A stretch of DNA of 64,000 bases from Lepidodermella squamata (lineage: Eukaryota; Animalia; Gastrotricha), in the NCBI GenBank assembly GCA_047495785.1, contig JBLDXI010000001.1, positions 2,480,001 to 2,544,000 of the forward strand, in the 5' to 3' direction. The position numbers and the translations under genes were made by a program. The stretch's first letter is position 1. Every line of letters begins with the position of its first letter. The notes beneath the pieces were generated by a model, which saw only the letters and a program-made list of their open reading frames with translations, did not search any database and had not been told where the DNA came from. Positions 1 to 64,000 of this stretch are shown here, piece by piece.

Positions 1-69
1 GTACTGGAACTCTAAATTAAATGTGTTCACTTGGTGCAAAATTTTTCAAATTTTTCTTTATTTATTCAG

Positions 70-2717
70 CCTTGAGTCAAGTAAACAATGTCATCGATGG
101 CTCGTTAGACGACTCGCTGCCTCACGACTGGTTGTACGATGTTCAAGACTGCTGTTTTTCACTGACTTACGCTAATGGAACGAAATCGAAGCAATTCATC
201 GCTCATAACGCGGTCACAAAATGGGCCTGGGTTCGAGGCCTTACGCTACTCGTCGCAAAGTTGTCTGGATCCTCGCGACATGTTCAGAGTTCAGACGAGT
301 AAATTATAAAAAAATTCATATTTTATTTAAAAATAAATGTTTCTCCTAATTTAGCATAATAAATTTTCAATTCCATATGGCTGATACAAATAAGGATGGA
401 CTCATAAGCAATGATGAAGCAGTAATGGCCATGAATCAGCTCCATCTTCACATAAATGATCGGTATTCAGACCGGCTATTTGCCGAAATTTCGAGAGACG
501 GCGACAACAACAGCGATGGCTATTACTTGGATCGGAAACAATTTTTACACCTGGTGAAAAAATTATCGCAATGCCCTGAAATTCGACGGCTTTATGAACA
601 GTAAATTTCGGCTGAAAAAATGAATTTTTATTATATTTTTATTTTTTCAGGGCTAAAGCTCCTAGTGCCCAATATTTGAATGGAAACCGGTTCAGCTCGT
701 TCCTGCAACATACCCAACAAGAAAATTTGCTTGATTACGCCCTGGTCGGCAATTTTGTGCGTAAATACGAGCTTAGTTTCGGCCTTCGAGGCAGCGACAG
801 TTTCAGCTATGAAGGTAAATTTCGGATATTTCAAAAATTACCTATGATTAAACCGCCCTTTTTCGATCAGGCTTTCGAGCATTCGTCTTGTCGGATGATA
901 ATTCAATTCAAGTCCCCGAGTCCTTAACGGATATCTATCACGATATGACGAGGCCGTTGTCTGATTACTGGATCTTTGCTTCTCATAATACGTAAATATA
1001 AAAAAGCAATAATATTCGAATGTTTTATTATTTAAAAAAATTCCAGGTATGTAAGCGCTAGCCACTTTTCCGGTCAATGCAATGTTAATGCCATCTCGAA
1101 TGCTCTGAAGAAAGGGTGCCGATTAATCCAAAGTGAGTTCGAAAATTTTTCAAACTTTTCAAAATTTCAATATGAAAAAGTTATTATTTTTTTGACAATT
1201 ATTTAAAATTTGAAAATTGAATTTTCTAATTCCAAAATAATTTTTTTTCTATTTTTAGTCGACACCTGGGACGGCCATGACGATGAGCCAATAGTGACAA
1301 TAAACGGCCAAAATTACACATCGAAAATATATTTCCGCGACATACTTCGAACTATCAACGAGGAAGCTTTTATCACATCGCCGTATCCTGTACTAATTTC
1401 CATCGAAAACCACTGCTCGCCGCCTCAACAACGCCGCATGGCCTTTTACCTGAAAACAGTCCTTGAAGACACCATATGCACATCGGCAGTCGACCCGAAA
1501 AACCCGGATCAACTACTCTCGCCTGAAGAACTGAAATTTAAAATTTTAGTGAAAAGCAAATCGATAGCTGGAAATTACCAGCAACAATCGAGTAATTATC
1601 TGCAGCCAAGTTTTAGCAATCAAACCTTGTCAAGACCTTCCTCGGGCCTATCATCAAATAGCCGAAATTCAAACTACAACGGCTCGTTGGAGTCGCAAAT
1701 GGTATCATCGTCGTTGAACGATTTAACAGCTCGGAAGGTCTGCCCAGAATTGTCGGAAATTATCGCATTCCCCTCTGTTCCAATGCCAAAATTTCGTAAG
1801 CAAGGGAATGTGAATCAGAAAATGCCGACAAATGGCATTGCGAGTTTGGTCGAAAGTGAGGCGATGAGTTTGGCTGAAAATGCTGCGGTTGAGGTTCGGA
1901 ACCATACCAGCCGGCATTTGGTTCGGGTCTATCCAACAGCGATTCGAGTCGAGTCGAGCAACTTCGATCCCATTCCAGCTATGATGGCTGGCTATCAAAT
2001 AGGTTCGAATTTTAAAAAAATTTTAAATTCAAAAAATTTAATTCAAATTTAAATTTTTTCAATCTAAAAATACTTCAGATTTTTAATTTTTTAAATATTT
2101 TCTTTTAATTTTCAGTTTCTCAACATTTCCAACCTTGGGACAAAAATTTCAAGAAATACTGCGGATTTTTCCGCGATAACGGAATGTGTGGCTACCTGCT
2201 GAAACCGAACTTGTCCCCGTCGCACCAACGCATGGTTCCGCCCAAGTACCTTCGACTTCAAATAATCGCCGGTTACCAACTCGCCAATTCAACCCTAGTT
2301 GGATCGGCGCAAAAGGACAGCGTGACGAAAAATCACTTCATAAAAAGGTCGAAATCAGCTAGCCGAATCGAGACCACTGTCGATAAGCCCGACCCGTCTG
2401 ACATGGACCCTTACGTCATGGTTTTCGTCGACGGCCTGCCGGTTGATCGGATGAAGTTTCAGACAACGGTCGTCCCGCGAAATGGCTTTAACCCGATTTG
2501 GAATGAACTGATTAAAATGAAAATCTCGCGGCCGGATTGCGCGTTGCTAAGGTTCGTTGTCATGGACGCAGCTTCGCGCCAATTCGCTGGTCAATTTTCG
2601 CTGCCAGCTCGGCTGATCAGGCCCGGTTTTCGATCAGTCAAGCTAGATTCCGACAACCCGCGACCCCAGCCATCGCACCTGCTAGTCCATGTTGCTTTTG
2701 ATTCTGATACCGTTTGA
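70..2717 (+). CDS. Phosphoinositide phospholipase C-like protein (PH-EF-X-Y-C2), 5'-partial, probably catalytically impaired
   Basis: GT-AG exons ~70-298, 355-600, 651-814, 871-991, 1047-1132, 1259-2001, 2116-2717. EF-hand DTNKDGLISNDE; X-box SHNT, DTWDG, SPYPVLISIENHCS; Y-box LVRVYP..RVESSNFDP and GYLLKP; C2 DPYV..NGFNPIWNE. Confidence 0.93.
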
Positions 2718-3680
2718 GCTGTTAAGGCGGCGTTCTCAAAACAACAATGACCTCATTTTGTGTCATTTTTATTATTATAGCCTATTAATTGTCATTTTTC
2801 TACGCAGTGTTGTGTGAATTGCCGCTTTGCTATAATGTCGTTTTCGATGTATTTCTAAATTAATAAAGCGTCTATATTTCAATAAATAAAATATTGGCTG
2901 TTGATATTCCGACTTAATTAGACTTGATATTCTAACTTGAGGGAAGAAAAAATGTGTGTCCAAAGCTGTTTTTGGAAGTTAATCAGTTTAAATCTTAAAG
3001 TTAATCCAATTCTCCATCTACGACCGCCAACATTTTTTTGTTAACTCAGTTTAGAAGGAAAATCGAGGATGTTCTATTCAGGGTTATGATCGAAGTAAAA
3101 GTGTAATTTTGCCATTTTCGTTACGCATCAATGAACGACCCGATAAGAGGCAAATATTACCTGGCGTTAGCCATACCTAAGACCTACCTGTGATAGAAAA
3201 GATGGCCCGCCAGAATCCCCCATTCAAATGTTTTCAAGTCTCCAAGTTTGCTTTTCTTTTCTTTCGATAGCAACCCTGATTGCGTGGTAATTTTCCTTCA
3301 AGTGATTTTTCACACATTTTTCAACAATTGATTGGATTTTGGATTTTGGATTAAGACAGTGAAAAGTATGCCCAAGTGCGTACCGAGTCTACAACTTAAA
3401 GTTGTTTGTTTGAGCGTAAAACAGCTTGAACTGAGCCAAGCTATACAAAATATGTCAGCCCCCCTGGAAAAGGTAAACACTCGTTCTGTACTTGGAGCAG
3501 CCGATTTTGTCCCATTCCTGTACCTTGAACAATCTGTCGCGTTTACTGTATCGCACCAGAAGGTTTGCTACCTGAGCTAACAATGAAATACTTGAATTAA
3601 AAATTAAAAAAGTCCTCCTTAAAATTTTTCTTAAAATACCAATAATTTTTCCGAGCTTCGGCTATTTGATAAGCCTTTCA

Positions 3681-5218
3681 ATGAAGTTGTATTTTGAAAA
3701 CGCCCAACCCGTTAGTCGGACAGATTTGATCGGCGAAGCTCTTGGGAAAATTTTCGAAGCCTCGACATGCAGCGATGTTGAACTAGTTCTGGACAATGGC
3801 GTTCGAATCAAAGCTCACCGCGTAATTTTAGCCGCACATTCGCCTGTTTTCGCGAGAATGCTGGGTGATTCAAATTTCATCGAAGGTCGACTTGGCGAGG
3901 TCAAATTGCCAGGCAAACCTGCTGAGGCTGTTGATATTTTCTTGCGATATTTTTACTCTGGAAATATTAATTTCGCCCAACTGGAACTCGATACTACCTT
4001 GGCTCTGTTCGCATTGGCTCATGAGTACGAAGTTTTAATTTTGCAAAATATAGTTGCCGAAATGCTCGCGGAGGTAAGCTACAAATAATTAATAGAAAAA
4101 ATTAAGTTATTTATTTTTCAGTTCGCGATAGATGTTGACTCAGTTTGGAGCATTTACGAGATTGCCTACATATTCAATGAAACGGAACTACTTGAAACTT
4201 CCCGAAAATTCATTTATTTAAACGCATCCAAGGCCTTGAAAAGTTCCAACTTTTGCAGCCTTTCAAAGCCGGCTTTACTCGAAATTCTAGCCGATGACCA
4301 TCTATACGCGCCGGAAATAGAAATTTTAGTCGCCATAAGCCACTGGCATGAGAAAAATAGTGATCTAGACGCGAGGGATGTCATTGAAAAAATTCGACTT
4401 CCGCTTGTCAAACTGGACGGCTGTTCTCTGAAAGACGTCGCTCCAGTCGTTGAGTTTCTAAAAACAAATCAATTTGACCTAGAATTGGTCGGCCCAAAGG
4501 CGGAAAAGAACAAAACTGCTCAACCTAGAAAACGACATTTCGAATCAAATACTTCTTTTGGTAGAGGAATTTTAATTTATAATTTATCAATTTTTTTATT
4601 TATTTTTGAAAATAGCTTTGCCGGACAATGGAACCGCTGTTTATGGGATAGATCCAGAAATAATTTTCGGGCCATTTTCAATGGCTGTTTATGACGGACA
4701 TGTTAGCAATCATTCGCCTGTTGTCGTTGAGCTCCCGAAATCGCGAATTGTCTCGTCAATGTCCTTCTTTTTGTACGGAGCCGGCGGTCACGGCGGTAAT
4801 TGGTGTTATTACAAGGTTGAAGTCAGCCGATCAAAGGCTAATCCTACCTGGGCTATACTGGCGGACTGCACTGATTCACCGCCTGGTTTTGCCGCTAATC
4901 AGGCAATTCTTTTCCGGCCTCGCCGAATCCAGTCAGGTTAGTTCATTTTTTTCCTGTTTATTTTTAATCTCAAATTTATTTATTTTTTCAGTAAGAATTA
5001 CCGCTTATTCTCTCGGCCCTGCTAAGCCGTCCTACTCGATACGGCAATTTAAATGCCCGTCCAGTAGCCTTGAGATGAAATATCGAGAAGATTATTTGGA
5101 AGAGTGCCCGAATGGCGGGACAATGGTTTATGAGATCAGTGCTCAGGAACTACGCCGATCTTACCAAGCCGAGGGGCCGAGCCGGCGGAAAAGGCGGTCC
5201 AGTTCGCCATCTGACTGA
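3681..5218 (+). CDS. BTB-BACK-discoidin/F5/8C-like (BTBD9-like) protein, copy A
   Basis: Exons 3681-4073, 4122-4560, 4616-4936, 4992-5218. BTB motifs SDVELVL, KAHRVILAAHSPVF, FLRYFYSG; BACK motif LEILADDHLYAPEIEI..W; C-terminal VVELPKSRIVSSMSFFL..YKVEVS..W..LAD resembles the BTBD9 F5/8C domain. Confidence 0.88.
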
Positions 5219-7569
5219 ACAATCATTCGAAATTTGTCTCTTTTTTGCTGATTTTTATTCTAAATTTTCGCGAAAAATGATCAGGATAAAATAAACTGCG
5301 CTCGACAAAGAGTGTAACGTGTAACGAAGAGTGTCTTCGTCAAGTATGAAATAGGGAAGGAAGTTCGGAGACCTTTTTGCATAATATCTGCCGATATAAA
5401 AGAATTCAGAGAAAAATACTAATGAAAATACAGAGGTCTCGTTCGTACCTAGAACATTAAATTATTTCAATCTTATTTTATAAAACTCTATTTGATAATT
5501 CATCGGGGATTTTTAGATACCCAATAAAACAATTCGATTGGTTTTCAGGTTTTCCCTATGCAGCTGACGGATTCAAAAGACCCAAAAGAGCAAGGAATTT
5601 TTCAAACGCTGTACCAATATATATATTATTAGAGAGAAAAATCGCATTTGACCCGCTACGTCATAATAATTAATGACTGTGGGCGGACGTGAGTTGTAAT
5701 TGCGACCACGTGATTTTCCCTCTCGTCCGCGCTAAAAATTTTGGACCGCTTCTAATTTTAGAAAAAAAAACAACGACAGTCCGAGCTTTTTTCATTGTTT
5801 GTCGGGAATTTCACGCGTAAGAAGTGAGAAAAACAATGTCCCCGAAAATCATGATTCTCCCAAGGCAATGCATTTTTCTGATTTCTAATTCTTTAATTGC
5901 TAATAATTTTTGAAGATTTTGTAGGCATGTTGTGACGCGCTATGTGTCATCTTTAACTTTTAGTGGCCCGGGGATGAAACTTCCATAAATTTCCACATAA
6001 ATTTCAACAATTTTTGAGACTTAAATTGTCAAGTGGGATAATAGTTTAAATGCGGTCCCAAAAACTTCAAGCGCATTTCTACGACGCAATTGCAAAATTT
6101 TGGTCTACGCCCAAATAATTGCTTTAACCTAAATTTTCAAAAAATCACGTGACTTTCGCTAAAATCTGGGTGTAAGCATTTGTGTAATGACATCAAATGA
6201 CATTCAGAACAAACACGCGCCTTCAGTTAGAAACGTACATTTCGCATCATCTCACTTCCAGACGTTTACTCACGCCGTCATACGTCCGTGTTCGATAAAT
6301 TGATCAAGTTTCTTCCACGTAGGTGACAGTCTCGCGCCAAATGTCCTCTCGACCTAGATAGTATCAAAATCACTCAATACCAATTGCGGGATCGCAACCT
6401 CAAGGGATAAGACGAATTCTCGGCAAATATTTTTGACTTCAATTTAATGTCACGTGCTTTTAATGTCCGCCGAGCCCTGCTATAAAATCGCAGTTTTCAT
6501 TTTCACCTAACAAAAATATGCGCAGTAATATTAGGAACTTTTGGATTTTTTTACTTAATTTTGAAATTTAGGGGAAATTTGAAAATGTGAGCTATAATAG
6601 CTAGTTTTTCATGCCCAATTTTTCTTTTTAACTAATTTGACTAATTCGGTTATTATTTTTTAGATATATTGTTACTGGTACAGTTTTTGGCCTCCTTTTC
6701 TTTCTTTTCCACGAAGAGCGATCTAGCGATTGTCAAGCTCGAATGCCTGCTGTGTTGCCCGTTGATTTAGCCCGCTAATTCGCCTAAAAATGTTGAAAAG
6801 CTGCTTAGATACGGATTTTGACCCTATTCAATTTGACCCAATTTCAAAATTGCCCCACGCTAATCAACGGCGCTATAAGCATCGCTTGTACGCTTTCTAC
6901 ATTCAATGGGATATAATTCAATTTACGGATAATGACCTAATTTTTTCCCGGCTGCGGAACGGGCCGATCGAATTTTGTAAAACAAAAATGACGCTAACGT
7001 TCTACTTTTTGCTACGTTCTACGTCTGCGCTCATAGTCTTAATGACCTTAATCCTTAATACTCACACCACGTGATATAATGAATGAAAAATGTGTGCAGG
7101 ACGTACGTTTCCAGTTTCATCTGTGTAGTACATTTGTAGCTAAAAATAGTCGCGATCTAGGTCAGTGTTGGTACACTATGGTACTCACTAGCAATAAAAA
7201 AGACTAATGCCGTATTTGTTCCAATAGAAGCCCAGTCGCTAATAGTCATGTGACGTATATGCTGATATATACGCCACATGCTAATAGCAGCCCAGGTTGA
7301 GGGGGTCAGGTCGGTTCGAATACATAAAAAAAAGCAATTTTTTAAATTTTAGAAGTCCGTTCTGCTATAGAAACAAATACGGTAATCACTGACTTTAAAG
7401 TTGAAGCGTTTTCCTTTCATTTCAACGGGTGCATAAAATGTTTTCTAGGGAAAAGTAGGCTAGTTGTCTCGCCGTGGGCCAATCAGATTTTTCGGTTAAT
7501 TTCTCAACTCTTCTTTTTCTTGATTTAATTTAATTTATTTGATTTGTTAGAAATTGCATATTTAAAAAC

Positions 7570-9253
7570 ATGAACATGAAAACCCATTACTTCGATGGCA
7601 TTCGAGACATTCAACGAGCAAATGTTGTAAGCGAAGCTTTGACAAAGCTGTTCGACTCGTCAACCGGCTCTGATGTTGAGCTAATCCTCGACGACGGGAC
7701 TCGTATTAAGGCGCATCGAACAATTTTAACCGCTCTTTCGCCTGTTTTCGCGGCTATGCTAAGCCATTCCAGCTTCATCGAAGGCCGTTCTGGCCAGGTG
7801 AACTTGCCCGGCAAGTCGGCTGAAGCGGTGATGACGTTCGTTCGCTTTTTGTACTCTGGATCTCTGAGAATCAGCCAACTTAGCTTGGAAACTGCTCTAT
7901 CGCTGCTAACAATGGCTCAGGAATATGAAGTACTCAGTCTATACAACATAATTATTGAAATCCTGCTAGAGGTTTGTCGTTTTAAAACTTTTAAACGAAT
8001 TAAAAAATTTTAATTTTAATATTAAAATTTTGATTTTTTCAATTTTAGTTTTCGATAAACTTTAATTTAAATTAAATTTATTTTAGGCCGAATTGAGTTC
8101 AGAATCAGTTTGGCCCATCTTCAGTCTAGCCGATATTTTTCATGAAAAAGAATTGCTGGAGAAGACACGCCGATTTGTGTACCTCAACGCATCGGAAGCG
8201 TTAAAATGTCCCTCGTTTGAAGATTTGTCCTTTCAAGCCCTCATTTCGATTGTCTCCGACGATTTTCTCAACGCCTCGGAAGTCGAAATTGCTCTAGCTG
8301 TTAGCCGCTGGCAGCGAAGAAACAACCATCCCGAAATAGCTGCCGTCATCGATGAAATTCGCTGGCCGTTAGTTGATTCCGGTTTGAAAGAATCTGATTC
8401 AATTTCCAAGCTGTTATCGGCTAGGAGTGTTGAAGAAATTTCGAGAAATTCTACCCCTCGGCAGCATTTCACTGATAAAGTCACTTCATTCGGTTCGTGA
8501 ATTTTTAAGGAGGCGTTTTTAATTTTTAATTTAATTCTTTAATATTGTAGCTTCAATTGAAAATGGGAGTGTGGTGTTGGGGTGCGATGCAAAACACGTT
8601 TTTCAGTCATTTTCAGTCGATGTCACCCCCTCGCTCGGCCTGATTGCGAATCGAAATTCAATTGAAATTGATTTGCAAAGACCGCGAGTTGTCTCATCAA
8701 TGTCTTTCTTCACGTATGGGTTCGAAAATGGCCGAAGGGTATGGTGCTCTTATACAGTGGAATACAAGGAATGGAAGCATGTTCAAGCGTGGACGAAATT
8801 GGCGAATTGTTCCGATGCATCACGAGGATTTTGCGACTATCAAGTTCTGATGTTCCCTGCCACAAAAATTCAATCAAGCGAGTTCAAATTCTTCAATAAT
8901 TTTAGAGTTTTAAATTCCAAAATAATTGAATTAATTTTATATTCCAAAAAACACGAATTTCTTGGATGAAGTAAAATGCTTGAAGCACGCGATATTACAC
9001 CGATTTTCTTCTAATTTCGCACGAGTGATAAATTATTTCTGTGTTTTTTTCAGTCAAAATCACAGCGAAATCTTCTGGTGGCGGGAAATACTTCTCGGTT
9101 CATCAATTCGAGAGCCCTTCAGCAAGCTTCGAATCCAGCTATCGCGCTGAGTATCTCAGAACATGCCAAAACAGCGAAACAATGGTTTTCGAAGTTGTTA
9201 CATCTCGTCAATTTAACAAAGTCCGAAAGGCTCACATTGCTCTGAGACCGTGA
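7570..9253 (+). CDS. BTBD9-like protein, copy B
   Basis: Same four-exon layout (7570-7971, ~8087-8492, 8551-8877, 9054-9253). The third intron needs a GC donor (GCGAGT at 8878). Confidence 0.85.
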
Positions 9254-9308
9254 ATAAAATGATTATTCGTTGTTACTAATAAATTCCGGTTTTTTCAGTC
9301 TTTTAAAT

Positions 9309-11514
9309 ATGACTTATTTCATTGGTGTGCCTGATAATATTGTGAGAGGAGACTTTTTGAGCAGTGCTTTTATGAATATTTTCGAATCCTCGAGCTTCAC
9401 TGATGTTGAGCTAATTTTGGACGAAGGTGCTCGAATTAAAGCGCATCGAACTGTTTTGGCTGCTCATTCGCCGGTGTTCGCCGGGATGTTATGTGGCGGT
9501 GCTGGGTTCAAAGAGAGCAGACTGGGCGAAGTGAAACTCCCTGGCAAGACTGAAAGGACCGTTCGAATGTTCTTGGGATTTTTGTACTCTGGTTGTTTGA
9601 AGACCAGCCAGCTCGATCTTGACACAGCTCTGGCACTACTTTGCATGGCTCATGAGTATCAATTCACCGTGTTATTTCGCTTGGTGGCGGACGTTATAGT
9701 CGAGGTTTGTGCTCAATGGAGTTCAAGTAGGCATTTTTTTTAATAATTATCAGGTAGCTGGAGGCACGATCTTCTACCAAAATGAGAGCTCCTTTATTTG
9801 AGTTACTGACCTTAAGTAGTTGACCTAATTGTTTTGTTCTATTTATGATGAGTTCGTGCATCTTCTCTAGGCCATCGTCTGTCGTAAACATCGAGGGTGT
9901 AAATAATTGCAGTTTACTAAAATGGGATTATACTCGCAGATTTTTCCATTTTCGCGAGTTTCGCTTTTTTAATTATTTTTGATCATTAGTGATGCCATAA
10001 TATGGGGGATGAGAAGGCCATATTTTGGGAAGATTTAGAGCTGGAACATTGAAGTAATTTTATAATTTAACTTAATTTAATTTTTCTAGCAGCTAGAACC
10101 CGAATTTCATGGATTGCTCTGGAATAATTTCCTAAAAACGAGAATTTCAATTTTCAATTTTCATTTAGCAGAAGATGCTGTTTGACCTTTCCTACGACAA
10201 CTTTTAATCCCTAAATTACATTTTTAAATTATAAATTAATATTTTTCAAGTGCGCCATTGACTCGGAATCCGTGTGGCTCATCTTCGACTTGGCTGTCGT
10301 TTTCGGCGATGAAGACCTTCTCGTGGCAACTCGCCGTTTCATCTACCACAACGTTACAACTGCCCTGAAGAGCCGGACGTTTGAAGATCTTTCGAAACAA
10401 GCTTTGCTGTACGTGATCTCGGACGATTTCCTCCACGCTCCCGAGGTTGAAATCGCTCTGGCTGTGTGCCGCTGGCAGAAGAAGCAGAAGCTTCATGAGA
10501 TTTGCGATATTCTCGACAACATCCGGCTGTCGTTGGTTAAGATGGACGGGCTCACGTTAAAAGACACGGTTCCGCTGGTCCAACTTTTTTCTGCTTGCAA
10601 TTCGATGCTAGACGAGAATAACGATGAACCACGCGCTGAAATTCCTCGAAAAATATTTTGCGAGGAAATAGCCTCTCATGGTTTGTTGAGGATACAAACT
10701 TAATCCATGTTTAGTCGAGGTGGGTCACATTTTTGGGATTTTTTTCGGGTTTTCCAAAATAACAATTATTTCGATAAAAATGTCGATAAAATTCACAAAT
10801 TCTTCGATAGTTTTTGAAGTTTTTGAAATTTTCAAAAATAATCTTTAATTATCATATGTCATGAAATGTTTGGGCCAAATGATTTCTGCTCAGGACCGCC
10901 CATACTCTTCAACATTATTAAGCTAGTTATTTCATGCCTTTGATATAGCGACTCAAGACAATGGGACAATCGTTTCTGGCTGTGATGCCAACATCGTGCT
11001 AACGCCTTGGCCTGTTGGGCCTTATCCCGGATACCTCGCTAATCTCGCGCCTGTTGAAATTACCCTTGCTAAATCGCGCGTTGTATCATCGATGTCTTTC
11101 TTCCTTTACGGCGCTGGTAACTTAGGCGAGTGGTGTGGCTACAAAGTTGAGGTTAGCCGGTCGAAGAAAGATCCATCCTGGGCTCTTCTCGCTGATTGTG
11201 CTAATTTACCCACCGGTTTTGCCGCGCATCAAATCCACATGTTTCCGCCGAAACGAATCCAATCAGGTAAAATTTTGATGAAAATAAAATTTCAGTAAAA
11301 AAAATTATTTCCAACAGTCAAACTTTCGGCGTATTCGATGGGTGGCCAGCCAAATTACGCAATCTGGCAGTTCCAGTGTCCTTCCGTAACATTTCAGACC
11401 CAGTATCGAGAAGAATACCTGAAAACTTGCTCAATAGGTGAGACGATCGTCTTCGAAGTCAGCTTCAGCAAACTCAGAAAGACTCACTCAGCGCTGAAAT
11501 CTAATCAGAAATAA
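9309..11514 (+). CDS. BTBD9-like protein, copy C
   Basis: Exons 9309-9705, 10250-10680, ~10948-11266, ~11318-11514; same motifs and intron positions as copy A. Confidence 0.87.
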
Positions 11515-11827
11515 AAATAAAAATCAATATTTAAACGTTTTAAAATCACTGTTGAGCTTCCAGCATAAATTATTAAGCACTGAATTTTTCCGATATTTGT
11601 GCGATTTTTCTAATTTTTGAATCATTTCGAAACTATTCTTTCTTGATCGCAACCTAGGATTTTATCTACGTGGCACGGGTATGTAGAATGAGTTGATTTT
11701 CCTAGACAACTGATATCGGAAAAATCACTGATTTGTAAAATCGATATCTGCTCTGCAGGCCGAAAAGTTTAGAATTCGCATGCAAATTTATTCTCTCCTG
11801 CTTTTCTAGTTATTTATTACCATAATT

Positions 11828-14057
11828 ATGGCATCTCAGGTATTCGATAAAGCTCCCGATATATCCCAAACGAATGTTTTGAGCGATGCCCTCATCAAGT
11901 TGTACGAATCCTCAACTGGCAGCGATGTTGAACTCATTTTGGACAATGGCTCAAAATTGAAAACTCACCGTGCGATATTAGCTGCTCATTCACCTGTTTT
12001 CGCTCGAATGCTGAGCGATCCTAGTTTTAAGGAAGGCCAACTCGGTGTCGTCAAATTACCTGGAAAATCGGCCAAGACCGTGGACGCGTTTTTGCGATAT
12101 TTGTATTCGGGATGCATTTCGCCCCAGAAGCTTGAAGTAACGACTGCTGTCCGAATTTACGCAATGGCTCACGAATATGAGGTACTCCCGCTATATCGAG
12201 CGCTAACTGATACATTCATGCTGGTAATCTATTTCCCAAAACCACATATTTAGTATACAGAAATGATTCTGTAGTTTGGAATGAATGCTAATGCTATCTG
12301 GAGCATTTTTGATGCGGCTATACTTTTCGAGGAGGAAATTTTGGCTGAAGAATGTCGTCAATTTATCTACTACAACGCCCCGGACGCGCTGAAGAGTGAA
12401 TCATTCTGCGATTTGTCAAAATCGGCCCTGCTTGAGGTGATTTCGGACGATTTTCTCTTCGCGCCCGAGGTCAGCATTGCCTTGGCCGTTAGCCGATGGC
12501 AGGAAAAGAATAACGAGGCGAAAATGGAGGAAATCCTCAGTAAGATTCGATACTCGTTAATAAAGCTCGATGGCTTTAATTTGGTTGGTGCAGCTCCGTT
12601 GTATGAAATGCTTGCCGCTCAAAAGATCGACATTAGATCAGTTGGGAAAACGGGATACAACCCGCAGAAGCCAGATTGTTCGAGGAAACAACCAGAATCA
12701 ATAGGTATCTTTTAAGCGTTTACTGTTAAAATATTTTCTAAAATTCGACTCGACTTTCGTTCAGCTTCGAAATCGAATGGAACAGTTGTCGAGGGGGTTG
12801 ACCCGGCAGTTTTGTTTGGCCCGTTTACCGGGTTCGAGGAGCGAGGTAAAGTGGATAGCTACAAGTCGATCGTCATTTCGTTGTCAAAGCCCCACAACGT
12901 CGCCTCTGTCTCGTTTTTCCTGCATTCCTCGGGGGGCAATGCCCCATCTAAATTCTCTATCGATGTCTCCCAGTCGTCTGAGGCGAAGTGGCAAAAAATT
13001 GCCGCCTGCATCCCGGAAGGATCGCCAGCTGGAAAACATGTTGTTATGTTCAAGCGACAGAAGGTATCGATGAGTAAGTTCCCCGCCTCTTTGTCTAAAA
13101 TGATACATGACCGTTAGCAAGTTTGGCATTAACTTTGACATCGTGTGACGTCGCTTTCAAGTTCAATTAGCGGGGAGTCGAACGGTATAAAAAGTTTCAT
13201 AGTCATCAGGGTTGAGAAATTGAGCTTTGAAGCTAAAGGGAGAAAGGAGCAAATTTTGATAAAAATGCGCCTCAAAAAAATTGAGTATTTATTGCCTCAA
13301 TTAATAATCCCCACGCAATGTATGTTATTGTCTTAAGCGCAGTCGACATTAGTAGGGTAATCTGAGGTGAGGCATTTTACTGGATATTCAAAAATGTGGT
13401 TGGAATCGAGCTAATGTTTCCACATCAGCCTAAATTGATGATACACTAAGGGTAATTTGGAGTTTCACATCTTTTGAGGAGGACATGAACTATAGAAAAA
13501 CTGGGTAAGAACATCTTGAAATCCAAGAATCGTTCTTCTTCAAGTAATTAAATTTTAGAGATTTGCTGGAAATTACAGAAAAAGCGCCAACCCCACTTTT
13601 CGGTCACATGAACGGTTTTTTTATTTGGGTATCGCCGCAGTAGTCTTCTTCAGATGGATTAATTGTATCATCTAGAAAAACTTCGGAAGCTAGTTTCCTA
13701 AAATTCAGCCTACCGTGCTAAACAGGCTTAACTAGCTTACATTGCAAGCAGGATTTTTCAAAAGCTTTTTGAACATTTTCGATGAAATATAAAATCAGTC
13801 ATTTGGTTCGTAAAATACCTATCCATGTTTACGATAGTTTCATAGAAATGTTATTATTCATTATTGCAGTTAAAATCACCGCGCAATGTGCAACTGCGTC
13901 GCACAATGGCTATGTCATTCGCGCATTTATTTGCCCGGCACTGAATCTCGAGGCTAGCTATCGCGCTGAATGGATAAGACAATGCCCGGATGGTCAATCA
14001 ATGATTTTCGTTGTCGACAAGGACGGCAAACACATCAAGTCATATCGTTCTGGCTGA
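11828..14057 (+). CDS. BTBD9-like protein, copy D
   Basis: Exons 11828-12223, 12275-~12704, ~12765-13073, 13870-14057; BTB exon nearly identical to copy E. Confidence 0.88.
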
Positions 14058-14220
14058 AACGGCTCGTGGCGATTGATCGTTACAATTAACAACAATTAGT
14101 TATTACTGCTACCTATAGTCAATTTTCGCGAATTATTTTTTCAGTAATCAACGATCGTCTTTTATAGCGTGTCACAAAAAACTCGGACGTGCAATAAAAC
14201 AAATAAACATGCTTTCACTG

Positions 14221-14520
14221 TTGTATTGTATTGTATTGTATCGTCTATTCGCAAATTTCATCATTGAATTCAGCAAATTAAAATGAAGCACACGCATAAC
14301 TGTTGTTCGAGAACGGCGCCTCACCACACTTGGGAGGTGATTTTCAAAAATGTCAGAATTGTTTTTCACATATAGTTTGAAACTAGAATGATTGGTGCAT
14401 ACTACCTCATTAGAAAGGCTATTCCACGCATCTCTAGTGCGATTGAAGAAGGAGTATTTGAAAGCGTCTGTTCTATATATTGCAGCCTTAATTTGATGAG
14501 ATGGACCTTTTTTACGCTGC
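14221..14520 (-). mobile_element. 3' remnant of a non-LTR retrotransposon (CR1/L2-like)
   Basis: Minus-strand translation YRTDAFKYSFFNRTRDAWNSLSNEVV..SFK matches the typical ORF2 C-terminus (F..R....WN.LP); followed by a (TACAA)4 tail at 14221-14240. Confidence 0.7.
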
Positions 14521-15574
14521 GAAATAACAAAAAAATCCGCAAACTTCAGGTCGGAGATATTTTGGCAGATTGTTTGCTTGTTGGGGCTTGTTGGGCTTGT
14601 TGTTGGTTGTTGGGATATACGAGGAGAGGAGCGCGAGGAAGATGAACACAATGCTGAACACCTGCTGAACACAATGGCATAATAATCTGGGGACAGAAGA
14701 TCGCAAATCTCAAAGCACTTACCCGCCAAATGCGACAAAAAGGCGCCCTGGGTCCCAGGTCTGTATCCTCTGTAATGGAGTAGGAAGAAAGACGAGTGAT
14801 TAATGGTGCGCCACTGTTTGAAGCTCAGACGAGATTATTTGTAGCTGCATCTAAAAGTTGTCTCCATATTGGAAACCAAAGCTCCCCAAATGCACCAACG
14901 ACCTGACCCATTCTCTCATCTCTCCCATCCTCCATCGGGATCTTGATTGAAGCTTGACGAGCCCCGAGCTCTTTACTTATCGAGGAAAGGGTCAACTTAT
15001 TCTGATTATGGGAAGATAACAGGCCAAGATAACACTTGATAAATCACTATGCGTAACAGAATTAAGTAAAAATATGACAAAGAGCTACTTTACTGGCTTT
15101 ATTGTCAACAATGAGAATAAGCGTTCTATTCTCTATGATGTCATGCAATTCATGTTGAAATTCATCTTGCAAAATCAGAGTCTTGCAGGGAAATAAGTCG
15201 GCCATGTATGTCATGCGGGCTATGCGTTTCGTTGCGGGCTTGCGATGGTCCGTTTTGGTTCAGTTTAGGTTCAGAGATAAAACCTTCATGCAAATTTAGG
15301 GTACCATCGAGAGGCTCTCGATTTTTGAATTGTTCAACTTTGAGCAACGATAGCTCGGTAAAACGGTGATGAATCCGGTTCCTCTGAATCTAACGGTAAA
15401 ACGGCTCCTCTGGTTGCGCCACTTTATACTTGATACCATCACGAACCAACAGCGAGCTCTGCGGTAAAGGAGGCAGTGAACAACTTTCGTTTTCTCATTG
15501 ATTTTTTTGTTTCTAAATTTAGGATTCAAAAATGTAATTAATCTCTGTTTTTCTAGTTATTTTTATTACTAGTT

Positions 15575-18254
15575 ATGACATCTCAGGTATTCGATAAAGC
15601 TCCCGATATATCCCAAACGAACGTTTTGAGCGATGCCCTCATCAAGTTGTACGAATCCTCAACTGGCAGTGATGTTGAACTCATTTTGGACGATGGATCA
15701 AAATTGAAAACTCACCGGGCCATTTTAGCTGCTCATTCACCTGTTTTCGCTCGAATGTTGGGTGACCCTAGTTTTAAGGAAGGCCAATTCGGTGTCGTGA
15801 AGTTACCCGGAAAATCGGCGAAGACCGTGGACGCTTTTTTGCGTTACTTGTATTCGGGATGCATTTCGCCCCAGAAGCTTGAAGTAACGACTGCTGTCCG
15901 AATTTACGCAATGGCTCACGAATACGAGGTACTCCCGCTATATCGAGCGCTAACTGATACATTCATGCTGGTAATCTATTTTCCCAAACTCCCATATTTA
16001 GTATACAGAAATGATTCTGTAGTTTGGAATGAATGCAAATGCTATCTGGAGCATTTTTGACGCTGCTCTGCTTTTCGAGGAAGAAAATTTGATCGAAGAA
16101 TGTCGCCAATTTATTTACAACAACGCTTCTGAAGCTTTGAAGAATGAATCATTCTGCGATTTGTCGAAATCAGCCCTGCTCGATGTTATTTCGGATGACT
16201 GCCTCTTCGCGCCTGAGGTCGAAATCGCGCTCGCTGTGTGCCGCTGGCAGGAGAAGAACAAAGAGGTCAAAATGAGGGACATTCTCAGTAAGATACGCTA
16301 CACGTTGATTAGGCTGGACGGTTTTAATTTGGCCGATGGAGCTCCGTTGTACGAGATGCTTGCTGCTCAAAAAGTCGATATTAGATCAGTCGGAGAATTC
16401 GGCTTCAGCCCTGAGGAGCCAGATGATCCGAGAAAAAAACCCGAATCCTTAGGTGGAACCATAGACAACTCTATACAGATCGGAAACTAGCGATCTTCCT
16501 ATAGTAAATAAATTCACACCAAAACGTGAAAAAGTGGGCACGCGACCTTCATTTTTATTCACTCATCGCCCTATCCGCCCATAGTAATTTTTCCGATTTT
16601 TAATTATTTTCTAAAATTCCCTGAGAAAATGTTTCATTTCCGACAAATTTCAAACAAATTTTCCGGAATACTAGAAGCGCTCCTCTATCGAATGAGTCCC
16701 GTCTCATGAGACGGTTTTTTATCTAACTTTTTTTAAATTATCTCAAAGTTGGTCACTTTTACGAAAAATCGCCATTTCAAGAGTCTTTCAGGACGGTAAC
16801 ATTTTTCATTTTAAGCCGAAAAATTCCGAGAAAAATACTATGATCTTATTCGAATTTTGCTCTATCCAAAGATATAAAACTTGAGCGAATCAGAATTTTT
16901 TTCGAATTTCGCGAAATTTTCTGACTTGTAATATTGGGATTTTGCGTGATATTGCTAAATCTAAAAATAGCTATTAGGTTTTTTGTAGCTATTTTTAGCT
17001 CGCTCAAAGTATTATCAAGCGAATGCAAATTTCGCGAAATTCAAAAAATTCTGATTAGCTCTTGGATAGAGAAGTTTTATATCTTTGGATAGAACAAAAA
17101 TCGAATAAGATCATAGTATTTTTCTCGTAATTTTTCGGCTTAAAATGAAAAATTTTACCGTCCTGAAAGACTCTTGAAATGGCGATTTTTCGTAAAAGTG
17201 ACCAACTTTGAGATAATTTAAAAAAAGTTAGATAAAAAACCGTCTCATGAGACGGGACTCATTCGATAGAGGAGCGCTTCTAGTATTCCGGAAAATTTGT
17301 TTGAAATTTGTCGGAAATGAAACATTTTCTCAGGGAATTTTAGAAAATAATTAAAAATCGGAAAAATTACTATGGGCGGATAGGGCGATGAGTGAATAAA
17401 AATGAAGGTCGCGTGCCCACTTTTTCACGTTTTGGTGTGAATTTATTTACTATAGGAAGATCGCTAGTTTCCGATCTGTATAGAGTTGTCTATGGGTGGA
17501 ACATTTTTCCCTTTTCTAAATCAAAAACTATTTTCGATTTAAAGCAGGTCAAATTTTAAATATCAAAATCCTTTAATAATTGATTATCAAAATGAATTAT
17601 TTCAAGTTGTGTTACTTTGACATGCAGCTACAAGTCTAAATGGAACAGTTGTCGAGGGAGTCGACCCGGCTGTTTTGTTTGGCCTGTTTACTGGTTTCGA
17701 GCCGCGTGGCTCTGTCGAGAACGGCAAGTCGGTTGTAGTTGCATTACGAAAGCCGCACAGCATAGCATCGATGTCATTCTTCCTGCATTCCATTGGCAAC
17801 GCCTCATGCAAGTTTTCTATCGAAGTTTCACGCTCGTCTGAAGCCAAGTGGGTAAAATTAGCCGAAAGTCTCGCAGAATCGCCAGCTGGAAATCACATCA
17901 TCATGTTTAAACGGCAAAAGGTTACAATGAGTAAGTCCCAATTTCTAGGCTTTTATTATACTAAATTCCATCGGAGGTCTGAGTTTTATGGTTTTATGAA
18001 AAATGAGGTTTATCGTTTCATCGTAACAAGATAAGTTATGTATTTGTCGATTATTTTTAATAGTTCGAATTACGGCTCAAAGTGCCATTTCTACTCAGCA
18101 TGCTTCTTTTGTGATTCGCGCATTCCTTTGCCCGGCGATGAATTTCGAGGTCTTTTTTCGCGCTGAATGGACCACCCAAAGCCTAGATGGTCAACCTATG
18201 ATTTTTGTGGTCGACAAAGACAAGAAGCTCATCAAGTCTTATCGCGCTTTGTGA
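15575..18254 (+). CDS. BTBD9-like protein, copy E
   Basis: Exons 15575-15970, 16023-16452, 17628-17930, 18064-18254; intron 2 carries a foldback transposon. Confidence 0.88.
16460..17494. mobile_element. ~1035-bp foldback non-autonomous DNA transposon (CATAG termini, 8-bp TSD; P- or hAT-like)
   Basis: Ends CATAGACAACTCTATACAG and CTGTATAGAGTTGTCTATG; ~460-bp near-perfect inverted arms; TSD GGTGGAAC at 16452-16459 and 17495-17502. Confidence 0.93.
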
Positions 18255-19389
18255 AATTTGGTGATGAAAGTGAAGCGGGTCAACTTATTTTGATCAGCCT
18301 TGAACATTATTGTGATCTATTTATGCATTACAATTACATTAGCCATAAATTATACAATATAAGCTCCAATAAGTTCAACTCGGTCGTAGTAATAATAAAG
18401 AAAATGAATTTACCGACTGTCGATAACTAGCTGAATTTTTCACCAGAAATTCAACATTTGGAATTACTGCTGTATTTCACTTTCTTCCCTAAATCTTATA
18501 TCCGCAGTGATATATGCCTACGATTTTTACGAGAAAGCATGTGAGCTAGTTCAACACGACGTAGAGGCTAAAAGGCTGAAAACAGAACGTCCAAGCCAGT
18601 CAACGATTTTTTGGTAGAAATCGTCGCAATCTTTTGAGATAAATTGAACTGAATTACCGTCATATCGCAGAATAAGGGGCTATTCGGTGACACAATCGTT
18701 CAAGCAGTAGAATGAGGCATACTAAAAAAACTATGAAGTGAAAGTCGATAATATTTCACAAGGAGCTACGTCGATAGATGACCACATATTCTGTGAAAAG
18801 CATGAGATCAAAGAGTAAACGGCACTAAAGCTGTGGGCTCTCTTTGAATGGTTCGATCGGGGAGGCCCCTGAACCCAATTCCCCAGTAAAAATGAAGGAA
18901 AAATCAAATGGCCCTCGATTTACACGCGCCTCGCAGTAGCAGTCAAGTTCGAATTTTTAATTAGTCTGTCCTGCCAGGTCAAAAGCGGAAAGTAACCCAG
19001 GCAAGGACAAAGTTGAGCTCAGCTCGCTGCTTTGTCATTTGCTCAGTGCAAGCTATAGCTGCTGTAGGCGTCCTGGCGTTGTTAATGCGCGAGCAAAGCC
19101 GAAAAGGTAGGAGTTTTAGCATATCTTGCATGATCGCTTAATTTCACACCCAAAAAATGAGAAATACCTTGGCTTGTTTGCTTTATCGAGGGCGGCGTAT
19201 TCAATGCGTTGTTTTAGCAGGAACCTTTCGTCAAACTCGCGTTGAGGCTCGGCTGATTCAACATATGACGTTGAGAAAGGCTTCGTCGGTAGTAAGATCG
19301 GAAGCGGCATCATTCATCATTAATTTCATCCTCCTACAAGCAAGTCTTTTCTCCTTTATTTCTTAAGCGTCGAGTGCAAAATTTCGGAA

Positions 19390-19714
19390 ATGCTGGCTAA
19401 AGTTGCTGTCGTTCTAGCCGTTCTCATCGCAGTCACTAGCTGCTTCGATACACAAAAAGCTGCTGCAGGTAAATGCTTCAGTACATATCTTGTAAATAAC
19501 TACGATAAGCGCCTTTTTACCAGATTTCAAAAAGTTCACTAAGATCGAGATTTTCGACCATCAAAACTTTTATCGTAGTATGTATCCCATTACTCGCGAA
19601 GAGTGTGCATCGTTTTGCATGCTTCACTCGCCTCCATGTAATGGTTTCATATTCGAAGGTACCCATTGCCAACTTTTACAACCTCGGACGGATGCTATTT
19701 ACAAGAAGATTTAA
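19390..19714 (+). CDS. Small secreted PAN/apple-domain protein (89 aa, 2 exons)
   Basis: Exons 19390-19468 and 19524-19714 give MLAKVAVVLAVLIAVTSCFDTQKAAADFKK...EECASFCMLHSPPCNGFIFEGTHCQLL...YKKI*: signal peptide plus four-Cys PAN core. Confidence 0.8.
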
Positions 19715-21168
19715 CACAACACGCCAAAAACGCCCGTGAGAGATGAGTGAAGCTTTAATTTGAAAGTGAATCGTGCTGGATGTTGCCATATCAAACGCTC
19801 TGATATCAAGAAATTACGTTCAAATAAAGCAATGATGAGTTGGGCACAAAGTAGCTCATAAATGGCGTGTTTCAGTGTCAGATGGGACCGATGATTTTCT
19901 GCCATTTGATGGCTTCTTTCTCGGAACGATCCCACTCTATTCCTCATTCTTAAACCTGGTTTTTCGATTGAGTTTTACCACTCAAGGAGTGTTCCCACTG
20001 TGTGAATGCGAGAGCGAGCCGTGCGGTTGATTGGAATGACAAGGCGATGTCCATTTCGAGATGCGCGTCAATAATGCGCGAGTGTAGCCGTAGCGGTAGT
20101 TCCATTTGCATACCGCTTAATTTCACGCTCAAAAATGACAAATGTATGAATAGCTGGGCTTGTTTGTTTTCTCGGGGGCGCCGTTTTTACGTTGTTAGCT
20201 CTCCGTGAAGCGTTTACGCCATAATTCTGAAGTCATGGCGATAAGTGTGAAATGTCTGCAACGTCACTATTGGTTTGAAGGTGGCCTGAGTTTACCTCCC
20301 GGGGAATTTGATATGTGCATAAGTATCACTCGAAATAGTCACAAAATAGTCTCATAATTCGCAAGGAATTTGCGTACACTTGGTATTGGACAGAAAAGAT
20401 CAGCCAGGTATCAGGAATATCAGGAGGATAGCTTCATTGCGAAAATCAGAGCACATTTGAAGATTTGATATATATTTGCGGGGGTTTTCAATGGTCCTGA
20501 TCGCGATTTTATTGAAACCCGCTTGTCTCTATCCATCACCGTTAATGCTGTGCAAAAGGTGGTCGAAATCGCCCTATCGGCCCAGATGATTTCAGGCGAT
20601 TTTTTGAGCCCCCTGATAAAAATAGACATTATTCAAGTCGATGAGACTATGCCGGGCAGAGGTAATATTCCCGATAAATTCGATAAATTTCAAGCTCAAA
20701 TTTGTGGTTAGCCCATGATCAAAAGGTCTCAAAAGATCGATCTTTTGAGATGAATTAACTGAACTATTATAGTTATAGCCCCATTTTCACTTGTCGATTG
20801 CGTTTAATTTGCCTTACGTTTTATAGAGATCTTGACAAGTTAAATCTGGTGATGTGATCAAGAAACCGAAATTTCTCGGTGAATCTCTTTTTTTCCTTAT
20901 TATTCACGTTAACGATCGTCAGAGCTCATCTATTCATGCGAGTTTTTTTATTGATAGAATAAAACCGCACGGCGTCATATTTTATGCTAGCAAATGGCAC
21001 ACAGTTTTATCGGCGCGTGCGAGAATTTGCCGTGTCAAAAACAGTTTTTGACCCTTTTGGCATATCATCGCTGGTGGAAGTCTTGTGGTAGGAATTGAGA
21101 ACTCACTCTCATTTCAAGAATTTCGTCCCCCATATATACATTCCTATTTCATAACATTGCTGGGAAAA

Positions 21169-23224
21169 ATGACAGTTGACGTCCTGATGGACACATTACC
21201 GAGTGAAATCGTCACCAGAATTTTCTTGCTGCTGAAAACTAGAGACATCTTCCATAACCTCGCTCGAGTTTGCAAACGGTATTTGTTTTTTTCCGCCCTA
21301 TGAAGCTTATATAATCAATTTTTATCGGTAAAGATGGTGCAATTTTGTCAATTCGCAAGACTTTTGGCGAGAAATTGCCGTTTATGAATTCGATCATCGC
21401 GCTGCCGAATTTTTCGATGCAGCTCCTGTTAAGCGAAACCTAAATCGAGAGCTAGTTTTCGCATCCCACGCTTCAAATTGCCATGACGCCATTATCCTGG
21501 AACCCGTCGTCCATTTGCCGATTCAAGATCGGCGGAAACTAGGCGAATTCGGGACAATAGTTCTGAGGCCTCAATCTCAAGTTTGCGTTTTAGCTAAAAT
21601 GTACCTAATTATTTTTAATCCATTTTATTTGAAGAATTTAGGAGATTGCAGCTTGAACCTAGCTATTCGAACTTCCTCAAAATATGAGGGTAATTTCGCC
21701 ATTGTATCGTCAGATTGTCAAATAATCGAAATTATAAAAAGGGTAATATTTCCTCAAATTTCGGCGCTAAAATTTCTTACCTGTTTCAATTTTCAGGGAA
21801 CTGATAGAATTTGGTTTGGGTCTAAATAAGTGCACCACCTAAAATGAGGTTCCAGCACTAAATTTGGGAGTGCGTTTACCTAATTTGCAAACAGCTCTCA
21901 CTAAATCATTTGGGCACCTAAATATGAGTTCCAGCACTAAATATCAGCATTCAGCACCTATTACTGTTGTTAAGCCCAGGGGAGGCTTTCAGGCATTCTC
22001 GACCACGCGCCCTCAGACGATGAATGTCTTATTACCCCGATTAGACGTGACAGCTCAAGCCCCTTCTATAGGGATGTAAGGTAGGGATGGGTTTACGGTT
22101 CCGAGAAATGTTAAGGAGTTGTGATTAGGATATGACGCAGCCGCGATTTTAGGCTCGCTTGCATAATTAAAAAAAGTGTGGACTTCAAAAAATGCATATT
22201 ATGCAAATGAGCCATGCTGTTGAGATAAGCATCACTTTATGACACACTCTTTCGATTGGGAATCGTTTATTTGCTCACTGCCGACAACTCTGCTACGGAA
22301 CGCATACGGAAGTTGTCTTTTTACACGGGACCATCATGGTGGGACCCTGAGAGGCAGTACGGACTGTATTTCGAATGGCTCAGTCCGAAATTTTGAAACT
22401 TGCCAGCTTCGAGAGTAATTATACCTAAATGAGACGTGGCAATCTCTATCATCGCAGTTATTGTTTGAAGGTTAGGCGTTGCGCAATATTGGACACAGTC
22501 AGTTTTCACCTTTTGAAATGCATAGGATAGAGATAGGACTGAAATGGTTTGCCACAGAGATGAGTGGCTGTAGTAGCAAAGACTAAAATAGTGCTATTTG
22601 CCCATGGTCTAAGGTATACTAATGCGTCCCTCCTGAAAGAGGCTCTCCTAAAAGGTATTTTACATGTCAACATCCTGCCTTATTTGCATATGCGCACATT
22701 TTTTACGGCCTAGCAAACGTTTGACCTCTGACCTACAACCTACAAGTGATGCCTGACCCTGCTTGCGATTAGCGGCGGACATTACAACCAGATCTGTAGT
22801 GTCTAGGTGTGAAAAAGCAAGTGTTTATGGTCGATTGATCTTGCTTGGGGATAGGGGATAGAGAATAGGGCCCAGTTCGATCGGTGGATCCTAGAAGTCA
22901 CTGCTCTCCAGCGGCCTCGCTAGTGCGGCATGATGGCATTCCTATCCACGAATTAGGTGGTAGCTTTGCATATTTAGTGTTAGAGTTGCTTATTTAGTGT
23001 TAAATAGGATTAGTGGGAGCGAGTTTTAAATTTAGTGCTGGAGCTCTAAATTTAGTGCTTGAGTCTTTATTTTAGTAGGTGCAGTTGGCACACCCATTTG
23101 GTTTGCCTCCAATTCGATATTTGATTGTTCGAAGCATCTATTGGCTGCTCAATTCGGTGATCTCAAACACTGCGAAATTCGTCTAGTTTTACCCTCCGAT
23201 GCTAGAAACCTAGCAAGAAGATCG
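21169..23224 (+). pseudogene. F-box protein N-terminal exons, interrupted by a transposon
   Basis: LPSEIVTRIFLLL..LARVCKR|WCNFV..FW F-box motif; exons 21169-21278, 21334-21580, 21635-21742, then 21797-21817 plus 23105-23224 split by the insertion, which introduces TAA at 21827-21829. Confidence 0.75.
21818..23095. mobile_element. Mutator-like non-autonomous element with 9-bp TSD
   Basis: TSD ATTTGGTTT at 21809-21817 and 23096-23104; GGGT and ACCC termini; imperfect TIRs (TGCACC..TAAAAT..AGCACTAAATTT) with subterminal AGCACTAAAT repeats. Confidence 0.8.
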
Positions 23225-23569
23225 GTAAGAAAAGCTATAGCTTCATTTTTTAGCTTATTTTGCTCATATTTTTCTCGAAGGTCCTAAATTCTAAATTCAA
23301 ATTATTTTCATTACTTTTCAAAATTATTGGAATTGTTTGTCCGTGTTTAATCTTATTGTGCAATTAAAAAATGGCGAATTTCAAAGAAATGTTCTGCTAT
23401 TTTGGTGGCTGTAAAATATGTCAATTTCGGAAATTTTCTTTTGAATTTCATTTTAACTTGAAAATAGATGGTTCCAGCTCTAAAAATAAGAGATTTTTAC
23501 CTTCGCTATCCAAAATTTTGCATCATCTTCGGAAAATGATAAAACCTAATAGGTTTATTCATAATTCAG

Positions 23570-25828
23570 ATAAATGACACGGCAGCATTGAGTTCAGCTG
23601 TAAATGAAGAAAATCTCGAGAAAACTCTACATCTTTTGAACTTTGCTCATCCTGAAATAAACGGTAGCGATGTTTATGTCGCCGGCTATAAAGTCCCTAT
23701 CCCAATCCTGACCGCGCTGAACAAGCCTATCTGTCCAAAAACCACGGAAATTCTTCAAATTTTGATCGATCATGGGTCGAATGTCAACGGTAAAAGCTTT
23801 TGGCCTTCTACTACATTGAACGCCGCGGCGAAAGCGGGCAATCTAGCTGCGCTGGAACTGCTTCTGAAACATGGCGCGAAAATTGATGGGAAAATCGGCG
23901 AAAATGATTTAACACCCCTTGAAACTTCGATCAAGTCAAATCACATTGAATCTGCTCTGCTTTTACTTCGAAATGGGGCGAATCCTCAGAACGCGCTACA
24001 TGTCTCGGCTAGCCACTCGAAAATCGAAAAATCAGAGCAATTCGAAGCTTTTCTCGACGAATTTCTGGCCGCAGGGTGTGACATAAATTTTCCGGATAAA
24101 AATAAGAAATCGCCTCTACTGCTGGCTATTGAGTCGAAGAACTTGCAAGCTGTTACAATTTTTCTTAAAAAATCGGCAGTGATCAAACAGGAATATCTTG
24201 CAATTGCGCTTCAAAAATCGAAGCAGATTGCAATTTTTCAAAAATTGCTGGCGAATGCTAAATTTGATCATAACCACATTCGGGTCAAGTCGACGGAACG
24301 AATCGATGGAACGCTTCAACGGCTCACCGAACGAACGTTGCTGCAAGAAGCCATTGCGAAGAATCGCGCGAAGCACGTTGGCCTGTTGCTTGAGAATAAG
24401 TGCGATGTAACTTTGCTGGACAGCAACAACTTCAGCTCGCTTCACTACTGCGCAAGGTCTACAAAAAATTATTTTTAAGAAAAATTCAAATTTTTCATGT
24501 TGCCTCTCTATCTTTCTTTTTTTTGTTTCCTTTTGTTTCTTTTTTTTTGTTTCCTTATTAATCCATCCGAAATCGAGACAAATTTCTATAAATTACCTAT
24601 GATATATTGATTTTTTTACATGATTGAAATGGAATTATTTAAGGTGGATTTATTATTTATTCAGTTTATTGCCATTGCGGGTTGTATGACCTAATTCTTC
24701 TAATTATTGATACTCGCGCTCATTTAGGTTTTGGAGGTCACCGGAATGTGGGTCAATTATGAAAAGTTTGCTCGAACGTGGCTGTTTAATCGAATCGAAT
24801 GAAAATCCGAACAAATTAACGCCACTACAAATCGCTGCTGAGGTCGGCAACGAAGCCGCTATTTCAGCTTTAATCGAATGCGGTGCTGACGTCTCTGTTA
24901 GAAATGAAAACGGCCAGACGCTGCTAATGCTGTTGATTGAATTCAGTGAATCATTGCCGTTCGATTTGATCGATGTTTTCGTGGCAAATGGCGTCGATGT
25001 CAATGCTCAGGATGAAGATGGCAATACTGCGATTATGAAGCTCATCAACAAAAGACCGATCGAAGTTTTGAAATACTTGTTAACTCAACATGAAGCGAAT
25101 GTCGGCATTTCAAATAAGGTCTTTTTTTGAATAAACATTAAAAAACGAGAAAATAAAAATAAAAATAAAACGAAACCTTTTAAATTATATTCTAAATTAA
25201 AATTTCATTTAATAAAACCTACATAATTATCTGTCGTTTTGATCAGTTAAATTTTCCTCCACTAATATTTTGGAATTTTAAACTGATTTTAATTATTCAT
25301 TTTTTACAGAGAGGGAAAACTGCGCTTGCATTAGCAGTCGAGTCTCGCAATTACGCACCAAGTATCGAGTGGTTTCGGGCATTAATGGCTGGAAACGGGG
25401 CCAATATTCACCACAGATTTGCCAACAACGAGACGCTGCTAATGCTGGCTCTGAAAGATTCTGTAAATTCAAACGATTTCGACCTCATCCAGGCTATGAT
25501 ATTGGAACATGGCGCGAAGGTGAGCGACGTTGACGATCGAGGTCGTAATCCTCTCATGGTCTACGTTGAAAACGGTCCGGCTGATTTATTGACTGAAATT
25601 ATCGAATTTTTACTCGATCAAGGCATCGACTTGAATGCTAGCGATAAATTCGGCGAAACTGCACTGATGAAGGCGGCGGCGAATAATGGTAATACAGATA
25701 TTCAACTTTTGCTGACTCGCCGAGGCGCTGACGAGAACGCGAAGGATGATAAGGGCGAAACGGCAGCGATTAAAGCTGGGCAATTTCAGCCTAAACCGGC
25801 TCAAAAATATGGCGTGCATTTTTGGTAG
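23570..25828 (+). CDS. Ankyrin-repeat exons (probably the C-terminus of the F-box gene)
   Basis: Exons ~23570-24456, 24729-25118, 25310-25828 with many TPL/TAL..A..G..LL..GA.N repeats; no in-frame ATG in the first exon. Confidence 0.85.
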
Positions 25829-26811
25829 AATGAAAATTTTTGATAATTAGTAACTTCCTTTCTCGAAGAAATCTTTTCGTTATTACGATCAAATTAATCG
25901 CTTTTTTAGGTCAATCCCCATTGATTGCCGGTGGATTTAATACCATTTATTACGTTGAATGATTAATTGATCAAATAATAAATAAACAGATTAATTAGAA
26001 ATGTTTATCAAATGATTTTTCTATTGGAAATTCATAAGGTGTATAGTAAATTCTTGCGGATTATTTTCTTCTTCTTTCCTGACCCTAAAAAATGAGGTTA
26101 GCAAAATTAGCAAATGAAACAAGCTCCTCCCCTGTCCTGAAAATTTCTGAATTTTCAAGTTTTTCGGGATTTCTATCTTTGAAATAGTAAGTTTTTGTCC
26201 ACAAAGCGCTGACGTGGTGAAAAAACCCGAAAAATACCTTCATTCTTCGAGCTTCACGGGAAGTAGGACTTGAGAGCTTGGATGGTAGCTCTGTTAACCC
26301 GAAAATTGAAGATTGTATTACAAAATAGAAGGATGCTCAGCCGTAACTAACAGTAGAACACACAAAACTCCCATTTTTCCAGGCCTAGCTTCGGTCAGGA
26401 TCTCGCAAAGCCTTGAAGCCTTGATAAGGTCCCAAGTTTGAGGACTTCACTTGGAAAACTTTCGAGAATATCATCAATATTATGGCAATTCATTGGCATT
26501 CCAACTTCTTAAAAAGTTATCCTTTAGCTAGGCCATTTCAACTCACAACAAATTTAATATTTCACGGAAGTGGCAATCTTGAGCGCGACTTGACGCAGCA
26601 GAGCTTATAGCCCAAAAAGCCTGATAGAATAGCACCAACCCAAGTAATCCTCTGCTGCCAGGTAAACAAATACGGTGCTTTTACACACATAGATAGCTTA
26701 ATGGGCTAAAACTTGTGCACTGAGATGACGGGGTAGTCGTGCGGAAGTCTAGCTAATAGATTCGCCCTCCTGTACAGCGCTTCAAAAATTAGGAAGAACA
26801 CACGACTTAAC

Positions 26812-28741
26812 ATGAGGAAATTGAAGATGCTCACTTCTTCGAATTTCTTCTTGACGACTAGTTTTTACGTTATCATCACCGCAGCTGCCGAAGATCTTAC
26901 TTCATCCTTCGGCAAAGGTTAGTCATAGTCACCTTATTTATTGCCATTTAGTGCTGAGATTTTATTTTTTAGTTTGCGAAAACGACAATTCCTGCCTTGG
27001 CCAAAATGAATTTTGCTTCATCCAAAATAGAGTGGTATGTCCTTACCTTTTAAAAAACGAAGATTAGTTTCACTCAAATTTAGGAAAAACCTTGCAGCTG
27101 GGGACATTGTAAATGCCGAGATGGCTTCGTCTTTACTGCTGGATCCTGCGTTCCAAGTAAAATCTTGAAAAATATCAGAAAATTATGAAAAAATTCCATT
27201 TTAGAATTATACATATTCAAGCTGAATGAAACCTGTGGCAAACAAATCGGCGAAGTGATTCAGGTCGAAAACGCCGGTTGTTACCAGTTTAAAGTGCGAT
27301 GTCGCCCCGGCTACCGGGCCTTCGCCAATCGATGCATGGTGCGCAACGACTGTAACCGATGGGACCCAACCTGCCCGAACGGCATGGTTTGCGATACAAA
27401 AACCGAACAATGCATATGCCAGGACGTGTTCAAAGTCATTGACGCCGAAACTCAACGATGCGTTCGTCGCGAGTTCGGTTCGGCTTGTTCGAACGACCGC
27501 CAGTGCCAGGTTGAGGGTGTCCAGTGGCAGGGTTACACATTCACGACCGGCACGTGCATCGACGGCCGTTGCGGTTGTTCTGAGAACACGGCCAATGTGC
27601 AATATTTTGACCCTGAGAGCAACGAACCGAAGCAGAAGACGATTTGTGTCAATGGCAAGGGTTCGGTTAATGTCACGAAAGGCTCGCTGTGCAAAATCGA
27701 CCCGGTCTACTGGTCGGACCGGGACGATGTTGCGGTTTGTGGGCCTGGGTTGACTTGTGTCCAGTGCCCGGAAGATCTGAAATCGAGCAATATCAGGCAT
27801 ATCAGTGCTGGAACTTGTAGTGAGTTCTAAATTTTCATTTTTGAAAAAAATTAAATTTTAGTTTTAGTTTTATAATTGAAAATTGAAAATTCAATTTTCA
27901 AAATTTTCAAAAATTAAATAAATTTCAATTTTGAACATTTTCAATAAATTCTTCAATTTTTCATTTTTACAACTGAAAATACCTAAATTACCTAACGGAA
28001 TTTCTTCCTTTTCAAAATCGAAATTGAAATTTCTTTTGATTTTTTTTCATTTTTAAGGAAAAATTGTGAGCGAGCCTCAAATTGCTGCTCCAACCGCAGC
28101 GCCTGTTGATTCTAAGACCGGAATTCGATCCGATTTTTGGACGGAGGACATCTCCTACACAACGACGCCAGAACCCGTCGATCTATCTGCAGGTGGCGTC
28201 ACTACTAATCAGCCGTTTTTCCCATGCGAAGTGCCGAAAATTACGAATGGGAAAGTTTTCTCATGGCGAGGCGATGAGGTGACTGGCCTACTGGTACCTG
28301 GCGTCGAAATTTTCGTCATTTGTGACACTGGTTACGTCGTTAAAACGGGGTCAACTTCAGGTCAATGTCTTATCAATGGCAACTTTTCGCAACCTATCGG
28401 CAACTGCCAACCTCGACTCACTCGTAAGAATATTAGGAAAATAAAAGAAATTAATTAATTTAATATCTTTTTTTCAGAATATATAAATGTGAGTTTTCAC
28501 ATTTTTCGTATGAAATTTTGAATCTTTCTTATAGTGTCCGTTGCCGTCGCCTGAATTTGGCCGCATCCTTGTTGACGCCGAGCGAGTGATAGGCCGGACG
28601 GTTGTTTACCCTGGCACCGTAATTAGGGTGTGGTGTCCGCCTGGATACGAAATCGCCGGTGGGCCGTCTGAAACAACGTGTCAAGACACCGGCTTCTGGT
28701 CGATCGAGCCTGGCCGCTGCGCCCCGATATTTCATGGCTGA
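26812..28741 (+). CDS. Secreted Cys-rich EB-module-like protein with two C-terminal sushi/CCP domains (paralog 1)
   Basis: Signal exon from ATG 26812; module C..DNSCLGQNEFC; RREFGSAC..D.QC..KTICV..C.IDPVY; sushi motifs C..P....G..C..GY....C..NG.(F/W)...G.C. Confidence 0.8.
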
Positions 28742-29241
28742 TAAACATTTATATTCATGAAATCAAATTTTATTATTTATTTTAAAACGTTACGAATAAC
28801 AATAAACAATTTTATAGCGAACAATTTTAATTTTAAGGTGGGCTTTTTTGAACTGAGTAATTCAGATTGTTTTATTGAATACACGTTTATTCGAGACTAA
28901 TTTAAGTGAAGAACTCGCACATCAACGTGACAAAGCGTTATTAAATTATTTGATTGACCTACATTTATTTTATTACGCAGCGCGGTCGCATCACTGCAAA
29001 AAATTGACAACGAGGGCGATATTGTTTGCCAAGTGGCTACTATGAATATGACGACGGCATGACTCCACCTGCTGCCGGCCAAAAGTCGACACTTTTTGTC
29101 CGGCACGGACTTACCTTTCAGCACGACTGATCATTCTAAACAACGGCTGTGTAGTTTAGCATCTGAAGTGCATCGCTCTTAATTGCACCTAGTTAGTGAA
29201 CCGGTTTCGTCGCGATTTTTTACTCATTTTTTTCGGCGAAA

Positions 29242-32200
29242 ATGGCTGCGGGGAGTTCACCGATTTTCGCGTTTTTAAGCGTATCAGCGCTACCGTATCT
29301 CGCGCTGGCATTCAACACTGTCGGAAAAAGTAATTGAATTTTCATAATTTAAATGTTAATTTTTTCAATTTTTTCAAAGCTTGCTCTATCGACATAACCT
29401 GCCAGGGTCAAAATGAATATTGCGGCAATATTAGCTGGATGGTAAGAACAGTCAATTGCTTAATAGCCGTCTTCATTTATTAATTATGTTATTATCACAG
29501 CGACCAGTTGGTGTTTGCGACTGCCTACCCCACCATACATCGGGCAATAAATTGATCGAAGGCGGTGCGAAAACGTCCAGTACCGGCCCGCCATCGCCTA
29601 AAACAAACTACCCATGCGTGCCGATTATATTCATGGAACTCGGCGCCGCTTGCGAGGGTGTTTACAGCGAAAAAATCACAGTGTTAAACGCGCATTGCCA
29701 CTTGGACTCCGGCAGGGTCAGGTGCCTGCCCGGTTTCCAGCAGGTCGATAGTCGGCGATGCGTGCAGAATTACCAGCAGGTCCACGAAAGGCGGTACCTG
29801 GGCGAGGGTGCGTCGTGCTCGAAGAATGGCGACTGCGCCGGGGCGATGATCTGTGACGCAATCACCGCAATCTGTCGATGTAGGTTCGGTTTCGAGAAGT
29901 ACAACCCGGCGACCGGGGCTTGCGGCAAGAAAGAACCGGGCGATGCGTGCCGGGAGGACTACGACTGCTTATTCATTTGGTCGGGGCATTCTTTCCGGCC
30001 AGCTTCTTGCATCAATGGGCGATGCTCGTGCCAGGTTAAACTTCGGCCGAAATACGCGACATCAACCAGTCAGAAGAATTTAACAGAAAGCGTCCCGGAT
30101 ACTGTTAGTACCACGCTGGAACCAACTACTGTAACCACCACAGTCGCAACCACTACAGCTATTAGCTCCACCTTAAAATCAACTACTACTACTACGACCC
30201 CTAGGGTGACCACAACATACCCGGCTACGACCTTAAGGCCCAGTACCACTATGGTGCCGGTTAGTACCACACCGGTGCCTACCACTACAGTTGCAGCTTC
30301 AACAACATTTAGTACTACTACCGCTGCTACTACTACGGTTCCAACTTCGACCCCTTTGAGTACTATTACAGCAGCTAGTACCACTCGGTCTTCCCCAACT
30401 TCCACGGCGCGAGTGAGCTCGACGACGTTAGTTAGTACCACAGTGGTACCGAGCACATCGCGAGTACCCAGCTCCACAGTGACTACGACTACCACAGCGG
30501 TTCCGAGCACGTATAGCTCAACAGTGGCTGCGAGTACCACTAGAGCACCTAGTACTACTGTTGCTCCGAGTACCACTAGAATAATCAGTACCACATTGGC
30601 TCCAACTACTACGCGGACCTCCAGTACCACATTGGCTCCAACGACCACCCGGACTACCAGTACCACTACTGTGGCTCCAACTACTGTTACTTCACCGACA
30701 ACGACTAGGGTAGTAACAACTACCGCACGCAATACAGTCACAAGTCCGATAACGACCACCACACGCCCAACTACAACGGCCCGGCCTAGTACCGCTTCAA
30801 CAACAACAACAACAGCCGCAATTACTACCACTACTACTGCTGCTACTACTACAACCCGGCCAACTTCAACAGCGACTTCGACAACGACTCAAAGAATCAG
30901 TACTACCCTCGCGCCAACTACGGTTAGAATTACAACGTCGACAACAGTTGCTACGAGCACGAGCCCGCGGCCTACCACAGCCAGGGTGACCACAATCCGG
31001 CCGACTACAGCAGCAGTAGCACAGGTGGATAGGGCTTCGTGCGGAGATTTTAACGAGTTGACTTGCGGTCCTAATGAGGAGTGTCGTGCGTCACTTTGCG
31101 GACTTCGGCGGTGCCAATGCAGGGCGAAATTCAAGCGAGACGCCGCTGGAAACTGCGCACCAGGTAACACATCGAAACCTTCTTGAGTAGAAAAATAACC
31201 GGAAAATTGTTATTTCCAAGTTGTACAATTGGAGCTGGGGCAATCCTGTAATTCAACGGCTGAGAACGAAATATTACCACCCCATACTACCTGCAGGGAT
31301 TCAGTGGTTACGTGTAATGCGTTTCATAGGGTAAGTCTTAATGTAATTTTCACAATCAACTCTCTTCGATTTGAGCTTTCAAAGTTCCAAAGATAATCCT
31401 AATTCGAAAGTTCTGAACCCTTTGAACCTCTGTTTGAAACACTCAGTTCGTTTATGAAGCTGGATCATTTCTTAAGTTGGATGTTATTTTTAATTTTTGA
31501 AGTTTCGGACATCTCTCATTTCCGCCTTTTCTGCATATTTTTGCAAAATTTTACAACCGGGTAAAATACCGAAAATTACCAATTACCAATGTTTTATTAA
31601 TAAGGTCCTTTAGTCAGATCGTGCCGGGTAAGAATTTCTTGTTTGGATAACTATTCTAGGCGTACCCATTGCAAGGGCCCAAGTTGGGTGCTCAGCTCGC
31701 AACTGAGTGTAGTCCGGTCTACTATAATCGAGTCGCACAAGGCGAATCCATCTCGCAACGTTATTCTGCTGACCAGTCGGAACATTCATCGTCGCCGCAG
31801 GCGTCACAACCACGCCGTAGTAATCGACAAAGCCCAGGTAATAGCGCCCGTAATCGCTCACAAGCGTGATTCCGAGAGTTGAAAAGACATGAGCTCTTTC
31901 AGGCGTGAAATGGAACATATTCTCCGGTAGCAACATCAGGGCCCATCGAACCCCGCCGAATTCAACTGGATCTAAAATCGCGCACCAGGTGGGTCGAACA
32001 TTGCCGCCACTCAGCATCCAATGGGTGTTTAAAAGCTCCTGGTGGGTGTATGCCAACTTGTTCTTCAGCCGAGCTGTGATACGATTAGCTTTTTTAACGA
32101 GTTTTCTATTCAATTCTGGCCTCAGGCCTTCGTCGATTTCTTGGAGTGGTGGCAGCAGATGGACATGCGGTCGGTTGAACGGCCAACCGTAAATGTCGAG

Positions 32201-35200
32201 AATTGAAGACCGATTCGAGAACATTTCCGCTAGGGTTAGATCGTTGAACCTCGTGAATTGCACAACTGCATCCGGGTTTTCATGTTCACCCGGCAGAATG
32301 TTATGCCGGCAGGTGTTGCTCAAGGTTTGCCTCAGTGCTCTTTGAACCACCTCGCCGTATCTTGCCAGGTCGAACACGGGCATTGTAGAGCTGGTTATAG
32401 TTTGACCGGTCTGAAGAGGAGTGACAGCGATTTGAAAGTTGCTGAGCGTTTCGATTCTCGCGAACACCTGTCCGTTACGCAGGCCGGACAGAAAAGAACG
32501 TTCCGAAGCTAACTGACCAAGGCAAGCCGGGTCTTGTGTTGCTGGCTCGCCGAGGTAGGACATTACAACGCGAACGAATTCAAGCAGGCTACTCTCAGTT
32601 GGGAACTTTACGGCGACATTAGCCAGCTGGCGGTGTTCTCCAAGGACCCTGGCTATCAGGAGATCATTCTCTCGACCTCGTGAAATGTCTTGAAAGTAGG
32701 AGTCTCTTGTCAGATTGTATCGCTTATCACCGCGCTGTCTTTGTAGAACAATGTAGCTGTGGTACTGTCCGTTTTTTATTTCGACATTGTAACTAAGTTC
32801 GATGGGCTCATCCAGGCGGCGGCTCTTGCGCACCCAAGCGGTTACCAACACCTGTAATGGGAATTTTGCGATTTTTGCCACTCGCAGCGCTAAGTAAGAC
32901 TTACCCGACGGCCCATTTGGCGTACAGTTTCCATTTCCATTGTGTTTGTTTTTGTTTAATTTTTGGCCTGAGGAAACACATTTTCAATTAGTTTTTCATT
33001 AAGATGGATTTTTTCGTAATTATGTCTTAAAGTGCTCAAACATATTGGATCTGTGTCACCAGTGGAAAACTCAGTTGCCGCATCCAACGGCTTTTTCCTG
33101 GATTCATGGACTTCGGAACCTTCAACTCATGAATGTATGGAACCGCAAGTTAAATTGACCGTAAACAAGTGAAACGCGGGGTTTGGTATATTTTCTGTAT
33201 TTTCCTGCAAATAGCAAAAAGTGTGTTGATTTGAAGAGAGACGATTCTTGGATTCCTAGAAGATCTTACTCAGTTTTTAATTCTTAAGTCTGGGAGGCTC
33301 CCAATCTACCTAACAACTCAAACGGGACACCCAAAAAAGTCGCCGGAAAGGCTTATCGATTTAGGTTGACGCAGAAGTGCTAGCTTGATTGCATCATCAA
33401 GCAAGAAATTTTTGAATTATCCAGGTAGCAAGATTCCTCACCTCAGATTACCCAAAAAACTCGACTGCGCGTGAGAAAATATCATCCGAATTTATTGCGC
33501 GGGTTGGTGTAATAAAAAACTAAATTAACCGCGCATTTTTCGAAATTATAGCCATTTTTACCAGTAAACTTTGCCCACTTTCTCAGCCACCTCTTGATGA
33601 CTATCAACCTCTTTTTTGATGTCGTTCGCCTCCTCGTTCATCGATCTTGAAAGCGGCATCAAAATCTCACGACGTTAAAAATACCCCACTTTTCACTTTT
33701 TAACGGTCAATCGCCCGAAAAAATTTCGCTCTTATTTTTATACGCCAGTCAGTTCGTATTTATTATTTGTTCACTTCCAATGCAAGAGCCCATCTCGTCT
33801 CCCCAGCCGACATCTGCTCCAGATCCACAGTCACCAGTCGAAGCCAACGCGCGTTGTTCTGATCTCGTTTAAAAGTTGGCAACGCCATGATAGCCATTCC
33901 AAAGTACTCGATAGCCCCGGCGAAATTCCCATCCCGTTTCTGCTTAATGGTAATGCCGATTGTGTTGAGAATGCGCACGTCGCTTTGCTGGAAAACAGTC
34001 TCCGGCAGAAAAATCATAGCCCATTCGAGAGGAATTTGCGCGTCGTGCGATTGGAAAATCGCGCACCAGAACAGCTTGACCCTCCCGCCGCTTAAGTATT
34101 CTTCCGAAACTTGCCGTTGAAATTCCGTAAGCCTAGTCAAGTTCTCATCAACCACTCGGCCAGCTGCTGCACAAAGACCGGCGTTATGCCGAGGATCAGT
34201 CGCGGCATTAAGCAGCCTACCCGAAGGTAGCGCGTGAATATGCGGCCTATTGAACGGCCATTGAAACATAGCAGTCATCGGAGCTCGTTCAGCGAACGAT
34301 TGAGCGATGCTCAAAGCGTTGAAGTACGAGAACAGACGCACAGTTTCCGCATCTTCATGCTCGCCAGGTGACACGCCATGCTCGCAGTGGTTCGCCGGGC
34401 CAAAGTTTTGCATCAAAGCTCCATGGATCAACCAGCGGTAGCTTGCCATGTCAAATTCCGGCCTTCGCAAAGGCCTCGCATAATTTTGACCTTCTTGCAT
34501 GTATTCGCCTCTGATTTCGATGTCGTCTCGCCCGACTCGCCTGTACGGCATGCCCTCCATGCCTTCCCTGTACGCCAAGTAGAGCCGTTCGTCAGCTAGA
34601 TGTTGAAGGCAGTTGCGGCTGGCATTCGGCTCGCCTATGTACATCATCACCACTCGGACAAATTCGGACAGGTCTTTATGAGATTTGAAATTCACAACAA
34701 TGTCTCGCAGCTCTGTTTCCGGCCAATGTATTCGTGCTAGCAGCAATTCACGCTTGTTTGGGTCCCTTGCCATCTCTATCCGCATAAAGGAATGCTGGGT
34801 CAGGTTGTTGAATTTTTCATCGCGGCGTCCAAAAGTGAAGAAACGCCGATATTCGCCGTCTTCCAATTCTACATTGTAGCTAAGTGGCGATTTATCGTTC
34901 GGTCCTCGCCTGTTGACTTCTGCCGATACCAATTTCTGTAAAATATAGAGCAATTATCATAAGAATGGTTAAGAATGCAGATTGTTAAACTTACTTGTGG
35001 TTTGAAGCTTTGAAGAGCGTCTGGCAATGGAACTCGATGAGTCATCGCGAGATTGCGAGCAAAGTTTTTGTAAAATGCGCAAATAGTTAATGAATTGCGA
35101 AGTTTGTGTTTTGGTTTTTTCAACGTGCAATTTTAAGGTAGATGTTTTAATTATTAAAATATTATCATCGTTGTGGAACATGTTCCAGCAGTAAAGCTAG

Positions 35201-36675
35201 AAATGTAGCTAGTTGATCATACAACCCCATGAAAACCCGACGGTAACTGGTTCGGAAATAATCGGTATTTTTACCCGGATGTGCCTAATTACCCCGTGCG
35301 TTTCATTCCTGTTGGTATTTCAGCAAAATTGATGCTAATAAAAAAATCTGTACTATTTCACGACAGGAAACCCGAAAAAACCCGTTCGGAATTGTTTGTT
35401 CATTTTCAGCACAGCGTGTCCCAAAAGTAGCGCAAGCAAAGGAAATACAAGGAAAAGGGTTCAGAAAATCTGCAATGAGAGACTCATGGTTAGAAAATGT
35501 TTAGAAAAGCCAAATAATCACGAGAATAGTAATCAATTATGTCTCTTGTTAACGGATTAAAAAAGCCCGGAGAAATTTGGTCCAACCGGGTAAAATACCG
35601 AAAATTACCGAACCAGTTACCATCGGGGTTTTCCGGGGTTTCTGCGGTAAATTTTTCGTTTCTTTGGTTTACTCGCGGATAAAAGATGGAATATTCTCTC
35701 CAATGGGTTTGATTATTATTTTTTAAATTAAGTAGTTGAATTTCCTACAAAAAGTTTTCAAATTAAAAAACAGCTGCGAGACTTCTAGGGCACGCTGTTA
35801 TTTACCTACTGTAACAGGATTTCTTTGAATTTTCTTTTTCTCTCTATCCAATTCAGTATCTTTAAGCATTTTTATATTATTCAAAACACACTCGGGCCAT
35901 AATATTATCGGAAATTGCCCGATTTTTTTTTGTTACTTTCTGGCCCTTTTCTTCGGTTCCATTACTTTGGCACCCTGTTAATCGACAATTAAATTGAAGC
36001 TAATTTTGGACATGATCGTGTGAAAAACTGCTATTTAAGCTAAAACAGTTGGAAATTTATTTGTTTTCTTAGGAAATCGCGGGTTCGTGTGTTCGATTGA
36101 AGCAGGGTGGCTATATGTCGAAATGCAGCGCTTCAATGAGATGTTTATCATCTAACGAAACCGAAGCCGAAAATAAACGCCTATGGTGCGACTCTGAGAC
36201 GAAAACATGCCGATGCTACGGCTATTTGACTTCGAAATGGAACGAAGAAACCGACAGCTGTGAACGCCGCGAATTTGGCGATTCTTGCTCAACAAACGAC
36301 GACTGCGGATCTTTCGGGTCGCTATCAAACGGCGGATACACATATGGCGGCGGTTTTTGCTACCGAAAATCAAAAGATGAAGAAGGGAAATGCGGTTGCG
36401 CGCCTGATTTCGAGGCAACCCGATTCAGCTATGCCGAGAAAAATACCGGCGAAATCAGAACGAAAACGATTTGCGTTCATAATTCGACGATTTTGAACGT
36501 CCAGCCAGGTGAACGCTGCACCCTTGACCCAATTTTCCACGGCGACAGTCGATTAGGCTGGACTCGGGTGTGTAAAAGCGATTCGATATGCCTGAGGTGT
36601 GGTAATGAAATCGGCTTAGAATTTATTCGAAAACGCGAAGGCTTTTGTGTTGAGATCTCGTCTATAACAGGATGA
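29242..36675 (+). CDS. Secreted Cys-rich EB-module-like protein with a Thr-rich mucin stalk (paralog 2)
   Basis: Signal MAAGSSPIFAFLSVSALPYLALA; conserved intron positions; ~300-aa PTS region 30070-31020; phase-0 intron 31331-36072 joins to last exon 36073-36675. Confidence 0.82.
31610..32940 (-). CDS. Unknown ~425-aa protein, nested antisense gene 1
   Basis: Exon 1 32940-32905 (MEMETVRQMGRR|GTAAGT), exon 2 32851-31610; AATAAA just downstream (31593-31598); paralog of 33763-35045. Confidence 0.85.
33763..35045 (-). CDS. Unknown ~407-aa protein, nested antisense gene 2
   Basis: Exon 1 35045-34995 (MTHRVPLPDALQSFKPQ|GTAAGT), exon 2 34935-33763; AATAAA overlaps the stop; same phase-0 intron position as gene 1. 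Confidence 0.85.
35410..35700 (+). repeat. Dispersed repeat family A (Tc1/mariner-like start ACAG(C/A)GTGTCCC)
   Basis: Shared core AAAGGGTTCAGAAA..ATGAGAGAC..CCAACCGGGTAAAATACCGAAAATTACCGAACCAGTTA; other copies at 38175-38677(-), 49843-50068(+); partial copies at 31554-31580(+) and 35232-35278(-). Confidence 0.8.
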
Positions 36676-37210
36676 AAATAATTTGCTTCAATTATATAAT
36701 ATAATTTTTTCTGGCCCCGATCTTGGAAAAATAAAAATGTTGTTATTATTTATGTTTATGCGAGTGCGAATCGGTGTGGTGGCGCGTTGATCGATTGTTG
36801 ACGTCGTTTTTGTAGCCACCTTAAAATATTGTATTAAGACGCGGAGAAAATATATATATAGCGGCGTGTGATATTAGCTTAAACCGAACGCGCTACGCGA
36901 CACTTTCTTTTTGCGCGCGCGCGAGACGGTGTTGAACATCAATAACAACACAAAGCAAGCGTAATGACTTGGCACGCGCGCGCTTTTTCTATTACCGTTT
37001 ATTAATGACAATCGAATGCGAGAGCGAGCGCGCGCGCTTTTTTCCGATGACAAACATCACCGAGCCGAGAGCGAAAATTGACGATGGCAATGATGATGAC
37101 GTTGATGATGAAACGTGTGTTTTTCTTTCTTCCTCCGCTGATGGCGTCAACAAAATTTTAGATTTCTTATTCTTTACTCGTTATAATATGCTGTGATAGC
37201 CCTGTGTACA

Positions 37211-40200
37211 ATGCTCACGTCTGCAATTCAACTCTGCAATCTGTGTTATCTGTTACTCATACTGTTCCACGCGGCAAGTGCGGCTAATACCGTTGGAACT
37301 GGTTTGTTTTACGTTTTCTTGTTTAAACAAATAATGTTCTGAATTGTTACCTTTCTGTTAGCTTGTACTTCAAATTCAACCTGCACTGGACGCAACGAGT
37401 TTTGCCAGGAACTTACTTGGCTGGTAAGGATTGCTTTGACCTAGTTCCATTTCCGAGTCATTTTTTATTTTTATTAGGAACCAAAATGTAGCTCGGGGAT
37501 GTGCCAGTGTCTGCCTTGTTACACGACCGGCGACTTTACAGGCTATTCATGGACTGATAATCCTTGTGCACCAGGTATGCATTTTCCAACCTCAATTCAA
37601 TCATTTTTTACAAATTGGGTACATTACCTACTAATCACACTTAAAAATAATGGAGCAGATGAAAAGTTTTATCGTTTAACCTCAATCCTCAATTTTGATA
37701 TTTTGCATTCGTATTTTTCGGAAAATATTTCAGACAGAAATCGAACAGTAAATCATCATCGACCCCACCAAAATGTTCGATCCCCTGATTTTATTGCAGA
37801 TTCGAATTCAGCGCATCGATTTAGGGTACCATATCTTGCCGTTTTTAAACTAAAATTTCAATGTCAGTTGGGCAAAACGTAAATTGACAAATTGTTGACC
37901 TGGTTTCGGGGACAATTTGTTTTTCGAAAATTATGAACCTTTCGAACTCTGCTGGCGATCACTCTAATTGGGTTGGGCTTTTAGCTTGTAAAATCCCCTC
38001 AATTTGGGCCCTATGAGTAACCTAATTCACCGATTTTCAAAGTTCCTCTGAATTCATGCCGGGAAAACGTAATAAAAAACCCACCCTATATAACTCATCA
38101 TCTGAATTCATGCTTTCGGTCGTAGGTGCGTGTTGTAGGAAATTCAACTAATTTTTTAAAATTTCACCTACCGATAGAACATTCCATCTTTTATCCGCGA
38201 TTAAACCAAAGAAATAACAAAATTTCGGGAGAAAACCCGGAAATCCCCGATGGTAACTGGTTCGGTAATTTTCGGTTTTTTACCTGGTTGGCACAAATTT
38301 CTCCGGACTTTTTCGATCCCATTAACAAGAGACTTAATTAATTTCTATTCTCGTAAAAAAAAGTCTTTCTGGCCATGAGGTGTGACTTGGTCTCTCATTT
38401 CAAAGTTTCTGAACCCTTTTCTCTTTATTTTCTTCAGGGTGGCCAAAAAGAGCCACAGGGGGCGAAGTTGATTGATTGGAACGCGCATTAGCTTAGTGAG
38501 GAGCTTTAAGAAGTTGAAGCATTTCAAGCATTCTTTGCCCAATTTCTTCAACTCTTCTCTTCAATTTCATAAAACTCCTCATTTAATTGATGCGTACTCC
38601 AATCAATGAACTTCGCCCCCTACGGCACTTTTTGGCCACCCTGCGTATGCTTGCGTTAATCATGGGACACTCTGTATAAGAGTTTCGCTGATTCAAGTTC
38701 AATTGTTTGATTTTGCTTAATTTCACATTTAAATTTTTCAAAAATATTTGTCGCAATTAAAAAATTATGATAATTTATCCGATTTGATGCATTATGCTTA
38801 ATTTGTGAATATAGTTATTCAATTAAATATCGGCGATGCATGCGAGGGTGTCTACAACGAGCAGTACCTTGTCCGCGGTTCCGGCTGCGTTGACGGCATC
38901 GTCGCGTGCGAACTCCGCGACCACATCGTCGTCGGCTCGGCATGCATGCGCCGCGGCCGCAATCTAGGCGAGGGCGCGCCCTGCAAAACAACGGCTGACT
39001 GCGCCGGCAATATGTGGTGCGGCGTCGGCTACACCTGCGAATGCTACTACGGCTACGAGCGATACGACCCAATTTTCAATAGATGCGTGAAAAAGGACAT
39101 TGGCAGTCCTTGCATTTCTGACGATGATTGCAAGGTATAACAAATTTTCCATTAATTTTTCAGAAATTTTTTGAATTTTTTCTCAAGGTGTCTGCAAGGA
39201 ATTGGGACGGTTTTACGTGGAGTTCGGCGGAATGTGTTAAAAATCAATGCGAGTGTGGGGCTAATAATGTTAAAACGGAGGCGACCTATATCGACGGGCT
39301 GACCGGGTTGTCCCAAACTAGGTCAATTTGCGTGGCCGGTGGGGCGATGGTCAACGCATCCTTGGAGCAAAGTTGCCAAATCGATCCGGTCTACTACGGC
39401 GATAGCGATGAAGTGACCGTGTGCTCGAGTGATTTCGTCTGTGCCGCTTGCCCAACCGATGAATTTTCGAGCTTGGGAAAATGTCGCAGGGTGGTGGGGC
39501 AAATGCCGGTCAGCCATAACTGCCCTAAATTAATTGCGAATAAAGCGGCTCAAACTTCGAAAATTCCAACCACAAACATCGAAACAACAACGCCATCGGC
39601 TACCCAAGCTCCGACTACAACTGGAAATCCTCCAGGTAACTTGAATTAATTGTAAATTCATAAAAAAAAATCAAATAATTGAAAAAATAATGAATTTAAA
39701 TTATATTTGGTATCTACATCGATTCCAAGTATCGATTTAAAAAATCAGTGATTTTCCGATATTAGAATAAGCCAGCTTTATTTTCCTTGAGCCAATGGTA
39801 CCAGCTAGCTAAATAAAAAATGAAAATTAGAGAGTCATTATCGCGGGCATCATTATCGCGATAGAGAAAATAAAAGGTTGAAATAATAAAGAATCGGAAA
39901 AATTGGGTTAGGATGCGAAAATTTAGTGCTGGAAACTGTTTGACCCATTTCTATTATTTAATGATTTATCATAACTAATTAGTACCAATTAATTACTTAT
40001 ACCTAATTAATATTTTATTAGAGGCTCAAAGCGTCGAAATTAACCTGGAGACCGTCCCTCCGCTCTACGTTTACTCGGTCAAAAACAAAATCGAACCCAA
40101 TCTGTCGGTTTCTCGAAATGTGGCTCGAAAATCGATACTCAAAATCGACCATCAGCAACCGATTTTCGCCATAAGCTCAGTCGGTCGAGCTTGCCAATCG

Positions 40201-42020
40201 AATGAATCATGCCTCGGACCGAACGAGTACTGCCATAACGTGACCTGGGTATCCCCGATGTGCCCTATGTCTATGTGCCAATGCCTGCCCTTCTTCACAA
40301 ACGGCGTTTTCACGCCTGGTCTGGCCACAAATGACGAAAATATCTGCGAACCAGTAACCTTACTCAATATTGGCGAAAATTGCACAGGAGCTTATTACGA
40401 ATATATTATGGCTAAAAACGCGGAATGTTCGAAAGGTCGAGTCACGTGCCTACCCGGGTTCGACCAGTTGGACTCGCAGGGTGACTGCGTTGTGTCGAAA
40501 TACGGCAAGTTAGGATCAGGAGCCGCGTGCCGTGACTCATCGCAATGCCGCGGCAGTTTGATCTGCAACCCAGATCAATTCTGTGAATGCCCGTTTTCGC
40601 ATCAAAAATTTGACCCGGATTTGGGTGACTGCACAACTAAAACCCTGGGTGACTCATGCATGGACAGCGGATCCTGCCCGTTAGGCCTTGTCTGCTTCGA
40701 CGGCGAGTGCGGATGTGGCCCGAATCGAATCGCAATCGCTTCGGTTGAAATTCATCCAATGACTGGGAAACTGGAGAATAAAACGGCTTGCTACCCGTTC
40801 GGGACAAATACAGTGGTTTTGAGGCCGGGTGAGAGTTGCGAAACGTTACCTATGTTGAATACTGGGATCGATAATTCAGAGGTTCGAGTTTGCGGGTTCG
40901 AATCCGTCTGCTTCTCCTGCCCGACTGAATCCTCCTTAAAAGATGAACAATGCCGTAAGTTACTTGGAAAATTCTCATTTTTTGTGATTTATTATGAATT
41001 TCAGGGAAAATTACCAGTTCTATCCCTGAACCAGCTTGGCTAATGAAACCAGTATCAGCTATTCCTTATCTCAGCAGCAGCTCCGAAACTGTACCAGTCA
41101 GCACTGAAGAACCCTATAGCATTACTTCCGAAGAAATCGTGTCAAAAACCCCGCTTCAAGCTATAACTTCTAGTCTCGATTCCGAGCCAGCAAATGGCGA
41201 GTGTTCAGCCGACCTGGATTGCCGGAGGCCGAATCAAATCTGCTCTTGGTCCTTCTGCGGCATGAAATGTACCTGTAAAGACGGGTTCATATTGGCTAAC
41301 AACGCCTGCCTACCGATAAAACAGCTGAATTTGGACGATAAATGCAATTCAAGCTCACTGAATGAGAAACTACCGCCTCATACTGTTTGTTTGAATTCAA
41401 AAGTTTCGTGTAATCCTTACTTTTACCGGAGAGGCTCGGGTGATTCATGCACACCCATCACCCGGGGCGCCTATGGGTCACCCTGTAGTGTCACCCAGAT
41501 GTCATACTGCATCAGGGGTGATCAAAACGACCCGACTCAATCGTTATGGTGCGATCCTAGGTCGAAAACTTGCGGCTGCTACGAATCATCCGCCTTAAAA
41601 TGGGACACATCTCAGGATCGCTGCATCAAACGCGAATATGGCGATTCATGCGTGGCGGACAGCGATTGCGCGGTATATGGCGATTTAGCAACAGGCGGCT
41701 ATACGTACGGCGGTGGGGCCTGCCTAGGCGGCCGGTGTGATTGTGCGATGAAATTTATTAAGGCGAACTTCAGTTATATCGATGCAGCAGCGACCAATAA
41801 GGTGCGCACAAAAACGATATGCGTGCACAAATCATCGAAGTTGAACCGCGAACCTGGCAAGCCGTGTCACGTCGACCCGATCTATTTCAGCGACAACCCG
41901 CTCGGCCAACTCGCCATTTGCCGGCCCGGTGATGTTTGCGTGAGATGCGACGGCGATCCGGCGATTGACAATCTACCCCTTCGAATGGGTGTCTGCGCGC
42001 CTGGAGTGCGGCCGAGTTGA
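37211..42020 (+). CDS. Secreted multi-module Cys-rich EB-like protein (paralog 3)
   Basis: Signal MLTSAIQLCNLCYLLLILFHAASA; several tandem Cys modules ending KTICV..C.(I/V)DP.Y; canonical splice sites. Confidence 0.82.
38435..38643. mobile_element. 209-bp MITE nested in a family A copy
   Basis: ~46-bp TIRs CAGGGTGGCCAAAAAG(A/T)GCC..AGGGGGCGAAGTT.ATTGATTGGA; no clean TSD. Confidence 0.8.
39716..39820 (+). repeat. Dispersed repeat family B
   Basis: Core ATCGAT..AAATCAGTGATTTT(T)CC..AT and ATGGTACC; copies at 11712-11760(-), 51612-51670(-), 56990-57150(+), 59981-60130(+). Confidence 0.72.
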
Positions 42021-42384
42021 CCTAGAAAAAGACAAAAACGAAAAATCGATTGACAAGTGAAAAGTGTGATTTTTGGCGAATTATTTGGATTTAAAATGTT
42101 GAATTTAATATTTTCGAAAAAATTGTTTGGGACATTATGAATCATCTTTTTCTGAATTTCACTGAAACTCCATTTTTCACTTGTTAACGGAGAATTTATT
42201 TTCGCCTTATATGTGCAGTGTGAAATCTAGCTCAAAAAATACATTCCTTCATTTTAATGTGAGATAAATTATGTAACCCGAAATTCAATCATGCGCGACA
42301 CAATCTAATTTTTACTTATAATTTTTTTTTGGCTGCACCGACTTTGATCTCCTAATAGCCAGTTAATATGCCTGGATCAATATA

Positions 42385-43210
42385 CACCTTTTTTCATTTG
42401 CATTTTCATAATGTGCAAAACAAATTTCACTAGTAGTTTTTTTCTTCTTCTCTGCGTATTCATTTTTTTCATTTTCTTACTTATTTTATTTAAAGAAACT
42501 TCTAACCGAAGTAGAACAGCAACGCAAGCTCTGTTTCCTACAATTGAGCTATCAAATTAAGGCTTATAATTGGATCCGCTCGATGGATCAATTAATTAGG
42601 AACGATAATTAATTAATGCAAAGAAATTCCCATTTTTCGTTTAAGGAGCAGAAGTCAAGTAGCAAAAAATCGAACACTGTTGTCAAGAGATCAGGTGGCT
42701 TAGTGGCGAGAGAGGCTGGCTGTGGAAAGTGTGATCGCGGGTTCAAATCTCACAGCCTGTGCAAGTTTTTATTTTTTTTCCTTGAATTTGAAGTAGGTCT
42801 GAACAAAAACCCGAAGAAAGTGCATCAAAAACCGCCGAACTTGGAGGCCACTTTGATTTATTGAATGTTCGGCGAGCTTTTGGTGGTCAGTGTGGTTCTG
42901 CAGTACTCGTACCGGCCTGGTTAGTTTCATCCAGGAAATAAAGTGGTTTCGTGGCTGGATTTTCAGATAAAATAGTTATCTTTGAAGCCGCCAACTTCAC
43001 CACTAAATACATCTTTTCAAGTGCTTCAATTTGATATCTTAATCATCGAAATCTGAGCTCGGGCTGCTATTCTACGTCGGTTAGAGGTTGGGTCAGTTTC
43101 TTTAAATAAAATAAGTAAGAAAATGAAAAAAATGAATACGCAGAGAAGAAGAAAAAAACTACTAGTGAAATTTGTTTTGCACATTATGAAAATGCAAATG
43201 AAAAAAGGTG
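42385..43210. mobile_element. 826-bp MITE with TA flanks
   Basis: TA|CACCTTTTTT and AAAAAAGGTG|TA; ~115-bp near-perfect TIRs (42385-42500 vs ~43095-43210) plus further imperfect pairing. Confidence 0.88.
42691..42760 (+). promoter_or_regulatory. tRNA-like Pol III A/B-box cassette (SINE head or pseudo-tRNA) inside the MITE
   Basis: A-box TGGCTTAGTGG 42696-42706 and B-box-like GGTTCAAATCT 42740-42750 at tRNA-like spacing; no convincing cloverleaf. Confidence 0.5.
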
Positions 43211-44145
43211 TAGACATCATAAATATCCTTAATAGCCCGACCTGCTACATCGTATGGTGGAAAAAACGGAAGTTGTTGAAAAATTTATGCAGGTATTATA
43301 CAATATAGATTTTTCTCTTTTGAGCCTTAGGCGGTCTCTTCGCAATTTTTTTCTTCTACCCCTTTGTCTACCTCGCGGACGGAAATTCGACGGTCGACGC
43401 GGTCATCCTAATCACTTATTTACCTGCGCAATACATTATCATCTCATTGAAAATCTATGCAAAACACGTTGAATGAAGAATATAAGTAAGCGATATAGCA
43501 GTGCCCTCGGTTCATTCTGAACAATGTAGTTTTTGCAACCTCGAAATCTTTTCAATTTACTTTCAAGTGTCTCGCATTGTTTTGTGATTGTTCGTGTAGC
43601 GCGGGATAGCCGCCTTAAAACAACAATTTACTCACTACTCAACCTATTTTTTATTGCGTGTTTTATTGCGTGTTCGTTTTATTACCTCTACATCGATTTA
43701 AAATCACTTCAATACTTTGCTCCTACTTTACGAGAAAATTGCTCGATTCGTTATCAAAGTCTGTAATATATTTGCACTAGACCTTAATTGTTCTGCGTTT
43801 AATTAAAGATTAAAATCGTATTATTTCTTGACCGAAAAAAGCTAAAACATTTCAATAAAAAATATTGCGAGAAATATAATGCCAGCGCGTCTTTTTTCAC
43901 ACCGCAAGGCCCTTCGTTTGGCTTTAAATCTCTTGATTAGCTTCGTTAAAAGCGCATTGCCGCAAGTTGACCCGTACCTTGACTAGTCGCTTTCATGATC
44001 CGACTAAATTAAAGTAATCAATCTTTTGTTAGTGAGTATTTTGCTCGTTTTTCTTACGCATTTTTTACAGCCGCCGGCACTTAAATTTAGTGAAAAAAGC
44101 ATGTGAAAGTAGCAGAATAAAGCCAAATAGTTTCACCCGCAAAAA

Positions 44146-46279
44146 ATGGAAAAGCTCCGGTTTCTAATATTCACAGCCGCCTGTTTTCACCTATCATTGA
44201 GTCATAGCAATAGAAATTCTGTCGGAAAGCGTAAGATGGAATTTTCAGTAATTGCGAAGTTGTCCGAACTTTTAATTCACAGCTTGCGATTCTAATTCGA
44301 CGTGCACTGGATCTAATGAATTTTGCAATCACGTGTCATGGGTGGTAAGGAAATTATTTGTATTCAGAATATTTTTAGGAAATTTTCTTTTTTAGAGCCC
44401 GAGCTGTTCACCCAGAGGAATTTGCCGGTGCTTGCCATGCTATACCACTGGCGATTATTCTGGATATTCTTGGGGCGCCTTGAGTTCCTTGCCCTGCCAG
44501 CAAAGTAAGATTAACTATGAGAGAAAAAACAATTAATAAGTATATAGTTGATAATTTATATTTTATTTATTTATTATAATTATAATTTTTATTTTATTAA
44601 ACATTTATAATTAATTTAATGCTGATTTATGAACTATTTTTCCGTAAATCTAAAATATCTCTATTTTTCCAGTTTCTATTCTGAATTACGGTGACCCCTG
44701 TTTGGGTGTCTACTACGAAAAATACCCGTCTCGCAACGCTGAGTGCATCCGCGGCGTAGTCGACTGTTTACCCGGGAAAAAATGCCTCGGCCGAAATACC
44801 ACCAACTCAACAAACACCAAGCCATGGGGCGGCAGTTGCTTCCAGAACTCGGACTGCTCCGGAGAAATGGTATGTATCAACCAGAAATGCTCTTGCTTCA
44901 ACGTCTACGAACGCTACGACCCACCCGCTGGGATTTGCGTGAAACGAGAATTGGGTGACTCGTGTTTATCGGACGATGACTGCAAGGTGTCTGGCCGGCA
45001 CTGGAACGGCTTCACGTGGGACAGTGCCGTTTGCCTAAAAGGCAAATGCCGATGCGAGTTCAGAGAAACGCGGGCTAGTTACATTGACGCCGAAACCGGG
45101 CTATTCCGCACTAAAACAATTTGTGTCACCCTAAATGGCGCGACTGGGGTGAATCAAAGCCAGGAGTGCAATGTCGACCCGGTTTACTACAGTGATACTA
45201 CTCTACTAAGGAGCTGCCATGAAGATTTCGTCTGTATTTCATGCCCGAATGATTTCAACGGCGACTGGTCGCGGGGAAGGTGTCGGAAGTTGAATGACAC
45301 CCAGGCGGCTCAACAGGGTGTCTGCACTAATTCTACACGGCCCATCTTGCCCCGATACGATTGGCAAATATCAATGAGTTCAACCACCCAGGTTCCGATT
45401 ACTACTACGACGAGAGCTCCGATCACCCTGCCGAACCCAGGGGTGACTACAGCATCACCCTTAGGTGGCCCTAGATCGTGCCAAAACACCTCAAATTGTG
45501 GCACAAATCAGCAATGTATTTGGTCACCCTGTTCTCAAAAAAGCTGCCAATGTAAAGATGGCTATGAAAATTTCCCAAATTGTCAACCTATGAGAATGTT
45601 GGAAATTGGCGAATATTGCGATTTTAAGACGCCTAATTTAGAAAAACGGCTACCTCCCCACGCGATTTGTTTGAACAATACCGTTAATTGCAACCCGATT
45701 TACTACTACCGAATCGGTACTCGATGCGTTAAAATCGATCAGGGCAGTTACGGGTCGAAATGCGGGTCCCGTAGCCCTTGCCTCGGCGAGAAAATCCAGG
45801 AAAATCAGTTATGGTGCGATGAAATCAGCTATACATGCCGATGTTACGAATCGGTTGCTATGAAATGGAATTCAGACGCGGATCGGTGTGAAAAACGCGA
45901 ATTTGGCGATCAGTGTTCGACAAATGACGACTGCGCTGTATCTGGGTCAATTGCCGAGGGCGGTTACACATACGGCGGCGGAATTTGTTCGCAAAACAAA
46001 CGCTGCGAATGTGACTTGAATCGATTTATCGCTGTTAATTTCACGTATTACCACCCTGTTACCACGCGTTTAATGACTAAACCGATTTGTGTGCATAAAT
46101 CAGCGAAATTGAGCGTCGCGACAGGTCAACCGTGCATGCTTGACCCGATTCGGTTCGCTAATAACCCTCTAGGTCAGGTCGGTATCTGCCAACCGGGGAA
46201 TATTTGCCTCCGGTGTGATGGCACTGATGCCGTCAAATTTCTGCCGAAAATTCAAGGTATTTGCGTCGATTACCGATAA
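44146..46279 (+). CDS. Secreted Cys-rich EB-like protein (paralog 4)
   Basis: Signal MEKLRFLIFTAACFHLSLS; three short exons then a 1.6-kb exon (~44673-46279) with two module sets. Confidence 0.85.
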
Positions 46280-46676
46280 TTACCTCTAATAATCTCAAAT
46301 TTATACGATATGGAAATTGCGGATGCTCCCGGTCATCTTAATCAATGTTGTCTACATGTGATTTTTCGTAATTGTTGTTTGACTGTTGCAAAAAATAAAT
46401 ACCAATTATTTTCTGTGTTTCCGGTTGTTATTTTGTTCGCAAATTACGGCGATTTATTGCCGCAGGTCATTTGGCGAGTTTTATTCATTATCGAACGTAT
46501 GTTTTATTTACACTACACCGTTGCGGCGAGCAGTAAAGAAGCCCCCGAGATGGACCCACATCGATTACCTGGTCTCACTCAGGTGACAGTCGAGGTATGA
46601 GGCGAAATTTATGCGTTTTATAACGCGATTTGTACCAGTAATGAGTCGATCATTTTCTATAATACCGGCATCACAT

Positions 46677-48789
46677 ATGCGGATTTTAGTGGGATTTCTG
46701 GTTATTCCGTTTTTCATCGAATTTTCCAGTCAGAGCACTGTTGGTTTGGGTAAATTAAAATAAAAAAATATTCCCGATTTTTTTATTATTTTATGATAAT
46801 TTTAGAGTGCTATTCGAATTCGACGTGTTATGGGGAAAATGAATTTTGCCAAAAAATTGCAATCCAGGTAATTTTTTTCGCTTTGTTAATTTAATTTTTT
46901 ATTAATTTTATGAATTCTAGCAACGAAGTGGTAGCATCGGGCTTTGTCGTTGTTCACCCGGTTTTACCACAGACGAAACAAAAAGCGAACCATGCACCCC
47001 TGTAATTAACCTAGAAGTCGGCGATTATTGCTACGACACCTATGATGAATTTATTCGAACTTCGAACGCATTTTGCGACGGAATTGCCAGCCGCGTAGTT
47101 TGCTTACCTGGTTATACCCATGTGAAGGACAAAAATCCTTCGATATTCAGTGCCGATAAATGCTTTCGAGAGAATGCCGGATTAGGCGCTGTGTGTAAAT
47201 CAAGCCTTGATTGCGAGGGTGACCTATGGTGCTCGGATCGTTTTACCTGCCAATGCGATAAAGGTACATTTTTCTGAATTTTTTATCAAATTTTATCGAT
47301 TTTTTTGCTAGGTCTGATATTCGATGAAACAACTGGTAAATGCTATAAACGGCGATATGGCGACCCTTGCCGATCAGACTTCGACTGTCCTGATTTCGAA
47401 CAATCCGCCTTAATTCAACCGTTTGAATGTCGCAATGGTACATGCCAATGCCGTAGTCAAGACGTGAAAATCGAGGTCTCCTATTTCGAACAGAGTTGTA
47501 GCAGAATTTTAACCGAACCTATGTGCCTTATTGATTGGGCGACGAAAATTGGCAAGCAATTCGACGTGAGTCAAAGTGAGATGGACGTCGGGGAGATTCT
47601 ACAGATTTTAAAGCCGCAATTTCTAAATCCGATCTGCCCTGAGCATAAAACCGAATTATCAGCAGATTCAGCTACGCCTGACAGTGGGGTTGAAGAAATA
47701 GGTGCAGGGTATTTCAACCGAACTTGTATGGACGCGTTGGATTGCTTTAAGAACGAAGAGTGTGTATCGTGGTCACCCTGCGCTCGAATCAAGTTCTGCT
47801 CGTGTAAACCGGGCTATTTTCGAAATCGTGCAAATCAAGGTCTTTGTGAAATACCGAAGGAGAAATTACAGCTTGGAGACAAGTGCAGTGTTGCGGAGGA
47901 AGGGAATCTCCAGCTGCACATGACCTGTGTGGACTCGAAAGTGCAATGCCATCCTATGTACAAGGTAAGGATTTCCTTTTTCCTTTCCTTTCCTTTCCTT
48001 TCCTTTCCTTTCCTTTCCTTTCCTTTCCTTTCCTTTCCTTTCCTTTCCTTTCCTTTCCTTTCCTTTCCTTTCCTTTCCTTTCCTTTCCTTTCCTTTCCTT
48101 TCCTTTCCTTTCCTTTCCTTTCCTTTCCTTTCCTTTCCTTTCCTTTCCTTTCCTTTCCTTTCCTTTCCTTTCCTTTCCTTTCCTTTCCTTTCCTTTCCTT
48201 TCCTTTCCTTTCCTTTCCTTTCCAATTTAATATATAGATTCAAATTACATAAGTTTCCCCTACTTTTTTCAAGCAATTTGGGGGATCGTGTAAGGTACCC
48301 TCCACCGGATTTTATGGCTCATCCTGCAGCTTGTCCCAACCCTGCCTCGCAACGAGAGTCGAAGATCCTCACAGGCGGCTATGGTGCGACCAAGGCCGGG
48401 CAAAATGTCGCTGCTATGAATCATCAGCCATGAAATGGGACGAAACCCTAGATCGATGTACCTACCGCGATTATGGCGATCCGTGCGAAAGGGATGACGA
48501 TTGCGCCGGGTTCGGCTCTTTAGAAAAAGGTGGATACACCTACGGCGGTGGCTGGTGCGATCCTTCGACTTCGACATGCTCTTGTTGGCCAGCTAAATTC
48601 CGCTCCGTCCCTATCACTTACTTCGATTACAACTCATCGAAGCTAGTGATGAATAAAACTATTTGCGTGCATAAATCGGCGAAATTGAGAGTCGGAATTG
48701 GAGAGCCGTGCACGTTGGACCCGATCGAACGAGGCGATAATCCGTTAGGGATGACGCGAGTCTGCCAGCGTTGGATTAGTTTGGATTAG
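46677..48789 (+). CDS. Secreted Cys-rich EB-like protein (paralog 5a), C-terminally truncated
   Basis: Signal MRILVGFLVIPFFIEFSSQS (in-frame upstream ATG at 46641); last module stops at TRVCQRWISLD*, lacking the final Cys residues seen in paralogs. Confidence 0.72.
47979..48223. repeat. (TTTCC)49 perfect microsatellite
   Basis: Uninterrupted 5-mer array filling intron 47965-48273. Confidence 0.98.
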
Positions 48790-48867
48790 TTTGGATTTGT
48801 GCGTTGGATTAAAATCCCTGAAAGACCGCTCTGATTTTTTAATTTATTTTTCAATTTTTCAATTTAG

Positions 48868-51800
48868 GAAACACCTTGTCAGAAAGGCCTTTGTGCCTGT
48901 TTGCCTGGATACGTTTTGGATGGCGTGAAATGTACCAAAAGTAATTTTGCCATTATTTTTTGTGAGAATTTACATGCACTTTTAAGTTTCAATGGGGTCA
49001 ATCCCATCCAATTATCTTGAAAATATTCTCTAGGCATATTCAAATTGTTTAATTGAGCCGACCAATGATCATTAGTGAATCGGGCGTTATTACACATGTA
49101 ATCACATTGGGCTCAGTTTCGGGTTCTGGGCCCCCATCTCGCCAATCCGGTTTTTCCTCGACACCATTCTAGGCGAAGGCCCTCTGCCTGAGTCCCGCGA
49201 CCGACCGCCGTCGATCCCGTCCTTTGAGGCGTGACCATGGTCAAAATTTGATAAGAAGTCCGGTCAAGAAGAGTTTCGAAATATAGCTAAATAATATAAT
49301 ATAATATAGGCCTTGATGTAAATAATTAATCATCAATTTTTCTGCCAGTGTTGCACTTACGCCATTATGCACCCCGCAATTAGCGGGAATTTCGGCGCGC
49401 CGAATATATTTTTTTGCGACATTTAGATGTACACGAATCATCGTTATTTGTGGTTTACCCTCGGGTATTCGAATATTTTCACTTCCCAATAAAGATGCTC
49501 GTTCCTCTCTCTCTCCCGCTCTCACTCTGCTACCAGTCGGGGTCTCAAAAGGAGACCCACCGCGGCCTAAGCCGCTAAATCTATAAAAAAATAAGTATAA
49601 AAGATTTAAGGCCAAATCCTATGTATCAATTTCTGAGTCAAAGAATCGATATTATTCTTCATTTTTCAGAAGTTTTAATCAGCAATCTTGGCGATGCGTG
49701 TGACATTCAACATTTCGGCCAGTACTACGGCGTATCAAATGCCGACTGTTACGGCTCGGTTGTAGCGTGCAACCCAGGCTACTACCAACGCGGAAACAAC
49801 TCATGCATGGCCGAGGTAAGATTCCTAATTTTCCAGGATTAAATACAGCGTTTCCTATAATTAACGCAAGCAAAGAAAAAATACACGGAAAAGGGTTCAG
49901 AAACTCTAAAATGAGAGACCAAGTCACATCTCATGGCCAGAAAAATGTAGAAAAATTAAAAAAATTCACGAGAATTATAATCAAGCATTTTACTTGTTAA
50001 TGGGTTTAAAAAAGTCCGGAAAATTTGGTCCAACCGGGTAAAATACCGAAAATTACCGAACCAGTTATTATCGCTGTTAAAATATTGCTGTCAATATCCA
50101 ATATCCACTATACTTGATATAGGTATCATGTGCCGATAACCGGTTATGCCCGGGCGGCATGTATTGCGACACCCGGCAGCGGTGTTCGTGTTACTACGAC
50201 AAAAAGTTTGACCTAGTTACGCAGACATGCATCAAACGCGAGTACGGCGATGCGTGCCGGCGCGATACCGATTGCCAGGTTCAGGGCCGCGACTTCAACG
50301 GCTTCACCTTTCGATCGGCCATTTGCGTCGAGGGGTCTTGCGTTTGCGGCGATTTCGGCCAGGCTGCTGTTGCGACTTACATCGATCGAGCGACGAATGC
50401 GTACAAAACTAAAACGATTTGCGTATCATCTACAGCGACAATTAATGCTACTCAGGGTACTACATGTACTTTGGACCCGGTTTGCTTATCTAACCAAAAA
50501 AATCGAATTTTTTGTAAATCCGTTTTTACCAGGTTTATTGGTCAGATATCGCTGATACTGTAGTTTGTGAGCCGTCCCATATTTGTTACCAGTGCCCGGT
50601 AAAAAAAATTAAAATTTTGATTAAAATTCGAAAAGAATTAATAATTTTAGGAAGACTATCAATATCCCGATTACGGCAAAAATTTCTTCGGAAAATGCAG
50701 TGAGTTGAATTATAAAAAATTAAAAAATTTATCCACCTCAAATTTGTAGGAAAAATTAAGCGTGACAATGACTCATCGACTACTACTACTACGACAACTA
50801 CAACATCGACTACACCTCAACCACCTGTTGTTGAGAATGAAACAGCTCCGAATCTTCATTTACCGACTCCTAAAGTTGACGTTGTTATTGACTATGTTAC
50901 AAGTGAGAAGAAACGAGAGACGCATCGGCCTTCGACTCGGTCTTCGACACTTTCGACTCATAAAACGACCCAGTTGGATGCTTCTACGAAGCGATGGGTG
51001 ATTGTTACCATGCCAGGTGATCCGGGTAATTATAATGGAGGCGAAGAATCGACTGATGAATCTACAAGCGCTGCTACTACTAAAGTATTTAGGGTGGGTA
51101 GAAATATTTTCATTTAATTTTTATGTCTGCGATTTATTATACAATTTATTAGGACGACTCTGGCAAGCAAGCTTCGACAAATTTCCCGCCTATGTTAATC
51201 CGAGAAACTTGCAAGCTACCGCGGGTTGCCAACGGCCATTTCTACGCGTCGACTATGAATGGAACTTGGGTTCTAGTTTCCGGTTACGATTCGGTCCTAC
51301 CCGGTACCCATGTCAGTCTCAGCTGCGAATCGGGCCTGGCGCCCAGTGGAGGATCCACCAAAAGCGTTTGCTTGCTAAATGGCTTGTGGTCAGATATTTT
51401 CGGCCGATGCTACATGCCTACAACATCCACAAGTATGCTAAAAAAATTTCAGAAATATATAGAAAATATAGAGGAACCATATTCTAAGGGTCCAAATAAT
51501 TTTTCGTAGTTTGATCGATTATGCCCCCTTCCCCCTGAACCTAGAATTTTTTATTTCAGGGTCGCCCTAAGCTGCGAAGAAAAATGACCGATGGGTTCCA
51601 AGGCGGCAAATATTGAAAAAATCCCTGATTAGTAGAACCGATACTTGGAATCGATATCGGCTCTGCAGGCTGAAGTATAATTTGCAAACTGACAGCTTAC
51701 AGTGCAAAATACGAGTAATGTGAAGATCTATTGGCTAGGCATGATAGGAACAAAATTTAGATTCTAGGCATGAAATTCTAAAAAACATTTTTAGAGGAAA

Positions 51801-52470
51801 TTAGAGCCGGAAACCTAAAATTAGGGTGCCATCACCATATTCCAAGTGTTTGATAAATAGTCGAAATATTTCCTCTGCTAAAGCTAAGGTTCAAGCACTA
51901 AGGTTAAGCTTTTCCTGATTTTTTTCGATCATGAGGTACCCCAAAACCATGGGTACTTGTTACCATCAGTTAGTAACGTTGGCTTCGAATATCGGGAAAA
52001 ATCAGTTATTATCAAAATCGATACAAAAATTGATTTCGGGGAAATTTATTGCTGGAACCTTACTTTTGGGCTGTCCACTTGTCATATCAAAAACTTTGAA
52101 CAGGAATTATTTTTATTTTTAAAATTTCCAGCCGCTTCAACTCAGCCAAGAGTTACCGGTTCGAATAACAACGGCCCAGCTCCCGCTAAAAATGTGAGAC
52201 TCCAACATTATAGTAATTAATTTTTTCCTCGACCATCAATTTTGTACATAGTGCGCTGTTCCCGTGGTGTTGAACGGTGCCCTCTCGACTGATGACTCGA
52301 ACATTGTCGACATTTTCGCAGTTCGTCCCGGCAGCTTACTCAGTCTAACTTGCAATAGCGGCTACGTCGTAAGCCGCGGATCCACTGAAAGCGTCTGCTT
52401 GGCAAATGGACAATGGTGGAAACCGCTTGGCACCTGTATTCGCACCGCATTTTCCGTCAATAATTACTAA
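48868..52470 (+). CDS. Cys-rich EB-like plus S/T linker plus two sushi domains (paralog 5b), lacking its 5' exons
   Basis: First visible exon ETPCQKGLCACLPGYVLDGVKCTK is homologous to exon 3 of paralog 1; sushi exons at ~51153-51432 and ~52252-52470. Confidence 0.7.
49106..49578 (+). repeat. Repeat family C, Helitron-like 3' hairpins
   Basis: Both ends match an internally deleted copy at 53593-53694(-): ATTGGGCTCAGTT and CCAGTCGGGGTC..GACCCAC.GCGGC....GCCGCTAA. Confidence 0.6.
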
Positions 52471-53099
52471 AAAATTAGCACTGAAATTGTTCAATTTGAA
52501 ATCAAAATCTGTATTGCATTTATCAAAAATATGGGATCTTTTTTATTATTTTTTGTGAAATAAATATTAAATTCTGCATAAATTGTGGAATTTGTGAAAT
52601 TTTCACGCAATCCTTGTCGAGTTCCATCATAATAGCCCTTAAAGCTCAAATTGCCTTAATATTAAGTCACAGGAACCAGCAAAATTTATGAGCAGAATTA
52701 TCGAAACATCGAAAATTGAGTGTCTCAAAATGAGTGTAATGAATCATCCTGCAATCGGACAAACTAGCGGCTAATAATAATTGTTCTCGTAAATTCGTGT
52801 TACGCCGAGATAGCATGTAGTTACTTTTTTATATTATTTCAAATGAACTTGAAATTTTTGAACTACAAACACTAATTAAAAACTTTCATAATAGAGAGTT
52901 GGAATCTTTTGTAGCTACCCACGTGCCACCAAGATGCCACCAAACTTCACGTATAGCCAGGAGAAATTTTAGAATGTGGAACGCGGAATGTGGCACCGAT
53001 AGCGACGAATGCCACAACCGATTTAGCGTATATAAAGTAAAAAAACCAAATCATTCCTACACATTTTTGTTCATTCTGAAGTCGCAGCTTTTCGAAGCC

Positions 53100-53462
53100 A
53101 TGCAATCTCTCGAGATTGCGGAGAATTCTGCTGTCAAAGAACGGAAATCCTGTACCCTCTCCCTGGTGTTTTGCAACGTGACGGTGGTGCTTGGGTCCTC
53201 TTTTATGTTCGGCTACAATTTAGGTTAATTTTTGAAAAAAAATCTGAACGCTTTACAATTTCGTATTTTCCCAATCAGGAGTAATTGACGCCCCTTATGA
53301 AGTGTTAAACAACTACGTCAACCAATCTTTTGTTCGAACCGGTCAACTGATAACACCAGATGAACTTAACGCTAACTGGTCCGCGATCGTCACGCTCTAT
53401 TTAATAGGTGGAGCTATCGCTTCCACGTGGTTTCCTGTCAAACTTTCGGCCTGGATTGGAAA
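53100..53462 (+). pseudogene. First two exons of a GLUT/SLC2-type sugar porter (fragment)
   Basis: Exons 53100-53223 and 53279-53462: VLGSSFMFGYNLGVIDAP..WSAIVTLYLIGGAIAS..WIGK (TM1-TM2 of sugar porters); no later exons found in the window. Confidence 0.7.
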
Positions 53463-53882
53463 GTAAGCTACCGTAAAACTTTTTTATCGTTACCAATTCG
53501 ACAGTGAGCAGTAAGCCCAAACACTATAAGTATTCGAATTCTCAACATTTTCCAGTAACTTGAATCGTTTCTTATTTATTCTGTGTATATTGTTAGCGGC
53601 GTGGGCCGCAGTGGGTCCATATTTGGACCCCGACTGGCGGCTAGTCAGAGGGAGGCGCTAGTGGGGCTCAGCATCAGTTAGAACTGAGCCCAATTTCAAT
53701 CTATAACTCAATTAATGGGCTGTTAAAATCTGAGATGCTTGAACATTTTCTTGAAGATTAGTATATGATCCACGCTGAGAACTTTCACTTATTAAAATGC
53801 ATTGAAATATTTTGACAAATTTCAAATATTTTCGATTTATAATCTCCAATTTTATTATCAATCCAAAATGTTGTCAATAAAA

Positions 53883-55425
53883 CTAAGCAAAAGTCACCTG
53901 CTGGTTCAGCATATCAGAAAAATAAATGACATCGACAATGATGATGAGAAGACTGACAAAAACGGCGACAAACATGTCAACAAATCTGAGTATGTGCAGT
54001 TTCGTATATTTTCGCATAGCGACAGGCATGCGATGCCGCAACGGCTTAGCCAGCGGCATCGTTATAAGAGTATAAACAGTGATCACCAGTCCCGTGACAA
54101 ATTTGATGACCGTCATGGTTACAAAGTTGACGGCCTCCGACGAATGGGGAATGCTTGAAAAAACCAGGGCGAGCAGGACTGAGTTTGCTAAAACTGCCGT
54201 CATTGCGAAACTGGGCCTGTAAAATGTTAGAAAAAATCGATATAGTTCATTAAAAACCGGTAAAATCGGTTGTTAACGGTAAAAAGGAAAAGGTTCAAAA
54301 TTTCGGGCAGCATCACGGTACATATTTACTGGGTATGCTAAGTGGACACCCTAAATATCACCAACAGGAGATAGATTCTACCCAAGGTTCAACCAGAGTT
54401 GCCCGTGGGTCTGGTGTAAGCCCTTGATCGGGTTGGGTCGGAGTGGGTTTGGAATTCTTGAGTCCGGGTCAGTCTACAGATCCTACTTCATTGATTGCTT
54501 ACCTGTCTGGCACTTTTGGTGGCATCGATAAGCAAGCTACTTGAAGCACGAAGGTAGCATATGTCGGCAACATCATATTCGCGACGTAGTAGTTGTATTT
54601 CCGTCTGAATCTTGACGTTAAAACCATGCGGTAATACGACTCGGTGGCTTCTTTTACGACAACACTTGACCACGAGAAAGACCGGTTAACAAAAGGATGC
54701 GCAATTTCCCAAACATCGGTCGGTGTTATAAAATCGCCAAGCGCTGATTCATCCGGGCCGAAAAAATCGACGTTTAATTTCAGGTAATTCCAATTATCAT
54801 CCGGTTCCAGCAACATTGCGCATTCAAGCGTGTCGAAAGGGAAGCGCCTGAAGCTGAATGTCGTGCAAGCCGTATCGATCCGCCTTAAGAAACCTAGAGA
54901 TGCAAAAGGCCCTGATGAATCTAAAGGATAGGCGAATAGAACATCGCCATCGCTTCCACCTTCGAACGGCCTCGGGTTATCGTAGGCGTTAATGTGGGAT
55001 ATGTATGGGTGCCAAACTTCGCTTGGCTTGAGATAGAAGCTCAAGCCGTCTAATAGATGTTGAGACGAATCGCATATGGTTGAATTTTCGAAAATATGGC
55101 GGCAATTTACAATGTTACATGGGTAACGCCATTGAAATACGAAATACGCAAATAGGGACATTCGCTTTTGCAAATCGTCGATTTCATTGAAGCGGAACAG
55201 ATAGACCGATACGTTGAGTTGTAGCGGGGATTTGAAGTTACTACCTGCTGTAGCTTCGGCTGGTAGACTGGTCGATAGAACCTGCGGGCAGTGTTCCTTG
55301 GAGAACTTTTCCTTTAATGTATCAATGACAAGAGCTGATGCGTCGGATGATGAGTCATCGAATTTGCAGGGTGACACAAAAACTGTGATGACCAAAATTC
55401 CGCTCGTAATGAAATTTCTCACCAT
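53883..55425 (-). CDS. Cys-loop (pentameric) ligand-gated ion channel subunit, divergent
   Basis: Exons 55425-54503 and 54216-53883; signal peptide, VWHPYI, CTTFSFRRFPFDTLEC, pre-M1 FRRKYNYYVANMMLP, four TM helices. Confidence 0.9.
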
Positions 55426-56103
55426 TTTCGAATGAAAATCATATTGGCGCTTAGCCAATTTATTTCTAGTAATTAATTAGGGATTTCTGGCTTTTTGAAC
55501 TGTCTCGATTGCTCTAGTTTCAGACAATTTTAAATTGAGCCAGGAACTAATAATGAAGGTAGTGTGATCAATCAAAACGGGTTTTACTCTGAAGACTTAA
55601 CGCTAAGTTTGCATATATCAGACATGGCGGAAAAAATATCTAGTGATTTATTAACGCGGACGAGTATCGATGTCGTACGCGTTTGTTTGCACAGCCGTCG
55701 TATATATTTTTTATGATGCGCGCGCATGATGGAAATGAGATGTCATAATAAACCACCGATACCTCTAAACCAACACTCGTTGATATGTCAAACGCGCGCG
55801 CTAGGTTTTTTTGTCATGTAAATTGATTCTCATCATTCCGTGTAATTATCATCACATGAAACGGAAATCGATCGGGTATAATATATGCGAAAAATAAGCA
55901 ATAAGATATTATGGTGATGAATTAAATCATTATGTTAGAACTTGAGAATGAAAAGAAATTGGCAAAAATTGCAACCAGAACAGGTGTTTCGAGATTTCAA
56001 ACTCAGATGGCTCCAGCAGTTCCTGTTTACTTTTCGTGGCATAGCGTAACTTTGAGTTCTAGAATCAAATTTCATCAGAAATTCATGGACTGATTATAGC
56101 AAA

Positions 56104-59100
56104 ATGATGTCAGTTTTTGTTGGGTTTTTAATTTTCGGTTGCGTTATTGCTCCAACTTTTTGCTATACATTTCCGGCAATATGGCTTGAAGAGCAAAGTA
56201 TTTGGATCCAGATTTTTAATTAACGCGAATTTTACCAATTTTTCTCATTTCAGTTCCAAGCTCAGTTTTGCGGTGCACCTCGAATTTGACCCTGCTTCAT
56301 GGCATCGTCACGCCTGGCTCGTCGGAAATCGGCTCAAATCGGACAGTTTCATGCTCGAAGGGATATTACATGGTTCAGAGCCGCAGGTCCAAATCCCCAG
56401 ACACGGCCTACTGCGAAAAAAATGGCAAATGGCTGTTCAAGGGGAAATGTCTCAGGGTACGCATGAGTGATTTTTCGATTTCCCCAACAATTTATTTGAT
56501 TTTTTTAGGTAACACATACCACGTTATATGACGCAATTATTGATGGAAATGTGCGTCGGTTCGAATATATCATAGCTCAAAATGGCGTTGAGTTAGACAC
56601 CCTAATCGCCTGTAACGGGTTCGTGCGAGCCGCAGAGCGTGGGCTCATTGAAATGGTGCGGTTTCTCCTCGTCAACTACCGCAGTATTATCGATATAAAC
56701 TATCGGTCGGAGGAGCGTGGCTATACGGCTTTGATTAACGCTGTTCGATCGAACAATACCGAGCTGGTGCGAATGATTCTGGAGCATGGCGCCGATATTA
56801 ATGCAAAGTCATTTCGAGGCGCGAGTACAGCGCTGAAATATGCAGCTATGTCGGGTAACATCGAAATCATTCAAGGTAATTTGAAAAAATCAAAATAATG
56901 CATCACAAAATTAAAATAACTTCAAAACTTTAATTTAGGTTTCTGGGTATAAATTTTCCCAACATTTTCCTTAAGAACTCATTTGTTTCCGCAGAGGAAA
57001 TATCGATTTCGAAAATCAGTGATTTTCCCAATAGAACTCTTGGAATTCAATATTGCCAATGTTTCTACCTTGTTGATGGTACCAGGAAGCTGAATACAAA
57101 TTCCAGATGAATCCCAGGTCCAGGGAGGGCATCAGATCGATCAAGAAATGAAACAGCCGAAATCGGAAAGAATCGAAAAATGTAGTGCCTGGACGCTCAA
57201 ATATTGCGCTAAAAACTTCAATTTTTGAATTATTTGAACATTTGAATTTTAAAATATTCAGAATTTTCGAAAATATTCAAAATTCAAAAAACTTTGAAAT
57301 TTCAAAGTTATGATCGATTTTCTTAAAAATATTAGAATTAATAATCTAATTAATAATCCTTTCAAAAAAGCTATTTGGCGTTGGACCAGTATTCAAGTTT
57401 CATTATTTTATAATTTTTTTTATTATGGAAAAAATTTTTTTTAACATCAAATTTACTTTTTTCAACATCAAATTACTTTTTCTATCATCAAACTCTTTTT
57501 TCGACAGCAAATTTCAGAAATTACTATTTGATGGGGGAAAATATACTTTCATGATGAAGTTGTGGATTTTAAGTGTTATGTATGACCTCGGGTGATTATA
57601 GCGGGGTCCACACTCGTGCCAGACCAACGGAAAAGGGTGATAATATTAGCAATTGATTTTTGCGCGCGATTTTTTGCGCTTGCAGAAGACACGTGCTGCG
57701 CGAGAAAAGTCGCCTTAAATGTCTGAATTTTTAAGGCGAACAAGTGCTACCAATGGGGTACTCTTCGTTGGGATGAGACATGCTCAGGGTGTGAGTTGAA
57801 AATCTCTCTCGACATTGGCAATGCCCGCCCTAAAGACAAGGAGCACATGCGGCTATTCAGTGAAGCGCAACGGCGTAAAACGTTCCGGCGGCTTAACCTT
57901 GGAGGGCCCTGACTAATTTCACTCATTTGAGTCATTTTCTTCGCAAAAATAAGAATCAGGAAATTACTTTGCCGTCCGTAACTTTGCAAAATTACAGCTA
58001 ACTCAATTTTCCATAATTTTATGAACGGGTTCGACAGCAATAAACTACATTCTTCGTCCAAATTTTCTGTTATTTTCCCGGACTGGTTATCATCAAGGGC
58101 TTTAATGAGTGTGGATCGCAAAAATCAACATATCGAAATATGCTGTTGAAAAAGAGTTTGATGATAGAAAAAGTATTTTGATGTTGAATAAAGTAAATTT
58201 GATGTTGAATAAAATGTGACCCATTTTGATTATTCATCCTTGATCATCAGCTTTGATTCAATACGGTGCCGAGATCGATGCGATCGACACTGACGGTGCA
58301 ACTCCGCTTCACGCAGCGACGAGTAAAAACCAAAGCGTGGAAGTCGTTCGGCTACTTGTCGACAACGGCGCCTCCGTCAACGAAACAACCGGCCACGGAA
58401 TCACGCCGTTGCTATTCGCGGCTCGCTACGGCAATCTCGATACGGTTCGGCTGTTGCTGAAACGCGGCGCAGATCTGAAAGCCGGCGACGTTGCTATGAC
58501 AACGGCGATTCATTTTGCGGCGCTAAAATGCCGCGATGATTTGATCAATCTACTCGTTGAAAAAGGCGCTGATTTGAACGCTAAAAATAATCACGGTAAA
58601 TTAAGAAAAATATTTAAAATTTAAATTTGGAAAAAAATTAACAAAATTTAGATTTAACATTTTTTTGAAATTATTTTTTGAAAATATGCGATATTTATTT
58701 CTAATAATTAGGTCACTCTACAATAATGATGGCCTTACTTTCGAACTGTCCCGTCGATCGTACAATTCGCCTCCTAGTCGAAAAAGGGGCCGATTGGCAA
58801 GCCGTCGATAATAAGGGCTTCACCTTGCTGATGCTCGCCGTAGGAAAGGCCAATAATTCGGCGACTATTCGATATCTGCTTTCGTTGCGCGGCATGAATG
58901 TTCACGAGAAAAGTAAGACGAAGGTTAACGCTCTACTAACCGCGGCCTACTACGGCCGAACGGAAACGTGCCGAATTTTGCTGGAAAATCGAGCTGATAT
59001 CGAGTCACGTGACGAAGACGGTTGTACATCACTCATTTTAGCGGCGAAGAGAAATCACGCGGAGACTGTCAAATTCCTACTTCAAAACGGTGCAAAAGTA

Positions 59101-60882
59101 AGGAAATGAGAAGATCCTAAATTATAAGAAAATTCTCAACCTTAATAAAAAAATCTTCAATTTTTGGTTTTTAATTCATTCCTAATATTCAAATTTGTTT
59201 ATATTCAAAAAATATATATTTTGCTATAGGTTAATGCTCGGACCCTCAACAATTGGACAGCTCTTATGTTCGCAGCTGAAAACGGTAGTTACGATGTTGC
59301 CGTTCGGCTGATCAACCAACGCGGAATCGATCTCAACGCCATCGACTCGTCCGGTCGCGAAACTGCTCTAGTCTTAGCTGCGCGTAATGGCCATACCAAT
59401 ATCGTGCGTGCCCTACTTGAACAGGGCGCGACGCGCGTTAATGAGGTCAATCGGTACGGCGATAGTGCGCTGATTTTGCTGGCTAATGTGCCTGAGTCGG
59501 CGGCGAGAAGGTCACCGCGTTTAGCGGAGATGTTCAGGCTACTGATCAAGACAGGCAGGGCTGAGGTTAACGCAAGGGATGCTTACGGATCGACAGCATT
59601 GATTTACGCCGTAAGGCGGAACTTGACTATCGACATTATGCAGGTAAACTTCGAGGAATCATCAATAGAATGTCAATTGTTCGTTGAGATCGACAGTTTA
59701 TAGTTTGAATAATAGTTTTTTTCATTCTAATTCTCAGATTTTGGCAAAACCTAGAATTTTTTGAAAAGGAACGAAATCGGGAATACTTGGAAAATTTATA
59801 GGTTCGGAATTCGGAAAAGTTTTGCCAAGCGAAGTCCCTAACCTTAGGGTTCCACAGGGCTAAATTTGCGACTCCAGCACAATATTTTCGAGCACAAGCA
59901 CAGCGTCTTCGCCTGAATGCCGGGAAGGTCTGCAGATTCTGAACTCGTGATGGCATGCCTAAACGATGGATCGCACTTATATATCGATTCTAAGTATCGA
60001 CTTCAGTGATTTTTCCAATATCAACAGTCCAAAATCCAATATGCCAAAATTAGCAATCTATCTACCCGGCTGATGGTACCGGTTTGCTAAAAATAAACCT
60101 CAGGGTCTCAGGGTCTTATCGATCAAGAATTTTGAAATAGCTGAAAATTGGGAAAATTCAGAAAAAGGTCATTGAATCTTGGAAAATCCCGATTTTCGAG
60201 CTCCCTTAACGTTCTAATTTCGGCCCTGCTTTCGATTAAAGTTTGTTTTTGCACCGGACAATCCTCCTTAAATTTCCTATGTTTCGATGTTTTCGGCAAA
60301 TTCAGTGCAATTTTCGGCCCAATTGGTACTAAACTTCCATATTTTCGCGAAACGCGCTTCAACCTCTTCCATAAGATTCCGTGTTCAATATTTTTATATC
60401 ATTTTCTCTATTAATTGCGCAACTTCGATTTTTAGGCTCTTATCGACAACGGCATCGATATCAATGGAACGAACATGTTCGGCGAGACCGCGCTGACATG
60501 GGCCATCGAAAACAACCGCGAGGACGTCGTCAAGCTACTCCTCGAGGCCGGGGCTAACGTGAACAGCCTATCTCGACTCGGCACCCCGCTTATTGAGGCC
60601 ACCCTGCGCGCCCAGGCCAACATTGTTCGCGACCTCATCGAACACGGCGCCGTTTTGGCGGCAGTCAATGACGACGGGCTAACCGCGTTGCAACTAGCCT
60701 CAATGCCGCCGCCGAGCAATCGCCGCCGGACAGCTGACGAGCTGGAAATTTTACGCCTGTTATCAGTCGGCGGCAATTCCGGAGCTTCGCCACCAGCTGC
60801 TGGCGGTGGTGTCGAAATCATCGGCAACAATAACAACCCGTCCGGCAGCAATTCAACCGGCAGTAATGATGACTACTATTGA
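56104..60882 (+). CDS. Signal peptide + sushi/CCP + ankyrin-repeat protein
   Basis: Exons 56104-56197, 56254-56456, 56509-56875, 58251-58595, 58712-59097, 59230-59643, 60436-60882; all GT-AG and phase-compatible. Confidence 0.85.
57438..58218. mobile_element. Decayed MITE with subterminal AACATCAAA repeats
   Basis: 57441-57515 and 58134-58212 are inverted copies (~75 bp) within an intron. Confidence 0.65.
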
Positions 60883-62478
60883 TTTTTCGTTCGCTGTTTT
60901 TCTCAGTGTATATACCAACCAGCGCATTATACTCGCACGCAATTTCTTGTCATAACATCGTAGTAGTAGTAGTCGTCATCGTCGTTGAAGTGAAGAATTA
61001 CTCAGCAGCACTAGAAGAAGGCAAATCAAACATGGCCAGATGTCTGTAAGAATAAACATGATCGAAAATCGATGATAAAAACTTGTTTTTTAACGGCTTG
61101 GTGTCGTCATTAGATTTGAGCGCCGTGTGTCAGGCGCTAATTTTTTCTAAATAAACTTCTTCGTTTGAATTTAACCCAATCAACACGCCGAAAATTCTCT
61201 AATAAGTGGCTATGCGCAACCTTTTTTACGCCAATTTTTTAACTGCTCCGTAACCGCAATAAATTATTTCAATGAGAGACTGGATAATATATTCCATGCT
61301 AATTTAAAAAAACCTTTAGAGCCAGTCTTTTACCCCACTTCTAGGCTATCGAAACAATTATTTACAGTTTCTGAACAATTGAAAAATCGAATAAAATATT
61401 TTTTAGAAATTTACTTTAATTCTAGAAATTATTTTTGAAATTTACCTAATGATTGTATTTGGCATGTATTTGAGAAGATAAATTAGCGATAATTTTGTCT
61501 CGTCGCCTTACGAATTGTATATGTCCCTATGGGAATTGAGATCGTCCCGGCACAAATTTACCCTCATTCCGACTTATTTATAGGCATATTGGGAGTAAGT
61601 TTGAACAAATATTGCCTCTGATTTTACGTCTTATATCAATTATATCGGATTCGAGGCCAAACCGGATAAATGGTTACTCGAACTAGAAAAAAATGGTTGG
61701 TAAACACGTAATAGCAAATAACTATTTCCTGTTTTGATTATAATTCCGAAAATTATTAGAATATATTATGACGTTAATAAACTCTGCCGATTGATTTAAT
61801 TTCATATACCTATCATTTTTAACTGAGTGGATTTGGTCTTTGCCGGCTTTTTCGCCTTAGGGTCGCGTTTTTTGTTGCCGCTCTATTTCGAGTCGATGCG
61901 CACCGGTATAGACCGGTGTGGTAGAATTATTGCACGGCGCCGGTGCGGTGCGATCGAAGGCGCGCTCTCGCTCGTGTGTTTTGTTAATCGCGCAATATTC
62001 ATCTCATTTATATTGATAATCGCACGCGCACGAGCGCAACTATCACACTCTAACATCACATGAAGGGCGCGATTTTCACTTGACAATAAACACCTTCTTT
62101 GCTATTTCCGACTGTCGATCAGTACTACTTGAATAAAGTAGCCACACTTATTGATTTTTTTAGCCATCTTAAAATAATTCTGATAGGAATTTATATAAGA
62201 TTTGAGATGACCAGATTTGACAGAAGATATAGTAATGGCGAAAATTCACTTAATCTGACTCCAACCGTCCTATTTTTAGCTCTAAATGATTATGCATTGG
62301 TTTTTTTTCATCTCATTATATAGAGCCTTTTAACGTGGAAGAAAACGGCCTATTGTGCTGCCCTTATGTACACAGTAGCAATGGGAAAGACATTATGACG
62401 ACACTGGCCAAGCTCCTGAATGTGAAATACTCTCGTTTCGAGATTAAGCAGCTGTGCTAATTTACCAGGTGACAAAAA

Positions 62479-63983
62479 ATGGCTGACGCTGTGCGATTCG
62501 GCTGCGTATTCGCCTCGATGAACGTCCCACTTGCGGTTAGTGGGTCACGATAATAAGCCGTAATTATGAATAATTTCTATTTTTATATAGTTATTCGCAC
62601 TCTTTATTTTCGCTCTGGGATTTCTTCCACCTGATAAAAGCGTAAATTTGGTGAGTAATAAATTTAAAAAATTTATTTCTACTTATGCAATTTCCCCAAT
62701 TTTTCTCAGTTTCTTGCGAGCGAAGCTCAAATTCGAGCCTTTCAAAATTTATCAATCGACTGGGTTCGTTTGTTTTTTGATTAAATCGCAAATTATACCC
62801 TTTTTATAATAGCGAGATGAGGGTATTGTCAGCGAAGTCCGAGCGCTTTCACTCACTTCAATTCTGATCGGCGGAACCTATGCAATATTATCTATTGTGC
62901 CCATCGTCGGCTGTTGTTACCTGGCGTCTTTGAGGCGATTTCTTCTACTAGTGAGTTCAATTCTAGCTAGTCTTCTTATTTGATTTTTTTTTCAAAATTT
63001 ACCTCGCTAGTATGTCGTATTTGTGGGCATTCTACTCCTTGCCCTAGTCGCGCTGACATTTTTCCTCGGAGCCGGTCAGCAGTGGGTGTTTTCAATGTTG
63101 CGGACATCTATGCGCAGCGGTTATGAGACGAATAACTCGACTCGCGACGCTACCAGCATGCTGTGGAACACCGTTCAGTTCACGCTGCAGTGCTGCGGCT
63201 ACGACGGCGGTCTTGATTACAGCAACAAAATTACCGGTACTCTCAAAATCGACGAGAGCGAACTTATCATTCCTCGCAATAAATCGGTTTGCTATTTATC
63301 AATTGAATTAAATTTTAAATTGATTTTTATGTGGAGTTTCTGTCGGCTTCTTGGAAAATCCGAATAGGCCAGAATGGCTCCCAGAGAAAATTGCTGAATT
63401 TTGCCTACAAGGCTGAACCTATTTGTAAACCTTGGCAACAAACAAAAATTAATTTCGAAGAACAAAAATTTTCGAATAATTTTGTTAAATCTTGATCACT
63501 TCGCTTCAGAAAATAATAGAGAATTTTTACATGGTCAATTATTTTCGATTTATTTAATTAATTTTAATTAATTTTCCCGAAATTTTGAAAATTGGGCGAA
63601 TTAATTGTTAAAAATTTGGTACAGCTGGTCAAATTCTGGTCAAATTTAGCAAATTTGTTCCGAATTTTGTTTGGTTTCGCAAACAAATGTTCTGGTTAAT
63701 TCGTTTCTTTTTAATAGCTTGCCTTGATCATTCCGCCTAGCTGTTGTACGCCAGACGCGTTAACGGCGCCGATAATTCCTTACAAGCCTGGTAACGCTAT
63801 GCATCCACTCGTTCAATGCGTGTTCTATACGTCAAGTTACTATTCAAACTTTCACATTGTAAGTTCGAACATCTTTCTCACTTCGAAATGATTTTTCAAG
63901 CGATCCTCTAAAATACAGGCCTGCTCTGATAAATTTTGGCCTTTTGCAATGACCATGTTCGCAATTACGATGGCTAGTTGTTG
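62479..63983 (+). CDS. Tetraspanin, 3'-partial
   Basis: Exons from ATG 62479; TM2-TM3 IVGCC..LLL|YVVFV; large loop WNTVQFTLQCCG, IPPSCC, final ACS before TM4. Confidence 0.88.
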
Positions 63984-64000
63984 GTAAGCTTGACATCTCT

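Follow-up and report, generated by a model that had tools for sequence, protein, structure and literature searches.

Two minus-strand genes, here called A and B, lie within a single predicted intron of a plus-strand EB-module/mucin-like gene in the stretch of Lepidodermella squamata DNA analysed (the window, 64,000 nt), in the company of several repeat elements (Table 1). The open-frame list places their ORFs at 31610-32881 (-) and 33763-34953 (-), and the products predicted from the complete gene models are 425 aa (A) and 407 aa (B).

Table 1. Features of the nested gene pair, its host intron and the surrounding repeats (positions in the window).
Feature	Position	Strand	Details and basis
Gene A exon 1	32905-32940	-	12 codons including ATG, ends exactly at GTAAGT donor; predicted from sequence
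Gene A intron	32852-32904	-	53 nt, GTAAGT...ACAG, phase 0; read from sequence
Gene A exon 2	31610-32851	-	413 codons + stop; open frame, paralogy, X2 variants, X1 contigs
Gene A AATAAA polyadenylation signal	31593-31598	-	12 nt past stop codon; sequence
Gene B exon 1	34995-35045	-	17 codons including ATG, GTAAGT donor; predicted from sequence
Gene B intron	34936-34994	-	59 nt, GTAAGT...ACAG, phase 0; read from sequence
Gene B exon 2	33763-34935	-	390 codons + stop; open frame, paralogy, X1 contigs/depth
Gene B AATAAA	33759-33764	-	overlaps stop codon
Intron of host EB-module/mucin-like gene, inferred	31331-36072	+	4,742 nt, phase 0; GTAAGT at 31331, TTAG at 36072
Host flanking exons	31222-31330; 36073 to stop codon 36673-36675	+	frames match across splice
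MITE fragment (solo, one terminal inverted repeat)	31546-31590	+	right-arm orientation, outer end towards gene A
Complete self-contained MITE, upstream of gene B	35223-35640	.	418 nt; paired inverted arms
Second inverted-repeat-bounded repeat, between genes A and B	33154-33711	.	arms 33154-33182/33683-33711, 86% complementary

The first-pass annotation had described two minus-strand genes, each opening with a short exon, interrupted by a phase-0 intron at a matching position and followed by a polyadenylation signal, and all of these elements are present in the sequence. The two phase-0 introns interrupt the alignment at one shared position (V/LVTAWV in A and K/LVSAEV in B, the slash marking the intron). 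It had also read the genes as strongly diverged paralogues with intact frames and had named a series of conserved blocks; every block is found in both proteins, which align over their full length with 34% identity and 54% positives (E 9e-65). Synonymous sites between the two are saturated (pS 0.70 against pN 0.42) and dN/dS for A against B is therefore unusable. No further copies of the gene pair are found by tblastn in the 64-kb window. A and B would represent old tandem duplicates of one taxon-restricted protein-coding gene, and each duplicate probably has a start exon, a small intron and a polyadenylation signal to itself.

The host splice is derived from sequence and paralogue alignment, and the EB module (PF01683, Pfam) lies in the upstream part of the host gene. 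Genes A and B together span 31593-35045, wholly within the host intron and on the opposite strand. At the intron junction, the host paralogues at 41322-42002 and 45596-46270 are uninterrupted, and a gap of ~300 nt separates the two parts of the paralogue at 47863-47964 / 48265-48768, so the alignment agrees with the earlier description: the pair lies antisense within an intron for which the host paralogues have a short counterpart or none. The two genes, the insertions of the MITE family and the second repeat together account for the size of this intron, and the paralogue comparison offers a clean local example of intron growth, from ~300 nt to 4.7 kb, through genes and MITEs. The window is also rich in lineage-specific expansions, namely BTB, F-box/ankyrin and EB-module arrays.

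Evidence that the two frames are maintained comes from a public run, X2, carrying a second haplotype or strain. Gene A differs from X2 by 16 synonymous and 5 non-synonymous changes over 302 synonymous and 967 non-synonymous sites (pN/pS ~0.1; binomial p = 6e-7). Among the differences listed, 40 of 170, all 12 indels lie outside both coding regions (chance ~0.001), and a 2-nt insertion of the X2 haplotype falls within the gene A intron, not in coding sequence. In gene B, exon 2 shows 2 synonymous changes against 4 non-synonymous ones, a weak signal of constraint, and exon 1 shows 2 synonymous against 1 non-synonymous (counted by hand from the listed positions). The comparison shows that both genes are kept by purifying selection, the signal for gene B being weak, and the earlier suggestion of a family under selection is upheld by the gene A counts.

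A second run, X1, is probably RNA and consists of short contigs that carry neither strand information nor a splice junction. Its coverage extends to 9 of the 13 coding bins and to none of the 6 unique non-coding bins (p = 0.008). Gene A exon 2 is matched by X1 contigs at 100% identity, gene B exon 2 has X1 contigs at 34219-34368 and X1 depth at 34629-34819, and X1 holds 35% of the sampled words of gene A compared to 14% for the 4.3-kb stretch 31400-35700 with both genes. Both genes appear to be transcribed, the strand not being distinguished in X1. The absence of homologues and of any spliced transcript among the short X1 contigs could suggest that the frames are not genes and represent chance ORFs or decaying pseudogenes. 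However, two intact frames of ~400 codons with common motifs at 34% identity and saturated synonymous sites, the synonymous excess and indel avoidance between haplotypes, and X1 coverage confined to exons make this extremely unlikely.

The first-pass annotation recognised no relatives of the family, and no homologue was found in any sequence search that was run. A profile search of 1.84 billion protein representatives and a word-indexed protein search each gave 0 matches, and nothing significant was returned from Pfam, NCBIfam, PHROGs, PADLOC or PDB sequences. Metagenome, viral and prokaryote contigs held 0 related loci, Rfam gave nothing over the window, and a bacterial promoter/terminator scan and a tandem-repeat search gave nothing informative. 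This orphan status, defined by sensitive sequence search, is softened because the lineage is poorly sampled in the databases, as two calibrations indicate: a neighbouring Cys-rich paralogue is likewise without a homologue in the word-indexed search, though its sister host gene has a Pfam EB module, and a conserved PLC exon matches only vertebrate fragments at 33-35% identity. By these calibrations, close relatives of the source organism are missing from the protein database within the length range searched.

Absence from all eukaryotic proteins searched, along with a G+C content slightly above the window average, could point to horizontal acquisition from a virus or bacterium. Such a source has a negligible probability, as neither the 1.84 billion representatives nor the viral contigs, metagenomes, prokaryote genomes, PHROGs, PADLOC and NCBIfam gave any match, and spliceosomal introns and AATAAA signals are present in both. 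GC3 of both genes is within the range of neighbouring genes and the codon-usage correlation of gene B (0.54) is typical; that of gene A is lower, at 0.29 against 0.48-0.70 for the neighbours. There is no clear signal of foreign origin in GC3 or codon usage.

Two tightly linked lineage-specific genes without assigned function also recall the selfish toxin-antidote elements of Caenorhabditis. Nematode elements such as peel-1/zeel-1, sup-35/pha-1 and slow-1/grow-1 similarly comprise two adjacent lineage-specific genes and, in published abstracts, toxin-antidote elements are usually composed of novel genes (for example 10.1101/2020.08.06.240564; PMC13411925). Such an element combines a toxin loaded by the parent with an antidote made in the zygote, distorts transmission, and usually occurs as a presence/absence or hyperdivergent haplotype. 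In contrast, A and B are mutual paralogues with the same motifs, whereas the abstracts present their pairs as a toxin with a distinct antidote. Moreover, the block is present at normal depth in the second haplotype or strain, no joint skipping the block is among the X2 differences listed, no presence/absence polymorphism is seen in X2, and gene A is under ordinary purifying selection. A selfish two-gene module, drawn by analogy with the nematode elements, would be a very unlikely identity for the pair.

Repeats around the pair had been taken as oppositely oriented brackets of a possibly transposon-borne block. Copies of the motif do exist on both sides: an exact 16-mer occurs at 31557, 35586 and 50034, against 0.04 occurrences expected by chance, and an inverted copy with one additional A lies near 35262-35278. 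Their meaning is different from that proposed, because the inverted copy is the left arm of the complete element 35223-35640, which pairs with itself through arms at 35223-35271/35592-35640 (49 nt, 84%) and 35269-35303/35561-35595 (35 nt). The left-hand copy is a fragment of one arm, beginning 3 nt downstream of the gene A AATAAA; 27 nt are identical to 35583-35609 and the alignment extends to ~40 nt with a 5-nt deletion. No homology to the element interior accompanies this 35-45-nt piece.

The MITE family has four loci in the 64-kb window, including related copies at 38233-38434 and 49845-50073, and its depth in X2 reaches 8,600-65,000 compared to ~70 for unique DNA. Genes A and B have a depth of ~60-130 in the same run, like their unique flanks, which is single-copy depth. 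The repeat between the two genes has an X2 depth of 600-3,300 over 33101-33864 and a related copy at 13146-13601. Delivery of both genes as a block, as cargo of a composite element bounded by CCGGGTAAAATACCGA repeats, could be suggested by the closeness of repeat pieces to the genes (~20 nt or less from the gene A 3' end and ~180 nt upstream of the gene B ATG) and by the short or absent homologous intron in the host paralogues. However, the left fragment and the MITE left arm both have their outer ends turned towards the genes, opposite to a TIR-cargo-TIR order, which places the genes outside both elements. On the right the repeat is a complete MITE and on the left a solo fragment, no further gene-pair copy accompanies the other MITE-family pieces in the window, and the genes keep single-copy depth while a MITE arm reaches ~65,000. 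Furthermore, a transposase is lacking, and the ends of the MITE itself show no target-site duplication. Judged from depth and from the 64-kb window, neither outward-facing TIRs with a target-site duplication nor a unit repeated together with its ends is found. As 35223-35640 is an independent MITE with its own arms, the outcome that the first-pass annotation had named as refuting its cargo idea, arrival as a transposon-borne block is not supported, and carriage as cargo has a very small probability. The flanking repeats would instead have inserted independently, as copies of a MITE family of very high abundance and of another repeat. They resemble MITEs in the 418-nt length of the element, long terminal inverted repeats, lack of coding capacity and very high copy number; genes A and B lie beside the elements and not inside them, and the left piece is only a fragment of one arm.

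The predicted products are probably soluble intracellular proteins without a signal peptide or membrane segment, and in a Kyte-Doolittle scan no hydrophobic 19-mer exceeded 1.27. The N-terminal part may be beta-rich, closing with the conserved helix EFVRVVM.Y.GEP. A central part with the invariant motifs C.H...PGEHE and WPFNRPH.H, then a variable long helix, would lead into a Trp-rich C-terminal part that is probably beta (LSGG.V..WCAI, WA...LPE, ARW.RLV and WALA). An internal duplication relating the N-terminal and C-terminal beta parts has an hhalign probability of 0.5%. AlphaFold models from the two-sequence alignment were unusable (pLDDT 34.5 for A and 32.3 for B); at this low confidence, both have four to six strands and then a helix in the N-terminal part. 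Since no fold was obtained, the domain scheme and the putative metal site described below rest on low-confidence secondary structure and conservation.

A PH/RanBD-like N-terminus, as suggested in the first-pass annotation, is not established. Among language-model look-alikes of the whole of protein A, nine of the ten best Atlas hits carrying a family belong to the PH clan, with low scores of 0.53-0.64, but the protein B N-terminus gave no PH family, and Pfam and AlphaFold gave nothing. The PH-like superfamily is defined by a beta sandwich of seven strands with a C-terminal helix as its cap. Look-alikes of the central and C-terminal part were limited to phage or bacterial clusters without a name (0.46-0.54). 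Separately, a weak Pfam match of protein B to 3-HAO (cupin), with E 0.055-0.08, is taken as chance because no His occurs in the matched stretch and A has nothing corresponding to it.

Histone deacetylases share a local resemblance. Their hallmarks are a tandem catalytic His (PGHHA), zinc ligands D.H within D.D.HHG.G and a GGY motif with the catalytic Tyr. The only match in the PDB-sequence profile search is HDAC6, at its active-site stretch, and a pattern of PG.H, twelve residues, FN and then an A..A helix has identical spacing in A, B and both HDAC6 catalytic domains; class I/II enzymes (PF00850) have the corresponding stretch RPPGHHA...GFC.FN..A.A, with the same small-hydrophobic helix. A and B could on this basis encode a strongly degenerate protein of the histone-deacetylase/arginase fold, either a pseudo-enzyme or a divergent deacylase. 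However, the match has E 0.17-0.58 over the whole chain and 2.2 within the aligned segment, covers 49 residues only and includes no HDAC other than HDAC6 among the PDB matches, and PF00850 is unmatched even at E 10 by whole proteins and central pieces. Unlike class I/II histone deacetylases, A and B have E-H in place of the tandem catalytic His (PGEHE) and lack both the D.D.HHG.G zinc-ligand motif and the tyrosine of GGY, with N or R after SGG. The lengths are also incompatible, the distance from the second motif to SGG being presumably ~75 residues too short for the HDAC fold. With a sub-threshold match, absent hallmarks and no PF00850 match, HDAC membership was rejected, and a degenerate relative of this fold has only a slim chance of being correct.

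Residues invariant between A and B (ORF numbering of A) are C120, C191, H193, H200, H239, H241, C300, E199 and E201. Because every cysteine of protein A (three in all) and four histidines are unchanged between A and B at an overall identity of only 34%, a metal centre can be proposed, and the Cys/His metal site suggested in the first-pass annotation is plausible. A Zn or Fe centre in the central region, catalytic or structural, would be the likeliest mode of action, although as a tentative assignment drawn from residue conservation. A bolder and rather improbable extension is that A and B are the first members of a family of new structure, intracellular metal-dependent enzymes or metal-stabilised adaptors confined to a poorly sampled invertebrate lineage (the EB module being suggestive of a nematode-like animal), with C.H...PGEHE and WPFNRPH.H forming the active centre; two diverged paralogues acting as a linked antagonistic pair would be less likely still.

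To summarize, A and B are best explained as old tandem duplicates of a taxon-restricted gene, nested antisense in a host intron, perhaps metal-binding and accompanied by independent MITEs, a reading to which we give a probability of roughly 70%. In having no outside homologue, in tandem duplication and in nesting on the opposite strand of an intron, the pair resembles other orphan and nested intronic genes of invertebrates. Unlike typical orphans, the proteins are unusually long (>400 aa) and well structured with many invariant Trp, Cys and His, and the duplication is ancient, yet both copies have been retained. The analysis separates a real signal, namely two orphan proteins that are long, constrained, expressed and marked by a conserved Cys/His/Glu signature, from an incorrect story of transposon carriage. 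As it stands, this is another taxon-restricted nested gene pair, of a kind common in invertebrate genomes. Further family members in the full genome or in sister species, should they exist, would allow a deeper alignment on which the fold and the putative metal site become directly testable, and a new fold or enzyme class could emerge.

Genes A and B, two minus-strand paralogues nested antisense in an intron of a plus-strand EB-module/mucin-like host gene, are real genes. Long open frames lie on the minus strand at 31610-32881 (A) and 33763-34953 (B) in the ORF listing, and the two proteins align end to end with 34% identity and 54% positives (BLASTP, E 9e-65), an alignment in which all the shared blocks named by the first-pass annotation are found. 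Its description of two tandem genes, each with a first exon, an intron and a polyA signal, is matched by models read from the sequence, and both introns are phase 0 at an identical aligned position. In each raw frame the initial ten residues do not belong to the protein: they, and with them an L-Q that looks invariant, come from translating the intron (its polypyrimidine tract and CAG).

Features of the nested gene pair, its host intron and the adjacent repeats (window coordinates)
Feature	Position	Strand	Remarks
Gene A exon 1	32905-32940	-	ATG; ends at GTAAGT donor; sequence reading
Gene A intron	32852-32904	-	53 nt, phase 0; sequence reading
Gene A main exon	31610-32851	-	product 425 aa
Gene A AATAAA	31593-31598	-	at or just past stop codon
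Gene B exon 1	34995-35045	-	ATG; ends at GTAAGT donor; sequence reading
Gene B intron	34936-34994	-	59 nt, phase 0; sequence reading
Gene B main exon	33763-34935	-	product 407 aa
Gene B AATAAA	33759-33764	-	at or just past stop codon
Host small exon	31222-31330	+	GTAAGT directly after; read from sequence
Host acceptor	36072/36073	+	read from sequence
Second repeat	33154-33182, 33683-33711		bounded by 29-nt inverted repeats; between A and B
MITE	35223-35640		complete inverted-repeat element, 418 nt; arms of 49 and 35 nt

An EB module (PF01683, E 3e-7) lies in a mucin-like, PTS-rich exon of the host, upstream of the small exon, and the host intron enclosing A and B would span 4,742 nt in phase 0. 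With the joined flanking exons of the host as tblastn query, the paralogues at 41322-42002 and 45596-46270 run continuously through the intron point and that at 47863-47964 / 48265-48768 is interrupted there for ~300 nt, so this intron had been correctly described as short or absent elsewhere. At least eight Cys-rich paralogues stand in the tandem array (27384-50482, plus strand), with a single intron position that is 4.7 kb, ~300 nt or absent; they share a C-terminal domain of ~200 aa (motifs GGYTYGGG, KTICV and C.LDP) that had no Pfam match; besides this domain, the host copy has a mucin-like, PTS-rich tract of ~350 aa and an EB module.

Two public sequencing runs holding the region were compared with 31000-36700. 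The DNA-like run X2 covers everything there at a word depth of about 60-130, and its contigs fall into two classes of comparable depth (about 45-67 each), one identical to the window and one diverging from it by ~2.5%. X2 therefore contains a second haplotype or strain; the pattern suggests either high heterozygosity in one individual or two genome copies that have diverged. Among the X2 differences listed, gene A has 16 synonymous and 5 non-synonymous (302 and 967 sites; pN/pS about 0.1, binomial p = 6e-7), and none of the 12 indels listed falls in the coding regions of A or B (chance about 0.001). Gene B exon 2, with 2 synonymous and 4 non-synonymous among the differences listed, offers too few for judgement. 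The proposal of a lineage-specific family under selection is supported, in the form of a selected, lineage-restricted, intron-nested pair. In the A-B comparison pS is 0.70, at saturation, and pN 0.42; the duplication is therefore old, and both copies have been retained. Run X1, whose RNA nature is only a guess, covers 9 of 13 coding bins and none of the 6 unique bins outside coding sequence (p = 0.008) and holds 35% of the sampled words of gene A versus 14% for the 4.3-kb stretch containing both genes (31400-35700); its contigs are 100% identical in gene A and near-identical in gene B. Neighbouring genes are similar to A and B in GC3 and to B in codon usage, and the codon-usage correlation of gene A (0.29) lies below their range (0.48-0.70).

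Oppositely oriented repeats bracketing the pair had led to the suggestion of transposon cargo or a selfish two-gene module. The shared 16-mer is real, with three exact copies in the window versus 0.04 expected, but the left "copy" is a solo arm fragment, 27 nt identical to 35583-35609 and extending to ~40 nt with a 5-nt deletion, with no element interior beside it, and the right one is a complete MITE. The fragment is in right-arm orientation with its outer end towards gene A, and the MITE left arm has its outer end towards gene B; both genes therefore lie outside both elements, the reverse of a TIR-cargo-TIR arrangement. Moreover, A and B are single-copy in X2, and the window holds no further copy of either. 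The stretch 35232-35631 is an independent MITE, the outcome that the first-pass annotation had named as refuting the cargo idea, and neither transposon cargo nor a selfish module finds support. The MITE family occupies four loci in the window (31546-31580, 35223-35640, 38233-38434 and 49845-50073). The 84-nt terminal inverted repeat unit of the MITE right arm (35554-35637) reaches a word depth of ~65,000 in X2 versus ~70 for unique DNA and is present in the order of a thousand copies, also at 38236-38319 and 50003-50073; the left arm (35223-35303) has diverged so far that at 90% identity it recruits no contigs. The MITE arm fragment begins at most 3 nt after the gene A AATAAA (31546-31598), and the cleavage site of gene A is therefore probably inside transposon-derived sequence. 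The second repeat (33154-33711) lies in a stretch with a depth of 600-3,300 in X2 (33101-33864). It occurs among X2 contigs in many variants with internal deletions, and at 13146-13601, within the BTB gene array, it has a diverged relative.

No known family had been recognised from the sequence, and searches gave none: nothing recognisable was found in Pfam (whole proteins and three pieces of each), NCBIfam, PHROGs, PADLOC, a word-indexed search of 5.8 billion clusters or scans with back-translated patterns through metagenome, viral and prokaryote contigs, and a HMMER profile run exhaustively against 1.84 billion representatives returned 0 matches at E up to 0.001. As calibration, a neighbouring Cys-rich paralogue, sister to the EB-bearing host, also had 0 matches with the word-indexed tool, and the best matches of a conserved PI-PLC exon were vertebrate fragments at only 33-35% identity; coverage of this lineage in the protein database is therefore poor. 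The PI-PLC exons (X, Y and C2 domains) lie at 1210-2717, plus strand.

AlphaFold2 from the two-sequence alignment gave no usable fold (pLDDT 34.5 for A, 32.3 for B), and what these low-confidence models have in common is only a rough scheme of N-terminal beta hairpins followed by the conserved helix EFVRVVM, a helical middle including a long variable helix, and a beta-rich C-terminal third. An ESM-Atlas feature search returned PH-clan families at low scores for whole A and none for the N-terminus of B; the PH/RanBD-like N-terminus proposed by the first-pass annotation is a tentative lead. The N-terminal part is not a duplicate of the C-terminal one. All three Cys of protein A, four His, the two Glu of PGEHE and five Trp are invariant between the two proteins, and neither protein has a signal peptide or membrane segment (maximum 19-residue hydropathy 1.27). 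From these features a metal centre in the central region is put forward as the likeliest mechanism, tentatively and with a probability of about 0.3. The sole match in PDB sequences was sub-threshold, to the active-site segment of HDAC6 (E 0.17 for the chain, 2.2 for the stretch), with identical spacing of PG.H, twelve residues, FN and then a helix. HDAC hallmarks are a His pair, D.D.HHG.G, a GGY tyrosine and the distance to a later motif; A and B have E-H in place of the pair, lack the D.D.HHG.G motif and the tyrosine, have too short a distance and do not match PF00850. Because the match is sub-threshold and every hallmark fails, the resemblance is judged chance or convergent, and true homology would be very improbable.

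The pair falls in the familiar category of nested tandem orphan genes, where "orphan" refers to a clade with poor sampling and not necessarily to a single species; relatives that have yet to be sampled may also carry the family. Its interest would rise if a deeper alignment showed a new fold or enzyme.
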